DNA of 64,000 nucleotides. Origin: Anaeromyxobacteraceae bacterium (GTDB lineage: Bacteria > Myxococcota > Myxococcia > Myxococcales > Anaeromyxobacteraceae). Numbering within the stretch: position 1 is the first letter of the stretch; each line of letters starts with the position of its first letter. Shown here piece by piece: positions 1-64,000 of the stretch. The notes beneath the pieces are model-generated. The model saw only the letters and a list, made by a program, of their open reading frames with translations, did not search any database and was not told where the DNA came from. Both the position numbers and the translations under genes were made by a program. The stretch spans positions 320,001 to 384,000 of the forward strand of contig JASGHJ010000002.1 in NCBI GenBank assembly GCA_047602405.1. The letters are read 5' to 3'.

Positions 1-1
1 C

Positions 2-3000
2 GACCTCATCGCGCTCTACGAGGGGCGCGCGCAGGCCGTGCCCGAGCCCGGCGCGCCGCTGCTCGCCCGCGCGGCCAACCTCGCGAGGAACCAGCTGCGC
101 AACACCGCCCGGGCCGAGGGCCTGTGGCGGCGCGTGCTCCAGGCGGAGCCCGCCCACGGCGACGCCCTGCGCGCGGTGGCGGAGATCCTGGAGGAGCGCG
201 AGGACTGGACCGCGCTCGCCGCGGTGCTCGAGCGGGAGGCCGCCGGGGCGCACGACCCGGCCGAGGCCGCCCGCCGGACGCTCCGGGCGGGCAAGGTCCA
301 CGAGGAGCGGCTCGGGCGGCGCGACCGCGCGGCGCTCCTGTACGCCCGCGCCTGCCGGCTCGATCCGACCCTCGGGGAGGCCCGCACGCGCGCGCTCGCG
401 TGCTTCGTGGCGCTGCGCCGGTTCGGGCAGGCGAAGAAGATGCTCGACGCCGTGCGCGACCTCGGCGGGGACCGCCCGGGGCTCGCGGCGGAGTACGCCC
501 GCCTCGGCGCGGCGCTCGTCGACGAGCCGCTCGAGCACGGCCTCGCGATGGACGCGCTCATCGAGGCGCTCGCCCTCGACCGGAGCGCGCCCGGCGCGGC
601 CGAGGCCCGCGAGCGGCTGAAGGGCATCCCCCGCGCGTGGCGCGACGAGGCGAGGGCCCTCGACGCGCGCGCCGCCGCCTCCACCGACCGCAGGGAGGCC
701 GCCGGGCTGCAGCTCAAGCTCGCGCAGCTGCACGTGGCCTACGACCCCGAGGGCGCGCCCCGCGCGCTCGAGCGGATCGAGCGCGCGTGGGCGCTCGCGC
801 CCGGCGACGGGTTCGCGCTCGAGCTCCTCGGTCGCGCCTTCGCGGAGCGGGGCGACCACCGCGGGCACGCCGACGCGCTCGCGAAGCTCGCGGCGGGCAC
901 CCGCGACCGCGCGGCGCAGGTGGCGCTGCACCTCGAGATGGCGCGCGTCGACCTCGTGCGCTTCGGCGACGCCGACGCCGCGCTCGCCGCGCTCGAGCGC
1001 GCGCTCGAGCTCGACCCCGCCTGCGAGAGCGCCGCGCTGCAGGCCTTCGAGCACCACGCCGACGCCGGGCGCTTCGACCGGGCGCTCGGGGTGCTCGAGC
1101 GGCACCTCTCGGCCGCGCCGGAGAAGCCGGCCCACGCGCCGCTCCGGGTGCGCTCCGCCCAGCTCGCGAAGGACCGCCTCTCCGACCCCGCCCGCGCCCG
1201 CCGCCACCTCGAGGCGGCGCTGCGCGTCGACCCCGGCCACTTCCCCGCGGCGACCGCGCTCGCCTCGCTGCTCGCCGACGCCGGCGAGTGGCAGCGGCTC
1301 GCCCAGCTCCTCGAGGGCGCGCTCGCCTCCGACGTGGAACCGGCCGAGAAGGTCCGCCTGCTCGAGCGCCTCGCCGAGGTGCAGCAGGAGCGGCTCGGGA
1401 AGCCGAAGGAGGCGCTGCGCACGCTCGCCCGGGCGCTCGCCCTCGATCCGGCCCGCGCCCAGACGCGCAAGGCCATGGAGGGCGCGGCCGCGCGCGCGGA
1501 CGCGTTCGGCGACCTCGCCCGGGCCTACCGCTCCGCCGCGGACGACGCCGCGGACCTGAAGGCGAAGAAGACCCTGCTCCGCCGGGTGGCGGAGATCGTG
1601 GACCGCGACCTCGGCAAGCCGGAGGAGGCCGTGCGCGCGTGGCGCGCGCTCCTCGAGGTCGACGCCGACGACAGGGGCGCGCAGGCCGCGCTCGACGCCT
1701 GCCTCGCGAAGGCGGGCCAGCAGGAGGAGCTCGCGAAGAGCCTCGACGAGCGCAGGCGGGCCGCCGCGGGGGACGAGCGTCGTTCGCTTTCGGTGAAGCT
1801 CGCGAAGCTCTGGCAGGACGCCGCCCGCTACGGCGACGCGGCGGGGGTGTGGCGCGAGGTCGTCGAGGCGGCGCCCACCGACGACGAGGCGCTGTGGGGG
1901 CTCCACGCCGCGCTCGAGGCCCAGAGCGGCCCCCGGGCCGCCGAGGAGCGCACCGGCGTGCTCGCCGCCCTGGCCGCCCGCGCGAAGGGCCCCTCCGAGC
2001 GCGCCGCGCTCGAGCTCGCCCGCGCCGAGCTGCTCGCCGACCCGCTCGCCCGCCCCGAGGACGCCGCGACGCTCGCCATCGCCGTGCTCGCCGCGGGCGG
2101 CATCGGGCCGGGCCTCGTCGCCGACGCGACGTCGCTCCTCGAGCGGCTCCCGGCGCGCGGCGCCGACGGGCTGCGCGTCGCCCAGGCGCTGGTGCCGGTC
2201 TACGCCTCCTCGAACGAGCCCGCGAAGCACGCCGCCGCCCTCGAGCTCGTGGGCCGGAAGCTCCCCCAGGGCGCCGACCCGCGCGAGCGGGCCCGCGCCT
2301 TCCTCGACGCCTCGCAGATCCGCGCCGACCGGCTCGGCGATCTGCGCGGCGCGCTCTCCGACGCCGCCGCCGCGCTGCGCGCCGCGCCCGACCACGCCGA
2401 GGCCCGCCGCCGCTGCGAGGACCTCGCGCGCCAGGTCGGCGCCCAGCGCGAGCTCTACGGCCTGCTCCAGGAGGCCGCCCGCCGGCTGCAGGGCCGGCCC
2501 GAGGAGGAGGCCGCGCTGCGCGTCCGCGCCGCCGCGGTGGCCGAGGAGGACCTCGGCGCCTACGACGACGCCGCCACCCAGCTCCACCGCGCCCTCGAGC
2601 TCCGCCCCGCCGACCCGGCCGTGCTCGCCGCGCTCACCCGCGTCGCGCTCGCCTCCGAGCGCTGGCAGGACGCCGACGCGCTCCTCGCCCGCCGCGCCCA
2701 GGCCGCCGCCGGGCCGGAGAAGGCCGCGCTGCTCGCGCAGCGCGCCGAGGTGCTCGAGGACCACCTGAAGGACCCCGCCGCCGCCGCGGCCGCGCTGCGC
2801 GAGGCCGTGGAGTTCACCCCGCAGGACGGCAAGGCCCGGCTCCTGGGCCGGCTGGCCGCGGCGCTCGGCGCCGCCGGCGACGCCGCCGGCCGGGCGAAGG
2901 CCCTCGCCGCGCTCGCCGCGAGCGTGCCGGACAAGGCCGAGGCCTCGAAGGCCGCGCTCGAGAGCGCGCGCATCCAGGCGTCGCTCGGCGACCCCGTCAC

Positions 3001-6000
3001 CGCCGCCGAGGCGCTCGCCGCCGCCTACGCCGCGAACCCCGAGGACGCCCCGACGCTCGCCGCGCTCGAGGCGGTGCTCGAGGGCGCGAACCCGGAGGCG
3101 ACCCTCGCCGCCGCGGGCGCGCTCGCGTCCCACCCGGATCCCCGCCGCCGCGCGAAGGCCCTCGAGGCCCGCGCCCGCGCGCTGCGCGATCCCGCCGAGC
3201 GGGCCGAGGCGCGCCTCGCCGCCGCCAGGATCCACGAGGCCGAGCTCGACCAGGTCTCGCTCGCCTTCCTGGACGTCGCCGACGCCGTGAAGGACGCGCC
3301 GGCCGACGCCGCCCTGCGCGCGGAGCTGCGCCGCCTCGCCGCCGAGAGCCAGGAGCTCGAGGCCTGCGCGAAGGTGTACGACGAGCTCGCCGAGCGGGCC
3401 CCCGCCGAGCAGCGGCTCACGATCCTCCGCGAGCGCGCCGAGTGGTCGGACCGCCGCCGCGATCCCGCCTCCGCCGCCGAGGGCTGGCAGCGCGTGCTCG
3501 CCGCGAACCCGGGCGACCGGGAGGCCCTCACCGCGCTCCGTCGCCTGCACCGCGCCCGCGAGCGCTGGGGCGAGCTCGCCGACGTGTGCGCCGAGATCGG
3601 GCGCGCCGCCCAGGAGCCCGCCACCCGCCAGGACGCGCTGCGCGAGGAGGCCGCAGTGGCCGAGACGCGGCTGCGCGACCTCGGGCGCGCCGCCGCCGCC
3701 TGGACGGCGGTCGCCGGCATGGCCCCCGCCGACGCCGAGGCCCAGGCCTCCCTCGAGCGGCTGCACGAGCAGCTCGACCGGCCCCGCGATCTCGCCATCG
3801 CCCTCGAGCGCCGCCTCGCGCGCGCGTTCGACCTCGACACGGCGGCCCGCCTCGCGGAGCTGAGGCGCACGCGCCTCGGCGACCCCGCCGGCGCGCTCGC
3901 GCTGCACGCCGAGCTCGTCCGGCGCGATCCCTCGCGCATGCCGTCGGTGGACGCGCTCGTCGCGCTCGCGGCGACCCCGGGCCCGGTCGGCCGGGAGGCG
4001 CTCGCCGCCGCCGAGCCGGCGCTCGCCGCGGCCGGCGAGCACGCGCGGAGGGTGGCGGCCCGCGAGGCGCGCCTCGGCGCGGTGACCGAGCCGGAGGAGC
4101 GCGCGCAGCTCTTCCTCGACGTGCGCACGATCCTGGCGCACGACCTCGCCGATCCCGCCGGGGCGTTCGCGGCGGCCCGCCGCGCGTTCGGCGAGGCCGG
4201 CCCGGCGCGCGCCGGGGCCGGCGCCGACCTCGAGCGGCTGGCCCGCGCGACCGGCAAGCTCGACGAGCTCGCCGCGGCGTGGGAGGAGGCGGCCCGCGGG
4301 GCCGCCGGCGCCGAGGCGCTCGACCTCGCGCGCCGCGGGGCGCGCCTGCGCACCGAGCGCGGCGCGGGCGCGGCCGCGGTCGATGCGTGGAAGCGCGTGC
4401 TCGACGCCGCGCCCGGCGACGGCGAGGCGATGGCGGAGCTCGAGAAGCTCTACCAGGCGTCGCGCTCGGCCGGGGAGATCCTGGTCCTCGCGCGGCACCG
4501 CGTCGGCCAGGCCGAGGGCCCGGCCCGGGCCGGTCACTGGCTGCACGCCGGCAAGCTCTGCGAGGACCTCGGCGACGCCGCCGCCGCGCTCGAGGCCTTC
4601 CGCGCCGCGCGCGCGGAGGACCCGGCGTCCACGCCGGCGCTCGAGGGGCTCGACCGGCTCCTCGCGCGCCAGCCGGCCTCGGAGGAGCACCTCGAGGTGC
4701 TCGCCGCCCTGGCCGGCCTCGCCGGCCCCGACGAGCGGCTCGCCGTGCTGCTGCGCCGCGCGGCGCTGCTCGAGGCCGATCCGTCGCCCCGCCGGGCGGT
4801 GGAGGGCTACGCCGAGCTCCTCGCCGAGTGGCCGCGCGAGCCCCGCGCGGTCGCCGGCCTCGAGCGCCTGCTCGCCCGGCCCGACGCGCGGGAGCCCGCC
4901 GCCCGCGCGCTCGAGGACGTGTTCCGCGCCGCCGGCGACGCCCGGCGCCTGGTGGGCCTGCTCGAGCTGAGGCTCGAGCACGCCGACCCCGCGGAGCGCG
5001 CACCGTTGCTGGCCGAGGTGGCCGCGCTGCACGAGCGGCTCGGCGATCGCAAGAAGGCCTTCCTCGCCCGCGCGCGGGAGCTCGACCTCGCCGCCGCGCG
5101 CGGCGAGGACGCCCCGGCCGTCCGCGCGGAGCTCGAGCGGCTCGCCGCGACGACCGGCGCGTTCGGCGAGCTCGCCGCGGCCCTCGAGGCCGCGGCCGGC
5201 GCGCCCGGGCTCCCGCCCGCGGCGGCGCTCGAGATGAAGCGGCGCCTCGCGGCGGTGGCGGCCGACCGGCTCGGCCGGCTCGACGCCGCGGCGCGCTGGT
5301 ACGAGGACGTGGCGCGCGAGGCGCCGACCCCGGAGACGCTCGGCGCGCTCTCGCGCGTCTACCGGAAGCTGGGCGCGCACCGCGACCTCGCCCGCACGCT
5401 CGGCCGCCTGGCCGACGTCGCGCCGGGCGCGTCGGCGCAGAAGGAACTCCTGCTCGAGGTGGCGAAGATCATGGCCGACCAGCTCTCGGATCGGGACGGC
5501 GCCGTCGACGCGTACAAGAAGATCCTCGCGGTCGATCCGGAGGACCCGAACGCGCTGCGCCTCCTCGGCAAGCTCCTCAACACCGCCGAGCGCTGGGACG
5601 AGCTCGCCGACGTGCTCGCCCGCGAGGTCTCCCTCGCCGACAGGAACCCGAACCTCGCCGCCGACGCGGCGGAGCTCCGCTACCGGCTGGGCCGGATCCG
5701 CCAGCAGCGCCTCTCCGACCCGGACGGCGCGCTCCTCGCCTACCGCGAGGTGCTCGCGAAGGTCCCGCGCCACCCCGGCGCGCTGACCGCGCTCGAGGAG
5801 CTCGCCCGCGGCTCGGGCGCCTCCGCGATCGAGGCGGCGGGCGTCCTCGAGCCGGTGTACGCGGCCGAGGGTGAGCACCAGAAGCTCGTCGAGACCCTCG
5901 AGGCCCGCGCCGCGAACGAGACCGACCCGGTGGCCCGCGCCGCGCTGCTCCGGCGGGTCGCGGACGTCTACGGCGGCTCGATGCGCAACGCCGAGCTCGC

Positions 6001-9000
6001 CTTCGTCGCGGCGAGCCGCGCGCTCGCCGCGCACCCCGACGCGCTCGAGTCGCTCGAGGCGGCCGAGCGGTGGTCCGCCCAGGCCGGCTCCGCCGAGGAG
6101 CTCGCGGCGCTGCTCGCCGAGAACGCCGACCGCGCCCGCGAGCCGCGCACCCGCGGCGAGCTGCTCCGCCGCATCGCCCGCCTCGCCCGCCCCGAGCCCG
6201 CGAAGGCGGCCGAGGCGTGGCAGCGGGTGCTCGACCTCCTCCCGGAGGACGCCGAGGCGTGCCACGGCCTCGTCGAGGCGCTCCGCGGCGGCCAGGAGCC
6301 CGAGGCCTTCGCCCAGGCGCTGCGCCGCGCGCTCGCCATCGAGCCCGACGACGCGCGGCGGGCCACGCTCCTCGCCGACCTCGCCGCCGTGCAGGACGAG
6401 CGCCTCGACGACGCCGGCGGCGCGATCCTCACCACCCGCCGCCTGCTGGAGCTGCGGCCCGAGGACCGCGACGCGCTCGCGCGCCTCGACCGGCTCTGCG
6501 TCCGCACCGAGCGGTGGGTCGACCTCGGCGAGGTGCTCGCCCGCGAGGTGCCGGCGGCGGCCGCCGCCGGGGACGAGGCCGCGGTGCTCGCCCTCGAGTA
6601 CCGGCTCGCCGAGCTCAAGGAGGCGCGGCTCCTCGACAAGGAGGGCGCGCTCGCCCTCTACGAGGAGGTGCTGAAGGCGCGCCCCGACCACCCCGAGGCG
6701 ATCGCCCGGCTCGAGGCCTGGCTGCAGCGCGACCCGGGCCACCCCCGGGTCGGCTTCGTCCTCGAGATGGCCTACGCGCAGGGCGGCGACGCCGCCCGGC
6801 AGGCGGCGGTGCTCGAGATGCGCGCCGGCGAGCGGCCGGACGCGGTGGAGCGCAAGGCGCTCTACCTGCAGCTCGCCGACGTGCGCGAGCAGAAGCTCGC
6901 CGACCCGGAGATGGCGTTCCTCGCGCTCTGCAAGGCGTTCCGCGAGGACCCGGCCGACGTGAAGGTGCGCGCCCGGCTCGAGAAGTCCGCGGAGGCCTCG
7001 GGGCACGAGGAGGAGCTCTGCGCGATCTACCAGGACGAGGTGGACCGCCTCCCGCCGGTCGACGCGGCGGCGGTCTCGCTCGTCATCGGAAGGCTGCTCG
7101 ACGAGCGGCTCTCCAATCCCTCCGGCGCGGCGCCCTACCTGCGCAGGGCCCAGGCGCTCGACCCCGAGGCCGCGCAGTTCGCGCTCCCGGCGCTCGAGCG
7201 CATCTACACGAAGCTCGAGTCCTGGCCGGAGCTCGCCGACGTGCTCTCGTCGCGCGCCGCGGCGGCCGCCGCCCCCGCCGACAAGGTCGCGATCCTCTTC
7301 CGCCTCGGCCAGCTCTGCGAGGAGATGCTCGAGCAGAAGGACCGCGCCGCCGAGGCGTACGAGCACGCGCTCGTCGCCGACCCGCGGCACCTCCCGTCCC
7401 TGCGCGCCCTCGAGGCGCTCTACGAGGGGGCCGGCCGCAAGGAGGACCTCTACCGCAACCTCGACGCGCAGCGCGCCGCCCCCGGCGACGCGGCGGCGAA
7501 GGAGCGGGTGATCGTGAAGCTGGCCGGGCTCGCCGCCGAGCTCGGGCGCATCGACGACGCGGTCGCGCTCTGGCGCGAGCTCCTCACCCAGAAGCCGCGC
7601 CACGACCAGGCCCTCGCCGCCCTCGAGGAGCTCTTCGAGCAGGGCGAGCGGTGGAGCGACCTCGCGGCGCACCTCAGGATCCGGCTCTCCGCCACGGTGG
7701 ACCGGCGCGAGATCGCCCGGCTCAACGACAAGCTCGGCCTCGTGCTCGGCACGAAGCTCGGCGACATGGGCCAGGCGGTCGCGAGCTACAAGGCCGTCCT
7801 CGACTCCGACCCGCGCAACAAGCGGGCGCTCGAGTCGCTGCGCGACATCTACGCCGCCCAGGGCGAGCAGGAGGCGCTCGCGGGCGTCTACCGGCGCCTC
7901 GTCCCGCTGCAGGAGGACGCCGCGGGCGTGAAGCGGGTCCGGCTCGAGCTCGCCGAGGTGCTGCTCCGCGCCGGCAACAAGCGCGAGGCCACCGAGCAGG
8001 CGAAGCTCGCGTTCGACATCGAGCCGCACCTCGCCGAGGAGCTCGTCCGCATCGAGGAGGTCTTCCGGCAGACCGGCGCGGGCGCCGAGGGCGTGCGCGC
8101 CGCCGAGGCGCGGGCGGCCCTGCTCGCCGAGCAGGGCGGGCCGGCCGAGGCCATCCCGGCCTGGCTCGCGGTGGCCGAGCTGTGGAAGGGCCAGCGGCGG
8201 CCGGACGCCGCGGCCGCCGCGCTCGACAAGGTGCTCGAGCTCGACCCGGGCAACCGCAGCGCCTTCGACGCGGTGCGGGCGATCCACCAGGAGGCGGGCA
8301 ACTGGCGCCTCTACGCGCGGGTCTCCGAGACCTTCGCGCCGCAGGTGGCCGACCCGGCCGAGCGGCTCGGCCTCATGAAGGAGGCCGCGGGCATCCAGGA
8401 GCGGCGCCTCGGCCAGAAGGAGGGCGCGTTCCTCGCGTGGTCGCGCGTGGTCGCGGCCGCGCCCGCCGACGAGGAGGCGCTCGCCGCCTGCGAGCGGCTC
8501 GCCGCCGAGACCGAGGCGAACGAGGAGCTCTCCGAGATCTACGAGCAGGTCGCCGACGAGTCGAAGGGCATCGTGCGGGCGCAGATCCTGCTCCGGCTCG
8601 GCAGGCTCCGCGACGAGAAGCTCGACGACGCCGACGGCGCGGAGAGCGCCTTCCGGCGCGCGCTCGAGGCCGACCCGGGCAGCCCGGAGGCGCTGGCGTC
8701 GCTCACGCACCTCTTCAAGCGCCGCGGCCGCGTCCGCGAGCTCGTCATCACCCTCGAGCAGAAGCTCGAGGCGGCCGCCGACATGGCCGAGAAGAAGGCG
8801 ACGCTCGTGGAGGTCGCCCGGCTCTACGACGGGGAGCTCAAGGACGTCGACGAGGCCATCACCGCGCTCCGCCGCGTGCTCGAGCTCGACGGCTCCGACC
8901 CGGCCGCGCTCGACGCGCTCACCGGCATCTACCGGCGCGAGGCGCGCTGGCAGGACCTCGCCGGCGTGCTCTCCCGCGCCCGCGACCTCGCGGCGACCGA

Positions 9001-12000
9001 CGAGCACCGCATCGCCTACCAGCTCGCGATCGCGTCCCTCTACGAGAACGAGATCTCCGACGACGAGGCCGCGGTCGAGGCCTACCGGACCGTGCTCGGC
9101 ATGGACGACGGGAGCCAGGAGGCCCTCTCCGGCCTCGAGCGGCTCTACACGAAGCTCGACCGCTTCGCCGAGCTGAACCGGGTCTACGAGCGGCAGGTCG
9201 CGCTCACGAGCGACCCGGTCGAGCAGGCGCACGTCCTCGCGAAAGAGCGCCGGCATCCAGGAGGAGAAGCTCCACGACGCGAAGGCGGCCACCGAGAAGA
9301 ACGAGCAGATCCTGTCGCTCGACGGCGGCAACCTCCCGGCGGTGAAGGCGCTCGAGCGGCTCTACCGCGACGCGAAGTCGTGGGACCGGCTCATCACGGT
9401 GCTCCAGCACCACCTCACGCTCGTCACCGACCGGCGCGACCAGGTGGCGCTCGAGGTCCAGATCGGCGAGGTCTGGTACAAGGAGATGGCCCGCGTCGAT
9501 CGCGCCGAGGCCATCTTCAACCACGCCCTCCAGCTCGATCCCGAGTCGCGCCAGGCGGTCTCGGCGCTCGGCCGGCTCTACGAGCGCTCCGGCAACTGGA
9601 ACCTCGCGCTCGACATGCTGAAGCGCGAGGCCCGCATCGCGGGCGGCGCGAAGGACGCGGTCGACCTCCACGTCCGGATGGGCGGCATCCTCGAGGACAT
9701 GCTCCTCGACGTGAACGGCGCGAAGGAGGCCTACCAGAAGGCGCTCGCGCTCGACCCGGGCTGCCTGCCCGCGGTCCGCGCGCTGAAGGGCATCGCCGAG
9801 CGGGGCCGCGATCGCGGCTCGTACCTCGAGATGCTCCTCGACGAGGCCCGGTACGCGACCGATCCCGCCGAGAAGACCCGCCTCTACACCGAGGTCGGCC
9901 GCCTCCACCAGGAGGAGAAGGACGATCGCGACGGCGCGGCGAAGTACTACGAGGAGGCGCTGAAGCGCGCCCCGGGCCACCTCGAGGCGGCCCGCCCGCT
10001 CGCCGACATCTACATCCAGGACCAGCGCTGGGTGGACGCCGAGCGCGTCCTCGACGCGTGCGTCGAGGCGATCCAGGGCTACGGCGACGCGAAGGAGCTG
10101 TGCCGGCAGTGCTACCGGCAGGGTTACGTCGCCGAGAAGCTCGGCAAGCGGGAGAAGGCGCTCGCGTGCCACCGGCGCGCGTACGACCTCGACTCGACCT
10201 ACCTGCCCGCGCTCGAGGGCCTCGGCCACCTCCTCGTGCAGGAGGGGCAGTGGGACGAGGCGCTCCGGATCTTCACGACCATCATCATCCACCACCGGGA
10301 CGGCCTCACCGACCTCGAGGTGGTCGAGACGCACTGGCAGATCGGCGAGATCTCCGACAAGCTCGGCCAGCAGGACCGCGCGGTCGGCGCCTTCCGGAAG
10401 GCCCTCGAGATCGACGCGAACCACGAGCCGTCCCGCAAGAGCCTCGTGAGGGTCCTCGAGACCCTCGGCGACTGGGAGGGCGTGGTCGAGCAGCGCCAGC
10501 GGCTCCTGCCGCTCCAGGAGGGCCCGGCGAAGTTCGAGAACTTCGTCGCCCTCGGCGAGGCCTGCCGCGACCGGCTCCACGACCCGTACCAGGCCATCGA
10601 CGCCTACCTCGGCGCCTCGCGCGTGGATCCGACCTCGCTCCCGGTCACCCAGGCGCTGCTCGGCCTCTACAAGGAGACGCGCCAGGGCCAGAAGGCGGCC
10701 GACGTGCTCGCGCAGCTCCTCGAGCGGCCCGAGGTCCAGGCCGACCGGCCGAGCGCGGCGCAGATGCACCTCTCGCGCGCCGAGATCCTGCGCACCGAGG
10801 TGAAGGACGAGCCGGCCGCGCTCGTCGAGCTCGAGAGGGCGCTCGACGCGAACCCGCGCCTCGTGCAGGCGTTCGCGCAGGTCGAGGAGATCCTCGGCGG
10901 CCAGAGCCGCTGGGAGGAGCTCGAGCAGGCCTACGTGCGGATGATCGCGCGGCTCCCGAAGACGCCCGACGCCGCGCGCGCCCGCGCCGGCCTGTGGCGC
11001 GCCCTCGGCGACCTCTACCGCAACGTGCTCCGCAACGAGGAGGGCGCCCGCACCGCGTACCAGGTCGTGGCGCGCTCCGAGCCGGAGGACGCCGCGGCGC
11101 TCGAGATCTACGCCGAGCTCGCGACCGCGAAGCCGGGCGAGGAGGGCGAGGCGATCGGCGCCTACCGCCAGCTCCTCAAGCTCGGCGCGATGCCGAACAA
11201 GGCCGCCTCCGCGCTCGTGAAGCTCCACGCCCAGCGCAAGGAGTACGACCTCGCGTACTCCGCCGCGCAGGTGCTCGTGCACCTCGTCGGCGGCGCGACG
11301 CAGGAGGAGGTCCAGGTCGTCTCCCGCCTGCGCAAGTTCGCGCGCGACCAGGCGAGCCGCTCGATGGACGACGCGATGTGGGACCTCGTGAAGCACGAGC
11401 GCGTGAAGGGGCCGCTCGCGGACATCCTCACGCTGCTCGCGGTCCACGCCCGCGGCATGTTCGTGCAGAAGGAGAAGGACCTCGGCATCAACCCGAAGCG
11501 GGACGAGATCGACGTCCAGGGGTCGATGCTGTTCTTCGCGAACATGTTCAAGTACGTGGAGCGCACGCTCGGCACGAAGGGCCTGAGGCTCTTCCGCCGC
11601 GAGGAGCTCCCGAGCCGGCTGCAGCTCCTCCCGACCGAGCCCATCGGCGTGGGGGTGGTGGAGGACGCCTTCGCGGAGCGGCCGAAGAAGGAGCTCTGGT
11701 TCGCGCTCGCGAAGGCGATGACCTTCGCGCGCCCGGAGATGCTGCTCGCCCGGCTCATGCCCCACGAGCAGCTCGACCTCGTGTTCCAGGCGGCGTGCTC
11801 GGTGGGGACCTCGCGGTTCGTCGTCACCGCCGACCCGCACCTCGTCGAGAAGCTGAAGCGGGAGCTCGACCGGACGCTGCCGGAGAAGGTCCGCAAGAAC
11901 GCCCTGAAGGTGCTCGCCCGGAACTACTGCGACGTCCAGCACCCGGGCGACGTGCGGGCCTACCTCGACGGCGCCGAGCTGACCTCCAACCGGGTGGCGA

Positions 12001-12173
12001 CGCTGCTCGCCGGGGACCTCGAGCTCGCGAAGCGGGGCGCCCTCTCCGAGAAGCCCCAGGTCTCGAAGCTGCGGGAGGACACGCGGGTCAAGGATCTCCA
12101 GTCGTTCTGCCTCACCGACACCTACGGGACCCTCCGAGATCGTCTCGGGCTCTCGTGCGTCGTAACCACCTGA
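2..12173 (+). CDS. gltI: Giant tetratricopeptide-repeat protein, GltI/AgmK-like gliding motility protein (5'-partial; one apparent frameshift at ~9243)
   Basis: The frame is open from base 2 and contains continuous TPR-like helical repeats (ALALDP, ALERLY motifs). An extra A in gcgaaagagc (~9243) joins ORF 38.. to ORF 9342..12173 (…VLAK|SAGIQEEKL…). It lies directly upstream of a gltJ/agmX-like gene, matching the myxobacterial agmK-agmX order. Confidence 0.75.
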
Positions 12174-12191
12174 GGCGGCGAGACGCCTCAG
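12170..12191 (+). terminator. GC hairpin at the gltI stop
   Basis: CTGAGGCG-gcgaga-CGCCTCAG is a perfect 8-bp stem. There is no U-tract. Confidence 0.35.
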
Positions 12192-12210
12192 CGGCAGGCG
12201 CGGGCGCGCG

Positions 12211-12240
12211 TTGACGGTCGGCCCGGCCCAAGACTAGGAT
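12211..12240 (+). promoter_or_regulatory. Sigma70-like promoter of gltJ
   Basis: TTGACG-18 bp-TAGGAT, ending 17 nt upstream of ATG 12258. Confidence 0.55.
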
Positions 12241-12257
12241 TCACGCGGACTTACCCC

Positions 12258-14021
12258 ATGAAATTCACCTGCGAACGCTGCAGCGCGCAGTACATGATCT
12301 CGGACGACAAGGTCGGGCCGGCCGGGGTCAAGGTCCGCTGCAAGAAGTGCGGGAACGTCATCCACGTGCGGCACGCCGAGGCCGGCGCCGCCGACGCGCC
12401 CGCGCCCGGCGCGAGCGGCGCGGCCGCGACGCCCGGCGCCGGGCTCGACGCCGAGCTCGGCCAGGCGTTCGACAGCGCCTTCGGCGGCGGCGGCGAGAAC
12501 CCCGACGCGACCCAGGCGATGACCTCCGCGGACGCGGCCAAGATCGCGACGGCCCCCGAGCCGCCGGCCGGCGAGTGGTACGTCGCCATCGGGCAGGCGC
12601 AGGTCGGCCCGCTGCCGCTCGCCGAGGTGAAGAAGAAGTGGGAGGGCGGGGAGATCACGCCCGACTCGCTCGCCTGGCGGCCGGGGATGGGCGACTGGAC
12701 CCCGATCTCGACCGTGCAGGACCTCTCGGCGTACCTCGCCACGGTCCCCCGCGCCGCGGTGCGCCCCTCGCGCCCGGCCATGGAGGCGGCCCGCGACTCC
12801 GTCCCGCGCTACTCCACCTCGACCGGGATGCCGGCGGTCTCCGCCGCGTCCGCCGGCACGCCCGCGAAGGGCACCCCCGCCGCGCCCGAGCCCGGCTGGA
12901 AGCCGGCCGGCGCGAGCGCGCTCGCGGCGCTCGCGAACGAGGAGATCGCCGCGCGCAACGCGCCGGAGCCGGCGCGGCCCGCGCCCGCCGCGAAGCCGGC
13001 CGGCGGCACGCTCGTCGACGCGATGAACCTGCCGGAGGGCGGGGTCGATCCGACCGGCGCCATCCCGCTCGCCATCAAGGGCATGGAGAAGACCGAGGAG
13101 CGGAAGGTCTCCTCGATCGCCCAGTCCGCCGCGAAGCAGCGCCGCTCGCGCGGCGTGCTCGTGGGCGTGGTGGTGACCCTGCTCGTCGTCGCGGGCGGCG
13201 TCGCCGCGGCGGTGTTCACGGGCCTGATCCACGTGCCCGGCGTGGACCTCGGCGAGAAGCCCGCGCAGGTCGCGGCCGCGCCGGCCCCCGCTGCGATCCC
13301 CACGCCGGCGGCCGCTCCGGCGCCGCCCCAGCCCGCGCCGACGGCCGTCGCCGCCGCGCCGGCCGCCACCACCCAGCCCACGCCGGCCGTCGCCGAGCCG
13401 ACGAAGGCCGACCCCCCGCCGCCCGCGCCGGTCGAGCCGCCGAAGGCCGCGCAGCCGGCCCCGAAGCCCCAGGTCGCGGCCGCCGAGCCGCCCGCGAAGC
13501 GCGGCCGCGACGCGGTCAGGAAGGGCGGCAAGACCACCATCGCCCGGTCGGAGCCCGCGCCCGCGCGCGAGGCCCCGGCCCCGGCGCCCGCGCCGGCGAA
13601 GAAGGGCGGCGGCGGCGTGCTCGACTTCGACGAGGGCGACGCGGCGCTGAAGGAGGCGCTCGGCGGCTCGGCGCAGCAGGGCAGCCGCTCCGTCTACGTC
13701 CCGCCCGCGCCCGGCGGCGCGGGCGGCGGCAGCCTGCCCGCCTCGGTGTCGACCTCGCAGATCCAGGAGGCCGTGGCGGGCCGGGTCGACTCGCTCCGGC
13801 GCTGCGTCTCGGAGCAGAAGGCGCGCGATCCGGACGCGTCCGGCACGCTCAAGATGGCGTGGACCATCGCGGGCGACGGGTCCCCGAAGGACGTGCGCTG
13901 CGTGACGCCCGAGTACGCGAGCGGCCAGTTCGCCGCCTGCATCGGCGGGGTCATCAAGAACATCCGGTTCCCGCGGTCGCAGACCTCGGGCCAGCCGGTC
14001 ACGTTCCCGTTCTCGTTCTGA
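12258..14021 (+). CDS. gltJ: GltJ/AgmX-like gliding motility protein (Zn-ribbon, GYF_2, TM helix, Pro/Ala linker, TonB-C-like C-terminal domain)
   Basis: N-terminal CERC…CKKC MJ0042-type zinc finger; GYF_2 motif WYVAIGQAQVGP…W…WRPGMGDW; one TM helix; C-terminal …FP…PVTFPFSF domain. Confidence 0.8.
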   Translation: MKFTCERCSAQYMISDDKVGPAGVKVRCKKCGNVIHVRHAEAGAADAPAPGASGAAATPGAGLDAELGQAFDSAFGGGGENPDATQAMTSADAAKIATAPEPPAGEWYVAIGQAQVGPLPLAEVKKKWEGGEITPDSLAWRPGMGDWTPISTVQDLSAYLATVPRAAVRPSRPAMEAARDSVPRYSTSTGMPAVSAASAGTPAKGTPAAPEPGWKPAGASALAALANEEIAARNAPEPARPAPAAKPAGGTLVDAMNLPEGGVDPTGAIPLAIKGMEKTEERKVSSIAQSAAKQRRSRGVLVGVVVTLLVVAGGVAAAVFTGLIHVPGVDLGEKPAQVAAAPAPAAIPTPAAAPAPPQPAPTAVAAAPAATTQPTPAVAEPTKADPPPPAPVEPPKAAQPAPKPQVAAAEPPAKRGRDAVRKGGKTTIARSEPAPAREAPAPAPAPAKKGGGGVLDFDEGDAALKEALGGSAQQGSRSVYVPPAPGGAGGGSLPASVSTSQIQEAVAGRVDSLRRCVSEQKARDPDASGTLKMAWTIAGDGSPKDVRCVTPEYASGQFAACIGGVIKNIRFPRSQTSGQPVTFPFSF

Positions 14022-14115
14022 GTTTCCGGGGCGCTCGTCCCTCGACCTTGGCCCGCCGCGCGGGCCCACGCTCGGGACGAACGGCCCGCCCCACCCCGGC
14101 AGCAAGGGAGCCGAG

Positions 14116-15232
14116 TTGGCCATCAGCCCGAGTCTGCCGCCCAGGGTGGCGTGGCGCACGCTCGCCGACATGGGGCCGGCGGAGCTCGAGATGCTGCGCC
14201 TGATCCTGCGCGGCGGCTCGGTGATCGACTGGCGCCGGCTCGACTTCAAGACGCCGCAGGAGGTGGACGCGTTCCTCGCGCTCAACCTCTTCGACCTCGA
14301 GGACCTGCGCGACGAGCGCCGGGTGCGGGCGATCCTGCTGCAGGCGGTGGAGTACCTGCGGGCGGCGTTCGGGTACCGGGTGGCGGAGCCGGTGGCGCGG
14401 CCGGAGGACCTGCGCGAGCTGTTCCTGCTCGCCTCGGGCGCGCTCGAGCCGAAGCGGTACCGCCGCATCGCGTGCGTCGTCTTGAAGGTGATGCACGTCA
14501 TCCACCACCTGGAGGCGCGCGAGCTGCTCTTCCGCACGCCCATCCGGGAGGCGGACCTCGCGGACCGGGTGCACCGGCGGGTGATGGGCGAGGCGGAGCG
14601 GATGCGGACGGCCGGGCTGCCGATCGTGGAGTTCGCCGGCAACCGCAAGCCCCGGCCCTCGCTCGTGACGAAGCTGCTCGCGAAGCGGGAGACCGTGGCG
14701 GCGCAGGTGTTCGACCGCGTGCGCTACCGGGTGGTGACGGAGCGGCCCGACCAGAATCGTCTCGGTGGTGTGGCACCTCACCCAGACGCTGTTCCCGTTC
14801 AACTTCGCGCTGCCCGGGCAGACGCAGAACAACCTCGTGCGCTTCTCGGAGCTGCTCGAGGCGCACCCGAAGGGCGCCGAGGTCGCCGAGCAGCTGCAGC
14901 TCCCGATCGAGCTCGAGGCGCGCGACCCCGCCGCGCCACGGAACGAGTTCTCGGGGCGCGGGTACCGGGTGCTGAACTTCGTCGTCGACCTGCCGGTGCG
15001 GATCGACGACCTCATCCCCCCGCTCGACCCCATGGCGGACGAGCTCGGGCGGGTGGTCTTCTCGCTCGTCGAGTTCCAAATCATGGACGCCGCGACGGCG
15101 AAGCAGAACGAGGAGGGGGACTCCTCGCACGAGCGGTACAAGCGCCGCCAGCTGCAGCGCGTGCTCCGCCGGCTGTCGCGCGGGCTCGTCGTGCCGAAGA
15201 AGGGCGCGAGGACGACCGGCGACGGGGAGTAG
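14116..15232 (+). CDS. TIGR04552-type protein with RelA/SpoT synthetase-like motifs (frameshift ~14755)
   Basis: Removing one A from cagaatc joins ORF 14116.. to ORF 14765..15232. Motifs: GNRK-x3-S-x3-K, D-x4-R, GYR, VEFQI, SHERYK. Confidence 0.7.
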
Positions 15233-15310
15233 GGAAACAGGAGCGGGAGCAGATGCGTGAGCAGGAGGAGCGGTAGGCGGAGCTGGAGCTGAAGCGGATG
15301 CGGAGGCGGT
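15232..15310. repeat. Degenerate purine-rich hexamer-like repeats between convergent genes
   Basis: caggagcgggagcagatgcgtgagcaggag…cggagctggagctgaagcggatgcggagg. Confidence 0.4.
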
Positions 15311-17039
15311 CACGCGGCGGCCTCCTGCGCGACGGGGGCGGTCGAGGGCGGGGCCGCGGGTTCGTCCCGGTCCTCCGGATCCAGCACGGCGAGCTCGAGG
15401 CCGTCGCGTTCGAAGAACTCCCAGACGAGGTCGCCGGGAGCCCGTCCGCTCACGCGGATGAAGCCCTGGTGGATTGCGATGAGGTGGTGGGCGGCGCAGA
15501 GGGCGACGAGGTTCCAGTGCTCCGAGCAGCCGCCGTGCGAGCGGAAGCGGATGTGGTGGAGGTGCTCGGCCGGGTGGGAGCAGCCGGGGACTCGGCAGCG
15601 GCAGCCGTCGCGCTTCATGACCGCGTCGGTCTTCTTCCAGAGGGCGGAGGCGAGGTCGATCCACGTCTTCGTGAAGTGGGCGCTCATCATGAAGAGTGCC
15701 TGGCCAGGGGTGAGGCCGGGCCCGGTGCGCAGGCGGGCGGCGGTGACGGCGTCGCGGAAGAGGGCGTCGACGTCCTCGGGGACGGAGAGCCTCACCTCTC
15801 CCGAGGACCACATCTGACGATCTCGCTCCTCGCGGGCTTTCCGCTTCGTGTCGAGCGCGGGCTTGGCGGCGGCGCTCTCGATGCGCGCCTTCACGTCGGT
15901 CGGCGTCGCGACCTCCGCCACGGCGCGGGCCTGCTCGTAGGAGAGCGTGCCGTCGCGGAGCGCGGCGCGAAGGTCGGGCAGTGCCTTCAGGTTCCGCTCG
16001 AGCGTCATCCGCTGCCGCGCCGTGGACGGTGCGATGCCGAGGGGCCTCGACGCAGAAGGCCTCGAAGCCGCCGACGGCGTGCCCCTGGACGACGAAGCCC
16101 TTCCATGCCCGGAAGAACTTCACGAGCACGAGCGCCCTGCCGAGCCGCTCGTCGTCGGAGAGCCGAACCCTCACGAGGCGCTCGAGCTCGCGGAGGAGCG
16201 CCCGGGGGCGGCGGGGCCGAGGCCAGGGAGGTGCGGCTGGAGGGGCAGGGCGCGCCACACCTGACGAACCCGCGCCGGCAGACGCGCCGACCTCGCGCGC
16301 CACGCCTGATGATCCCGCGCAGGCCTCGCCGCGCGCCACACCTGACGATCCGCCCTCCAGGTGCTCCGGCAGCGGAAACCCGCCGAGGAACTCCATCGAG
16401 AGCGCCTGGAGGATCCTCCAGTTCGGCGCATCGAGGTCGCCGAGCACGATGGAGGCGACGCCGAACGCGTCCTCCACGCCCTCGCGGTGGACCGGGTCGT
16501 CGTCGAGCTTCGCGGCGAGCTGCCGCCAGCCGAGTTCGTACGGGTCCCTTCCGGGCCTCGTGAGCTTCTCGAGCGCCCGCACCGTCCTGAGCCTCGCGAG
16601 CTCCAGCCAGCGCTGCTCCTCCGCTCCGAACGCGACCTCGACGATCGCGTCCACCTTCCGGAGCGAGAACTCCCCCGCGATCACGGCCGCCCTGAGGAGC
16701 GGGCGCACCGCAAGCTTCTCGGCCATCGCCGCGAGCCAACGTGCATGCTGCGGATCGATCCCCAGCCGATCGAGCGCGAGAATCGCCGATGCCGTTGTAG
16801 CCGAGCTTGAGGTCGTGCTGACGGAGCGCCGCGAGCCCCTCGCCCACCGCGAGGTCCTTCGCGCCTCCGCCCTTCGCGAGCTTCACCGTGAGAGAGCCGA
16901 GTCGATGCGCATCCGCCCCGGAGAGCGGGTGCAGCGCGGGCGCACCCTTCGCTGCCTCCATGCGCGCCTCGAGCCGCGTGAGGAGGGCGTCATCTCCTTC
17001 TGCCGCAACGCTTTCCGCGATCTGGAATCGGCGGGCCAT
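15310..17039 (-). CDS. HNH endonuclease with duplicated DUF222-like helical region (frameshifts ~16780 and ~16040)
   Basis: C-terminal RDGCRCRVPGC…HHIRFRSHGG…NLVALCAAHH HNH signature. Three ORF pieces (16005..17039, 14498..16726, 15310..16008) join after removing two single-base insertions. Confidence 0.75.
16250..16360 (-). repeat. Three imperfect intragenic repeats encoding GSSGVAR
   Basis: cgcgccacacctgacga / cgcgccacgcctgatga / cgcgccacacctgacga. Confidence 0.7.
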
Positions 17040-17070
17040 CTGAACGGAAGTCTAGTGCCAGGGTCTGACA
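17040..17070 (-). promoter_or_regulatory. Putative DNA-damage-responsive promoter (TGTCAG-N10-TAGACT) overlapping a LexA-box-like CTAGACTTCCGTTCAG
   Basis: The minus strand reads TGTCAGACCCTGGCACTAGACTTCCGTTCAG-ATG. Confidence 0.5.
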
Positions 17071-17300
17071 TTCCACGGTCCAGACGCGGCCCCGCTCGAG
17101 GCGGAGGCGCTCGCCGCGACGCTGCCGTCGGAGGAACTGGAGCAGAACCGCGGCCCGGCGCGTCCCGACGTGGGGCGCTGCGGGCGTCATCGCGCTCGCG
17201 CTCGCCGCGTTCCTGGCGCTCGCCCTCGCCTCGCGCCGAGCGCGCAGCCCTTCGCGCCGTGACCCGCAGGGCCGCGCCGCCGCGCCCTCACCCGGACCCC

Positions 17301-17744
17301 TCACCGCCCCACCGGCGCGCTCACCCGGAACACGTGGCCGTCCGGGTGCGCGAGCCGGAGCTCGCGGACGCCCCACGGCTCGTCGACCGGCGGCGCCATG
17401 ACCGCCGCGCCGACCGCGCGGGCCCGCGCGTAGGCCTCGTCGACCTCGCGGCACGAGCCCACCCAGAGCGTCATCCAGGTCGCCCCCGCGTCGTCGTCGC
17501 TGCCGGGCAGCGGCGGCTTGCCGCCCCGGAGCCCCTGGGCGTCCTTGCAGAGGAAGATCTCGATCTCCCCCGCGCCGACGCTCGCGAAGTGGGCCGGGCC
17601 GTGGGCGTCCCCGTCGGCCGATCCCGGGATCATCCCGCCCGCGTTGAACGTGAAGCAGCGCCGGAACCCGAGCGCCTCGAACCAGCGCAGGCTCGCGGGC
17701 ACGTCGGAGACGTTGAGGATGGGGGTGACGGCGGTGACGTTCAT
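17301..17744 (-). CDS. VOC/glyoxalase (bleomycin-resistance-like) protein
   Basis: Starts MNVTAVTPILNVSDV…; C-terminal PPVDEPWGVRELRLAHPDGHVFRV motif. Confidence 0.85.
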   Translation of the reverse strand: MNVTAVTPILNVSDVPASLRWFEALGFRRCFTFNAGGMIPGSADGDAHGPAHFASVGAGEIEIFLCKDAQGLRGGKPPLPGSDDDAGATWMTLWVGSCREVDEAYARARAVGAAVMAPPVDEPWGVRELRLAHPDGHVFRVSAPVGR

Positions 17745-17781
17745 CCCGCGGTGATAACCGGACGCCCGGCCGGGCGCCCGG

Positions 17782-19032
17782 TCAGACCACCCCCGCACGC
17801 CGCAGCGCGTCCTGCTCCGCCTCGGAGAGCCCGAGCTCCCGGAGGACCTCCGCCGTGTGCTGCCCCAGGGTCGGGGGCGCCCGCGGCGGCACCACCGGCG
17901 TGCCGGACAGCCGGATCGGCGAGGCCACGAGCGCCGCCCGGCCGGCGACCGGGTGCTCCACCTCGACCCGCATGCCGCGGTGCCGGACCTGGGGATCCGC
18001 GAACACCTGCCCGAGGTCGTTGATGGGCCCGCAGGGCACGCCGGCGGCCTCGAGGGGCTCGATCCAGGCGGCGCGGGGCCGCGCCGCGAGGGCCGGGGCG
18101 AGGAGCGCCACGAGCGCGTCCCGGTGCCGGACCCGGGCGGCGTTGGTCCGGAAGCGAGGGTCGTGCGCGAGCCCGGGCAGCCCGAGGACCTCGCACAGCC
18201 TCCCGAACTGCCCATCGTTGCCGACCGCGATGACGAGGTGCCCGTCGGCGGCGAGGAAGCTCTGGTACGGCACGATGCTCGGGTGCGCGTTGCCGAGCCG
18301 GCCGGGCGGCCTCCCGGTCGTGAGGTACGCCTGGGACTGGTTCGCGAGCATCGCGACCTGCACGTCGAGGAGCGAGAGGTCCACGTGCTGGCCCTGCCCG
18401 GTGCGATCGCGGTAAGCGAGCGCGGCGAGCACCGCGGTCGCGGCGTACATGCCGGTCATGACGTCCGTCACCGCGACGCCGACCTTCACCGGCCCGCCGC
18501 CGGGCTCGCCGTCCGGCGCGCCGGTGACGCTCATGAGCCCGCCCATGGCCTGGAGCAGGAGGTCGTAGCCGGCGCGGTGCCGGTACGGCCCGGTCTGGCC
18601 GAAGCCGGTGATGGAGCAGTAGACGAGGCCCGGGTGCTCCCGCGCCAGGGAAGGGTAGTCGAGGCCGTACCGCTCGAGGCCGCCCACCCGGTGGTTCTCG
18701 AGCAGCACGTCGGCGCGGGCCGCGAGGCGGCGCACGAGGGCCTGGCCCTCGGGGCGGGCGAGGTCGACGGTGATGGAGCGCTTCCCGCGGTTCGCGGAGA
18801 GGAAGTACGAGGACTCGGCGGTCTCGCGCCCGTCCGCGTCCGCGAGCCAGGGAGGGCCCCAGCCGCGCGTGTCGTCGCCCGCGCCGGGGCGCTCCACCTT
18901 CACGACGTCGGCGCCGAGGTCGGCGAGCACCTGGGAGGCCCACGGGCCCGCGAGCACGCGGGAGAGGTCGAGCACGCGCAGGTGGCCGAGCGGGCCCGGC
19001 CGGGAGGGTCGTTCCGCTGTGCGAAATGACAT
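17782..19032 (-). CDS. Family III (CaiB/BaiF) CoA-transferase, probably for glutarate
   Basis: Motifs LRVLDLSRVLAGP…LADLGADVVKVE, NRGKRS, GYD. Adjacent to glutaryl-CoA dehydrogenase. Confidence 0.9.
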   Translation of the reverse strand: MSFRTAERPSRPGPLGHLRVLDLSRVLAGPWASQVLADLGADVVKVERPGAGDDTRGWGPPWLADADGRETAESSYFLSANRGKRSITVDLARPEGQALVRRLAARADVLLENHRVGGLERYGLDYPSLAREHPGLVYCSITGFGQTGPYRHRAGYDLLLQAMGGLMSVTGAPDGEPGGGPVKVGVAVTDVMTGMYAATAVLAALAYRDRTGQGQHVDLSLLDVQVAMLANQSQAYLTTGRPPGRLGNAHPSIVPYQSFLAADGHLVIAVGNDGQFGRLCEVLGLPGLAHDPRFRTNAARVRHRDALVALLAPALAARPRAAWIEPLEAAGVPCGPINDLGQVFADPQVRHRGMRVEVEHPVAGRAALVASPIRLSGTPVVPPRAPPTLGQHTAEVLRELGLSEAEQDALRRAGVV

Positions 19033-19068
19033 TCCGAAATTCTAATCATCGTGGTTGACAGCGGAACG
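19010..19068. promoter_or_regulatory. Inverted repeat, putative IclR operator between divergent genes
   Basis: CGTTCCGCTGT (19010-19020) and ACAGCGGAACG (19058-19068) form a perfect 11-bp inverted pair around a minus-strand TAGAAT -10 box. Confidence 0.55.
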
Positions 19069-19108
19069 GGCCTCCGCCACCGTGCCTCGGGAGGATGGCC
19101 GCCCGCCG

Positions 19109-19888
19109 ATGACGCCGCCCGCCGCGCCGAAGGACCGCCGGTTCGTCACCGCGCTCGCGCGCGGGCTCGAGCTCCTGCGCGCGTTCGGCCCCGGCGACCG
19201 CTGGCTCGGGAACCGCGAGCTCGCGGCGCGCACCGGGCTCCCGAGGCCCACGGTCTCCCGGCTCACGCACACGCTCACCGCGCTCGGCTACCTCCGCCAC
19301 GCGCCCGAGCGCGAGCAGTACGCGCTCGGCCCGGCGGTGCTGTCGCTCGGCTACGCGATGCTCGGGCAGCTCGACGCCCGCCGCGTGGCGCGGCCGCTCA
19401 TGCAGGCGCTGGCGGAGCACGCGGGCGTCTCGGTGAACCTGGGCGTGCGCGACCGGCTCGGGATGGTCTACCTCGACACCTACCGCAGCGCCTCCACCTT
19501 CGCGCTGCAGCTCGAGGCGGGCGCGCGCATCCCGATCGCCTCGACGTCCATGGGGCGCGCGCTCGTCTGCGGCCTCCCGGACCCGGCGCGGCGGGCGCTC
19601 CTCGAGGAGCTCAGGGCGGACGCCGGCGCGGGGTGGCCCGCCGTGAAGAAGGCGCTCGACCGCGCGCAGCGCGACTTCAAGGCGCACGGGCTCTGCTTCT
19701 CGCTCGGCGACTGGCGCAAGGAGGTCCACGCCGTCGCCGCGCCGCTCGTGACCGGCGACGGGGAGGTGCTGGTGTTCAGCGCGAGCGGCGCCGCGTTCCA
19801 GACCGGCCGCGAGCGGCTCGAGCGCGAGCTCGGCCCCCGGCTCAAGAACCTCGTGGACAACGTCCGTTCCGCGCTGCGGCACGGCTGA
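19109..19888 (+). CDS. IclR family transcriptional regulator
   Basis: FVTALARGLELLRAF…LPRPTVSRLTHTL HTH plus IclR effector domain. The start could be 19055 or 19109. Confidence 0.9.
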   Translation: MTPPAAPKDRRFVTALARGLELLRAFGPGDRWLGNRELAARTGLPRPTVSRLTHTLTALGYLRHAPEREQYALGPAVLSLGYAMLGQLDARRVARPLMQALAEHAGVSVNLGVRDRLGMVYLDTYRSASTFALQLEAGARIPIASTSMGRALVCGLPDPARRALLEELRADAGAGWPAVKKALDRAQRDFKAHGLCFSLGDWRKEVHAVAAPLVTGDGEVLVFSASGAAFQTGRERLERELGPRLKNLVDNVRSALRHG

Positions 19889-19900
19889 GGAGAGAGGCAG

Positions 19901-21094
19901 ATGGCGACGTCGACCGAGCTCACCGACTACATGGGCTTCCAGGCGCTCCTCACCGAGGAGGAGCGGCTGGTCCGCAGGGAGGCGCGGGCCTTCGTGAACG
20001 CGGAGGTGCTCCCCGTCATCGAGGAGCACGCGCAGGCGGGCACGTTCCCGCGGCAGCTCGTGGCCGGCATGGCCGCGCGCGGCTTCCTCGGGCCGACGCT
20101 CCCGCAGGAGTACGGCTGCGCCGGGCTCGCGAACGTGGCCTACGGGCTCCTCATGTACGAGCTCGAGCGGGGCGACTCCGCCATCCGCAGCTTCGCCTCG
20201 GTGCAGGGCTCGCTCGTGATGTTCCCCATCCACGCGTACGGCTCCGAGGCGCAGAAGCGGCGCTGGCTGCCGAGGCTCGCGGCGGGCGAGGCGATCGGCT
20301 GCTTCGGCCTCACCGAGCCGGACTTCGGCTCGAACCCCGCGGGCATGAAGACGCGCGCGGTGCGCCAGGCGGGCGGCCCATCTGGAAGGGCACGGTGGCG
20401 GCTCGACGGCACGAAGATGTGGATCACGAACGGCACGATCGCCGACGTGGCGGTGGTCTGGGCGCGGACCGACGACGGCGTGCGCGGGTTCCTGGTCGAG
20501 AAGGGGACCCCGGGCTTCTCGGCGCCGGAGATGAAGGGGAAGTGGTCGCTCCGGGCCTCGGTGACCTCCGAGCTCGTGCTCGACGGCGTCGTGGTGGACG
20601 AGGAGCAGGGCCTGCTCCCGGGCGTGAAGGGCCTCAAGGGGCCGCTCTCGTGCCTCAACCAGGCCCGCTACGGGATCGCCTGGGGCGTGCTCGGCGCGGC
20701 CGACGCCTGCTACCAGTGCGCGCTCGACTACGCGCGGGAGCGCGTCCAGTTCGACAAGCCCATCGCGTCCTTCCAGCTCCAGCAGGAGAAGCTCGCGTGG
20801 ATGGTCACCGAGCTCACGAAGGGCCAGCTCCTCGCGCTCCAGCTCGGCCGGCTCAAGGACCAGCACCAGGTGACCCCGGCGCAGGTCTCGATGGCGAAGC
20901 TGAACAACGTGCACGCCGCGCGCGAAATCGCGAGCCGGGCGCGCACGGTGCTCGGCGCGAACGGGATCGTCGGCGAGTACCCGATCATGCGCCACATGGC
21001 GAACCTCGAGTCGGTCTACACGTACGAGGGCACCCACGACATGCACCTGCTCATCGTGGGCGAGGAGATCACCGGGATCCCGGCGTTCCGGTAG
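19901..21094 (+). CDS. gcdH: Glutaryl-CoA dehydrogenase (acyl-CoA dehydrogenase family)
   Basis: Motifs GCFGLTEPDFGSNP, KMWITNG, CLNQARYGIAWG, NLESVYTYEGT. Confidence 0.85.
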   Translation: MATSTELTDYMGFQALLTEEERLVRREARAFVNAEVLPVIEEHAQAGTFPRQLVAGMAARGFLGPTLPQEYGCAGLANVAYGLLMYELERGDSAIRSFASVQGSLVMFPIHAYGSEAQKRRWLPRLAAGEAIGCFGLTEPDFGSNPAGMKTRAVRQAGGPSGRARWRLDGTKMWITNGTIADVAVVWARTDDGVRGFLVEKGTPGFSAPEMKGKWSLRASVTSELVLDGVVVDEEQGLLPGVKGLKGPLSCLNQARYGIAWGVLGAADACYQCALDYARERVQFDKPIASFQLQQEKLAWMVTELTKGQLLALQLGRLKDQHQVTPAQVSMAKLNNVHAAREIASRARTVLGANGIVGEYPIMRHMANLESVYTYEGTHDMHLLIVGEEITGIPAFR

Positions 21095-21100
21095 CGGGGG

Positions 21101-22001
21101 TCACCCCGCCGCCGCCGCGAAGCTCACGAGGTCCTGGCCGTCGGTCCACTGCGCGTAGCCGAGCACCTTCGCGCCCAGGCCGGAGGCCCGCATCGCCGCG
21201 TAGATCGGCGCGACGCCGCACAGGCGCCGCCGCTCGTCCTGGCGCACCGCCTCCCGGAAGAACGCCTCGGGGTCGCCCCCCTCGAGGGCGGCGAGCGTGC
21301 GGCGGTCGAGCGCGGCGAGCTCCGTGCGCTCCACCGGGTCGAGCGGGCGGGCGTCGCCGTACATGGGCCCCGCGTGCGCGAGGTCGGCGCCGGCGACGTA
21401 GCAGACGTTCCGGCCGCGCAGCTCCCGGCCGAGGGCGTCCAGGAAGGCGAGGGTCGCGCGGGCGGGGTCCCTCAGCTGCGAGAATCGACGAGCAGAGCAC
21501 CGGGAGGACCCTGGCCGGGCGCCGGTTCGCGCGCAGCAGCGCGAGCAGCGGGAGCTCGATGGCGTGCTCCCCGGCGTGCACGTCCTCGTCGCCGAGCACC
21601 TCGTCCTCGCCGAGGCGCCTCACGAGCTCGTCCACGAGCGCGCGGTCGGTGGGGATGCAGCCGAGCGGGGTCGTGTAGTCGAGGCGGGTGAGCGTGAAGA
21701 GGTGGGGCGGGGTGACGTGGGCGGTGCCGAAGACGACGTAGAGCTCCGCGTCGGCGCCGGCGAGCGCGCGCGCGGCGGGCGCGTAGACCCGGGCGCCGCG
21801 GGTGAAGTCGACGTGCGGCACGACCACGAGCCGGGGCGGCTCGTCCGGCCACCGCGGGGCGGGCAGTTCGAGCCAGCGGTCGAGCGCCCGGGCGAGCGCG
21901 GCGGGGTCCTCCGGGTACACGCCGCCCGCGCACGAGGGTGGGCGGTGGGGCTGGGCGCGGTAGGCGGCGAGCGCGCGGCTCCGGGGTCCGGGCACGGGCA
22001 T
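21101..22001 (-). CDS. AmmeMemoRadiSam system protein B (MEMO1 family) (frameshift ~21483)
   Basis: Motifs AGGVYP, VPHVDF, EHAIELPL, ADLAHAG, LCG…PIY, VSFAA. The frame is restored by removing one A in agaatc. Confidence 0.8.
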
Positions 22002-22078
22002 GTCCGGGGATGTCGTAACGCGAGCCGGCCCGGACGCGCCGTCGCGCAAGCGTGGGAAGGCCGGAAGGGGCGGTTCGC

Positions 22079-23732
22079 TTACCGCTTGTTCTTCTTCCGG
22101 TTCTTCTTCTTGTTCTGGCGCTCCTGCTTGCGCTTCTTGCGGCGCGCCTCCTGATCGGCGCGGGACTCGAGCGCGATCGGCTCGGGCGAGTAGCCCATCA
22201 TCCGCGCGCGGGCCATGGCGCCCGCGGCCATGGGCGGGGTGTAGCCCTTCGGCAGCCCCATCGCCTTCGCGGCCTCGGGCGGGATCATCCCGCCGCGCAT
22301 CGCCTGCTGGACCGCGTCGGCGTCGGCGCCGAGCACGTCCTCCATGCCCTTGCCCTGCAGCTGGCGCAGCTGCATGAGCTGCTTCACGCCGGGCAGGCGC
22401 GCGAGGAGGCCGGGCGCGGAGCCGACCTGCTTCATGACCCCGCGCATCTGGTTGTAGTGCTTGAGGAGCTCCTTGACCTCCTTCTCGCTGCGGCCGGAGC
22501 CCTTCGCGATGCGCTTCTGGCGGCGCTCGTCGACGAGGTCGGGGCGCGCGCGCTCCGTCTTCGTCATCGAGTCGACCATCGCGACGATGCGGTCGAGCGC
22601 CTTGTCGTCGAACTGGAAGCCCTCGGGAAGCTCCCCGAACAGCGGGAACTTCTCCATGATGTCGCCGAGCGAGCCCATCTTCCGCACGAGGCGGAATCTG
22701 GTTCACGAAGTCGTCGAGCGTGAAGTCGCCGGAGAGGATCTTCGCGGCGTCGCGCTCCGCGGTCTCCTCGTCGACGTGCTGCTCGAAGTCCTTCACGAGC
22801 CCGACGACGTCGCCGAAGCCCAGGATGCGGGAGGCGAGGCCCTCGGGCCGGAACTCCTCGAGGCGGTCGAGCGACTCGCCCATGCCGAGGAACTTGATGG
22901 GCTTGCCGGTGACCTCCTTGATCGAGAGCGCCGCGCCGCCGCGGGCGTCGCCGTCGAGCTTCGTGAGCACGAAGCCGTCGAGCACGAGGCGCCGGTCGAA
23001 CTCGGCCGCGGTCTTCACGGCGTCCTGGCCGATCATGGCGTCGGCGACGAGGAGGATGTTCTCCGGCGCGACCTCGCCCTTGATCTGCTCGAGCTCCTGC
23101 ATGAGCTCGTCGTCGATCGCGAGGCGGCCGGCGGTGTCGTAGATGACGACCGCGGCCTTCTCGCGGGCGGCGGCGTCGAGCGCGTGGCGGCACATGGCCG
23201 GCGGCGCGACGCCCGGCTCGTGGAACACGGTGACGCCGAGCTTCTCGCCGAGGACCTTGAGCTGGTCGACGGCGGCGGGGCGGTAGACGTCGGCGGCGAC
23301 GAGCAGCGGCCGCTTGCCCTCGTCGAGCAGCTTTTTCGCGATCTTGCCGGCGGTGGTCGTCTTGCCGGAGCCCTGGAGGCCGACCATCATGATGCCGGTC
23401 GGGCGGGCGCGGTCCTTGCCGAACCGCAGCGACGTGTCGACCGGGCCCATCAGGCCCTCGAGCTCGTCGTGGCAGATCTTGATGAAGTGGTCCTGCGGCC
23501 CGACCTTGAGCGTGCCCTTCGCGGTCTTGACCTTCGTCTCGACCACCTCGCCGATGGCCTTCTCGCGCACGCGCGCGACGAAGCGCTTCACGACGTCGAA
23601 CGAGACGTCGGCCTCGAGGAGGGAGACGCGGATGTCCCGGAGCGCGTCGTCGACCACCTCGGCGGTGATCTCGGTGCGCCCCGAGAGCTTGTTCCTGGCG
23701 GCCTTGAAGCCCTTGGCGACGGTCTCGAGCAC
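22079..23732 (-). CDS. ffh: Signal recognition particle protein Ffh (frameshift ~22695)
   Basis: Motifs GLQGSGKTTT, DVYRPAA, DTAGRL, TKLDGDARGGAALS and the M-domain SMT-x2-ER. The frame is restored by removing one base in ggaatc. Confidence 0.95.
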
Positions 23733-23769
23733 GGGCGGGCCTTATAACACGGGCCCAGGGAGGTTTCCC

Positions 23770-24285
23770 CTGCCGTTTGGCTACTATGCACGCCTGTCCA
23801 AGAGGGACCAGGCGACCTACCGGAGGAGCGACGCGGCCGGCCCGTGGAGCGTCCCGGAGGGCGCCCGGGACGCGCTCGCGCCCTGGGTGGAGGCGCTCCG
23901 GGCGGGCCTCGCGGCGGACGACCCGCGCACGGTGCGGGACGCCTCGGTCGCGCTCTGCGCGGGGCTCTCGGCCGCCCTCGGCGCGCCCCCGCCGCGGGTG
24001 GACATCCTCGCGGTGCGCCCGAGCGAGGAGTGGGGCGAGCTCCACGGGCTCTACACGACGGGTGACGAGCCGGCCCGGATCCGCGTGTGGATGCGCACCG
24101 CGAAGAAGGGGCGGGTGGTGGCGTTCCGGACCTTCCTCCGGACGCTGCTCCACGAGCTCGGCCACCACCTGGACTTCGAGGTGCTGCGGCTCGACCAGAG
24201 CTTCCACACCGAGGGGTTCTTCCGCCGCGAGTCGGGGCTCGTGCGCGCGCTGCTCGGCGAGCCGGAGCGGCGGGACGACGGGTAG
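23770..24285 (+). CDS. Small HExxH zincin-like hypothetical protein (start uncertain)
   Basis: PFGYYARLSKRDQ…LHGLY…RTLLHELGHHLD…SFHTEGFF. Confidence 0.65.
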   Translation: MPFGYYARLSKRDQATYRRSDAAGPWSVPEGARDALAPWVEALRAGLAADDPRTVRDASVALCAGLSAALGAPPPRVDILAVRPSEEWGELHGLYTTGDEPARIRVWMRTAKKGRVVAFRTFLRTLLHELGHHLDFEVLRLDQSFHTEGFFRRESGLVRALLGEPERRDDG

Positions 24286-24299
24286 GCGGGCGGCTGCGG

Positions 24300-24707
24300 C
24301 TACGCCGCGAGGCGCGGCGGGACCAGCTCGCCGATCGCGGTGAAGAGGTCGCCGAGGCCGAACGGCTTCGGCAGGTAGCGGTCCGGCGCGCACGCGCCCG
24401 GCGCCTGGGCCGAGATCACGACCACCGGGATGTCGGCGAGCGCGGCGTCCTCGAGCTGCGCCTCGCGGAACTCCCACCCGTTCATCACCGGCATCATGAG
24501 GTCGAGCAGGATGACGTCCGGGAGCGGGTCGCGCGCGAGCCGCGCCAGCGCCTCCTCGCCGTGCCCCGCGAGCTCCACCGCGTAGCCCTCGAAGCGGAGC
24601 GCCTCGGAGAGCGACTCGCGGATGTCGGGATCGTCCTCGACGAGGAGCACGCGCGCGCGCGGCGCGTCGGAGATCGTGTGGCCGGAGGTGGTGGTCTCGC
24701 CGAGCAT
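24300..24707 (-). CDS. Single-domain response regulator
   Basis: Motifs VLLVEDD, ILLDLMMPVMNG, YLPKPF. Confidence 0.9.
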   Translation of the reverse strand: MLGETTTSGHTISDAPRARVLLVEDDPDIRESLSEALRFEGYAVELAGHGEEALARLARDPLPDVILLDLMMPVMNGWEFREAQLEDAALADIPVVVISAQAPGACAPDRYLPKPFGLGDLFTAIGELVPPRLAA

Positions 24708-24845
24708 CGACGGCTCATAGTGCAAGGAAAGCGCCGTCGGGCGGAATGCCACGGCCGAGGGGCCCCGTTGCCGGGCTCAGGGCAGACCCGAGCGTACCGT
24801 GGGTAGAGCGGAGCGCCCGACCGGCCCGGGTCCGAGCCGGAAAGG

Positions 24846-24931
24846 TAGGGCCGCCCGGGATCGAACCGGGGCGCCGCTCGCGCGGCAGGGGATTTTAAGT
24901 CCCCCGCGTCTACCAGCTCCGCCACGGCCCC
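24846..24931 (-). tRNA. tRNA-Leu (anticodon UAA)
   Basis: GGGGCCG/CGGCCCT acceptor stem, D-loop AGCTGGTAGA, anticodon arm GGGGA-CTTAAAA-TCCCC, long variable arm, GGTTCGATCC T-loop. Confidence 0.95.
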
Positions 24932-25133
24932 GCCGCATGATACCCCGACCTCGCCTCCGGACCTTTCCGGCGCGCCCCCCGCGGGATGATCGACGTCTTC
25001 ACGTCGGGTGGAGTGTGCGCCGGGAGGCCCGTCTCGCGCAGCGCTTTCGCGACCCAGCCGGGTCGGGAGTCGGGCCCGCGTGACCCCGGGTGCGCCCTGG
25101 CCGGCCCCGTTCCGGGGCCGCCGGAGCCGAGGC

Positions 25134-28060
25134 TCACAGCGGCGCGTGCGGCTCCGGCGCCTGGCCGACGGCGCGCGCGAGCGAGGTGGGCTCGACGGGC
25201 TTCGTGAGGTGCAGGTCGAAGCCCGCGGCTCGGGCCCGCTCCTGGTCCTCGAGCTGTCCGTAGCCCGACACCGCGACGATCTGGAGCGCGTCGCCCCGCG
25301 CGCTGGCCCTCAGGCGCCGCGCGACCTCGTAGCCGTCCATCTCGGGCAGGCCGATGTCGAGCAGCACCACGTCCGGCGCGAACCGGTCCGCGAGCGCGAG
25401 CGCCGCCGGGCCGTCGGGCGCCCAGCGCGCCTCGTGGCCGAGGAGCTTCAGCACCTCCACGAGCGTCTCGGCGGCGTCCGCGTTGTCCTCGACGACGAGC
25501 ACGCGACGGGTCCCGGTGGGCAGCGGGAGGTGGCGCGGGGGAGGTGTCGGCGCCCGCGCCGCGAGCGGCAGCCTCACCTCGAACGTGCTGCCGAGGCCGG
25601 TCCCCGCGGAGTGGGCGGAGACCTCGCCGCCGTGCAGCTCCACGAGGCGCTTCACGAGCGTGAGCCCGAGGCCGAGGCCGCCCGAGGTGCGGGCGAGCCC
25701 CTTCTCGCCCTGCACGAAGAAGCTCGAACACGCGGGGGAGGAGCTCGGGCGGGATCCCGCTGCCGCGGTCGGAGACGCGCAGGACCGCGCGGCCGCCCTC
25801 GCCGGCGAGGTCGACCGCGATGCTGCCGCCGGGCGGCGAGTACTTCACCGCGTTGTTGAGCAGGTTCGCTACGATCTGCTCGAGGCGGGTGGGGTCGCCG
25901 TCCAGCTCGAGGCCGGGCGCGAGCTGCACGGAGAGCCGGTGGCCGAGCGAGTCGGCGAGGTCGCGCTGTGACTCGACCGCGCTCGCGACGACGTCGTCGA
26001 GGCGGACGCGCTCCTTGCGGAGCTCCACGAGGCCGCGGGTGATGCGCGAGACGTCGAGGAGGTCGTCGAGGATGCGCGACGCGTTCCCGGCCTGTCGCTC
26101 GAGGATGCCGACCGCGCGGCTCGAGTCGCGGCCGACGGCGGCGCGCCCGCGGATGACGTGGGCGGCGCTGCGGATCGCGGCGAGCGGGTTGCGCAGCTCG
26201 TGGGCGAGCATCGCGAGGAACTGGTCCTTCTGCCGGTTCGCGACGTCGAGGGCGACGGTGGCGGTGCGCAGCGCCCCCTCGGTCTCCTTCTGCGTGGTCA
26301 CGTCCCACGCCGCCTCCACCGCGCCGGAGATCGCGCCGCCGCCGTCGTGGAGCGGGGCGGCCGAGAGGCTCAGGGTCCGGATCCGGCCGCCCGGCACCGG
26401 GACCCGGACCTCCTCGCGCTCCACCCGCTCGCCCGCGAGCGCGCGCGCGAGCGGCAGCTCCGCGGCGAGGACGGGGCGGCCGTCGGGGTGGGTGGCGCCG
26501 ACCGGCACCGCGGCGAGCGCGCTGCGCCCGAGGAGCTGCTCGCCGGGGCCGGCCTGCGCGATCGCGGTGGCGTTCACGATGATGACCCGGCCGCTCGCGT
26601 CGGCCACCGAGACGCCGGCGGGGAGGGCGTCGAGGATCGCCGAGAGGTGCGCCCGCTCCCGCGCGAGCGCCTCGTCGAGCTGGACGCGCTCGAGCGCCTG
26701 CGCGCACTTGCGGACGTGCGAGAGCATCTCGTCTCGCACGTCGGCCGGGAAGCTCTGCTCCTCGCGGAAGGTGAGCCCGACCACGCCCAGGCAGCGGTCC
26801 TCGACGAGGAGCGGCAGGCACGCCCACGCGGCGGCGTGCAGGAGCTGCGAGCGGTCCCAGCCCGGGTACGCGGCGGCGCGCTCCGCCTCGGTCCCGAGCC
26901 ACTGCGCCTCGCGCAGGGCCGCCGCGGCGGTGATGGGGAACGGCGCCGTGATCGGGAGGCGCTCGTACGGTCGGACCTGCGCGTCGGGGTAGCCGCGCCA
27001 CCCGACCGCGCGGAGGTGCCGGCCGTCCTGGGGATCGAGGAGCGTGACGACGCCGGCCGCGGCGCCGAACGCGCCCAGGCCGTCGTCGAGGATCGCCGTG
27101 ACCACGTCCGACGGGGTCCGCGTGGCCGCGAGCGCCGCGGTCAGGCGCTGGCTCTCTCTGCAGCCGCACGCGGGCGACGCGCTCGGCCCGGCTCGCGCGC
27201 GCCCGCTGGATCGCGAGCGCGCACTGCGCGGCGATGGCGCGGCCGAACGAGAGGTCCGGGCCGGAGCGTGCGTGGGCGACGCGGTCGGCGACGACGAACA
27301 CCCCCACCGGCGCCGGCTCCGCCGCGAGCGGCAACACGAGGGCGGCCTCGAGGCCGAGCCGCTCGAGCCAGCTCCGCACGGCCGGCGCGGCCTGCTCCAC
27401 GGTCAGGGTCTCGGGCTGCCCACGGTCCACCGCACGAGCGAGGATCGGCGCCTCCCGGAGCGGGATGGCGTGGCCGAGCCGCCCGGCCTCGGCGCTCTCG
27501 AACACGCAGCGCAGGTGTTCGTCCTCCCGCAGCCAGATCGTCCCGTCGACGCCGCCGAGGAGCTCGACGGCCCGGGTGAGGGAGTTCCGCGCGACGGCGC
27601 CGAGGTCGGGGTCGGCCGCGAGCTCGGAGACCATGCGGGCGAACAGGTCGGCGCGGGCCTCGGCCCGCACGGCCCCGGTGGTCTCGAAGGCGACCCCGAG
27701 CGCGCCCTCCACGCGCCCCTCGGCGTCGAGGACGGGGTCGAGCGCGACCGTGAAGTGCCGGCGGTCCCCCCCGGGGCCGATCGCCAGATCCACGTCCCGG
27801 AGCTCCACCCGCTGCCCCTCGAGCAGCCGGGCGAGCTCGCGCTCGTACCGCGCGGTCCCCCAGCCCGGGACCTCCCGGACGGGCATGCCCACCGGGTCCG
27901 CGCCCGGGCAGAGGGCACGGGCGGCTGCGTTGGCGTGCTCCACGACGAGCGCGGGCCCACGCAGATAGACCACCGCCATCGAGGGATGCTCGTACAGCAG
28001 GCGGGCCGGGCCGGCCGGGGGGAGGGCTCCGGCCCGGGCGGGTCCATCGGCAGCGGGCAC
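25134..28060 (-). CDS. Hybrid sensor histidine kinase PAS-GAF-GAF-PAS-HisKA-HATPase-REC (frameshifts ~27150 and ~25720; start approximate)
   Basis: H-box FLAMLAHELRNPL, N-box NLLNNAVKYS, G2 GLGLGL and receiver VLVVEDN…DIGLP…KP, spread over three ORF pieces. Confidence 0.8.
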
Positions 28061-28122
28061 CGGCCGAGGGTGTACATCCCATCGAGGTCTCGCAAGCTGC
28101 AGCGGCCGGGTGCCCCCTCCGG

Positions 28123-29145
28123 TCAGCGGCCGTAGCGCTCCTCGAAGAGCCGCCGCAGGCCGGGGTTCCGGCGCAGCACACCGAGCGTGAGGTCGGCGTG
28201 ACCGGGCACGTAGCCGTTCCCGATGACGAGGGCCGCGTCCTTGCCGACGCCCTCGGCGCCGAGGGCCGCGGCCGTGAAGCTCGTCGCCATCGAGAAGAAG
28301 AGCACGGTGCCGCCGTCCTTCGCGGCGAGCATTGAGGCCATCTCGGTGCCCGGCACCGACGCGCAGTTCACGACGAGATTGAAGGTGCCGCCGGTGGCCT
28401 GCACGCGGGCGAGCGCCCCCACGCCGTCGGTCGCGTCGAGCGCGAGCGTGCGATCGCAGACGCCCGCGCCCTGCACGGCCGCGAGCGCCGCCGGGGAGAG
28501 GTCGCACGCGACGACCTCGCCGTCGCCCGCGAGGAGCTCCTTCGCGTGGGCGCAGACGAGCGCGCCCGACTTGCCGGCGCCGAGCACGAGGACGCGCATG
28601 CCGGGCCGGACGTAACGCGCGGCGAGGGCGGGGGCGCCGCACACGTCGAGCGCGGCGAGGGCGAGCGTCTCCGGGAGGTCCGAGGGCAGCGCGGCCCAGA
28701 GGCCCGAGGCGAAGAGGATGGCCTCGCCCTCGCACTCGATCCGGTCGATGGCCGGGCGCACCGCGCGGATGGCGTCGAGGCGGAGCGGGGTCAGCGTGAG
28801 GGACACGAGCGTCGCGACGCGGTCGCCCGGGCGGACCTTCCCGGCGGCAGGGTGGGCGGGCCCGACGGCCTTCACGCGGCCGATGAGCATGCCGCCGGAG
28901 CCGGTGACCGGGTTGTGGAGCTTCCCGCGGGTGCGGACGATCCGGAGGACCTCGTCCGCGATCTTCCCGGGGTCCCCGCCGGCGACCCCGGAGAGCTGCT
29001 TGAAGCTCGCGGCGTCGACGTTGAGGGCGTCGACCGAGATGGAGAGCTCGTCGTCGCCGAGCGGGAGCGCAGGGTCCAGGACGTCCGCGCGCTGGGGGAG
29101 CACGCCCTTCGGGGAGACCACGCGGCGCAGGCCGTAGGGATCGAT
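28123..29145 (-). CDS. kdd: L-erythro-3,5-diaminohexanoate dehydrogenase (expected ATG reads ATC at 29145)
   Basis: Motifs DPYGLRRV…GVLPQ, LNVDAASF, RGKLHNPVTGSGGML, ATLVSLTLTPL, FFSMATSFTAAALGAEG. Confidence 0.8.
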   Translation of the reverse strand: MDPYGLRRVVSPKGVLPQRADVLDPALPLGDDELSISVDALNVDAASFKQLSGVAGGDPGKIADEVLRIVRTRGKLHNPVTGSGGMLIGRVKAVGPAHPAAGKVRPGDRVATLVSLTLTPLRLDAIRAVRPAIDRIECEGEAILFASGLWAALPSDLPETLALAALDVCGAPALAARYVRPGMRVLVLGAGKSGALVCAHAKELLAGDGEVVACDLSPAALAAVQGAGVCDRTLALDATDGVGALARVQATGGTFNLVVNCASVPGTEMASMLAAKDGGTVLFFSMATSFTAAALGAEGVGKDAALVIGNGYVPGHADLTLGVLRRNPGLRRLFEERYGR

Positions 29146-29160
29146 GGGGGCGCGTTATAT

Positions 29161-29227
29161 CCGACTCCGGGTCCGAATCCGATCCCGACTCGGATTCGGA
29201 CTCGGACTCGGATTCGGACTCGGACTG
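29161..29227. repeat. Hexamer tandem repeat with inverted halves (CCGAHT / TCGGAY)
   Basis: gtccgaatccga (29171-29182) pairs with tcggattcggac (29190-29201), followed by further tcggaY units. Confidence 0.8.
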
Positions 29228-29294
29228 CCTGCGACCGCCTCCTCGCGATGCTCTACCGGCTCACCTCGCCGCGGGCGGGGTGAGGCGCTCCGGC

Positions 29295-32200
29295 CTACGC
29301 GTCCCCGTCCGCCAGCACGAGCTTCTCGAGGAGCGCCACGTCGCCGGGGAGCGGCTCGGCGGGGTCGCGCAGCCGGCGCTCGATGCGGGCGCAGATGGCG
29401 GCGTCGAGGCGGAGGCCGGCGGCGAAGAAGGCGTTCCGCGAGGCGGAGAGCGCGCCGATGGCGTCGGCGGTCCGGCCCTCGGCGGCGAGCACGCGGGCGC
29501 GGGCGAGGCGGGACACGGCGACCAGCACCCGGCCACCGCGGAGGCGGGCGACCTCCTCGAGCTGGGCGGCCTCGGCCTGGGCGTCGGCGAACCGGCCGCG
29601 CGCGAGGCTCACGCGGACGGCGGTCGCGCGGAGCGCGGCGTCGCAGGTGGCGCAGGTGCCGTGGCGGACCGCGGAGGCGGAGGCCTCCCGCAGGGCGTCC
29701 TCGGCGGCGTGGCTCGCGCCCGCGGCGAGGCGGCCGCGCGCGAGCGTGGTGTAGAGCCGCGTCAGCGCGTGGCGCCGGATGGCCCCGCGCTCGGCCGCGA
29801 GGACCCCCTCGTCGACGAGCGCGAGCGCCTCCTCCACGCCGCCCCGGACGATGCGCAGCGTGGCGAGCCGCTCGAGGGCGAGCGCCTCGCCCAGCGACGA
29901 GCCGGCGCCGCGGTGGCCCCGCAGCGCCTCCTCGAGGTCGGCCTCGGCGAGCTCGAGGTCCCCGGCGGCGAGCGCGGCGACGCCGGTGCCGTGGCGGCCG
30001 ACCGCGACCGCGTCGAGCCGCTCGCGGGCGCGCATCCGCCCGGTGAACGCCGCGGCGGCGCGGGCGAGGTCGGCGGCGGTGCGGTCGCCGAGCAGGTTCC
30101 GCTCCCAGAGGACGAGGTCGAGGTCGAGGCAGGCGCGGGCGTCGTCCTCGACGCCGGACGCGAAGGGATCGAGCACGAGCGAGTCGCCGTGCCCGCCCGC
30201 GGGCGACGGGGCGGAGGCGGCCGCGACGGCGGCGAGGTCGCGCGCGGCGGTCGCGGGGGCGGCGTCCCCCAGGGCGTCGGCGCGGGCGGCGGAGGCCTCC
30301 GCCTCGGCGCAGGCCTCGGCGAGCTTGCCGTCGTGCCAGAGCAGCCGCGCGCGCAGGAGGAGCAGGGCTGGCGACTCGTCGCCCTCGCCGGCGGCCTCGA
30401 GGCCCTCATCGATCTCCGAGGAGGCGGCGCGCATGGCGCCGCCCGAGGCGAGCGCGAGCGCGCCGAGCCGGTGGTCGCGCGCCCGCCGGGCCGGATCCCC
30501 TGCGCGATCGGCCTCGAGCGTCCGGGCCGCGTCGGCGAAGGCGCGCGCGGCGCCGCCGAGCTCGCCGAGGGCGAGCTGGACCGCGGCGGTCGCCTCGAGG
30601 ACCTCGGCGACGAGCGCCGCGTCGCCCCCGCCCGGCCGGGCGAGCAGCCGCAGCGCCTCGGCGAAGAACGCGAGCGCCTCGCGGAGGCCGGCGCGGGCCG
30701 CCGCGCGGTGGCCCGCCGCGACGAGGTGGCGGAGCGCGAGCTCGGGCCGGCCCGCCCGCAGCCGGTGGTGCGCGAGGAGCTCCGAGGGCGGCTCGCCGCC
30801 CCCGGCGGCGCCCGCCTCGAGCGCGTCGGCGACCGCGGCGTGGAGCTCGGCGCGGCGCCCCTGCGGCACCGCCTCGTAGAGCACCTCGTGCACGAGCGCG
30901 TGGTGAAAGTGGTAGCCGGCCCCGTCCTCGTCCACGAGCCGCGCCGCGAGCGCGCGCTCGAGCCCGTCGAGGGCCTCGTGGGCGGTGAGCCCCGAGACCG
31001 CGCGGACCACCTCGAAGTCGAAGCGCTGCCCCGCGACGGCGGCCGCCGCGAGCAGCGTGGCCGCGCCGTGGCCGAGGCGGCCGAGCCGGGCGCGGATCGC
31101 CGCGGCGGCGTCGGCCGGCTGCTCGGCGCCGGGCGCCTCACGGCGGGCCCGGAGCAGCTCCTCTGCGACGAGCGGCGAGCCGTCGGTGACGCGGTAGAGC
31201 TGCTCGACCAGCGGCTCCGGGGCCTGCTCGCCGAGCACGTCGGCGGCGAGCTCGCGGACCGCGGCGAGGCCGAGGCGGGGCACCCGCACGCCGCGCGCGA
31301 GCCGGGCGCCGTCGAGGTGCGCCAGCGCCGCCTGCGCGGGCGTGCCGGCGTGCAGGGCCTCCTCGTTGCAGGTCGCGACCACGACCAGCCGGAGCTCGCG
31401 GGCCCGGCGCGCGAGGACGTGGAGGAGGTCGAGCGAGGACTCGTCCGCCTCGTGGAGATCGTCGAGGAGGAGGTAGAGGGGCTTGCCGCCGCCGAGCTCG
31501 CGGAGCGCGTCCGCCACCGCCTCCACCACGCGGCGCCGGGTCGCCTCGGGCGACGCGCGCCCGGGCGCCTGGAGCGCCGCGAACGGATCCGGCGCCTCGG
31601 GGCGGGCCCGGCGCTCGGCGAGGAAGGCGTCGGCGAAGACCGCGTAGGGCTCGCCCTCGGCCCCGGCGCCCGCCACGCCGCACAGGACCGTGGCGCCGCG
31701 CGACAGCGCGAGGCGGGCGCCCTCGACCGCGAGGCGGGTCTTGCCGACGCCGCGCTCGCCCAGGAGCACGAGCGTGCCGTGCCCGGTCTCGAGGAGCGAC
31801 TCGAGCAGGAGCACGAGGCCCCCGCGGCCGCGCACCGGCCCGGGCTCGGGGGTGCCGAGCAGCCGCCGGGCCGCGCGGCGGGCCCCGTCGAGCGCGGGGC
31901 GCGCGGGCGCGCGGCCGATCTCGCCGCGCTGGATCGCCGCCCTGAGCTCGCGGAGCGCGTCGCCGGGGCCGCCGAGCCCGGCAGCGCGGAGGGCGGCGTC
32001 GCAGGCGTCGAACTGGCGCAGCGCCTCGGCGCGACGCCCGGCCTCGGCGAGCAGGCGGACGAGGTGGAGGTGCCCCTCCTCGATGGACGGGTCGGCCGCG
32101 AGCAGGCGGCGCAGGAGCGGGAGCGCCACCGGATCGCCGCGCTCGGCGGCGGCCCGGGCGAGCGGCAGGGCCGCCTCGGCGAAGCGCCCGCGCAGCTGCG

Positions 32201-32657
32201 CCCTGCGGCGGGCGAGCCAGTCCGCGTCGGCGTCGTCCGGGCAGAGGTCGCCGCGGTAGAGGGCGACCGCCGTCCCGAGCGCGTCGGGCGAGCCGTCCGC
32301 GGCGGCGGCCTCGAACGCGTCGACGTCGAGCCAGGCCTCCGGGACGAGCGCGACCTTCCCGCGCTCGATGTCGACGTGGCGGCCGCCGAGGATCTGGCGG
32401 AGGTCGTAGAGCGCGCGGTGCAGGTTGTTCGCGCCGGAGCCGGGATCCTTGTCGGGCCAGAGCGCGTCGACGACCGCCTCGCGGCCCAGGCTGCGCCCGG
32501 GGGCGAGCGCGACGAGCTTCAGGAGATCGGCCGGGCGGCGGCGGCGCCAGGCCGAGGCCGGCACGGGCGCGCCGGCCCGGACCACCTCGAACCGGCCGAG
32601 GAGGTGGATCCGCAGCCCGTCGCGCTCGCCGGGCAGCCTGCTGCCTTCGCCCTCCAT
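29295..32657 (-). CDS. BTAD/SARP-type transcriptional activator with AAA (STAND) ATPase and TPR-like C-terminus
   Basis: N-terminal LLGRFEV…ALWP…NLHRALYDLRQ and LYRGDL; Walker A GERGVGKT; Walker B LLLDDLH. Confidence 0.85.
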   Translation of the reverse strand: MEGEGSRLPGERDGLRIHLLGRFEVVRAGAPVPASAWRRRRPADLLKLVALAPGRSLGREAVVDALWPDKDPGSGANNLHRALYDLRQILGGRHVDIERGKVALVPEAWLDVDAFEAAAADGSPDALGTAVALYRGDLCPDDADADWLARRRAQLRGRFAEAALPLARAAAERGDPVALPLLRRLLAADPSIEEGHLHLVRLLAEAGRRAEALRQFDACDAALRAAGLGGPGDALRELRAAIQRGEIGRAPARPALDGARRAARRLLGTPEPGPVRGRGGLVLLLESLLETGHGTLVLLGERGVGKTRLAVEGARLALSRGATVLCGVAGAGAEGEPYAVFADAFLAERRARPEAPDPFAALQAPGRASPEATRRRVVEAVADALRELGGGKPLYLLLDDLHEADESSLDLLHVLARRARELRLVVVATCNEEALHAGTPAQAALAHLDGARLARGVRVPRLGLAAVRELAADVLGEQAPEPLVEQLYRVTDGSPLVAEELLRARREAPGAEQPADAAAAIRARLGRLGHGAATLLAAAAVAGQRFDFEVVRAVSGLTAHEALDGLERALAARLVDEDGAGYHFHHALVHEVLYEAVPQGRRAELHAAVADALEAGAAGGGEPPSELLAHHRLRAGRPELALRHLVAAGHRAAARAGLREALAFFAEALRLLARPGGGDAALVAEVLEATAAVQLALGELGGAARAFADAARTLEADRAGDPARRARDHRLGALALASGGAMRAASSEIDEGLEAAGEGDESPALLLLRARLLWHDGKLAEACAEAEASAARADALGDAAPATAARDLAAVAAASAPSPAGGHGDSLVLDPFASGVEDDARACLDLDLVLWERNLLGDRTAADLARAAAAFTGRMRARERLDAVAVGRHGTGVAALAAGDLELAEADLEEALRGHRGAGSSLGEALALERLATLRIVRGGVEEALALVDEGVLAAERGAIRRHALTRLYTTLARGRLAAGASHAAEDALREASASAVRHGTCATCDAALRATAVRVSLARGRFADAQAEAAQLEEVARLRGGRVLVAVSRLARARVLAAEGRTADAIGALSASRNAFFAAGLRLDAAICARIERRLRDPAEPLPGDVALLEKLVLADGDA

Positions 32658-32733
32658 CCTCGTCGATTCCCCCGTCTCGTACCCCTACCAGAACTCCGGA
32701 TCCCGACCTTGATCCCGGGCTACATTCCCGGGC

Positions 32734-34479
32734 ATGCGCCATCGTGTCCGCATGCCGGAGCCGCATTCGCATCTCTTTCACCTGGAGTTCGAGGTCGACC
32801 GTCCGGGTGAGACCCTCGAGCTCGCGTTTCCGGTGTGGACGCCCGGCAGCTACCTGGTGCGCGAATTCGCGCGCCACGTGGAGGGGCTCGCCGCCTCCGA
32901 CGGACAGGGGCGCGCACTCGCCGTCCACAGGCTGGACAAGCGCCGACTGCGGGTGGACTCGGCCGGCGCCGCGCGCGTGGTGGTGAGCTTCCGCGTCTAC
33001 GCGAACGAGCTCACCGTGCGGACCTGTCACCTCGACGGGACGCACGGGTACCTGAACGGCGCGGCGGTGTTCCCCTACGTTCCGGGCCGGGAGCGCGAGC
33101 CGCAGGAGCTCCACGTGGAGCCGCCCGAGGGCTGGAAGGTCTCGACCGCGCTCGCGGGCGGGCCGACCCGGTTCACCGCCCGCGACTACGACGAGCTCGT
33201 GGACTCGCCCCTCGAGATCGGCACCCACCGGCTCGTGCCGTTCACGGCGATGGGCAAGCCGCACGAGCTCGCGATCTGGGGCCGGGGCAACCTCGACGAG
33301 GGGCGGCTCGCCGACGACGCGGCCCGCATCGTCGAGGAGCACGGGCGGATGTTCGGGGGGCTCCCGTACGACCGCTACCTCTTCATCGTGCACCTCGTGG
33401 ACAAGCGGCGCGGCGGGCTCGAGCACGCCGCCTCGACGACGCTCTCCATCGGCCGCCACCAGTTCTTCCCGAAGGACGCCTACGAGGAGACCCTCGGGCT
33501 CGTCTCGCACGAGTTCTTCCACGTCTGGAACGTGAAGAAGCTCCGCCCGGCCGCGTTCGTGCCCTTCGACTACGGGCAGGAGCAGTACACGCGGCTCCTC
33601 TGGTGGTTCGAGGGGGCGACCTCCTACTACGAAGGGCTCGCGCTCGTGCGGGCGGGGCTCGTGCCGGTGCGCTCCCACCTCAGGAACCTCGGCCAGGCGC
33701 TCACGGCGCTCGAGCGGACGCCCGGCGCGCGGAAGATGTCGGTCGAGGAGGCGAGCTTCCTCGCCTGGGTGAAGCACTACCGGCCGGACGAGAACGGCGT
33801 GAACAGCGCCATCTCGTACTACCTCAAGGGCGAGATCGTGGCCTTCGCGCTCGACCTCCTCCTGCGCCGCCACGGCGCGTCGCTCGACGACGTGCTGCGC
33901 GCGCTCCTGAAGCGGTACGAGGCGACGGGCGTGCCGGAGGACGGCGTCGAGGCGGAGGTCGCCCGGCTCGCCGGTGCCGAGGAGGCCCGCGTGTTCTTCG
34001 ACCGGTGGGTGCGCGGCACCGAGCGGGCGCGGCCGGACGTCGAGACCGTCGGGCTCGTCATGCACCGGCGCGCGCCGCACGGGCTCGAGGACAAGGGCGG
34101 CACGGCGGGGAAGCGGGACGAGGCCGACGCGCCGCGGCCGGGCTGGCTCGGGGTGGACCTCGCCGCCGGGCCGAAGCTCGTGGTGCAGCAGGTGCGGGAG
34201 GGGTCGCCGGCGCACCGGGCCGGGCTCTACGCCGAGGACGAGCTCGTCGCCGAGAGCGGGTTCCGGCTCGACCGGGCCAGCCTGTGGGACAGGCTCTGCC
34301 AGCGCGGGCCGGGCGGGACGCTCTGGCTCACCGTGTTCCGGCGGGACGAGCTCGTCGAGGTTGTGCTGCCCCTCGGGGCGCCGCCGGAGGACACGCTCTG
34401 GCTCGAGCCGGCGCCGTTCGCGTCCGAGCTCGACCGGGAGTCGTTCAGGAGCTGGTGCGGGCAGGCGATGCCCGAGTAG
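32734..34479 (+). CDS. M61 family glycyl aminopeptidase with PDZ domain
   Basis: Motifs PVWTPGSYLVREF, GGLEH, HEFFHVWN, WWFEGATSYY; C-terminal PDZ GSPAHRAGL. Confidence 0.9.
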   Translation: MRHRVRMPEPHSHLFHLEFEVDRPGETLELAFPVWTPGSYLVREFARHVEGLAASDGQGRALAVHRLDKRRLRVDSAGAARVVVSFRVYANELTVRTCHLDGTHGYLNGAAVFPYVPGREREPQELHVEPPEGWKVSTALAGGPTRFTARDYDELVDSPLEIGTHRLVPFTAMGKPHELAIWGRGNLDEGRLADDAARIVEEHGRMFGGLPYDRYLFIVHLVDKRRGGLEHAASTTLSIGRHQFFPKDAYEETLGLVSHEFFHVWNVKKLRPAAFVPFDYGQEQYTRLLWWFEGATSYYEGLALVRAGLVPVRSHLRNLGQALTALERTPGARKMSVEEASFLAWVKHYRPDENGVNSAISYYLKGEIVAFALDLLLRRHGASLDDVLRALLKRYEATGVPEDGVEAEVARLAGAEEARVFFDRWVRGTERARPDVETVGLVMHRRAPHGLEDKGGTAGKRDEADAPRPGWLGVDLAAGPKLVVQQVREGSPAHRAGLYAEDELVAESGFRLDRASLWDRLCQRGPGGTLWLTVFRRDELVEVVLPLGAPPEDTLWLEPAPFASELDRESFRSWCGQAMPE

Positions 34480-34482
34480 GCC

Positions 34483-35352
34483 TCAGCCCGCGGTGCCGTG
34501 CCCGGCGCCGCGGGTGTAATCGAACTCCGACCCGAAGATGCTGTGCGGGATGAAGTAGACGAGCAGCATCACGGCCGCCGCGGTCAGGACCGCGGCGCGC
34601 GCGCGGGCGGGGTACCGCGCGGCGACGACGGCCGCCGCCACCCAGGCCAGGAGCTCGACGACCACCTTGTTGTCGGTCCAGTCGTGCCCGAAGGGCCACC
34701 CCGACCAGAGCACGCCGAACGCGAACTGCTGCATCGCGGGGCCGAGCACGAACGCGCCCAGGAAGAAGGAGGCGATCGTCGCGCGCAGGAGGCCCGTGAC
34801 CTCGCGGCCGCGCAGGGCCTCGATCGCCGTGCGCAGGCCGAACGTGAGCGACAGGAAGATGACGAGCACGTGCACGAGTACGAGCAGGCGCGGCACGGGC
34901 GCCTTGTAGCGCGCGTACACCGGCTGCTCGCCGGTGATCGACCGCCAGCCGGTCCCGTCCTCGAGGTCGACGAGGAACTCGTACTTCCCGGCCCGCTCGG
35001 ACAGCGAGGGCAGGGTGGCGCCGAGGCCCTTCACCTCCTCGGTCACCCCGCGGCGGGAGAGGCGGAACGTCCCGGGCGCGAAGGCCTGGGTGGACCAGCC
35101 GTCGTGCGACCGGTAGCGGCGGTAGCGGACCTGCGCGGCGAGGCCGGCGGGGACCGGGCCGGGCAGGACGAGGGCGAGGTCGTTCCCGATCTCCTCCGAG
35201 CGCAGGAGCTTGAACGCCACCGGGCCGCGGGCGGTCTCGACCCGCCCCTCGAGCGGATAGGTCGGGCCGGTCCGGTTCTGGAAGGCGAAGCAGAGGACGC
35301 TCAGGGCGGCCGCGGCGGCCCAGGCGAGGGCGGAGGAGGCCTTGGGTGTCAC
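34483..35352 (-). CDS. Integral membrane hypothetical protein
   Basis: N-terminal hydrophobic helix, soluble region with TGPTYP, and about four C-terminal TM helices (WSGWPFGHDWTDNK, FIPHS). Confidence 0.75.
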   Translation of the reverse strand: MTPKASSALAWAAAAALSVLCFAFQNRTGPTYPLEGRVETARGPVAFKLLRSEEIGNDLALVLPGPVPAGLAAQVRYRRYRSHDGWSTQAFAPGTFRLSRRGVTEEVKGLGATLPSLSERAGKYEFLVDLEDGTGWRSITGEQPVYARYKAPVPRLLVLVHVLVIFLSLTFGLRTAIEALRGREVTGLLRATIASFFLGAFVLGPAMQQFAFGVLWSGWPFGHDWTDNKVVVELLAWVAAAVVAARYPARARAAVLTAAAVMLLVYFIPHSIFGSEFDYTRGAGHGTAG

Positions 35353-35426
35353 GCGGCCACGCTACCACGCCAGGTCGTCTCGGGCCGCGACCGCCAGGCC
35401 CGTCCCGCGCTATAACCCCCGGCGCC

Positions 35427-36746
35427 ATGCCCTTCGAGCCCAAGGCCCACGCCGACCGCCGCGCCCGGATCCTCGCCGAGATGGAGCGCCGGGGCGGCGG
35501 CGTCATGATCCTGCCCGCCGCCGTCGAGCAGCCGCGCAACGCCGACAGCGAGTTCCTGTTCCGCCAGGACTCCGACCACGCCTACGTGACAGGGCTCGAC
35601 GAGCCGGAGGGCGCGGCGGTCCTCGTCGCCCTCGGTGGCGAGCGCAAGTTCGTGCTGTTCGTCCGGCCGCGCGACAAGGAGAAGGAGATCTGGAACGGGA
35701 AGCGCGCCGGGGTGGAGGGCGCGAAGGAGCGGTTCGGCGCCGACGAGGCGTACGTGCCGGCCGAGCTCGAGGCGAAGCTGACCGAGTGGCTGAACGGCGC
35801 GCCGACGCTCTGGTACAAGCTCGGCTTCTCGCAGGAGTGGGACGCCCGGGTGGTGGGGATCCTCGCGAACCTGCGCGCGGGCGGGCGGCTCATGAAGCGC
35901 GCGCCGGGCGCGGTCGTCGACCCGGGGCGGATCGTGCACGAGCTCAGGCTCGTGAAGACGCCGGAGGAGCTCACCCGGCTGCGCCGCGCCGCCGAGATCA
36001 CGGCCGAGGCGCACATGCAGGCGATGCGCGACGGCCAGGCCGGGCGCCGCGAGGGCCAGGTGCAGGCGGAGATCGAGTACCTGTTCCGGCGCCGCGGCTG
36101 CACCGGCCCGGGCTACGGCACCATCGTCGCCGCCGGCGCGAACTCGACCATCCTGCACTACCGCGCGGGCGACGAGGTGCTGCAGGACGGCCAGGTCTGC
36201 CTCGTGGACGCCGGCGGCGAGTACGAGTGGTACACGGCGGACATCACCCGCACCTTCCCGGTCTCGGGCGAGTTCAGCCCCGCGCAGCGCGAGCTCTACG
36301 AGGCGTGCCTCGAGGTGCAGAAGCAGGCCATCGAGGCCGTGAAGCCTGGCGCCACCATCGACGGCATCCACGAGGGCGTCGTGCGCGGGCTCACCGAGGC
36401 GCTCGTGAAGCTGAAGCTCCTCGAGGGCCCGGTGGACGCGCGCATCGAGGACAAGGCGTTCCGCCGCTACTACATGCACCGGACCAGCCACTGGCTCGGC
36501 CTGGACGTGCACGACGCCGGCGACTACCACGTGGACGGGAAGTCCCGCCCGCTCGTGCCCGGCATGGTGATCACCATCGAGCCCGGCCTCTACGTGGCCG
36601 AGGACGACGAGCGCGCGCCGAAGGAGCTCCGCGGCGTGGGCATCCGCATCGAGGACGACGTCCTCGTCACCGCGGACGGCCAGGAGAACCTGACCGCCGC
36701 GGCGCCGAAGGAGGTCGACGAGATCGAGGCGGTGTGCGTGCGGTGA
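35427..36746 (+). CDS. pepP: Xaa-Pro aminopeptidase (aminopeptidase P)
   Basis: Motifs FRQDSD, LHY, DAGGE…ADITRT, HWLGLDVHD, TIEPGLY, GIRIEDD. Confidence 0.92.
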   Translation: MPFEPKAHADRRARILAEMERRGGGVMILPAAVEQPRNADSEFLFRQDSDHAYVTGLDEPEGAAVLVALGGERKFVLFVRPRDKEKEIWNGKRAGVEGAKERFGADEAYVPAELEAKLTEWLNGAPTLWYKLGFSQEWDARVVGILANLRAGGRLMKRAPGAVVDPGRIVHELRLVKTPEELTRLRRAAEITAEAHMQAMRDGQAGRREGQVQAEIEYLFRRRGCTGPGYGTIVAAGANSTILHYRAGDEVLQDGQVCLVDAGGEYEWYTADITRTFPVSGEFSPAQRELYEACLEVQKQAIEAVKPGATIDGIHEGVVRGLTEALVKLKLLEGPVDARIEDKAFRRYYMHRTSHWLGLDVHDAGDYHVDGKSRPLVPGMVITIEPGLYVAEDDERAPKELRGVGIRIEDDVLVTADGQENLTAAAPKEVDEIEAVCVR

Positions 36747-36753
36747 GCCGCCG

Positions 36754-39700
36754 TCAGGGCCGCCGGTAGCGCACCGTCACCGCGACCGCGTCGGTCGCGA
36801 TCTGGGCGGCGGTGACGCCCGACGACGTGCCGCGCGGGAGGACCTGGAACGACAGCTCTCGCGCGGCGCCGTGGAAGAGGAGCGCGGCGGGGAGGGGCGA
36901 GGCCGGAGTCCAGGTCCAGGTGGTGCGCGCGGGCGCGGCCGCGGTGGCGCCGTTCGTGCCGAGGTCCTGCCAGCCCCCCGTCCAGCCCTGCAGCGCCACC
37001 CCGTTCGGTCCGGCGGGCGAGGTCGCGCCGGTCGTCCAGGAGAGATCGATCTGCTGGATGGGGCAGGCGGCCGCGTTCGACACGCAGACCGCCGGGTCGG
37101 GCCCGCCGGCGCGGGAGAAGTCGGCGGTGAAGAGCTGGGCCGGCGAGCCCTTCGCCGGCGACTCCCAGGTCCACGGGGAGGCCTCGACGAACACCGCCTG
37201 CCCGGTGCCGGCGTCGAAGGCGACCACCGGGGTCGCGGGCGTCGCGCCGCCGAGGGGGTTCGCGGAGGTGAGGGGCACGAGGCGGTTCCCGGCAAGGTCC
37301 ACCGCGAACGCGCCGCCGTTGTCGTGGAGCACCGGGGCGCCGAGGGTGGTGTCCCAGAAGAACGCCATCAGCGACGAGGGCTGCGGGCCCGTGAGCGTGT
37401 GCTTTGCCCAGCTCGTCGTGGCCCGCCGCCACTCCCAGACGACGTACGGTCCCGAGGAGAAGTTGGCCGAGTCGTCGAGGAGGAGCAGCGTGGAGAGCGC
37501 GGTGCTCCAGACCACGTGGTCCCGGCACTTGCAGGGCGGCACGACGGCGTTCACGGTGGCCGAGGGCGTGCCGTCGCCCTCCGGGTCGTTCCAGGTCGGG
37601 CCGCCGCCGGTCGAGAGCGCCCAGGTGGCGCCGGTCCATTCCCAGACGTCGAGCGTGCACTGCTGGTGAGCGCTCGTGTCGAAGTAGGAGTCGTAGCCGC
37701 CCACGCGGTAGAGCTTGTTCCCGACGGTGTCGGTCGCCGTGCCGGCCTCGGTCCGGAACTTGCCCGCAGCGCCGAAGGCGCCGACCGGGTGCGAGGCGGC
37801 CTCGAGGAGCGACCAGGCGGCGCCGTTCCAGCGGTACGTGTCGCCGAGCGCGACGTTCAGCGCGTTGCCGCCGAAGAGGAGCACGTCCGACCCGAGCGCG
37901 CCGATGGCGCTGCCGCTCCCCGCGGCGTTGGCACCGCCGCTGGCCCGGTGGGCCCAGGACACGCGATCCCACTCCCAGGTCTCGAGCGTGTTGCCCTGCT
38001 GCGGGAAGACCACGCGGCCCCGGCCCGGCACGTAGACCGGGGTGGAGGTGCGGGAGAGGACCGAGGGGTTGCCGTCCGCCTCGGGGTCGCCGGGGGCGAG
38101 CGAGGCGTACGCCGCGCCGTCCCACGCACGCAGGGTGGAGGGGACCGCGGTGTCGCCGAACATCACGACGCGCTTCGAGCTCGCGTCGTAGGCGGCGGCG
38201 TGCTGGCGCAGGTCGAGCGCGCCGGGCGTGACGTCGAACCACGTCGGCACGCCGGCGATCCGGCGGAGCACCCAGGTCTTGCCGTCCACCGTGGCGGAGA
38301 GCTCCGGGCGGCCGGACTGCAGGAACAGCTCCTTCCTGCCCGGGTCCCAGGTCCAGGCGTAGTCACTCCGCGGGAAAGGCGTCGCGGCCCCGGCGGTCGC
38401 GACCGGGTTCCAGGTGGCGCCGTCGTAGCACCACAGATCGCCGAGGTAGGTCCCGGCCTGGGTCCGCCCGCCGTAGAGGCAGGTCTGGTTCACGTCGGTG
38501 TCGAAGTACAGCGCCGAGAACTGCCGCACCGGGGACGGGCTCTGCGGCGGCGAGACCGTCTTCCACGCCGTGCCGTTCCACTCGTAGGTTCCGCCGTTCG
38601 TGCCGTAGAGCACGAGCACGGCGCGCTTCGCGTCCCAGGCGTGGATGCCGGCGACCGCGGGCCCCGCGCCGAGGTTCCTCCAGCTCGTCCCGTTCCAGAG
38701 CCAGAGGGCGCCGGTGTACGCGAGGAGCCCGCCGCGGATCGGGTCGAACACGAGGGGGCCGAAGTAGTTCTTGCTCAGGTTGCCGTCGCCCTCCGGGTCG
38801 GTCGGGAGCACCTCCCGCCAGATGGCGCCGTTCCACTCCCAGAGGTCACCCGGGAAGGTGGTGTTCGCGAGCAGGCCGTTCGCGACGACGACGACCCCGC
38901 GGGCGGGGTCCGCGCCCATCGCGTACAGGACGCGGGCGCCCGGGTCGATCGCGCCGGCGGTGGGCCGCCAGAGGGCGGACGCGGTCGTCACGAGGCTCGC
39001 GGCGTCGCCGGCCACGCCGACGGCCGCCCCCGAGGCCTGCACCGCGTCGAGCTGCGCGAGCGCGCCCAGCGTGCGCGTGCGCGCCTCCAGCCGGTGCGGG
39101 TTCTCGAAGGTGGAGCCGGGGACCTTGCCGGCGAGCGCCGCGGTCCAGGCGACGTCGACGACGCGCGTGCGCGGGCTCTCGTTGCCGGCCTTGTCGAGCG
39201 TGGACACGTAGAGCTCCGCCGGGTCCGAGCCGAGCTGCAGGGTGAACGGGCCCTGGGCCGCCGACGGCGCGTGGCGGCCGACCTCCTTCGCGCCCGCCGT
39301 CGGGCCGTCCCAGGCGATCATCGCGATCGCGTCGGTGCCGGTGGACGCGAGCGAGGCGTCGAGCTGCAGGACCGGCGTCGGGTCGGCGTCCGTGCCCCAG
39401 GGCCAGCGGGTCCAGAGGACGCCGGGCGTGGCCGCGGCGCCCGGGTCGGGCGCGGGCGGCGGCGTGCCGTCCACGTTGACCGTGGCGAGCGCCTGGGGCG
39501 TCGCGTGGGAGTTCCCCGCCGCGTCCGTCCCCGTCCAGGTCACGTTCCACGTGGCCGCCGGGTACGCCGTGGCGTCGGGCCCGAGCGTGAACGTGAAGGA
39601 CGTCTTCGCCGCGTTCGAGCTGGTCAGGGAGAGGGCGCGGCTCGGGTTGCCGCCGGGTGCGGCCGCGGTCACGACCGGCGTGCCGGACAGCGGCTCGTCG

Positions 39701-41202
39701 GTGAGCAGGGCGATCTCCCAGGACGAGCCGGTGCCCACCGCCTGGACGTTCACGTTGCGGGTGGAGGCGGAGCCGAGGTAGCGGGCCGCGGGTGCGCTCG
39801 CGAGACCGGGCGGCGTGAAGTCGAGGACGAGCGGCGCAGAGGCCGTGCCGACGTTGCCGGCCAGGTCGGCGGCGCTGATGGAGACGTTGGCGCCGCCCTC
39901 CGGGTAGGTGCCGAGCACCGGGCCCGTCGAGGTGCAGGTGTAGACGAGGCCCGCGGGCGCCGCGCAGGAGAAGGCGAGCGTGGCTACGCCGACGTCGAGC
40001 TTCACCGAGGGGGCCGAGGCCGGGGCCTCGCCGAGGGTGAACGTGACCGCCACGGTGTCGCCGGCCTTGTAGAGCCGGTTCGCCTTCGTGACCGCGGCGC
40101 CGGTGATCGCGGGCGGGGTCGAGTCGACCGCGAAGGTGCCGAGCGTCTTCCCGGCGGCGGGGTTCCCGGCGGGATCCGCGGCGGAGACGAGCGTCACCGC
40201 GTAGGTCGCGTTCGCCGCGCCCGCGGGGACGTCGTAGGAGAGGGCGTACGTGCCGTCGTTGATCTTGCCGACGGTGGGCGCGACGGTGGCGCCGCCGCCG
40301 GCGGGCACGAGCGAGACCACCGGCGCCGCGCCGAGCGCCTCGGAGAACTGGACCGAGCCGAGGAAGGTCGTGCCCGGGCGCACCGCGGGGGTCGCCACCG
40401 CCGAGTCCACGACCGTGGGCACGGTGAAGTCGAAGGTGACCCCGCCGGCGAGCGTCGACTCGAGCACGTTGCCCGCGAGGTCCGTGGCCGCGAGGGCGAA
40501 CTTCACGTCTCCCGACTCGGGCTCGGAGCCGTCGAGCGTCCGCGAGAACCTCCACTGGGTGCCGCTCCCGCCGACCGGGGCGACCGCGAAGGTCTTCCCG
40601 CCCGCGGCGAGCGTGGGCGAGGCCGTCACCGCCTCGTCGAAGGTGACCGTCACGTCGAACGCGGTGCCCTTCCGCGCGTGGAGGGTGCCGAAATCCGTCG
40701 CGACGGCGCCGGGCGCCGTGAGGTCGAGCTCGAACGTGCCGACGAGCTGGTCGGCGGCCTCGTTGCCGTAGAGGTCGACGAGCGTGGCGAGGACGGTCTT
40801 CGGGCCGGCGCCGAGGTCGGAGGTCACCGAGAACTGCACCGTGTAGTCGCGCCCGACGCCGTCCGCCCTGTTGAGGGGCACGCTCGAGCCCTGGAGGTGC
40901 ACGAACGGCTCGCTCGAGAGGTCCTCGCTCGCGGTGAAGGTCACGGTGACGGTGTCGCCGGCGTGGACGCGCGCCGGGCCGACCTGTGGGCCGACGAGCG
41001 CCGGCGCGGTCTGGTCCGCGCCTCCCTTCTCGACGCAGCGGTCGAGCACCTGCGAGCAGAAGAAGCCGCTCGGGCAGTCGCCGTCGGTCGCGCAGGTCAC
41101 CTTCGCGCCCGGCGGGAGCGGGTCGATTGCCGCGGAGCAGGCGGCGAGGAGCGCGGCAACCACGAGGACCGCGAGGCGAGGCGTGCGAGCGTGGGCGGGC
41201 AT
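36754..41202 (-). CDS. Large surface lipoprotein (Cys-rich N-terminal motif, Ig-like stalk, Kelch/beta-propeller-like repeats), paralog B
   Basis: Lipobox LLAAC; CATDGDCPSGFFC; D-x-AGN Ig-type repeats; repeated WEW[ND]G motifs. Confidence 0.8.
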   Translation of the reverse strand: MPAHARTPRLAVLVVAALLAACSAAIDPLPPGAKVTCATDGDCPSGFFCSQVLDRCVEKGGADQTAPALVGPQVGPARVHAGDTVTVTFTASEDLSSEPFVHLQGSSVPLNRADGVGRDYTVQFSVTSDLGAGPKTVLATLVDLYGNEAADQLVGTFELDLTAPGAVATDFGTLHARKGTAFDVTVTFDEAVTASPTLAAGGKTFAVAPVGGSGTQWRFSRTLDGSEPESGDVKFALAATDLAGNVLESTLAGGVTFDFTVPTVVDSAVATPAVRPGTTFLGSVQFSEALGAAPVVSLVPAGGGATVAPTVGKINDGTYALSYDVPAGAANATYAVTLVSAADPAGNPAAGKTLGTFAVDSTPPAITGAAVTKANRLYKAGDTVAVTFTLGEAPASAPSVKLDVGVATLAFSCAAPAGLVYTCTSTGPVLGTYPEGGANVSISAADLAGNVGTASAPLVLDFTPPGLASAPAARYLGSASTRNVNVQAVGTGSSWEIALLTDEPLSGTPVVTAAAPGGNPSRALSLTSSNAAKTSFTFTLGPDATAYPAATWNVTWTGTDAAGNSHATPQALATVNVDGTPPPAPDPGAAATPGVLWTRWPWGTDADPTPVLQLDASLASTGTDAIAMIAWDGPTAGAKEVGRHAPSAAQGPFTLQLGSDPAELYVSTLDKAGNESPRTRVVDVAWTAALAGKVPGSTFENPHRLEARTRTLGALAQLDAVQASGAAVGVAGDAASLVTTASALWRPTAGAIDPGARVLYAMGADPARGVVVVANGLLANTTFPGDLWEWNGAIWREVLPTDPEGDGNLSKNYFGPLVFDPIRGGLLAYTGALWLWNGTSWRNLGAGPAVAGIHAWDAKRAVLVLYGTNGGTYEWNGTAWKTVSPPQSPSPVRQFSALYFDTDVNQTCLYGGRTQAGTYLGDLWCYDGATWNPVATAGAATPFPRSDYAWTWDPGRKELFLQSGRPELSATVDGKTWVLRRIAGVPTWFDVTPGALDLRQHAAAYDASSKRVVMFGDTAVPSTLRAWDGAAYASLAPGDPEADGNPSVLSRTSTPVYVPGRGRVVFPQQGNTLETWEWDRVSWAHRASGGANAAGSGSAIGALGSDVLLFGGNALNVALGDTYRWNGAAWSLLEAASHPVGAFGAAGKFRTEAGTATDTVGNKLYRVGGYDSYFDTSAHQQCTLDVWEWTGATWALSTGGGPTWNDPEGDGTPSATVNAVVPPCKCRDHVVWSTALSTLLLLDDSANFSSGPYVVWEWRRATTSWAKHTLTGPQPSSLMAFFWDTTLGAPVLHDNGGAFAVDLAGNRLVPLTSANPLGGATPATPVVAFDAGTGQAVFVEASPWTWESPAKGSPAQLFTADFSRAGGPDPAVCVSNAAACPIQQIDLSWTTGATSPAGPNGVALQGWTGGWQDLGTNGATAAAPARTTWTWTPASPLPAALLFHGAARELSFQVLPRGTSSGVTAAQIATDAVAVTVRYRRP

Positions 41203-41205
41203 CGG

Positions 41206-44200
41206 TCACGGTCTCCGGTAGCGGATGGTGACGGCGGCGGCGTCGGTGGCGACGCGGGCGGGGCCGGTCGCGGTGGTCGCGCCGGTGGGCGTGAGCGCGA
41301 GGGTGAGCTCGTGCGCGCGGCCGTGGAAGAGGGTGGCGCCGGGCGTGCCGGCGGGGTCGGGCCAGTGCCAGCTCATGAGCCCAGGCGAGGCGACGGTGCC
41401 GCCCGTCGTCGCGACCTGCAGCCAGCTGCCCCACCAGGCGTCGAGGTGCGCACCGTCGCCGGTGCCCGCGGTCCCGCCGCCGTTCCAGGTGACGTCTATG
41501 CTCTGGATCGGGCAGGACGCGCCGGGCAGGCACGTCGAGGGATCGGGGCCGTTCGCGCGCGAGTAGTCGACGGTGAAGACGTGGGCGGGCCGGCCGCTCG
41601 CGGTGGACTCCCAGACCCAGGGCAGCGCGCCGAGGCCCACGCCCTGCTTCGCCCCGAAGTCCCAGACCACGCCGCCCTCGGTGAGCGGCGTCGGGCCGTA
41701 GGGGTTCGCGTAGGAGAAGCCCGCGGCCGTGTCGTTCGCGAGGTCGACGACGAAGGAGCCGTCCTGGCAGATGACGACCGGCGCCTGGAGCGCCCCGTCC
41801 CAGATGAACTGGGTGAACAGGCTCGAGATCGCGCCGCCGACGAGGTGCTTCTTCCAGCTCGTCGTCGCGGACTTCCACTCCCACACGTTGCGGTCCTCGT
41901 CGAGGGCGAGGAGCGTCGAGCGCGAGGGGTCCCAGACGATCCGCCGGTGGGCCGAGCACTGCTGGCTTCCGAAACCGTTCCCGGGCGAGGGGTTGCCGTC
42001 GCCCTCCGGGTCGAGCCAGGGCTTCGGCGTGTAGGGCGCCACCTGGCCGCCGAGCGGCAGCCACGCCGTGCCGTCCCACTCCCAGAGATCGGGGAAGCAC
42101 GCGGTCACGCCCGCGACCTGGTCGTAGCCGGCCCAGCGGAAGAGCCGTCCCGTCCCGGAGTCGCTCGCCATGCCGACGTCCGCCCGGAACTCCGGGCTCG
42201 GCGAGGCGTGCGCGCTGCCGGGCGAGGCGATCGCCTGGCTCCACTGGATCCCGTCCCAGGTCCAGGTGTCGCCGAGGAAGGCGCCGCCGCCCAGGAGGTC
42301 GATCCCGCCGAACGCCACCAGGCGATTGCGGTACCCACCCACCGCCCCGCCGAACCGCTGGGAGGGGCCGGTGTTCTGGGCCTTGCGCGCCCACGAGGTC
42401 CGGTTCCACTCCCAGGTCTCGCGCGTGAAGTCCAGCGCGGCGCGCACCGCGACGCCGCGGTCGGGCACCCAGGCGAGGTCGCCGTCGGAGGGCGTCTGGG
42501 AGTTGTAGCTCGCGTTCCCGTCGCCCTCGGGATTGCCCGGCGCGACGACAGCGTAGGTCTTCGCGGAGCCGTCCCACGCGCGCATCACGTTCGAGACGCG
42601 GTTCGAGAGGAGGAGCACGCGCGACGACACCGGGTCGAAGGCCGCGGCGTGCTGGTTGAACGCGAGGGCGGGGGCGCCGGCGTCCACCCACGTGCGCGTG
42701 CCGCCCGGGTCGGCGGTGAGCACCCAGGTGTCGGTCCGCGCACCCGAGGTGCCGTTGCCGCCCTGGATGAAGAGCTCCCTGCGGACGGGGTCGAACGCGC
42801 CCGCGCACTCGGTGCGGCTCGGGGGTGCGGTGCCCTGGGTCGCGAGCGTGGACCAGACGCTCCCGTTCCAGCAGACCACGTCCGTGCGGATGAGGGTGCC
42901 GTTCGACCACGCGCCGCCGTACATGCAGGCGCGCTGCGAGACCGTGTCGTAGAAGCCGATCCCGCCCGAGCGCTGCGCCGCACCCGGTGCGCCCTGCACC
43001 TGGACCGCGCGGTGGGTGGTCCCGTCCCATTCGTACGTGCTGTCGGAGCCGTGGTGCATCACGAGCACGCCGCGCTTCTCGTCCCAGACGAGCACGTCGT
43101 AACCGCCGACGTCGAGGAGCTTGCGCCAGCTCGCGCCGTTCCAGAGCCAGATGCCGTTCCCGTTCGAGCTCACGACCACGCCGCCGCGGACCGGGTCGTA
43201 GGTGCGGCCGCCCATGATGAAGCCGGAGGGGTTCCCGTCGCCCTCCGGGTCGCTCGGGAAGACCTGCCGCCACTGGGCGCCGTCCCACTCCCAGCTGTCG
43301 GTCAGGCTCGTGCTCGCGCCCAGTCCGCCGAAGAGGACCATCACGCGCCGTGCGGGATCGGCCACCCAGGCCGGCCAGATGCGGACCGGCGGCACGTCGA
43401 GGCCGGCGGTGGGCCGGAACATGGACGCGACCGAGGTCGTCACCGACTTGCCGTCGCCCTGGACGCCGACGTCCGCCCCGGCGAGCTGCACGCCGTCGAG
43501 CTGCTCGAGCGAGCCCTGGAACCTCGCGCGCGACTCGAGCCGGTGCGGGTTCTCGAAGGTCGAGCCCGGGACCTTGCCGGCGAGGCTCGCGGTCCAGGCC
43601 ACGTCCACCACCCGTGTGCGCGCGCTCTCGTTGCCGGCCCTGTCGAGCGTGGACACGTAGAGCTCCGCCGGATCGGAGCCGAGCTGCATCGCGAACGGCC
43701 CCTGCGCCGCGGACGGCGCGTGACGCCCGACCTCCTTCGCGCCCGCGCCCGGGCCGTCCCAGGCGACCATCGCGATCGCGTCGGTGCCGGCGGAGGCGAG
43801 CGAGGCGTCGAGCTGGAAGACCGGCGTGGGGGCCGCGTCGGTGCCCCAGGGCTTGCGGGTCCAGAGGATGGCGGGCGCGGCCGCGGCGCCCGGGTCCGGC
43901 GCGGGCGGCGGGGTGCCGTCGACCTCGACGGTGGTGATTCGGATCGGCGCGGCCCGCTGGTTGCGGGCGGCGTCGACGGGGTTCCACTCCACGCTCCAGG
44001 CCGCGGCGGGGTACGCCGTCGGGCTCGCGGGGAGCGTGAAGGTGAAGCTCGTCAGGGCGGCGTTGGCCTGGGTGAGCGTGAGCGCGCGCGTGGGCGCGCC
44101 GCCCGGGGCGACCGCGGTGACGGTCGGCGCCGCGCCGAGCGGCTCGTCGGTGAGGAGGGCGATCTCCCAGCTCGACCCGGTGCCCACCGCCTGGACGTTC

Positions 44201-45636
44201 ACGTTCCGGGTGGCGGACGAGCCGAGGTACCGCGTCGCCGGCGGGCTCGCGAGGCCGGGCGGGGTGAAGTCGAGGACGATGGGCGCGGCGTCGGTCGCGA
44301 CGTTGCCGGCCACGTCGGCGACCGTGATGGCCACGATGGCGCCTCCCTCCGGGAAGGCGGCGGGCACGGCGCCGCTCGAGGCGCAGGTGTACGCGAGCGC
44401 CGCGTGGGTGCAGCCGAACGAGAGGGTGGAGGCGCCCGCGGCGAGCTTCACCACCGGATCGGCCGCCGGCGGCTCCCCGAGGGTGAACGTGACCGTCACG
44501 CCGTCGCCGGCCTTGTAGAGCCGGTTCGTGTGGTCGACGGAGATTGCCGTGACCGCGGGCGGCTTCGAGTCGATGGCGACCTGCCCGAGGGCCTGGCCCG
44601 CGGCGTCGTTCCCGGCCCGGTCCTTCGCGGAGACGAGCGTGAGCGTGTGGCTCGCGTCGGCGGCGTTCGCCGGGACGGCGTAGGAGAGGGAGTAGGTGCG
44701 CGGGTCGATGGCGCCCACCGCGACGGGCAGGGCCGGGCCGCCGCCGGAGGGGACGAGCGTGACGACGGGGGCGTCGACCCCGAGCGCCTCGGAGAACTGC
44801 ACGGTGGCGAGCACCGTGTTGCCGGTGCGCACCGCGGGCGTCGCGACGCTGGTCGCGGCGACGGTCGGGGCGACGAAGTCGAGCGTGGACGCGCCGGTGA
44901 AGGTGGTGGCGAGCGCGTTCCCCGCCACGTCGCTCGCGTCGAGGGCGAGGTCCACGAGGCCGGCGGGCTCCGAGCCGTCGAGCGTGCGGGTGAACCGCCA
45001 CTGGCGCGCGCTGCCGTTCTGCGCGGCGGCGAGCGCCGGGCCCCCCGCGATGCGGAGCGCCGGCGCGTCGCCGAGGTCCTCGTCGAAGGTGAGGGAGGCC
45101 GTGTAGACGTCGCCCTTCTTCGCGAAGGCCGGGAAGATCGCGTTCGAGACCGAGGGCTGCGCGAGGTCGAGCTGGAAGGTGCCGACCGGCTGGTTCGCGG
45201 CCTCGTTGCCATAGAGGTCCACGAGGTCGGCCACGACGGACAGCGCCTGGGTGCCGAGGCTGGAGGTGGGCGCGAACTCGATCGTGAACGTCCGGCCCGC
45301 GCGGCTCGGAAGCCCGAGCGGCTCGGTCGCCCCGCTGAGGTGCACGAAGGGATCGCTCGAGAGGTCCTCGCTCACCTCGAAGGTCGCGGTGACCGTGGCG
45401 CCGGCGCGCACCAGGCCGGGCACGACCGAGTGGCTGACGAGCGTCGGCGGCGTCTGGTCCGCCCCGCCTCGCTGGATGCACCGGTCGAGCACCTGCGAGC
45501 AGAAGAAGCCCGACGGGCAGTCCGCGTCCGTCGAGCAGGTGACCTTCGCTCCGACTGGCAGTGAATTCACCTCGCCGGAGCATGCAACGGCGAGCGCGGC
45601 GCAGAGCGCCGTCGCCACTCCCCTCCTGGTGCGCAT
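41206..45636 (-). CDS. Large surface lipoprotein, paralog A
   Basis: Start MRTRRGVATALCAALAVAC (lipobox). Same architecture as paralog B and the same RYRRP C-terminus. Confidence 0.8.
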   Translation of the reverse strand: MRTRRGVATALCAALAVACSGEVNSLPVGAKVTCSTDADCPSGFFCSQVLDRCIQRGGADQTPPTLVSHSVVPGLVRAGATVTATFEVSEDLSSDPFVHLSGATEPLGLPSRAGRTFTIEFAPTSSLGTQALSVVADLVDLYGNEAANQPVGTFQLDLAQPSVSNAIFPAFAKKGDVYTASLTFDEDLGDAPALRIAGGPALAAAQNGSARQWRFTRTLDGSEPAGLVDLALDASDVAGNALATTFTGASTLDFVAPTVAATSVATPAVRTGNTVLATVQFSEALGVDAPVVTLVPSGGGPALPVAVGAIDPRTYSLSYAVPANAADASHTLTLVSAKDRAGNDAAGQALGQVAIDSKPPAVTAISVDHTNRLYKAGDGVTVTFTLGEPPAADPVVKLAAGASTLSFGCTHAALAYTCASSGAVPAAFPEGGAIVAITVADVAGNVATDAAPIVLDFTPPGLASPPATRYLGSSATRNVNVQAVGTGSSWEIALLTDEPLGAAPTVTAVAPGGAPTRALTLTQANAALTSFTFTLPASPTAYPAAAWSVEWNPVDAARNQRAAPIRITTVEVDGTPPPAPDPGAAAAPAILWTRKPWGTDAAPTPVFQLDASLASAGTDAIAMVAWDGPGAGAKEVGRHAPSAAQGPFAMQLGSDPAELYVSTLDRAGNESARTRVVDVAWTASLAGKVPGSTFENPHRLESRARFQGSLEQLDGVQLAGADVGVQGDGKSVTTSVASMFRPTAGLDVPPVRIWPAWVADPARRVMVLFGGLGASTSLTDSWEWDGAQWRQVFPSDPEGDGNPSGFIMGGRTYDPVRGGVVVSSNGNGIWLWNGASWRKLLDVGGYDVLVWDEKRGVLVMHHGSDSTYEWDGTTHRAVQVQGAPGAAQRSGGIGFYDTVSQRACMYGGAWSNGTLIRTDVVCWNGSVWSTLATQGTAPPSRTECAGAFDPVRRELFIQGGNGTSGARTDTWVLTADPGGTRTWVDAGAPALAFNQHAAAFDPVSSRVLLLSNRVSNVMRAWDGSAKTYAVVAPGNPEGDGNASYNSQTPSDGDLAWVPDRGVAVRAALDFTRETWEWNRTSWARKAQNTGPSQRFGGAVGGYRNRLVAFGGIDLLGGGAFLGDTWTWDGIQWSQAIASPGSAHASPSPEFRADVGMASDSGTGRLFRWAGYDQVAGVTACFPDLWEWDGTAWLPLGGQVAPYTPKPWLDPEGDGNPSPGNGFGSQQCSAHRRIVWDPSRSTLLALDEDRNVWEWKSATTSWKKHLVGGAISSLFTQFIWDGALQAPVVICQDGSFVVDLANDTAAGFSYANPYGPTPLTEGGVVWDFGAKQGVGLGALPWVWESTASGRPAHVFTVDYSRANGPDPSTCLPGASCPIQSIDVTWNGGGTAGTGDGAHLDAWWGSWLQVATTGGTVASPGLMSWHWPDPAGTPGATLFHGRAHELTLALTPTGATTATGPARVATDAAAVTIRYRRP

Positions 45637-45638
45637 GG

Positions 45639-46673
45639 CTAGAAGCTCTTGCCGACGGAGACGCCGCCCGAGCGCGGGCCGACGTCGACCTGGGCACGGT
45701 AGCCGTGCCAGTCGGTGAAGAGGGCCTCGACGCCGGCGCCGATGCCGAGCACGCCGCCCGCGACGAGGAGCAGGTTGGCGTTCTTCGCGCGGCTCTTCGC
45801 GGTGGTCTCGAGGTCCTTGAGCTGCGCGCCGGGCACGCTCTCGGTGAGGGCGCGCTGCGCGAGGCTGTTGTACTGGTTCTGGGCGTCCTTCGAGAGGTAG
45901 CCCATGACCGCGCCGCCGCCGACCGCGGCGAGCGCGGCGGTCGCGGTGGCGTAGAACGGCCACTTCGGCAGCGGGGGCGGGTTGAGGCGCAGCGCGACGG
46001 CCTTGTCGACGCCGCGGGTCATGCCGGGGCGGAGGGTGCGCTCCTGGAAGAGCTCCTGCACCGCCGGGCCGACCGCCGAGAGGAGCTCCTCGCCGTTCGC
46101 GCGGGTGAGGCGCTTCGTGTGCGTGCCGGTGACGCGCGCGGTCCGCATGTTGATGCGCTTCAGCGTGAGGTTCGCGGTCTTGCCCTCGACGATGATGGAG
46201 GCGTGCACCATCTCGTCGGTGCCGAGCGCGCCGCCGATCTCGGCGAGGCAGGCCTCGTCGGCCTGGCACCCGAGCATCTGGCGCTGGTACTCGAACGAGA
46301 GCATCTCGCGGATCTCGCTCATGCCGATGGCGGAGACGCCGTCGAGCTTGCGGACCTCGGCGAGGAGCGAGCTCTCGAACAGCGTCGTCTGGCGCGGCGG
46401 GAGGTCACCGGTGACCTTCACGTCCGGCATGGCGAGGCGGAGCGCCTGCTTCGGCTTCGCGGCGGGCGCCGGCGCCGGGGGCGCCGACGGGCGGAGGTCC
46501 GGGGTGGGCGAGGCCGCGGCGGCGGGCGGCGCCATCGTGGGCGGCGGCGGCAGCGGCACCGCGGTGGACGGCTTCGCGGGCGCCGGGGCGGCCGGCTTCT
46601 TCGTGGCCTGCGCGGAAGCGAGCGCCGGCGCTGCGAGCGCGGCGGCGAGGAGGAACGGTGCGAGCTTGCGCAT
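45639..46673 (-). CDS. Exported protein with CsgG/TolB-N-like domain, hydrophobic helical hairpin and C-terminal beta-strand
   Basis: Signal peptide MRKLAPFLLAAALAAPALASA; Pro-rich linker; alpha/beta domain with LGC-x4-CLAEIGGALG; two hydrophobic helices; ends GGVSVGKSF. Confidence 0.6.
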   Translation of the reverse strand: MRKLAPFLLAAALAAPALASAQATKKPAAPAPAKPSTAVPLPPPPTMAPPAAAASPTPDLRPSAPPAPAPAAKPKQALRLAMPDVKVTGDLPPRQTTLFESSLLAEVRKLDGVSAIGMSEIREMLSFEYQRQMLGCQADEACLAEIGGALGTDEMVHASIIVEGKTANLTLKRINMRTARVTGTHTKRLTRANGEELLSAVGPAVQELFQERTLRPGMTRGVDKAVALRLNPPPLPKWPFYATATAALAAVGGGAVMGYLSKDAQNQYNSLAQRALTESVPGAQLKDLETTAKSRAKNANLLLVAGGVLGIGAGVEALFTDWHGYRAQVDVGPRSGGVSVGKSF

Positions 46674-46823
46674 CGGAGCTCCGGACCTGGCAGGGGAACC
46701 AGGGAGTAAGGTGAGGGAAGACGGGAGGGATTGTACCACCGCAGGTCCGCCGGTCAGAGTGCGCCCCGTCACGGTCCACTTGCGGGTACCACCGGCGCGG
46801 CGCGTCGGGTCCGCGGAACCCTC

Positions 46824-46852
46824 TTGACACCCTCTCGGCACTCCAGTATCCA
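46824..46852 (+). promoter_or_regulatory. Sigma70-like promoter for tRNA-Pro
   Basis: TTGACA-17 bp-TATCCA. Confidence 0.5.
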
Positions 46853-46915
46853 CGCCACCTTACGTCGGCCGGCGGGCTCCCGATCCCGCCCTCGAAAAGC
46901 CGCCGTCCGCAGCAC

Positions 46916-46989
46916 CGGGGAGTGGCTCAGCCTGGTAGAGCACTTGGTTCGGGACCAAGGGGTCGCAGGTTCAAATCCTGTCTCCCCGA
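46916..46989 (+). tRNA. tRNA-Pro (anticodon CGG), integration target
   Basis: CGGGGAG/CTCCCCG acceptor stem, anticodon arm CTTGG-TTCGGGA-CCAAG, GGTTCAAATCC T-loop. CCA is not encoded. Confidence 0.96.
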
Positions 46990-48309
46990 CTCATGAAGGC
47001 CGCTGATCTTCGAGGAGAAATCCTCCAAGTCGGCGGCCTTCTTCTTTGTGCCCTGAGGGAGCCGCCCAACCGGCGCCCAACGCGGCGACCGGGCCGGGGA
47101 GTTCGCCGCCTCGAGCGATGAACTGGCGCCGCCCGGGACGAGGCCTTCCAGCGCGCCGAGCGGGAAGCGGGCGAGCCCCTCGCGCATGTCCTCGATGCTC
47201 AGGTGGCCGTAAGTCGAGGCCGTGAGCCGGACGTCCTTGTGGCGGAGGATCCGCTGCACCGTGACGAGCGGGACGCCGCACTTGAGGAGCAGGGTCGCCG
47301 TCGTGTGCCGGGCGTCGTGGAAGCGCACGTGGCGCGGGAGCGGCTTCGCCCAGAGCCGCATGTTGCACCGGGGGCAGCGACCGGGCTCGTTGCCGAGCAC
47401 TTCCTTGCTGTAGCCGCACCCCTTCCGACGGCACCGGTGGTCGTAGCCCGTGACGATTCCCGCCCGGCCGAGCGCACGGCGGAGGATCTCGTCGAGCGCG
47501 ACGTCCGCGCGGTGCATCGAGCCGTCCGGTCGAGGGAAGACGAGTCCCGAGGGCGAGGCGTCGATGGCGGCCTGGAGGAACGGCCTCAGCGGCTCTGCGA
47601 TGGGGATGAGGTCCGCGTGGCCGCCCTTCGTGGTGTCGTGCTCGTAGGATCGGCCGACGAGGATGGTGCCATCCCGCAGGCTGACCTCGCGCTTCCGGAG
47701 GCCGAGCAGCTCGCCCTTGCGCATGCCGGTGAAGAGGGCGGCCGCGAAGAGCGAGCGCCAGCGGGGGTCGAGGTGGACGAGAAGAGCCTCGGCTTCCTCG
47801 GGCTGCAGGTACTGCGGCGGGCGCTTCGGGACCTTTCGCCGCTCGACGAGCGCGGCAGGGTTCGCGCCGGACCAGACCTCGCGCCGGATCGCCTTCGCGA
47901 AGACCGTGTGGATGAGCCCGCGGAGGTGGTTCAGAGAGCGGGGGGCGAGCTCGTCGGTCTTCGCGACGAGGAGACCCTCGATGCGGGCGGGCGTGACCTC
48001 GCTCAAGGCCAGGCCACCCAGCGAGGGCAGGAGGTGCTTGCGCGCGACGCGATCGATGTCCGGCGAGCGGCGTCGGTGGCCGTACTCGGTCCACCACCAG
48101 GCGAAGAGCTGCGCGAAGGACATCGATGCCCGACTTTGCGGCAGCGGCTCGAGGCCGAGCCGCTGGCGATCGGCGAGGTGCTCGAGGTCGCGCGCGAGCA
48201 CGAGCGCCTCGGTCCTTGTCCGGCACTTGGTTCGCTTCTCGCGCCACCTGCCGCTCGCGTCGCGCCAGCGAGCCGACCAGAACTGCCCTCGCCTCGTCGC
48301 GGTGGCCAT
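46927..48309 (-). CDS. int: Tyrosine recombinase/integrase reading through attL
   Basis: Catalytic motifs TGMRKGE, TTKGG, FHDARHT, ILRH, STYGH; Zn-ribbon-like insert CRRKGC…CPRC; RBS AGGAG; stop codon lies inside the tRNA on the antisense strand. Confidence 0.93.
   Translation of the reverse strand: MATATRRGQFWSARWRDASGRWREKRTKCRTRTEALVLARDLEHLADRQRLGLEPLPQSRASMSFAQLFAWWWTEYGHRRRSPDIDRVARKHLLPSLGGLALSEVTPARIEGLLVAKTDELAPRSLNHLRGLIHTVFAKAIRREVWSGANPAALVERRKVPKRPPQYLQPEEAEALLVHLDPRWRSLFAAALFTGMRKGELLGLRKREVSLRDGTILVGRSYEHDTTKGGHADLIPIAEPLRPFLQAAIDASPSGLVFPRPDGSMHRADVALDEILRRALGRAGIVTGYDHRCRRKGCGYSKEVLGNEPGRCPRCNMRLWAKPLPRHVRFHDARHTTATLLLKCGVPLVTVQRILRHKDVRLTASTYGHLSIEDMREGLARFPLGALEGLVPGGASSSLEAANSPARSPRWAPVGRLPQGTKKKAADLEDFSSKISGLHESGRQDLNLRPLGPEPSALPG
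46948..46993 (+). repeat. attL core (46 bp)
   Basis: TTCGGGACCAAGGGGTCGCAGGTTCAAATCCTGTCTCCCCGACTCA, identical to 62733-62778. Confidence 0.95.
46995..47047 (+). terminator. Island-supplied terminator-like hairpin after tRNA-Pro
   Basis: GAAGGCCGC…GCGGCCTTC followed by ttcttt. Confidence 0.55.
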
Positions 48310-48667
48310 GGCTCCTACTTAGCCGCCCAGTCTGTCTGGGCGCCCAGGTTCGCGGAAGCCGGACCGAGCACGGTCGCGCGGATCTCGTCGGGTTTGAACC
48401 TGAGCATCCGGCCGACGCGCACGCACGGCAGCTCTCCGCGCTCCGCCGCCTTGTACACGTAGCTCACGGAGCACTTGATGAAGGCGGCGACCTCCTCTGC
48501 CGTCCAGAGCGCGTCGTTCAGGCTGTCGGTTTGCAGAACCTAGGGACCCCCGCCGCGTGAGTTTTGCAGAAGCATTCCCCCCTCGGCGCTAAGGGTTTTG
48601 CAGAAGGTTTCCCTCCCCCGTCGGCGTGACCAAGCAGCCACGATGCCTCCCTTCACGGGAGGCGGCG

Positions 48668-50242
48668 ATGGCGTTTCGCGAGGTCACGATGCTGGAGGCG
48701 AAGGAGATCCTGAGGCTGTGGCTGACGGGCGTGCCGAAGAGGCGCATCGCCCTGCAGCTCGGCCTCGACGTGAAGACGGTGCGCCGCTACCTCGCCGCCG
48801 CGCGGGCTCGCGGCGTGGAGCCGGCGCACGGCCTCGCCGCGCTCGACGACGCGCTCGTGGAGGCGGTGCTCGCCGCGACGCAGCCAGGCGGCGGGCGGCC
48901 GCGGGGCGAGGGATGGGCGGTCTGCGAAGCGCACCGCGAGACCATCGCGAGCTACCTCGACCGCGGCGTGCGGCTCACGAAGGTGGACCGGCTGCTCCGG
49001 CGCAGCGGAGTCGACGTCGGCTACGACACGCTCCGGCGCTTCGCGCTCGCCGAACTCGGCTTCGGCAAGGCCGTGCGGACCGTGCCGGTCGCGGACTGCG
49101 AACCGGGCGAGGAAGTCCAGCTCGACACGGGTTGGATGACGATGCTCGAGCCGGACCTGTTCGGGAAGCGGCGCCGCTTCCGGGCGTGGATCTTCACCGC
49201 CGTTCTCTCCAGGCACCGCTTCGTCTACCCGGTCTTCCACGAGACCACCATCACGGCCATCGAGGCGTGCGAGGCGGCGTGGGAGTTCTTCGGCGGGATC
49301 TTCAGGGTCGTCATCGTCGACAACACGAAGACCATCGTCGAGAAGGCCGACCCGGTGAAGCCGAAGCTAACGCAGGGCTTCCTCGAGTACGCGCAGGCGC
49401 GCGGCTTCGTCATCGACACCACCCGCGTGCGGAGCCCGAAGGACAAGGCCCGCGTCGAGCGCACGGTCCCCTCCGTTCGCGACGACTGCTTCGGCGGCGA
49501 GCGCCTCCTGACCATCGACGACGCCAGCGTCCGCGGGCGCCACTGGTCCCTCGAGGAGTACGGGATGCGCCGGCACGGGACGACCCAGCGGCTGCCACGC
49601 GAGCACTTCGAGGCGGAGGAGCGCCCGGCGCTCCTGCCGGCGCCGACCGCGCGGTACGACATCCCGGCCTGGTGCGAGCCGAAGGTTGGCCTCGATCAGT
49701 TCGCCGCGGTCGAGAGGGCCCTCTACTCGCTGCCGCTCGAGTACCGGAGGCGCCGGCTCGTCGCGCGCGCCGACAGCCTGACCGTGCGCTTCTACGACGC
49801 CGGCAGGCTCGTGAAGACCCACGCCCGCAGGCCCCCGGGCAAGAAGTCCATCGACCCGGCCGACTTCCCGACCGAGTCGCTCGCCTGCGCCCAGCGCGAC
49901 AGCGCGTACTTCGTCGCGCAGGCGCACGAGCACGGGCGGCACGTCGGGCGCTTCGCCGAGGCGCTCGTCGCGGGGCCGGCTCCGTGGACCCGCATGCGCC
50001 AGCTCTTCAAGCTCCTCGGCCTCGCGCGGAAGTACGGCGCCCGCCTCGACGTCTCGTGCAAGACCGCGCTCGACGCCGACATGGTCGACGTCTACCGGCT
50101 CGCCGAGATGGTGCGCCTCGACACGCGCCTCGAGCCGCCGCCCGCCAAGGTGATCCCGCTCGCCCGCTTCCTGCGGCCGGCGAGCCAGTACGCCCTCCCG
50201 CTCGCGCGCCGCGAGCGGCCCAACGAAGGAGACGACGCGTGA
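48668..50242 (+). CDS. istA: IS21 transposase IstA
   Basis: N-terminal HTH; DDE motifs PGEEVQLD, VDNTK, PKDKARVER. Confidence 0.92.
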   Translation: MAFREVTMLEAKEILRLWLTGVPKRRIALQLGLDVKTVRRYLAAARARGVEPAHGLAALDDALVEAVLAATQPGGGRPRGEGWAVCEAHRETIASYLDRGVRLTKVDRLLRRSGVDVGYDTLRRFALAELGFGKAVRTVPVADCEPGEEVQLDTGWMTMLEPDLFGKRRRFRAWIFTAVLSRHRFVYPVFHETTITAIEACEAAWEFFGGIFRVVIVDNTKTIVEKADPVKPKLTQGFLEYAQARGFVIDTTRVRSPKDKARVERTVPSVRDDCFGGERLLTIDDASVRGRHWSLEEYGMRRHGTTQRLPREHFEAEERPALLPAPTARYDIPAWCEPKVGLDQFAAVERALYSLPLEYRRRRLVARADSLTVRFYDAGRLVKTHARRPPGKKSIDPADFPTESLACAQRDSAYFVAQAHEHGRHVGRFAEALVAGPAPWTRMRQLFKLLGLARKYGARLDVSCKTALDADMVDVYRLAEMVRLDTRLEPPPAKVIPLARFLRPASQYALPLARRERPNEGDDA

Positions 50243-51025
50243 CCCCCGACCCGATCTCGCCGGAGCTCAGGACCGTGCTCCGGCGCCTGAAGCTCTCCCG
50301 GATGCTCGACACGCTGCCCGAGCGCTTTTCGCTCGCACGCCAGCAGAAGATGCCGCACCAGGACTTCCTCCTCCTCGCGCTCTCCGACGAGGCGCAGCGG
50401 CGGGACGGGCAGGCCGCCACGCTCCGTGCCCAGCGGGCCCACCTTCAGCCCGACTGCCAGCTCGAGCGCTGGGACGAGACCGCAAAGGTCGAGCTCGACC
50501 GCGCGCTCCTCAACGAGCTCGCCTCGCTGCGCTTCCTCGAATCGCGCCACCACGTCGCCATCGTGGGGCCGGTTGGCGTCGGCAAGACCTTCCTCGCGCA
50601 CGCGCTCGGCCACGTCGCCTGCCGGCGCGGGTACTCGGTGCTCGCGCTAACCGCCGACGTCATGCTGAAGAGCCTCAAGCACGCGAGGCTCACCCAGACT
50701 CACGAGAAGGAGATGCGCACGCTCCTCTCGGTCGACCTGCTCATCGTCGATGACTTCGGCCTCGACGCGATGGACGCCCAGGAGAGCCGCGATGCGCACG
50801 AGCTCATCTACGAGCGTCACCGCGCCGGCTCGATGATCGTGAGTGCGCTCCAACCGCGGCCCCGACGAGTGGCTCGCCACCTTCGCCGATCCGATGCGCG
50901 CGCAGGCCGCCATCGACCGCTTCACCTCGAACGCCTACGACCTCGTCATCGAGGGCGAGTCGTATCGCGCCCGGCTCAAGCCCGGGCGGAAGGCTGGACA
51001 GCTGACCGAGAAGAAGGCCAAGTAG
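50239..51025 (+). CDS. istB: IS21 helper ATPase IstB (frameshift ~50845)
   Basis: GTGA overlap with istA; Walker A GPVGVGKT; Walker B LLIVDDFG; the SNR…AIDRF…GESYR tail is in another frame. Confidence 0.88.
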
Positions 51026-51144
51026 GAGTCGTCACGCCGACGCGGAGCCGGGGGCAAGCTTCTGCAACGGCGGGGTCCCATCCCTCTGCAAATCGACATT
51101 CAGGCGCCGCCGCTCGAGGTTGCTGCTGGGGCTCGTCATGCTCG

Positions 51145-51501
51145 TCACCTCCCGGCCCGTCCCGGGGGAGGCGGCTTTCGCTCGAACCCCGGACCCTTCT
51201 CGAGGACCTGGTGGTACCGCGCCATGAGCACGCGCTGCAGGTACCGCCTGCGGTCCACTCCGAGCGCCTTCTCGTCTGCATCGAGCAGCTCGCCGACGGG
51301 ATCGGGCGGCAGGCCGCTCCAGGTCCAGAAGTCGTGCGCGATGGTGACCATGAGCTCGTTCATGGACCACCCGCGTCGCTCGGCTTCTTCCTGCAGCCAG
51401 TGGCCGAGGTCGCTCGGGAAGCGGAAGGTCACGACCGTCTTCTCGGTCGTAGGGGTGCCGGAGCGTGCGGGGAGGTCCGAGGGATGCCTGGAGGACGCCA
51501 T
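51145..51501 (-). CDS. Ribbon-helix-helix (Arc-like) DNA-binding protein
   Basis: VVTFRFPSDLGHWLQEEAERRGWSMNELM RHH pattern. First gene of the RHH-xis-int run. Confidence 0.65.
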   Translation of the reverse strand: MASSRHPSDLPARSGTPTTEKTVVTFRFPSDLGHWLQEEAERRGWSMNELMVTIAHDFWTWSGLPPDPVGELLDADEKALGVDRRRYLQRVLMARYHQVLEKGPGFERKPPPPGRAGR

Positions 51502-51540
51502 GTAGGAGTGAAGCCTACATGGCCAAGCGGTGAAGTGCAA
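51497..51540 (-). promoter_or_regulatory. Promoter TTGCAC-17-TAGGCT with a perfect 10-bp inverted repeat over the -10 box and start codon
   Basis: GCCATGTAGG-agtgaag-CCTACATGGC at 51497-51523. Confidence 0.6.
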
Positions 51541-51573
51541 CGGTAACGTTTCAAAGCGCAACGAAACCGCTGC

Positions 51574-52137
51574 CTAGGCGAGGTCGTGCAGCTTCCTCAA
51601 CTCCGCCACCGTCTGAACGAGGCCACGGCTCTCGAGCGTGTCCAGCAGGTCGGGCAGCGAGGTCGGGGGACTCTTCAGGGCCGCCGCCTGTCCCGCGACT
51701 GTCCGCACGACCACGCCTGGATCCAGGGAGAGTAAGTGGCGGAGGAACGTGTCCGGATGCTGGGCCTCGACGGCGTACGGGGCCAGAGTGCTCACCGGGA
51801 AATCGTGCAGGTTGGTGGTGACGATGACCTGGGCGCTGCAGCGGATGGCGGCGGCGAGGACGTGGCGGTCGCCCTCGTCCGGTAGGACGAGACCGTCGAT
51901 GAGGGGCTCATACCCCGTGACCAGGCCATCGGGGACCGCGCGCAGCATCAGCTGCCGAGTCCTCTCGAGCTTGCCCTCGAGGTCGGGGCGTGACGCGACG
52001 ATGTTCCGGAAGCACTCGTCGAGGATCTGATCGGTCCAGCGCGCCCGGAAGAGGCCGGTCGTCGCGAGCCGCACCAGCAAATCCCGGATCGACGCCGGGT
52101 AGAGCACGCACGCGTCGTAGACGACGGCGAAGGCCAC
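51574..52137 (-). CDS. PIN domain (VapC-like) toxin
   Basis: Motifs VVYDACVLYP, WTDQILDE, DEGDRHVLAAA, IVTTNLHDFP. Confidence 0.88.
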   Translation of the reverse strand: MAFAVVYDACVLYPASIRDLLVRLATTGLFRARWTDQILDECFRNIVASRPDLEGKLERTRQLMLRAVPDGLVTGYEPLIDGLVLPDEGDRHVLAAAIRCSAQVIVTTNLHDFPVSTLAPYAVEAQHPDTFLRHLLSLDPGVVVRTVAGQAAALKSPPTSLPDLLDTLESRGLVQTVAELRKLHDLA

Positions 52138-52138
52138 G

Positions 52139-52600
52139 TCAGTAGTCGAGCCCCAGGCGCTGCGCCTCGGCCGTCAGCTCATCCAGGACACCCTGCCGCT
52201 CGGTATCGTCCTGCTGCTTGTACCGGACGAGATCCTCGAACCGGACTCTGCGGCGGGTTCCGACCGCGCGGAAGGGGATCCGGCCCTCCTCGAGCAGCTT
52301 CACCATGAACGGGCGCGACACGTTGAGGAGGTCGGCGGCCTGCTGGGTGGTCAGCTCCGCGTGGACGGGGACGATGGTGACTGCGTTGCCGTTGGCCATC
52401 TCGCCGAGGATCCGGACGAAGAGCTCGAAGGCTGCCCTCGGGACCGTGACCCGCGTGTCGTGATCCCCCTTGGCGACCACGGTCACGTGGGAAGCCGCCC
52501 CCTTTCGCTTGCGAAGGAACGGCGCCAGCGATCGGGCGGCTTCGGCCGCTTCGGCAGCCACGTCGGGAGAGGGTCGGGTGAGCTCGGTCAGGGGGGTCAT
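52139..52600 (-). CDS. Excisionase-type HTH antitoxin
   Basis: ELTTQQAADLLNVSRPFMVKLLEEGRIPF…GTRRRVRFEDL, immediately upstream of the PIN gene. Confidence 0.85.
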   Translation of the reverse strand: MTPLTELTRPSPDVAAEAAEAARSLAPFLRKRKGAASHVTVVAKGDHDTRVTVPRAAFELFVRILGEMANGNAVTIVPVHAELTTQQAADLLNVSRPFMVKLLEEGRIPFRAVGTRRRVRFEDLVRYKQQDDTERQGVLDELTAEAQRLGLDY

Positions 52601-52685
52601 GTTCGGCCTCGATTCTCGAACGAAATATACGAAACAAACGAATCAAGCGCAACGGCCCCCCCCCCGGCCCGAGTCGTCGTGAACC

Positions 52686-55171
52686 TCAGTCGAGGTCCTC
52701 GGGCATGACCCCATCGGGACCGTCGTACTCGATCGTCAGCTCCTGCGGCCGTTCGCGCGACGTGACCGGGACCGCCTCGTAGCCGATCGCCCTGTAGCCG
52801 CGGAGCCGCTTCGCGAACATCTTCGCCAAGACCGGGACGTGGACATCCACGTAGTCGAAGATGCGGACCTCGCTCTTGCCCGCGTGAGCGCGGTGCAGCC
52901 GGCCGGCGTACTGCACGAGCGTGCCTCGCCAGGCGACCGGCAGCGCAAGGACGAGCGTGTCGAGCCGCGGGTCATCGAATCCCTCGCCGATGAACCTGCC
53001 CGTGGCGAGCAGCGCCCGTTCCTCGGTCGAGGGGATCTCCGCGAGCTGGGCGAGCGCGAGCCTGCGGTCCTTCGCCGACATGCCGCCGTGGAGGACCACG
53101 AGGTGCCTCGCGGCGGGGCGGAGCTTAGCCGCGAGGTACTCCAGGTGGTCGCGCCGTTCCGTGAGCACGAGCGGCGAGCGCCCCGCCGCGAGCGCGGCGA
53201 TGGCGTCGTCGAGGATGAGCGCGTTCCGGCAGTCGTCCGCCGCCAGTCGTCCATAGAGCGCCTGGATGCCAAGCTCGCGCGTCCAGTCGGCACGGAACTC
53301 CGTCTCGCGCACGACGAGCTGATGTGAGAAGCCCGCCGCGGCGGCCTGAGCGCGCGCACCGATGACGTGCCGGACGGGCCCGAGCTGCATCTCCAAGATC
53401 GGGTGGTGTCCGTCGCGCCGCCTTGGCGTCGCGGTGAGCCCGAGCACATGGCGTGCCTTCACCTCCGAGAGGACCCGCTCGAACGACACCGCGGAGACGT
53501 GGTGACACTCGTCCACCACGACGTGTCCGTACCCGGCGACGAGAATCGCTCACCTGGCCCTTGTGCACGAGGCTCTGGACCGTCGCGACGTCGATGCGGC
53601 CGGTCGGTTTCTTCTTGCCACCCCCGATGACGCCGATGCTCTTCGGGTCCAGGTCGAGGAAGGCCGCGAGTTGAGCGCGCCACTGATCCACGAGGGGTCG
53701 CCGATGCACGAGCACGAGCGTGCTGACGTTCCGCTTCGCGATGAGCTGAGCGGCCAGGACGGTCTTCCCGGTTCCCGGTGGCGCGACCAGTACCCCGATG
53801 TCATGCCGTGCGAGCGCGTCGGAGGCGAGCGCCTGCTCCGAAGTGAGCGTCCCGTGGAAGCGCAGACCCAGCGCTTGGCCCGTGACGCGCTCGTCCCGGA
53901 TCACGAGCGTGCTTCCGCAGGAGGCGGCGAGCTCCTCGAGAATCGGAGAGGCAGCCGCGGGGGAGCGACAGGTGCAACGCGTCCTCCTCGGCGCAGGTGA
54001 TGATGCGTGGGATCCCGCCCGTCGCGAACCTCATGGCCTGCTTCTCGAAGAATACCGGGTTCTGAAACGCGGCGAGCCTCCGGACCTCGGCGGTGAACGC
54101 CGGAGACAGGCCAGCCCGTGGCACGAAGATCCGCTGACCGAGCACGACCTCCAGCCGTTCCGGTGCGCCGCCCGCGGGTAGGGAGTGGCGAATGCCCGAG
54201 GGCGGCCGGTGCCAGGGTGCCTGGTCATCGTCGGCCATGGCAGCGAAGCGGACGCCGAGCACCCGGCCCTGCCTGAGGGCCTCGCGGGCAACGAGTGCGA
54301 CGGTCTCGCCCGGAATCCTCGGCTGGCGGGCGAGGAAAGCCCACTGGTCCGCGAACGGCTCGAACGCCTCGTCGATGAAGACGGAGTTCCCCTTCTGGCG
54401 AGCAGCCCTCTGCAGCGGCAATGCGATGAGATTCCCGAATCCGCCGCGCGGGACGGTGTCCTGGTTCGGGAAGAGGCGGTCGTACGACTTCATTCCGATC
54501 TCGGACCGCCGGGACATCGCCTCGGTGAGGAGGTACGAGGCCATCTGGCGGGCCGCGACGGCCGGGACCTGGCCCGCGAAGAAGAACCACGCGTGCGCCC
54601 CGTTGCCCGAGCGGGACCGCTCGACCGCGACCGGGAGGCCGGCCGCGCGCGCGGCCTCGGCGAACGCGGCGACGTCGCCCTGCCACCCAGGCCCGTCGAA
54701 GTCCACCGCGACGAAATGGCAGCGGTCGCCTTCGACGAGCGGGTACACACCGGCGACGATCAGTCCCTGGAGGTGATCGACGAGGACGCGGTCGGTCACG
54801 GGCACGAACGCCTTCACGGGGCACTCGCCGCACTTGACCCGCGGCTTCTCGCAGCCCGCCTTCCACTCCCGCGCGCAGTGGGGCGAGTAGCCGGACTTGC
54901 CGGTCCGAGAATTCTCCCAGCGGCGCGGGTAGACGTCGGCCCTGCCGCGGAACAGCTCGGCGAAGAGCGACACCTTCTCGGCCTGGGTAGTCGGGACCGG
55001 CACGCCATCGGAGCTGGGCGGCGTCACGACAATGGCCGGAGCAAGTGCGGCCTGGGCGCTCCGGAGGGTCTCGATCCGCTTCACGAGTCGAGACCGCTCG
55101 GCGTCGAGCTCCGCGAGGCGGGCCTCCGCCTGCGTGAGATCGTCGGCGGGCTGGCGAGGTGTCCCGGGCAT
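52686..55171 (-). CDS. AEP primase-like domain fused to SF2 (DEAD/DEAH, ResIII-like) helicase, TOTE-associated type (frameshifts ~53941 and ~53544)
   Basis: AEP motifs VDFD, ERSRSGNGAHAW, GNLIALPLQ; helicase motifs APPGTGKT, VDECHH, GLTATP, GEGFDDPRLD, QYAGRLHR. Confidence 0.82.
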
Positions 55172-55456
55172 CAGGCCGAATCCTATCCGGTCCGCCCGAC
55201 GACGATGCGTTGTAGTTGAGGCGGTCGCCCGCGGAGTTCACGGCTGACGGGCCGACGTTCACGGAACGTTGACGTCAGCGCTGACGTCGGATCTTCGGCA
55301 CCCGCTCGGCAGCCCGAATGGAGCTGCCGAACAGGGTGCCGAGTCGGTTCGGCACCCTGGTAGGCAGGCCATTCGGCAGGCAAACTCCATCCAAGCGTCC
55401 GAAAACCGCTGTCCTTGCTCCACCCACCGGGCGAGGTCGTTCGGGATGGAGGGAGG

Positions 55457-55520
55457 GGGTTCCAGTGTCCCGCCCCCTCTCTCCCAACCACTTGAGAGAG
55501 GGGTCGGGACACTGGAACCC
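55457..55520. repeat. Long inverted repeat (27-bp arms, 1 mismatch, 10-nt loop)
   Basis: GGGTTCCAGTGTCCCGCCCCCTCTCTC / GAGAGAGGGGTCGGGACACTGGAACCC. Confidence 0.9.
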
Positions 55521-55816
55521 AGAGGAAGAAGAGGTGTGGAGGGTGGGTGGGGCAAGGACGGGGGAGGGTGAGGAAGGGAAGAGTGGACGGAATGGGAGAA
55601 GGGGATGGGGAAGGTCGGAAGGAAGAAGAAGGAAGGCAGTTGGAGAAGGGAATGGAGTTGAGGGGGATGTCGACAGGCGAGGCGAGAACAGGGGGAAGCG
55701 GAGACGAGGCAAGTTGGCCGAGAGAGAGCCGGGGAAGGGCGGAGTGACGGGCGGGCTGAGGCGATGGTTCACCCAGTACGGTTTTCGCGAGCTAGAGTGG
55801 CCCCGGACCAACGCGC

Positions 55817-57214
55817 ATGCTCTTGACCTTGACCACGACCGCCCGGCCGGCGACCGACCTCGGCCACTTGCTTCACAAGAACCCGGCACGGGTGCAGTCA
55901 TTCGAGCTCAGCTTCGGGAAGGCCCACGTCTTCTACCCGGAGGCGTCGGAGGACCGCTGCACCATGGCGCTCCTGCTGGACGTCGACCCGGTGGGCCTGG
56001 TCCGCGGTCGGTCCGGCCCCTCTGGCGAAGGCGCCCTCGAGCAATACGTCAACGACCGACCCTACGTGGCGTCGTCGTTCCTGACGGTGGCCATTTCCCG
56101 GCTCTTCGGGACGGCGCTGTCCGGGCGCAGCAAGGAGCGGCCGGAGCTCGTCGATCGTGCCCTCCCGTTCGAGGTGCGGCTCCCGGTGGTTCCGTGCCGT
56201 GGCGGCGAGCCGTTTCTCCGCAAGCTGTTCGAGCCGCTCGGCTACCAGGTCGAGGCAACGACCATCGAGCTCGACCCTGCCGTGCCCGCCTGGGGGACCA
56301 GCCGCTACCTCTCGGTCACACTGCGTGGCGAGCACAGGCTGGCCGACCTGCTGTCGCACGTCTACGTCCTGGTGCCCGTGCTGGACGACGACAAGCACTA
56401 CTGGGTGGGCGACGAGGAGGTCGAGAAGCTGGTTCGCCACGGGGAGGGCTGGCTGGCGACCCACCCGGAGAAGGAGCACATCGCCCACCGCTACCTGGCC
56501 CACCAGAAGAAGCTCGCGTGCAGCGCGCTCGAGCAGCTGGTGGCCGAGGAGGCCCCCCACGCCGAAGAGGAGGCCATCAGCCATGGCGCCGAGGAGGCGG
56601 CGCTCGAGAAGAAGCTGAGCCTCAACGACGTGCGTCTGGACCGGGTGGCCGAGGTGCTGGCTGCTTCAGGCGCCAAGCGGGTCCTCGATCTCGGCTGCGG
56701 AGAGGGGAAGCTGCTGCGCCAGCTCCTCAAGCACAAGGCCTTCGAGGAGATCGTCGGGCTCGACGTGTCCCACCGCGCCCTGGAGACCGCGGCGGAGCGC
56801 TTGCGGCTGGAGCGCATGTCCGAGGCGCAGCAGAAGCGGCTCAAGCTGCTGCACGGTTCGCTCACGTACAGGGACGCTCGGCTCGCTGGGTACGACGCCG
56901 CGGCGGTCGTCGAGGTGGTCGAGCACCTGGATCCGCCCAGGCTGGCTGCGTTCGAGCGAGTGGTCTTCGAGTCGGCGCGGCCGGGGACCGTGGTCCTGAC
57001 CACGCCCAACGTCGAGTACAACGTGCGCTTCGAGAATCTTCCGGCGGGGCGGCTGCGGCACAAGGACCACCGCTTCGAGTGGACCCGGGCCGAGTTCGAG
57101 GGGTGGGCCACTGGCCTGGCCGCGCGCTTTGGCTACGCCGTGAGGTTCGAGCCGCTCGGGCCCGTCGACGAGGAGGTCGGTGCGCCGACCCAGATGGCGG
57201 TGTTCACGCGATGA
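55817..57214 (+). CDS. hen1: 3' terminal RNA ribose 2'-O-methyltransferase Hen1
   Basis: Motifs MLLTLTTT…ATDLGHLLHKNP, QYVNDRPYVASS, VLDLGCGEG, VEVVEHL, TTPNVEYN, RHKDHRFEWTR. Confidence 0.95.
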   Translation: MLLTLTTTARPATDLGHLLHKNPARVQSFELSFGKAHVFYPEASEDRCTMALLLDVDPVGLVRGRSGPSGEGALEQYVNDRPYVASSFLTVAISRLFGTALSGRSKERPELVDRALPFEVRLPVVPCRGGEPFLRKLFEPLGYQVEATTIELDPAVPAWGTSRYLSVTLRGEHRLADLLSHVYVLVPVLDDDKHYWVGDEEVEKLVRHGEGWLATHPEKEHIAHRYLAHQKKLACSALEQLVAEEAPHAEEEAISHGAEEAALEKKLSLNDVRLDRVAEVLAASGAKRVLDLGCGEGKLLRQLLKHKAFEEIVGLDVSHRALETAAERLRLERMSEAQQKRLKLLHGSLTYRDARLAGYDAAAVVEVVEHLDPPRLAAFERVVFESARPGTVVLTTPNVEYNVRFENLPAGRLRHKDHRFEWTRAEFEGWATGLAARFGYAVRFEPLGPVDEEVGAPTQMAVFTR

Positions 57215-59772
57215 CCATCACCATCCCTGAGCTGTCGCTCGTCGTCCTCATCGGCCCCTCCGGCGCCGGGAAGTCCTCCTTCGCGCGCAAGCACTTCAAG
57301 GAGACGGAGATCCTCTCCTCGGACCGCTGTCGGGGGCTGGTTTCGGACGACGAGAACTCCATGGAGGCGACCAAGGACGCCTTCGAGGTGCTGCGCTTCA
57401 TCGCGACGAAGCGACTCGCCGCAGGCCGCCTCACCGTCATCGACGCCACCAACGTGCAGCAGGAGGCGCGCAAGCCCCTGGTCGCCCTCGCCCGGGAGTT
57501 TCACTGCCTGCCGGTGGCCATCGCGCTCGACGTGCCAGAGAAGGTCTGTCAGGACCGCAACCGCACCAGGCCAGACCGGAACTTCGGCAGCCACGTCGTC
57601 CGCCAGCAAGCCCAGTCCCTTCGACGGAGCCTCCGCGGCCTGGAGCGCGAGGGCTTCAGGCACGTTCACGTCCTCCACGGTCCCGAGGAGATCGATGGCG
57701 TCGTCATCGAGCGCCAGCCGCTCTGGTGCGACCTCAAGGGCGAGAGGGGCCCCTTCGACATCATAGGCGACGTCCATGGGTGCCTCGACGAGCTCCAGAT
57801 GCTGCTGGCGAAGCTCGGGTATCAGACTGCCCCTTCGGAGAGCGCCGTCGGTGGCCTGGTCGCACGCCACCCGGAGAGCCGCAAGGTGGTGTTCCTCGGC
57901 GACCTCGTCGACCGGGGACCGAACGTCGCAGGAGTCCTGCGACTCGCCATGAACACGGTCGCCGCTGGGGCGGGCCTGGCCGTGCCCGGCAACCACGACA
58001 TCAAGCTCCTGCGGAAGCTGCGCGGGAAAGACGTGAAGCTCACCCACGGTCTCGCCGAGACGGTTGCGCAGCTCGAGCCGGAGCCCGCGGAGTTCAAGCG
58101 TGAGGTTGCCGCCTTCATCGACGATCTCGTCTCGCACCTCGTCCTCGACGGCGGTCGGCTCGTGGTGGCGCACGCGGGCATGAAGGAATCGATGCAGGGC
58201 CGCGGGTCCGGCAAGGTCCGGGAGTTCGCCCTGTACGGCGAGACCACCGGGGAGACAGACGAGTACGGCCTCCCGGTTCGGTACGACTGGGCCTCGGAGT
58301 ACCGCGGCAAGTCGAGCGTGGTGTACGGCCACACGCCCGTGCCCGAGGCCGAGTGGTTGAACAATACCATCTGCGTGGATACGGGCTGCGTCTTCGGCGG
58401 GAAGCTGACCGCGCTCCGCTGGCCGGAGCGCGAGTTGGTGGAGGTCCCCGCAGCGCGGATGTACTTCGAGCCAGCCAAGCCGCTGGCCCGGGCGGGCGTG
58501 GCCACGCTCTCGGCGCAGCACGCCAACGACACCCAGCTGGACCTGGCGGATGTCTCGGGCAAGCGTGTGATCTCGACGCGCCTCTTCCACAACGTAACCA
58601 TCCGAGAGGAGAACTCGGCCGCCGCCCTCGAGGCGATGAGCCGGTTCGCCACTGACCCACGCTGGCTCATCTACCTGCCACCGACGATGTCGCCGTCCGA
58701 GACCACGAAGGAAGCCGGGCTGCTGGAGCATCCGCGCGAGGCGCTCGACTACTTCGCGAAGGAGGGGGTGGCCCGCGCCGTCTGCGAGGAAAAGCACATG
58801 GGCTCGCGCGCGGTCCTGGTCGTCTGCAGGGACGCGGCGGTGGCGGAGGCCCGCTTCGGCATCGACTCCGGCGAGGTCGGGGTCTGCTACACGCGCACTG
58901 GCCGGCGGTTCTTCAACGACCGCGCGCTGGAGGCCGCATTCCTGGATCGAGTGCGAGCGGCGCTCGATGCCTCCGGCTTCTGGGAGGAGATGTCCACCGA
59001 TTGGGCCTGCCTCGACTGCGAGTTGATGCCGTGGTCGCTCAAGGCGCAGGAACTCCTCCGGGACCAGTACGCCTCGGTGGGGGCCGCCGCACGTTCCGGG
59101 CTGCCCCCGACCATCGCGGCGCTCGAGGCCGCCTCGTCGCGCGGGGCAGAGGTGGCGGGTCTCCTGACCCTGGCGCGGACACGTCTCGACCTGACCGACC
59201 GCTTCGCGGCGGCGTACCGGCACTACTGCTGGCCGGTGAAGTCGGTGGACGATCTCCGCCTGGCGCCGTTCCACCTGCTCGCGACCGAGGGGAAGGTGCA
59301 CGTCGACCGCGACCACGTCTGGCACATGGAGACGCTGGCGAAGGTCTGCAGGGCCGACCCGGCGCTGCTCGTGGCGACGCCGTACCGCGTGGTCGACCTG
59401 TCCGACCCAAACTCTCGCGAGGACGCAATCCGTTGGTGGGCGGAGCTCACCGGGCGCGGCGGCGAGGGCATGGTGGTGAAGCCGCATGAGTTCACGTTCC
59501 GAGGCCGCCGGGGGCTCATCCAGCCAGCGGTGAAGTGCCGGGGCCCGGAGTACCTGCGGATCATCTACGGCCCCGAATACACGCTCCCCGAGCACCTCGA
59601 GCGCCTGCGGTCCCGCGGCCTGTCCAACAAGCGGTCGCTGGCGATCCGGGAATTCGCGCTGGGCATGGAGGCCCTGGAGCGGTTCGTGCGCAGGGAGCCG
59701 CTGCGGCGGGTCCACGAGTGCGTCTTCGGCGTCCTCGCGCTGGAGAGCGAGCCAGTCGATCCGCGGCTCTAG
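57211..59772 (+). CDS. pnkp: Polynucleotide kinase-phosphatase-ligase Pnkp
   Basis: ATGA overlap with hen1; kinase GPSGAGKS; phosphatase GDVHG, GDLVDRG, GNHD; ligase EEKHMGSR, EGMVVKP; ends EPVDPRL. Confidence 0.95.
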   Translation: MTITIPELSLVVLIGPSGAGKSSFARKHFKETEILSSDRCRGLVSDDENSMEATKDAFEVLRFIATKRLAAGRLTVIDATNVQQEARKPLVALAREFHCLPVAIALDVPEKVCQDRNRTRPDRNFGSHVVRQQAQSLRRSLRGLEREGFRHVHVLHGPEEIDGVVIERQPLWCDLKGERGPFDIIGDVHGCLDELQMLLAKLGYQTAPSESAVGGLVARHPESRKVVFLGDLVDRGPNVAGVLRLAMNTVAAGAGLAVPGNHDIKLLRKLRGKDVKLTHGLAETVAQLEPEPAEFKREVAAFIDDLVSHLVLDGGRLVVAHAGMKESMQGRGSGKVREFALYGETTGETDEYGLPVRYDWASEYRGKSSVVYGHTPVPEAEWLNNTICVDTGCVFGGKLTALRWPERELVEVPAARMYFEPAKPLARAGVATLSAQHANDTQLDLADVSGKRVISTRLFHNVTIREENSAAALEAMSRFATDPRWLIYLPPTMSPSETTKEAGLLEHPREALDYFAKEGVARAVCEEKHMGSRAVLVVCRDAAVAEARFGIDSGEVGVCYTRTGRRFFNDRALEAAFLDRVRAALDASGFWEEMSTDWACLDCELMPWSLKAQELLRDQYASVGAAARSGLPPTIAALEAASSRGAEVAGLLTLARTRLDLTDRFAAAYRHYCWPVKSVDDLRLAPFHLLATEGKVHVDRDHVWHMETLAKVCRADPALLVATPYRVVDLSDPNSREDAIRWWAELTGRGGEGMVVKPHEFTFRGRRGLIQPAVKCRGPEYLRIIYGPEYTLPEHLERLRSRGLSNKRSLAIREFALGMEALERFVRREPLRRVHECVFGVLALESEPVDPRL

Positions 59773-59793
59773 GGGCAGCGAGGTGGGAAGCCG

Positions 59794-60819
59794 ATGAAGC
59801 TCTCGGAGACTCACAGGAATCTCCTTCGGGCCGTGCTGGAGGGCACGCTTGGCGACCGACGCCCGCCGGTGCAGGAGTTCCGCATCGAGAATGAGAAGGA
59901 CCGCGGTGCGATCGACGAGCTTGAGCAGTCAAAGTTCCTCGCGAGAGACGACGGGGAGTACCGCCTTACCCTGGACGGCTTGTACGGAGCGGACTCAGAC
60001 GCCGCGCGGGGAGTTATCCGGACGTTCAATGCGTTGCTGCCGTCGCTGAAGAACGCGTACCGCGCGGATCCCTCGAAGACGTGGGCAGCCTCGGAGATCG
60101 ATGCTCTGGCTCGCGAATCGGGTCTCTTCGTCAAGGAGCATGCGACGGCAAGGGCGCTTGGAATCCTCTCGTCGGAGGTCCACGTCTGGTCCGGACTGTC
60201 ACCTCCGGCCGCCGGGATGGGCAAGACGCGCCGATGGTTGGTCGACTCGGTGACCTTCATCGAGAGGGTCCTCGATCAGGAGCCCTTGGCTGAGGCGCGA
60301 GAGGTCGAGCTACGAGACCCAGAGGAGACCAGCGGCTCCCTCCAGTTTGCTGCAGCGAGATCGAGCACGAAGAGGAATCGGGTGGTCGAGGCAGCTCCGT
60401 ACCTACCCTTGGAGGTCATACCGAAGAGCATGGGGGTGATCCGCAGCGTCCTCGACGAGGCGAATCGGTGCTTCTCGAACGAGTGCTACAACGGCTGCGC
60501 GGCGCTTCTGCGTCGTGTTGTTGAACTCCTCTTGGTCGAGGCGTACAGGCGAAACGGGATCGCGGATGCGATCCTCGACACTGACGGAGAACGGCTGCTT
60601 CCGCTGGGCCGCATTATCGGGCGCCTCACGGCGGGGCAAGACCTGAGCCTGTCGCCTGTGGCACGCAAATCGCTGGAGAAGGTCAAGCTCCTCGGGGACC
60701 TCGGCGCTCACCACAAGTATGCCCTCATACGCAGAGGTGACCTTGACCGACTCCACGATGGGCTGCGGCCTACGTTGGAGGAGTTGGTGGTGGTTGAAGG
60801 CACTCGGCGCCCAGGATGA
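59794..60819 (+). CDS. Protein with C-terminal DUF4145/HEPN-like domain
   Basis: EANRCFSNECYNGCAALLRRVVE…LEKVKLLGDLGAH pattern. The N-terminus is not recognised. Confidence 0.6.
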   Translation: MKLSETHRNLLRAVLEGTLGDRRPPVQEFRIENEKDRGAIDELEQSKFLARDDGEYRLTLDGLYGADSDAARGVIRTFNALLPSLKNAYRADPSKTWAASEIDALARESGLFVKEHATARALGILSSEVHVWSGLSPPAAGMGKTRRWLVDSVTFIERVLDQEPLAEAREVELRDPEETSGSLQFAAARSSTKRNRVVEAAPYLPLEVIPKSMGVIRSVLDEANRCFSNECYNGCAALLRRVVELLLVEAYRRNGIADAILDTDGERLLPLGRIIGRLTAGQDLSLSPVARKSLEKVKLLGDLGAHHKYALIRRGDLDRLHDGLRPTLEELVVVEGTRRPG

Positions 60820-60914
60820 GCAGGTCATGGCAATGCGAAACGCGATTCAGGCGACTTAGGAGAGGCTGAGGAGGAACGGGTGGACGTGTCCGCGCTGGCA
60901 GGTAGACTGCTCTC

Positions 60915-62358
60915 GTGATCCCCGAGGTGCGACGGCCGGACGCGCGGCGCCAGGGGCTCGCCAGCGCATTTGACCGCGTAGTGAAAGAGCGGTCCCTGCG
61001 TCTCCTTGTCGACTGGGATTCAATCCCCGATGGACCTGTGGCTCGAGTGCTGGAGGAACTGGCCAAACACCCCGACCTAGAGCTCCTTGGAACCCGATCG
61101 TCGGACGCACGCCGAGTCGAATTCAGGCACGGTGGAGGCAACGGGTATGACGGCGCTGTCCTTACCGCGCGAGCCAGTGACGAAGTATCGATCGTCACTC
61201 TTTCGGAAACCGAACGGCACCGCGATGCGGCGCGACGGGCTGACGGGCACATAGACGAGCGTCGACTTCAAGAGAGTCATCTGGGCGCCCTTGCCGCAAG
61301 AGACGGGGTCGATGCGTTGGTGACCGGTAGTCGGTCGCTACTGGCCCGCGATCTCAGGTTGCTCCTCTTGGGACGTCCCAACATCGTGAACCCCGAGGAG
61401 GCGGTCGCACTGGCCGGACTCTTCCTTCGCTCGCGTGGCGAGTACAGCCGACGCCCGAGGGTCCCTGGCCTTGTTGACTGGAGGTCCGCCGAGGACTTCT
61501 ACAGGGCACTTGTTTCGACGCTGGTGCCTTCAAGTCGCTTCTGGTTGTCGGCTGCGATTCCTCGAACGCAAGAGGACCATTTCAGCAGGGAGTTTGAGGC
61601 TCGAGCCTCTGTAGCTAAGTCGATTGAATCGCAGCTGACTCGGGCTCTGCGTGCACGGGATGAACTACAGGTGCAGCGCAGGGGAACGCTCGCTTCCGAC
61701 TCGCCCTACCAGAATCCTCGCCCGATTCGAGTATGCCCTCGTATCGCTCTCGGGCGCACTGGATAGCCTCGCCATGCTGTGTTCGATGGCCTACGGCATC
61801 GAGAAGAGCCGAACTGATTCCTGGCGAGGCAAGAAATGGAGGAGACGGCTTCGCGAAGACCCGCGGACCACAGGAGTGGCTGCGGTTGCGGACCGTACGA
61901 GCACCCAGCGCCTCCTGTCGTTGCTTGGTGAGCTCCGCAACACTGTGCATGGACCCACGCTAGATCCCGTGGTTAGCAATGACCGGAGACGCACCTACGT
62001 CCGAGTCCCACCGATTCGAGTCCCGCCCCTCGAACAAGAGCTCCAAGCTTGGCCCGAAGTGCCTCTTGCCTGGTGGGGCATCGAGTTTGAACGGCGCAGT
62101 GCGCCGCTCAACCTCGAGCACGGCGATGGATTCGTGACGGCCACGTTCTCATCGGGTCCCAACGACCCCGTGTGGGCGATCAACGTCGATCCTGGCGTGT
62201 GCCTCGAGCGGGTGCTGGTGTTCGCGACGCAGGTGATCGACGAGCTTGGCGCAGCCATCGACTGGACCAGGTTCGGCGCCCCAGCCGTGCGAGAGCCGCT
62301 TGAGGAGGATGACTTCCTGAACGAGAGGCTCCGACTCCTTGGAGGAGTGTGGCTATGA
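60915..62358 (+). CDS. PIN-like plus HEPN (RxxxH) fusion protein (frameshift ~61713)
   Basis: LLVDW, GVDALVTG…NIVNPEEA (PIN-like); ELRNTVHG (HEPN-like). The frame is restored by removing one A in cagaatc. Confidence 0.55.
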
Positions 62359-62396
62359 GCCCGTGGCGCGGAATTCGACGTGTCGCCATGGGTGCC

Positions 62397-62732
62397 CTAC
62401 ACCCGGCGATGCGCCTCCAACGCTCTGGCCAAGCTCATCGGGTCGAAGCGCACAGCGTTGCCGACTCGGACATGAGGGAGCTCGCCGCGCTCGACCATGG
62501 AGTAGACCGTGGCGCGGCAGACGTTCAGGCGCGCCGCGACCTCCCTGACCGTGAGCAGCCGATCGACTCCGAGCATCAGGTCGGCCCGCCCAACGGGCGC
62601 CCAAGATTCGGTGCGAATCGGTCCGTTCGGTGGGGCTCGGGAGGGTGGCGACGCGGATGCGTCTTCCGATTTGTCCATGGAATCCGGGCGCGCGCGACTC
62701 GCTGCCACCTCGTCCGCGAACGGATCAGGGCC
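62397..62732 (-). CDS. Detached integrase C-terminal tail with excisionase-type HTH_17 (possible internal start 62576)
   Basis: In frame with the att-encoded ESGRQDLNLRPLGPE; ends LLTVREVAARLNVCRATVYSMVERGELPHVRVGNAVRF…HRRV. Confidence 0.82.
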   Translation of the reverse strand, partial: GPDPFADEVAASRARPDSMDKSEDASASPPSRAPPNGPIRTESWAPVGRADLMLGVDRLLTVREVAARLNVCRATVYSMVERGELPHVRVGNAVRFDPMSLARALEAHRRV

Positions 62733-62778
62733 TTCGGGACCAAGGGGTCGCAGGTTCAAATCCTGTCTCCCCGACTCA
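62733..62778 (+). repeat. attR core (46 bp; 3' part of tRNA-Pro)
   Basis: Identical to 46948-46993. Confidence 0.95.
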
Positions 62779-62779
62779 G

Positions 62780-62820
62780 AAGCCCTCGAAACCTGACCGG
62801 TTTCGGGGGCTTTGTCTTTT
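62780..62820 (+). terminator. Rho-independent terminator, probably the original tRNA-Pro terminator
   Basis: AAGCCCTCGAAACC-tgacc-GGTTTCGGGGGCTT followed by tgtctttt. Confidence 0.7.
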
Positions 62821-62882
62821 GAGCCCCCGGCTGGCACCGAGCCGCTCTCCGCGACCTTCCTGCACGGCGCACCTCCGAGGCG

Positions 62883-63656
62883 TCACCCCAGCATCGGGGC
62901 CGCGCGGAGCTCACCGAGGAGCGCCTGCGGCGTCACGCCGGCGATCGCGCGGAACTCGGCGATGAGGTGCGCCTGGTCGTAGTAGCCGGCCGCGGCGGCG
63001 ATGCCCGCCCAGCCCTCCCGCCGCCCCGCGCGCGCGGCGCCGAGCGCGCGATGGAACCGGATGAGCCGGGCGAACGTCTTCGGGCCGACGCCCACGGTCT
63101 CGCGGAAGACGCGACGGAGGTGTCGCTCGCTCACGCCGAGATCGGCGGCGACCGCGTGCACCGTGGCACGCGGGAGGCGCTCCGCGGCGCTGACGGCGAG
63201 CCGCGCGGCGGCGCGGAGTCCGTCGGCGGCCCCGAGCCGTTCGTTGATGGCGCCTTCGAGTGCCGCGGCCGCGTCGCTCGCGTCGCGCGCGGCGGCGAGG
63301 CGATCGAGGAGGCGGCGCGTCGCCGCGGAGCCCCAGAGCTCTTCGAGCGCGACGATGCGCCCGCCGAGGGCGGAGGCGCGCACGCCGAGCACCGCCTCCG
63401 ATGCGCCGAGCTGGAGCCGCGCCGTCACGGCGCGGTGCCCGCCGCGGAGGAGCTTCCGGTGCACCGTCCGTCGTACGCCCATGGCGTGCACGTCGAGGCC
63501 GCCCCGCGCCGACGGCCCGAACCGGGCGACGATCTGGACCTCCGGACGCGGGATCGAGATGCCCGGCCCGTCCTCGTCGCACGCGTTCACGAGCAGCGCC
63601 GCCACGGCGGTCGCGCCCTGCGCGATGGGAGCATGGAGGACGGCGGGGGCCTGCAC
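62883..63656 (-). CDS. AraC family transcriptional regulator
   Basis: Motifs LGVSERHLRRVF…GVGPKTFAR, AGYYDQAHLIAEFRAIAGVTP. Confidence 0.88.
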   Translation of the reverse strand: MQAPAVLHAPIAQGATAVAALLVNACDEDGPGISIPRPEVQIVARFGPSARGGLDVHAMGVRRTVHRKLLRGGHRAVTARLQLGASEAVLGVRASALGGRIVALEELWGSAATRRLLDRLAAARDASDAAAALEGAINERLGAADGLRAAARLAVSAAERLPRATVHAVAADLGVSERHLRRVFRETVGVGPKTFARLIRFHRALGAARAGRREGWAGIAAAAGYYDQAHLIAEFRAIAGVTPQALLGELRAAPMLG

Positions 63657-63755
63657 GCGAGGATCGTAAAGGGCGGGTCACGGCCCCGCAACGGCCGCCG
63701 GGGGCTGTCCGTTTCCTCCAAGCTGCGTGGACGGCCGGTGACTACCCTCGGCCGC

Positions 63756-64000
63756 ATGAAGATCCTCGTCACCGGAGCGACCGGGAAGATCGGAAGCCGA
63801 CTCACGAAGCGACTCGCCGGGCGCGGCGATCAGGTCCGCGCCCTCGTCCGCGATCCGGCGCGCGCCTCGGCCCTGCGGATGGATCGCGTCGAGCTCACCG
63901 CAGGAGACCTCCTCGACGAGGACTCGCTCCTGGCGGCGGTGCGCGGCGTGGATGCCGTGGTCCACTGCGCCGCGTTCTTCAGGGGGGCGACTCCCGAGCA
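63756..64000 (+). CDS. NAD(P)-dependent epimerase/dehydratase (3'-partial)
   Basis: MKILVTGATGKIG…VRALVR…GDL…GVDAVVHCAA. Confidence 0.85.
   Translation, partial: MKILVTGATGKIGSRLTKRLAGRGDQVRALVRDPARASALRMDRVELTAGDLLDEDSLLAAVRGVDAVVHCAAFFRGATPE

Follow-up and report, generated by a model that had tools for sequence, protein, structure and literature searches.

The 64,000-nt window analysed here contains a mobile island of approximately 16 kb that is inserted in a myxobacterial tRNA gene and carries its own attachment site within its own integrase gene (Table 1). The island is delimited by an exact 46-bp direct repeat, the left copy of which corresponds to the 3' part of tRNA-Pro(CGG), and the hairpin that it supplies beyond the tRNA has similar counterparts in relatives. 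No virion or packaging genes were found among the island ORFs scanned against Pfam, NCBIfam and PHROGs, which separates the element from temperate myxophages and prophages. An earlier reading of this DNA from its sequence alone (the sequence-only reading) had called it a non-phage defence island; the non-phage part stands and the cargo, made up of the genes at 51574-62358 in Table 1, is defence-like, but the term “defence” rests on cargo family names; PADLOC gave only partial matches to proteins scanned singly (PrimPol, helicase, methyltransferase and mad1).

Table 1. Features of the tRNA-Pro island and its borders, in window coordinates.
Feature	Position	Strand	Basis
Target tRNA gene, tRNA-Pro(CGG), left intact at attL	46916..46990	+	ARAGORN
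Tyrosine integrase, integrated 460-aa form	46927..48309	-	Domain search; model of natural full-length relative
att core, left copy, 46 bp; antisense-translated within int	46948..46993	+	Repeat search
Island-supplied hairpin and T-run 3' of the tRNA, likely terminator, within int coding sequence	46995..47049	+	Sequence
P arm site (predicted), tandem repeat pair of 11-bp period; 111 bp from core end	47059..47080	-	
Stand-alone xis/uoi-like HTH gene, 3' part, without ATG/GTG/TTG start of its own	48315..48516	-	PHROGs excisionase matches
IS21-family element (istA, frameshifted istB) within xis-like gene; 7-bp target duplication	48524..51098	+	
xis-like gene, 5' part	51099..51139	-	Relative L004 agrees in gene order and sequence
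Small gene, conserved (shared with L004), upstream of xis-int; without family match	51145..51561	-	
HTH_17 protein and PIN-domain protein, toxin-antitoxin-like pair	51574..52600	-	
AEP-TOTE primase and helicase gene, three reading-frame pieces	52686..55171	-	
Hen1 and Pnkp RNA-repair pair	55817..59772	+	TIGR04074, TIGR04075 above cut-off
DUF4145 protein, plus two ORFs lacking a family match	59794..62358	+	
Integrase tail stranded at attR, 111 aa: linker of ~55 aa, then HTH_17 (62558-62409)	62397..62732	-	Pfam, NCBIfam
Predicted P' arm site, within tail linker; 19/22 bases as in P arm; 128 bp from core end	62583..62604	-	
att core, right copy (attR)	62733..62778	+	Repeat search
Terminator-like hairpin past attR, probably the host tRNA's original terminator	62779..62813	+	

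As the sequence-only reading had claimed, int runs through attL to encode 460 aa, taking its final six residues and stop codon from the antisense strand of the tRNA, and beyond the core at attR this frame continues without a stop for 111 aa (62732-62397). Joining the ends in silico gives the Int-HTH fusion of about that reading's predicted length, 565 aa, ending in an HTH_17 domain; residues 1-454 are common to both forms, and are followed by 111 aa in the circle versus 6 aa in the integrated gene. Arm-binding, core-binding and catalytic domains are predicted in the 460-aa protein, along with a four-cysteine insertion common to the Mx9 and Mx4 integrases. The tail domain matches both Pfam HTH_17 (E = 3e-14) and TIGR01764 “excise” (E = 8e-13). 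The catalytic motifs extend to about residue 375 and att lies some 70-85 residues past the catalytic tyrosine; all catalytic parts are retained on the integrated gene, and the accessory tail alone is lost. In a model of a natural full-length relative the linker (residues 389-501) is disordered and the HTH folded. The fusion would thus be encoded only by the attP form or by a tandem junction.

This is the arrangement of Mx8/Mx9-type elements: the core lies antisense in the 3' coding region of int, with a tRNA as target and a complete catalytic domain upstream, and a long tail is exchanged for a short host-derived one. The best phage match is Mx9 Int (GenBank AY247757, AAP78666), 32% identical to this integrase over residues 38-386 (E = 1e-39), which shares the four-cysteine insertion, an antisense tRNA-derived core within int (tRNA-Gly, nt 2001-2034) and, after it, an HTH_17 domain (aa 489-537) 49% identical over 37 aa to the tail described here. 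The two tails fall into the same class, the Mx9 tail scoring 61.6 with the tail profile versus 41.2 with the profile of upstream Xis proteins. The combination of att within int and an HTH_17 tail is therefore, judging by sequence, no new kind, since Mx9 Int is already so built, and the novelty implied by the sequence-only reading shrinks accordingly. Mx9 differs in being a 53-kb phage, in using the 5' half of tRNA-Gly versus the 3' half of tRNA-Pro here, and in having about 10 residues between core and HTH versus about 55; an HTH profile found no xis-like gene in the 1.2 kb upstream of Mx9 int. In the integrase tree the Mx9, Mx4 and Mx8 proteins sit on long branches, at a root whose order the tree does not resolve.

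The Mx8 integrase (IntP/IntR, or IntX, with Uoi/Xis) is a distant relative (26% identity, E = 1e-6) encoded by a phage that targets tRNA-Asp. It likewise contains attP inside int, a tail of about 112 aa that is exchanged for a short one, a xis-like HTH gene directly upstream of int and tandem 11-bp repeats near the core. C-terminal exchange has already been published for Mx8, and the short form is reported to be less active; the comparison drawn in the sequence-only reading was apt. The Mx8 tail is not HTH_17, for which reason these results transfer by analogy only; by that analogy the long and short forms would differ in activity here also. The “suicidal” archaeal tyrosine integrases of SSV1, pTN3 and pT26-2 also translate att inside int and switch target tRNAs with frame compensation (PMC8371274), but they split Int(N) from catalytic Int(C), whereas all catalytic residues stay together here. 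Integration also exchanges the C terminus of streptococcal rumA-targeting integrases (PMC4701971), which belong to the serine family, use a protein-coding target and have no HTH tail described in that passage. Our literature search found no account of a conserved HTH tail, of the breadth of the family or of the function of the exchanged tail.

The family is present in 121 of 251 genomes of the class. An HTH follows attR in 30 of the 36 two-ended elements examined, the remaining six having none, and is in frame with Int in 27 of these 30 (23/25 in a first set and 4/5 in a second), as the sequence-only reading requires. Nine tRNA types are represented among the in-frame cases, and the antisense strand of the tRNA is read in each of the three phases. 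Linker shuffles put the chance of an in-frame, stop-free HTH after attR at ~0.08 per element, or ~2 expected versus 23 observed among 25, a comparison that is no formal test given that the elements are related. Pfam HTH_17 was confirmed in 21 of 25 tails submitted, and dN/dS in four pairs was lower for the HTH than for the linker (0.14/0.72, 0.0/1.88, 0.20/0.60 and 0.49/0.96), the value for the Int core being 0.14. These patterns indicate that the Int-HTH fusion is under selection: throughout the family the tail retains its frame and is subject to purifying selection. Counts exclude loci found in both locus sets (counted once), loci whose available DNA lacks attR, L118 (a contig end cuts attL), L079 (junction only), an inverted fragment near L019 and a tRNA-Gly island of the same genome, which has a different Int.

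The HTH is out of frame or unfused in L012, L081 and the distal element of G072:C13. In an Archangiaceae-type clade, Int ends just ahead of the core, at a stop codon overlapped by a separate ATG of the HTH, so covalent tethering is not universal. Minus-one frameshifting, considered for this clade by eye, was set aside, as the stop/ATG overlap better fits translational coupling. Fusions in a single ORF occur naturally: they make up nine of the best 120 homologues and are found at genome loci L087 (a tandem junction), L096 and L107. Two proteins, P0036 and P0047, have Int fused to HTH without an att peptide; they nest inside the att-in-int group (support 95/89), which does not support such fusions as the ancestral state. 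A metagenome scan did not recover the contig of P0047.

In 24 of 32 loci int is immediately preceded by a xis-like gene, whose products are a sequence class apart from the tail HTH. Because most relatives have this distinct gene, the tail is probably not the excisionase. That the HTH is nevertheless a stand-alone excisionase starting at ATG 62578 (spanning 62578-62576, and named as 62576 in the sequence-only reading), its shared frame being incidental, is very improbable: the ATG lies three codons ahead of the HTH, TIGR01764 matches and the upstream gene is broken here, but that start is not conserved, start codons being absent within 23 codons of the HTH in the closest relative L004 and within 24 in L014, L017 and L022, a sigma-70-type promoter match is absent at 62300-63100, and frame conservation is far above chance. 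Since IS21 splits the xis-like gene, this copy is probably immobile, and the switch that the sequence-only reading inferred here probably does not work unaided.

The predicted attP, comprising arm, core and arm over ~250-300 bp, lies entirely within the int reading frame. As in Mx8/Mx9-type elements, tandem direct arm repeats flank the core, with 19 of 22 bases identical here against 15 in the best shuffle; in 23 of 24 elements 18-22 of 22 bases match, above shuffles, at fixed spacing. A short direct repeat, conserved as a motif on the P' arm at 17-54 bp from the core (22-39 bp in most cases), has an information content of 11.7 versus 7.8-8.5 in shuffles and is weak in this copy. The motif is a plausible local target of the tail HTH, and may alternatively be a Xis site.

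On balance we favour, with some reserve, an Mx9-type island in which att sits in the linker between catalytic domain and winged-helix tail, so that the tail is severed by integration and would be regained on excision, and it likely helps the circle to integrate. The layout would then likely be a built-in switch favouring insertion. Tethered to the long form, the HTH would bind the P' arm, or bend it, and assemble the attP x attB complex; excision would fall to the short form acting with the separate xis-like protein, as reported for Mx8, and the present copy, its xis-like gene being split, would probably require a helper in trans.

The tail could instead be a circle-specific transcription regulator, the long Int repressing or activating the xis-int operon or other element genes with recombination unaffected. 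We regard this as unlikely. Winged-helix directionality factors can double as promoter regulators, as described for RdfS (PMC11963761), and in L069, L071, L079 and L081 the HTH is an ORF of its own, apparently coupled in translation, which fits action in trans; retention of the fusion in most HTH-bearing elements argues against it, as does the P' motif insofar as this is a local target rather than a Xis site. It also seems quite improbable that the tail is an anti-excision factor, a Xis paralogue that, on the P' arm, competes with the Xis filament or poisons it, leaving new circles to re-integrate or to stay unprocessed. Tail and upstream Xis do share the HTH_17 fold class, with different recognition helices, and the candidate sites are located, like the Xis sites of lambda-type systems, in the stretch from core to arm, but the integrated state, where excision is decided, makes no tail except at tandem junctions.

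Searches for free circles found none. No sequencing run contained the element (best share 0.18), and the absence of an attR-to-attL joint among those listed for 4 of 24 runs is uninformative either way. Seven loci, three of them whole contigs (L096, L105 and L125), showed no terminal overlap, and no plasmid matched the element. Viral contigs gave three weak matches with the single protein as query and two with the alignment as query, the latter two without a fused HTH.

Returning to the Mx9-type switch, the tail may, more tentatively, act as a directionality factor specific to integration, a mirror image of Xis joined to Int only while attP exists; the Mx8/Mx9 switch would then have its conserved molecular basis in this tail, and a large family of small tRNA islands, present in about half of the class's genomes, would use it. 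If so, differing phases through one tRNA core would stop tandem neighbours from borrowing each other's tails. Knowledge of the Mx8/Mx9 switch goes back to the 1990s, and both phages are standard genetic tools in myxobacteria; a conserved, recognisable DNA-binding tail, with dozens of natural variants and candidate P' sites, makes tail function directly testable. For annotation, many “excisionase” genes at the ends of myxobacterial islands represent integrase tails left behind, and many annotated integrases correspond to the short form, and the family supplies integrases for at least nine tRNA sites in myxobacteria.

The island spans 15,785 bp between two 46-bp exact repeats (see table). At its left end the integrase (Int) ORF crosses the att core antisense into the tRNA, from which it takes its final six residues and stop codon. 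At the right end (attR) the int frame stays open for a further 111 aa, hereafter the tail, terminating in an HTH_17 domain (Pfam E 3e-14; also TIGR01764). The sequence-only reading had arrived at the same figures for the 460-aa Int, the six tRNA-derived residues and the 111-aa frame, all of which were reproduced, and had proposed a fusion of ~565 aa in the circle; joining the ends in silico gives a 565-aa Int that has 454 residues in common with the integrated form. The catalytic domain is intact in both gene forms.

Features of the island and its integration site in the window
Feature	Position	Strand	Description
tRNA-Pro(CGG)	46916-46990		integration target
att core, left copy	46948-46993		46-bp exact repeat over 3' part of tRNA-Pro(CGG)
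att core, right copy	62733-62778		same 46-bp exact repeat
Integrase ORF	48309-46927	(-)	460 aa, integrated form
IS21	48524-51098		2,575 bp, 7-bp target duplication; splits the xis-like gene

Among 60 relatives, 56 Int matches lie outside the window's genome; DNA was sampled round 40 of them, and at a further 82 loci and four regions. Two-ended elements number 36, two of them from the window's own genome. Among the first 30, an HTH lies at most 600 nt from attR in 25, and 23 of these are in frame with a core-crossing Int, against about two of 25 expected by chance; five of the six added elements have an HTH, in frame in four. The frame read from a single sequence is thus kept in homologous islands, with the HTH in frame with Int in 27 of 30 HTH-bearing elements (it is absent in six of the 36), though the elements are kin and such counts overstate independence. 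Pfam verified HTH_17 in 21 of 25 tails submitted. In-frame elements occur in every phase of the tRNA antisense strand and at nine tRNA types (Pro CGG/GGG, Arg CCG/ACG, Gly CCC/GCC, Asp, Val, Met), so it is the fusion, and not the core peptide, that is conserved. Between the window copy and its closest relative (L004), the HTH and the Int core both have a dN/dS of 0.14, and the linker preceding the HTH one of 0.72; the HTH value is likewise lower than that of the linker in three other pairs. A search for full-length fusion homologues, as had been suggested, finds natural one-ORF Int-HTH proteins nine times among the best 120 homologues and also at loci L087, L096 and L107. L087 is a tandem junction, at which the distal Int reads on into the neighbouring element's tail. 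On these sequence comparisons, the frame and the HTH are under selection.

The HTH is out of frame at L012 and in the distal element of contig G072:C13. At L069, L071, L079 and L081 the Int stop immediately precedes the core, and at L079 and L081 it overlaps the ATG start of the HTH ORF; the circle of this variant would likely couple Int and HTH expression, probably translationally, leaving the proteins unfused. L026, L027 and L035 form one sister clade (100/98) with open tails of 90-109 aa past attR, which are non-HTH, closer in style to that of Myxococcus phage Mx8, and gave zero matches in a Pfam search. Proteins P0036 and P0047, placed within the family by the tree, join Int to the HTH without an att peptide. 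Tandem arrays at one tRNA (L153-L158) are anecdotal at n=3: neighbours differ in phase in G072:C13 and G146:C1, leaving the distal Int without its neighbour's HTH, and share a phase in G196:C18, giving a chimeric Int-HTH. Separately, at L032 and L148 and in P0013, P0014, P0030, P0059 and P0071, Int runs into the 3' fragment of a tRNA in sense orientation; no partner end was found for this variant. The ends of L093, L095, L119 and L139 share a longer repeat that takes in sequence ahead of the core, and in the last three it contains a 3' portion of an int gene, perhaps a remnant of collapsed tandem arrays.

Julien reportedly located the attP of phage Mx9 within int in 2003. Mx9 Int is the top phage match to the window Int (32% identity). 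In Mx9 (AY247757) a tRNA-Gly core at nt 2001-2034 lies within int, ahead of an HTH_17 at aa 489-537, and the tail is of the same class as that of the window. A passage of the review PMC6070905 has Mx9 integration following a principle similar to Mx8. On these comparisons the window system belongs to an already known kind. Islander provides for integrases extending over attP, citing Mx8 and SSV (a passage of PMC4383910); in SSV-type integrases, unlike the window Int, integration severs the catalytic domain (as described in part of PMC8371274). The HTH tail and the breadth of the family went unmentioned in a full-text literature search, including parts of PMC5861418 and PMC8138268 and the abstract of PMC11963761; the primary J. 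Bacteriol. papers may mention them.

Inside int, two tandem repeats of 11-bp period (47059-47080) occur 111 bp away from the end of the core, and matching repeats within the tail (62583-62604), identical at 19 of 22 bases, lie 128 bp past the core. This geometry recurs in 23 of 24 elements tested, with a repeat sequence particular to each, and Mx8 also has tandem 11-bp repeats near its core. The repeats are candidate arm-type Int sites; as they fall inside both int and the tail, the int frame encompasses the entire predicted attP, and the predicted arm spacing would thereby set linker length. The P' side of the elements also has a conserved but weaker direct-repeat motif, 17-54 bp in, which is poorly preserved in the window copy. 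In the AlphaFold model of P0019, a natural full-length relative, an N-terminal three-strand domain accompanies the core-binding and catalytic domains, residues 389-501 are a disordered linker and the HTH is folded; lambda Int is the top fold match.

In 24 of 32 loci a separate, xis-like HTH gene (the one split by IS21 in the window) immediately precedes int, a position equivalent to that of Mx8 uoi, annotated as an excisionase. It differs from the tail in its recognition helix, and scores place the two in distinct classes. Because a distinct HTH gene adjoins int in most loci, the tail is unlikely to act as the excisionase; of the 'excisionase-type' tail originally proposed, the HTH_17 domain stands and an excisionase role is improbable. 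In our model, the tethered HTH would let the long form promote attP x attB recombination, and excision would fall to the short form together with Xis; Mx8 excision also requires xis. No circle was observed: no sequencing run contained the element (best share 0.18), no attR-to-attL joint stood among the read joints listed, plasmids gave no match, and the whole contigs L096, L105 and L125 show no terminal overlap. The tail could instead be a transcription regulator acting only from the circle, which we consider unlikely, or, still less probably, an anti-Xis factor. That the HTH is a stand-alone Xis is highly improbable, as a start codon ahead of it is not conserved among the elements compared.

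Since the xis-like gene is split, no transfer genes were detected in the island and its primase-helicase gene is broken into three pieces, the window copy is probably stuck, unless the tRNA-Arg(CCG) island provides Xis. This second island of the family in the same genome (G000 C2:909009-920943) has the same layout, with an Int crossing the core, a 117-aa HTH tail in frame at attR and an apparently intact upstream xis-like frame. At a tRNA-Gly CCC site (G000 C1:514865-531110) are two att fragments, the first retaining a 115-aa HTH tail; the integrase-like gene near attL is of a different type and ends ~900 bp before the core.

The cargo comprises Hen1/Pnkp, a PIN-HTH pair, AEP-TOTE and DUF4145. 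The Hen1-Pnkp RNA-repair pair (55817-59772) is complete and adjoins the PIN-domain gene; istB and the AEP-TOTE primase-helicase gene (50239-55171) are frameshifted, through either decay or assembly error. In relatives, scanning 62 of 74 called ORFs revealed SIR2, SMC-like, methyltransferase, Mrr, MmeI, reverse transcriptase, HamA and efflux genes, and a capsid gene in one relative. Just beyond the island (36871-45697) are very long ORFs with an internal repeat of 4.4-kb period at 73-84% identity.

The family is common in the class, with Int matches at E <= 1e-40 in 121 of 251 genomes sampled, a tally that counts the window's own genome and an unpublished one (G117) used for this purpose only. 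The feature is real, selected and has close published precedent, and with it the old Mx8/Mx9 switch becomes a testable question at the domain level.
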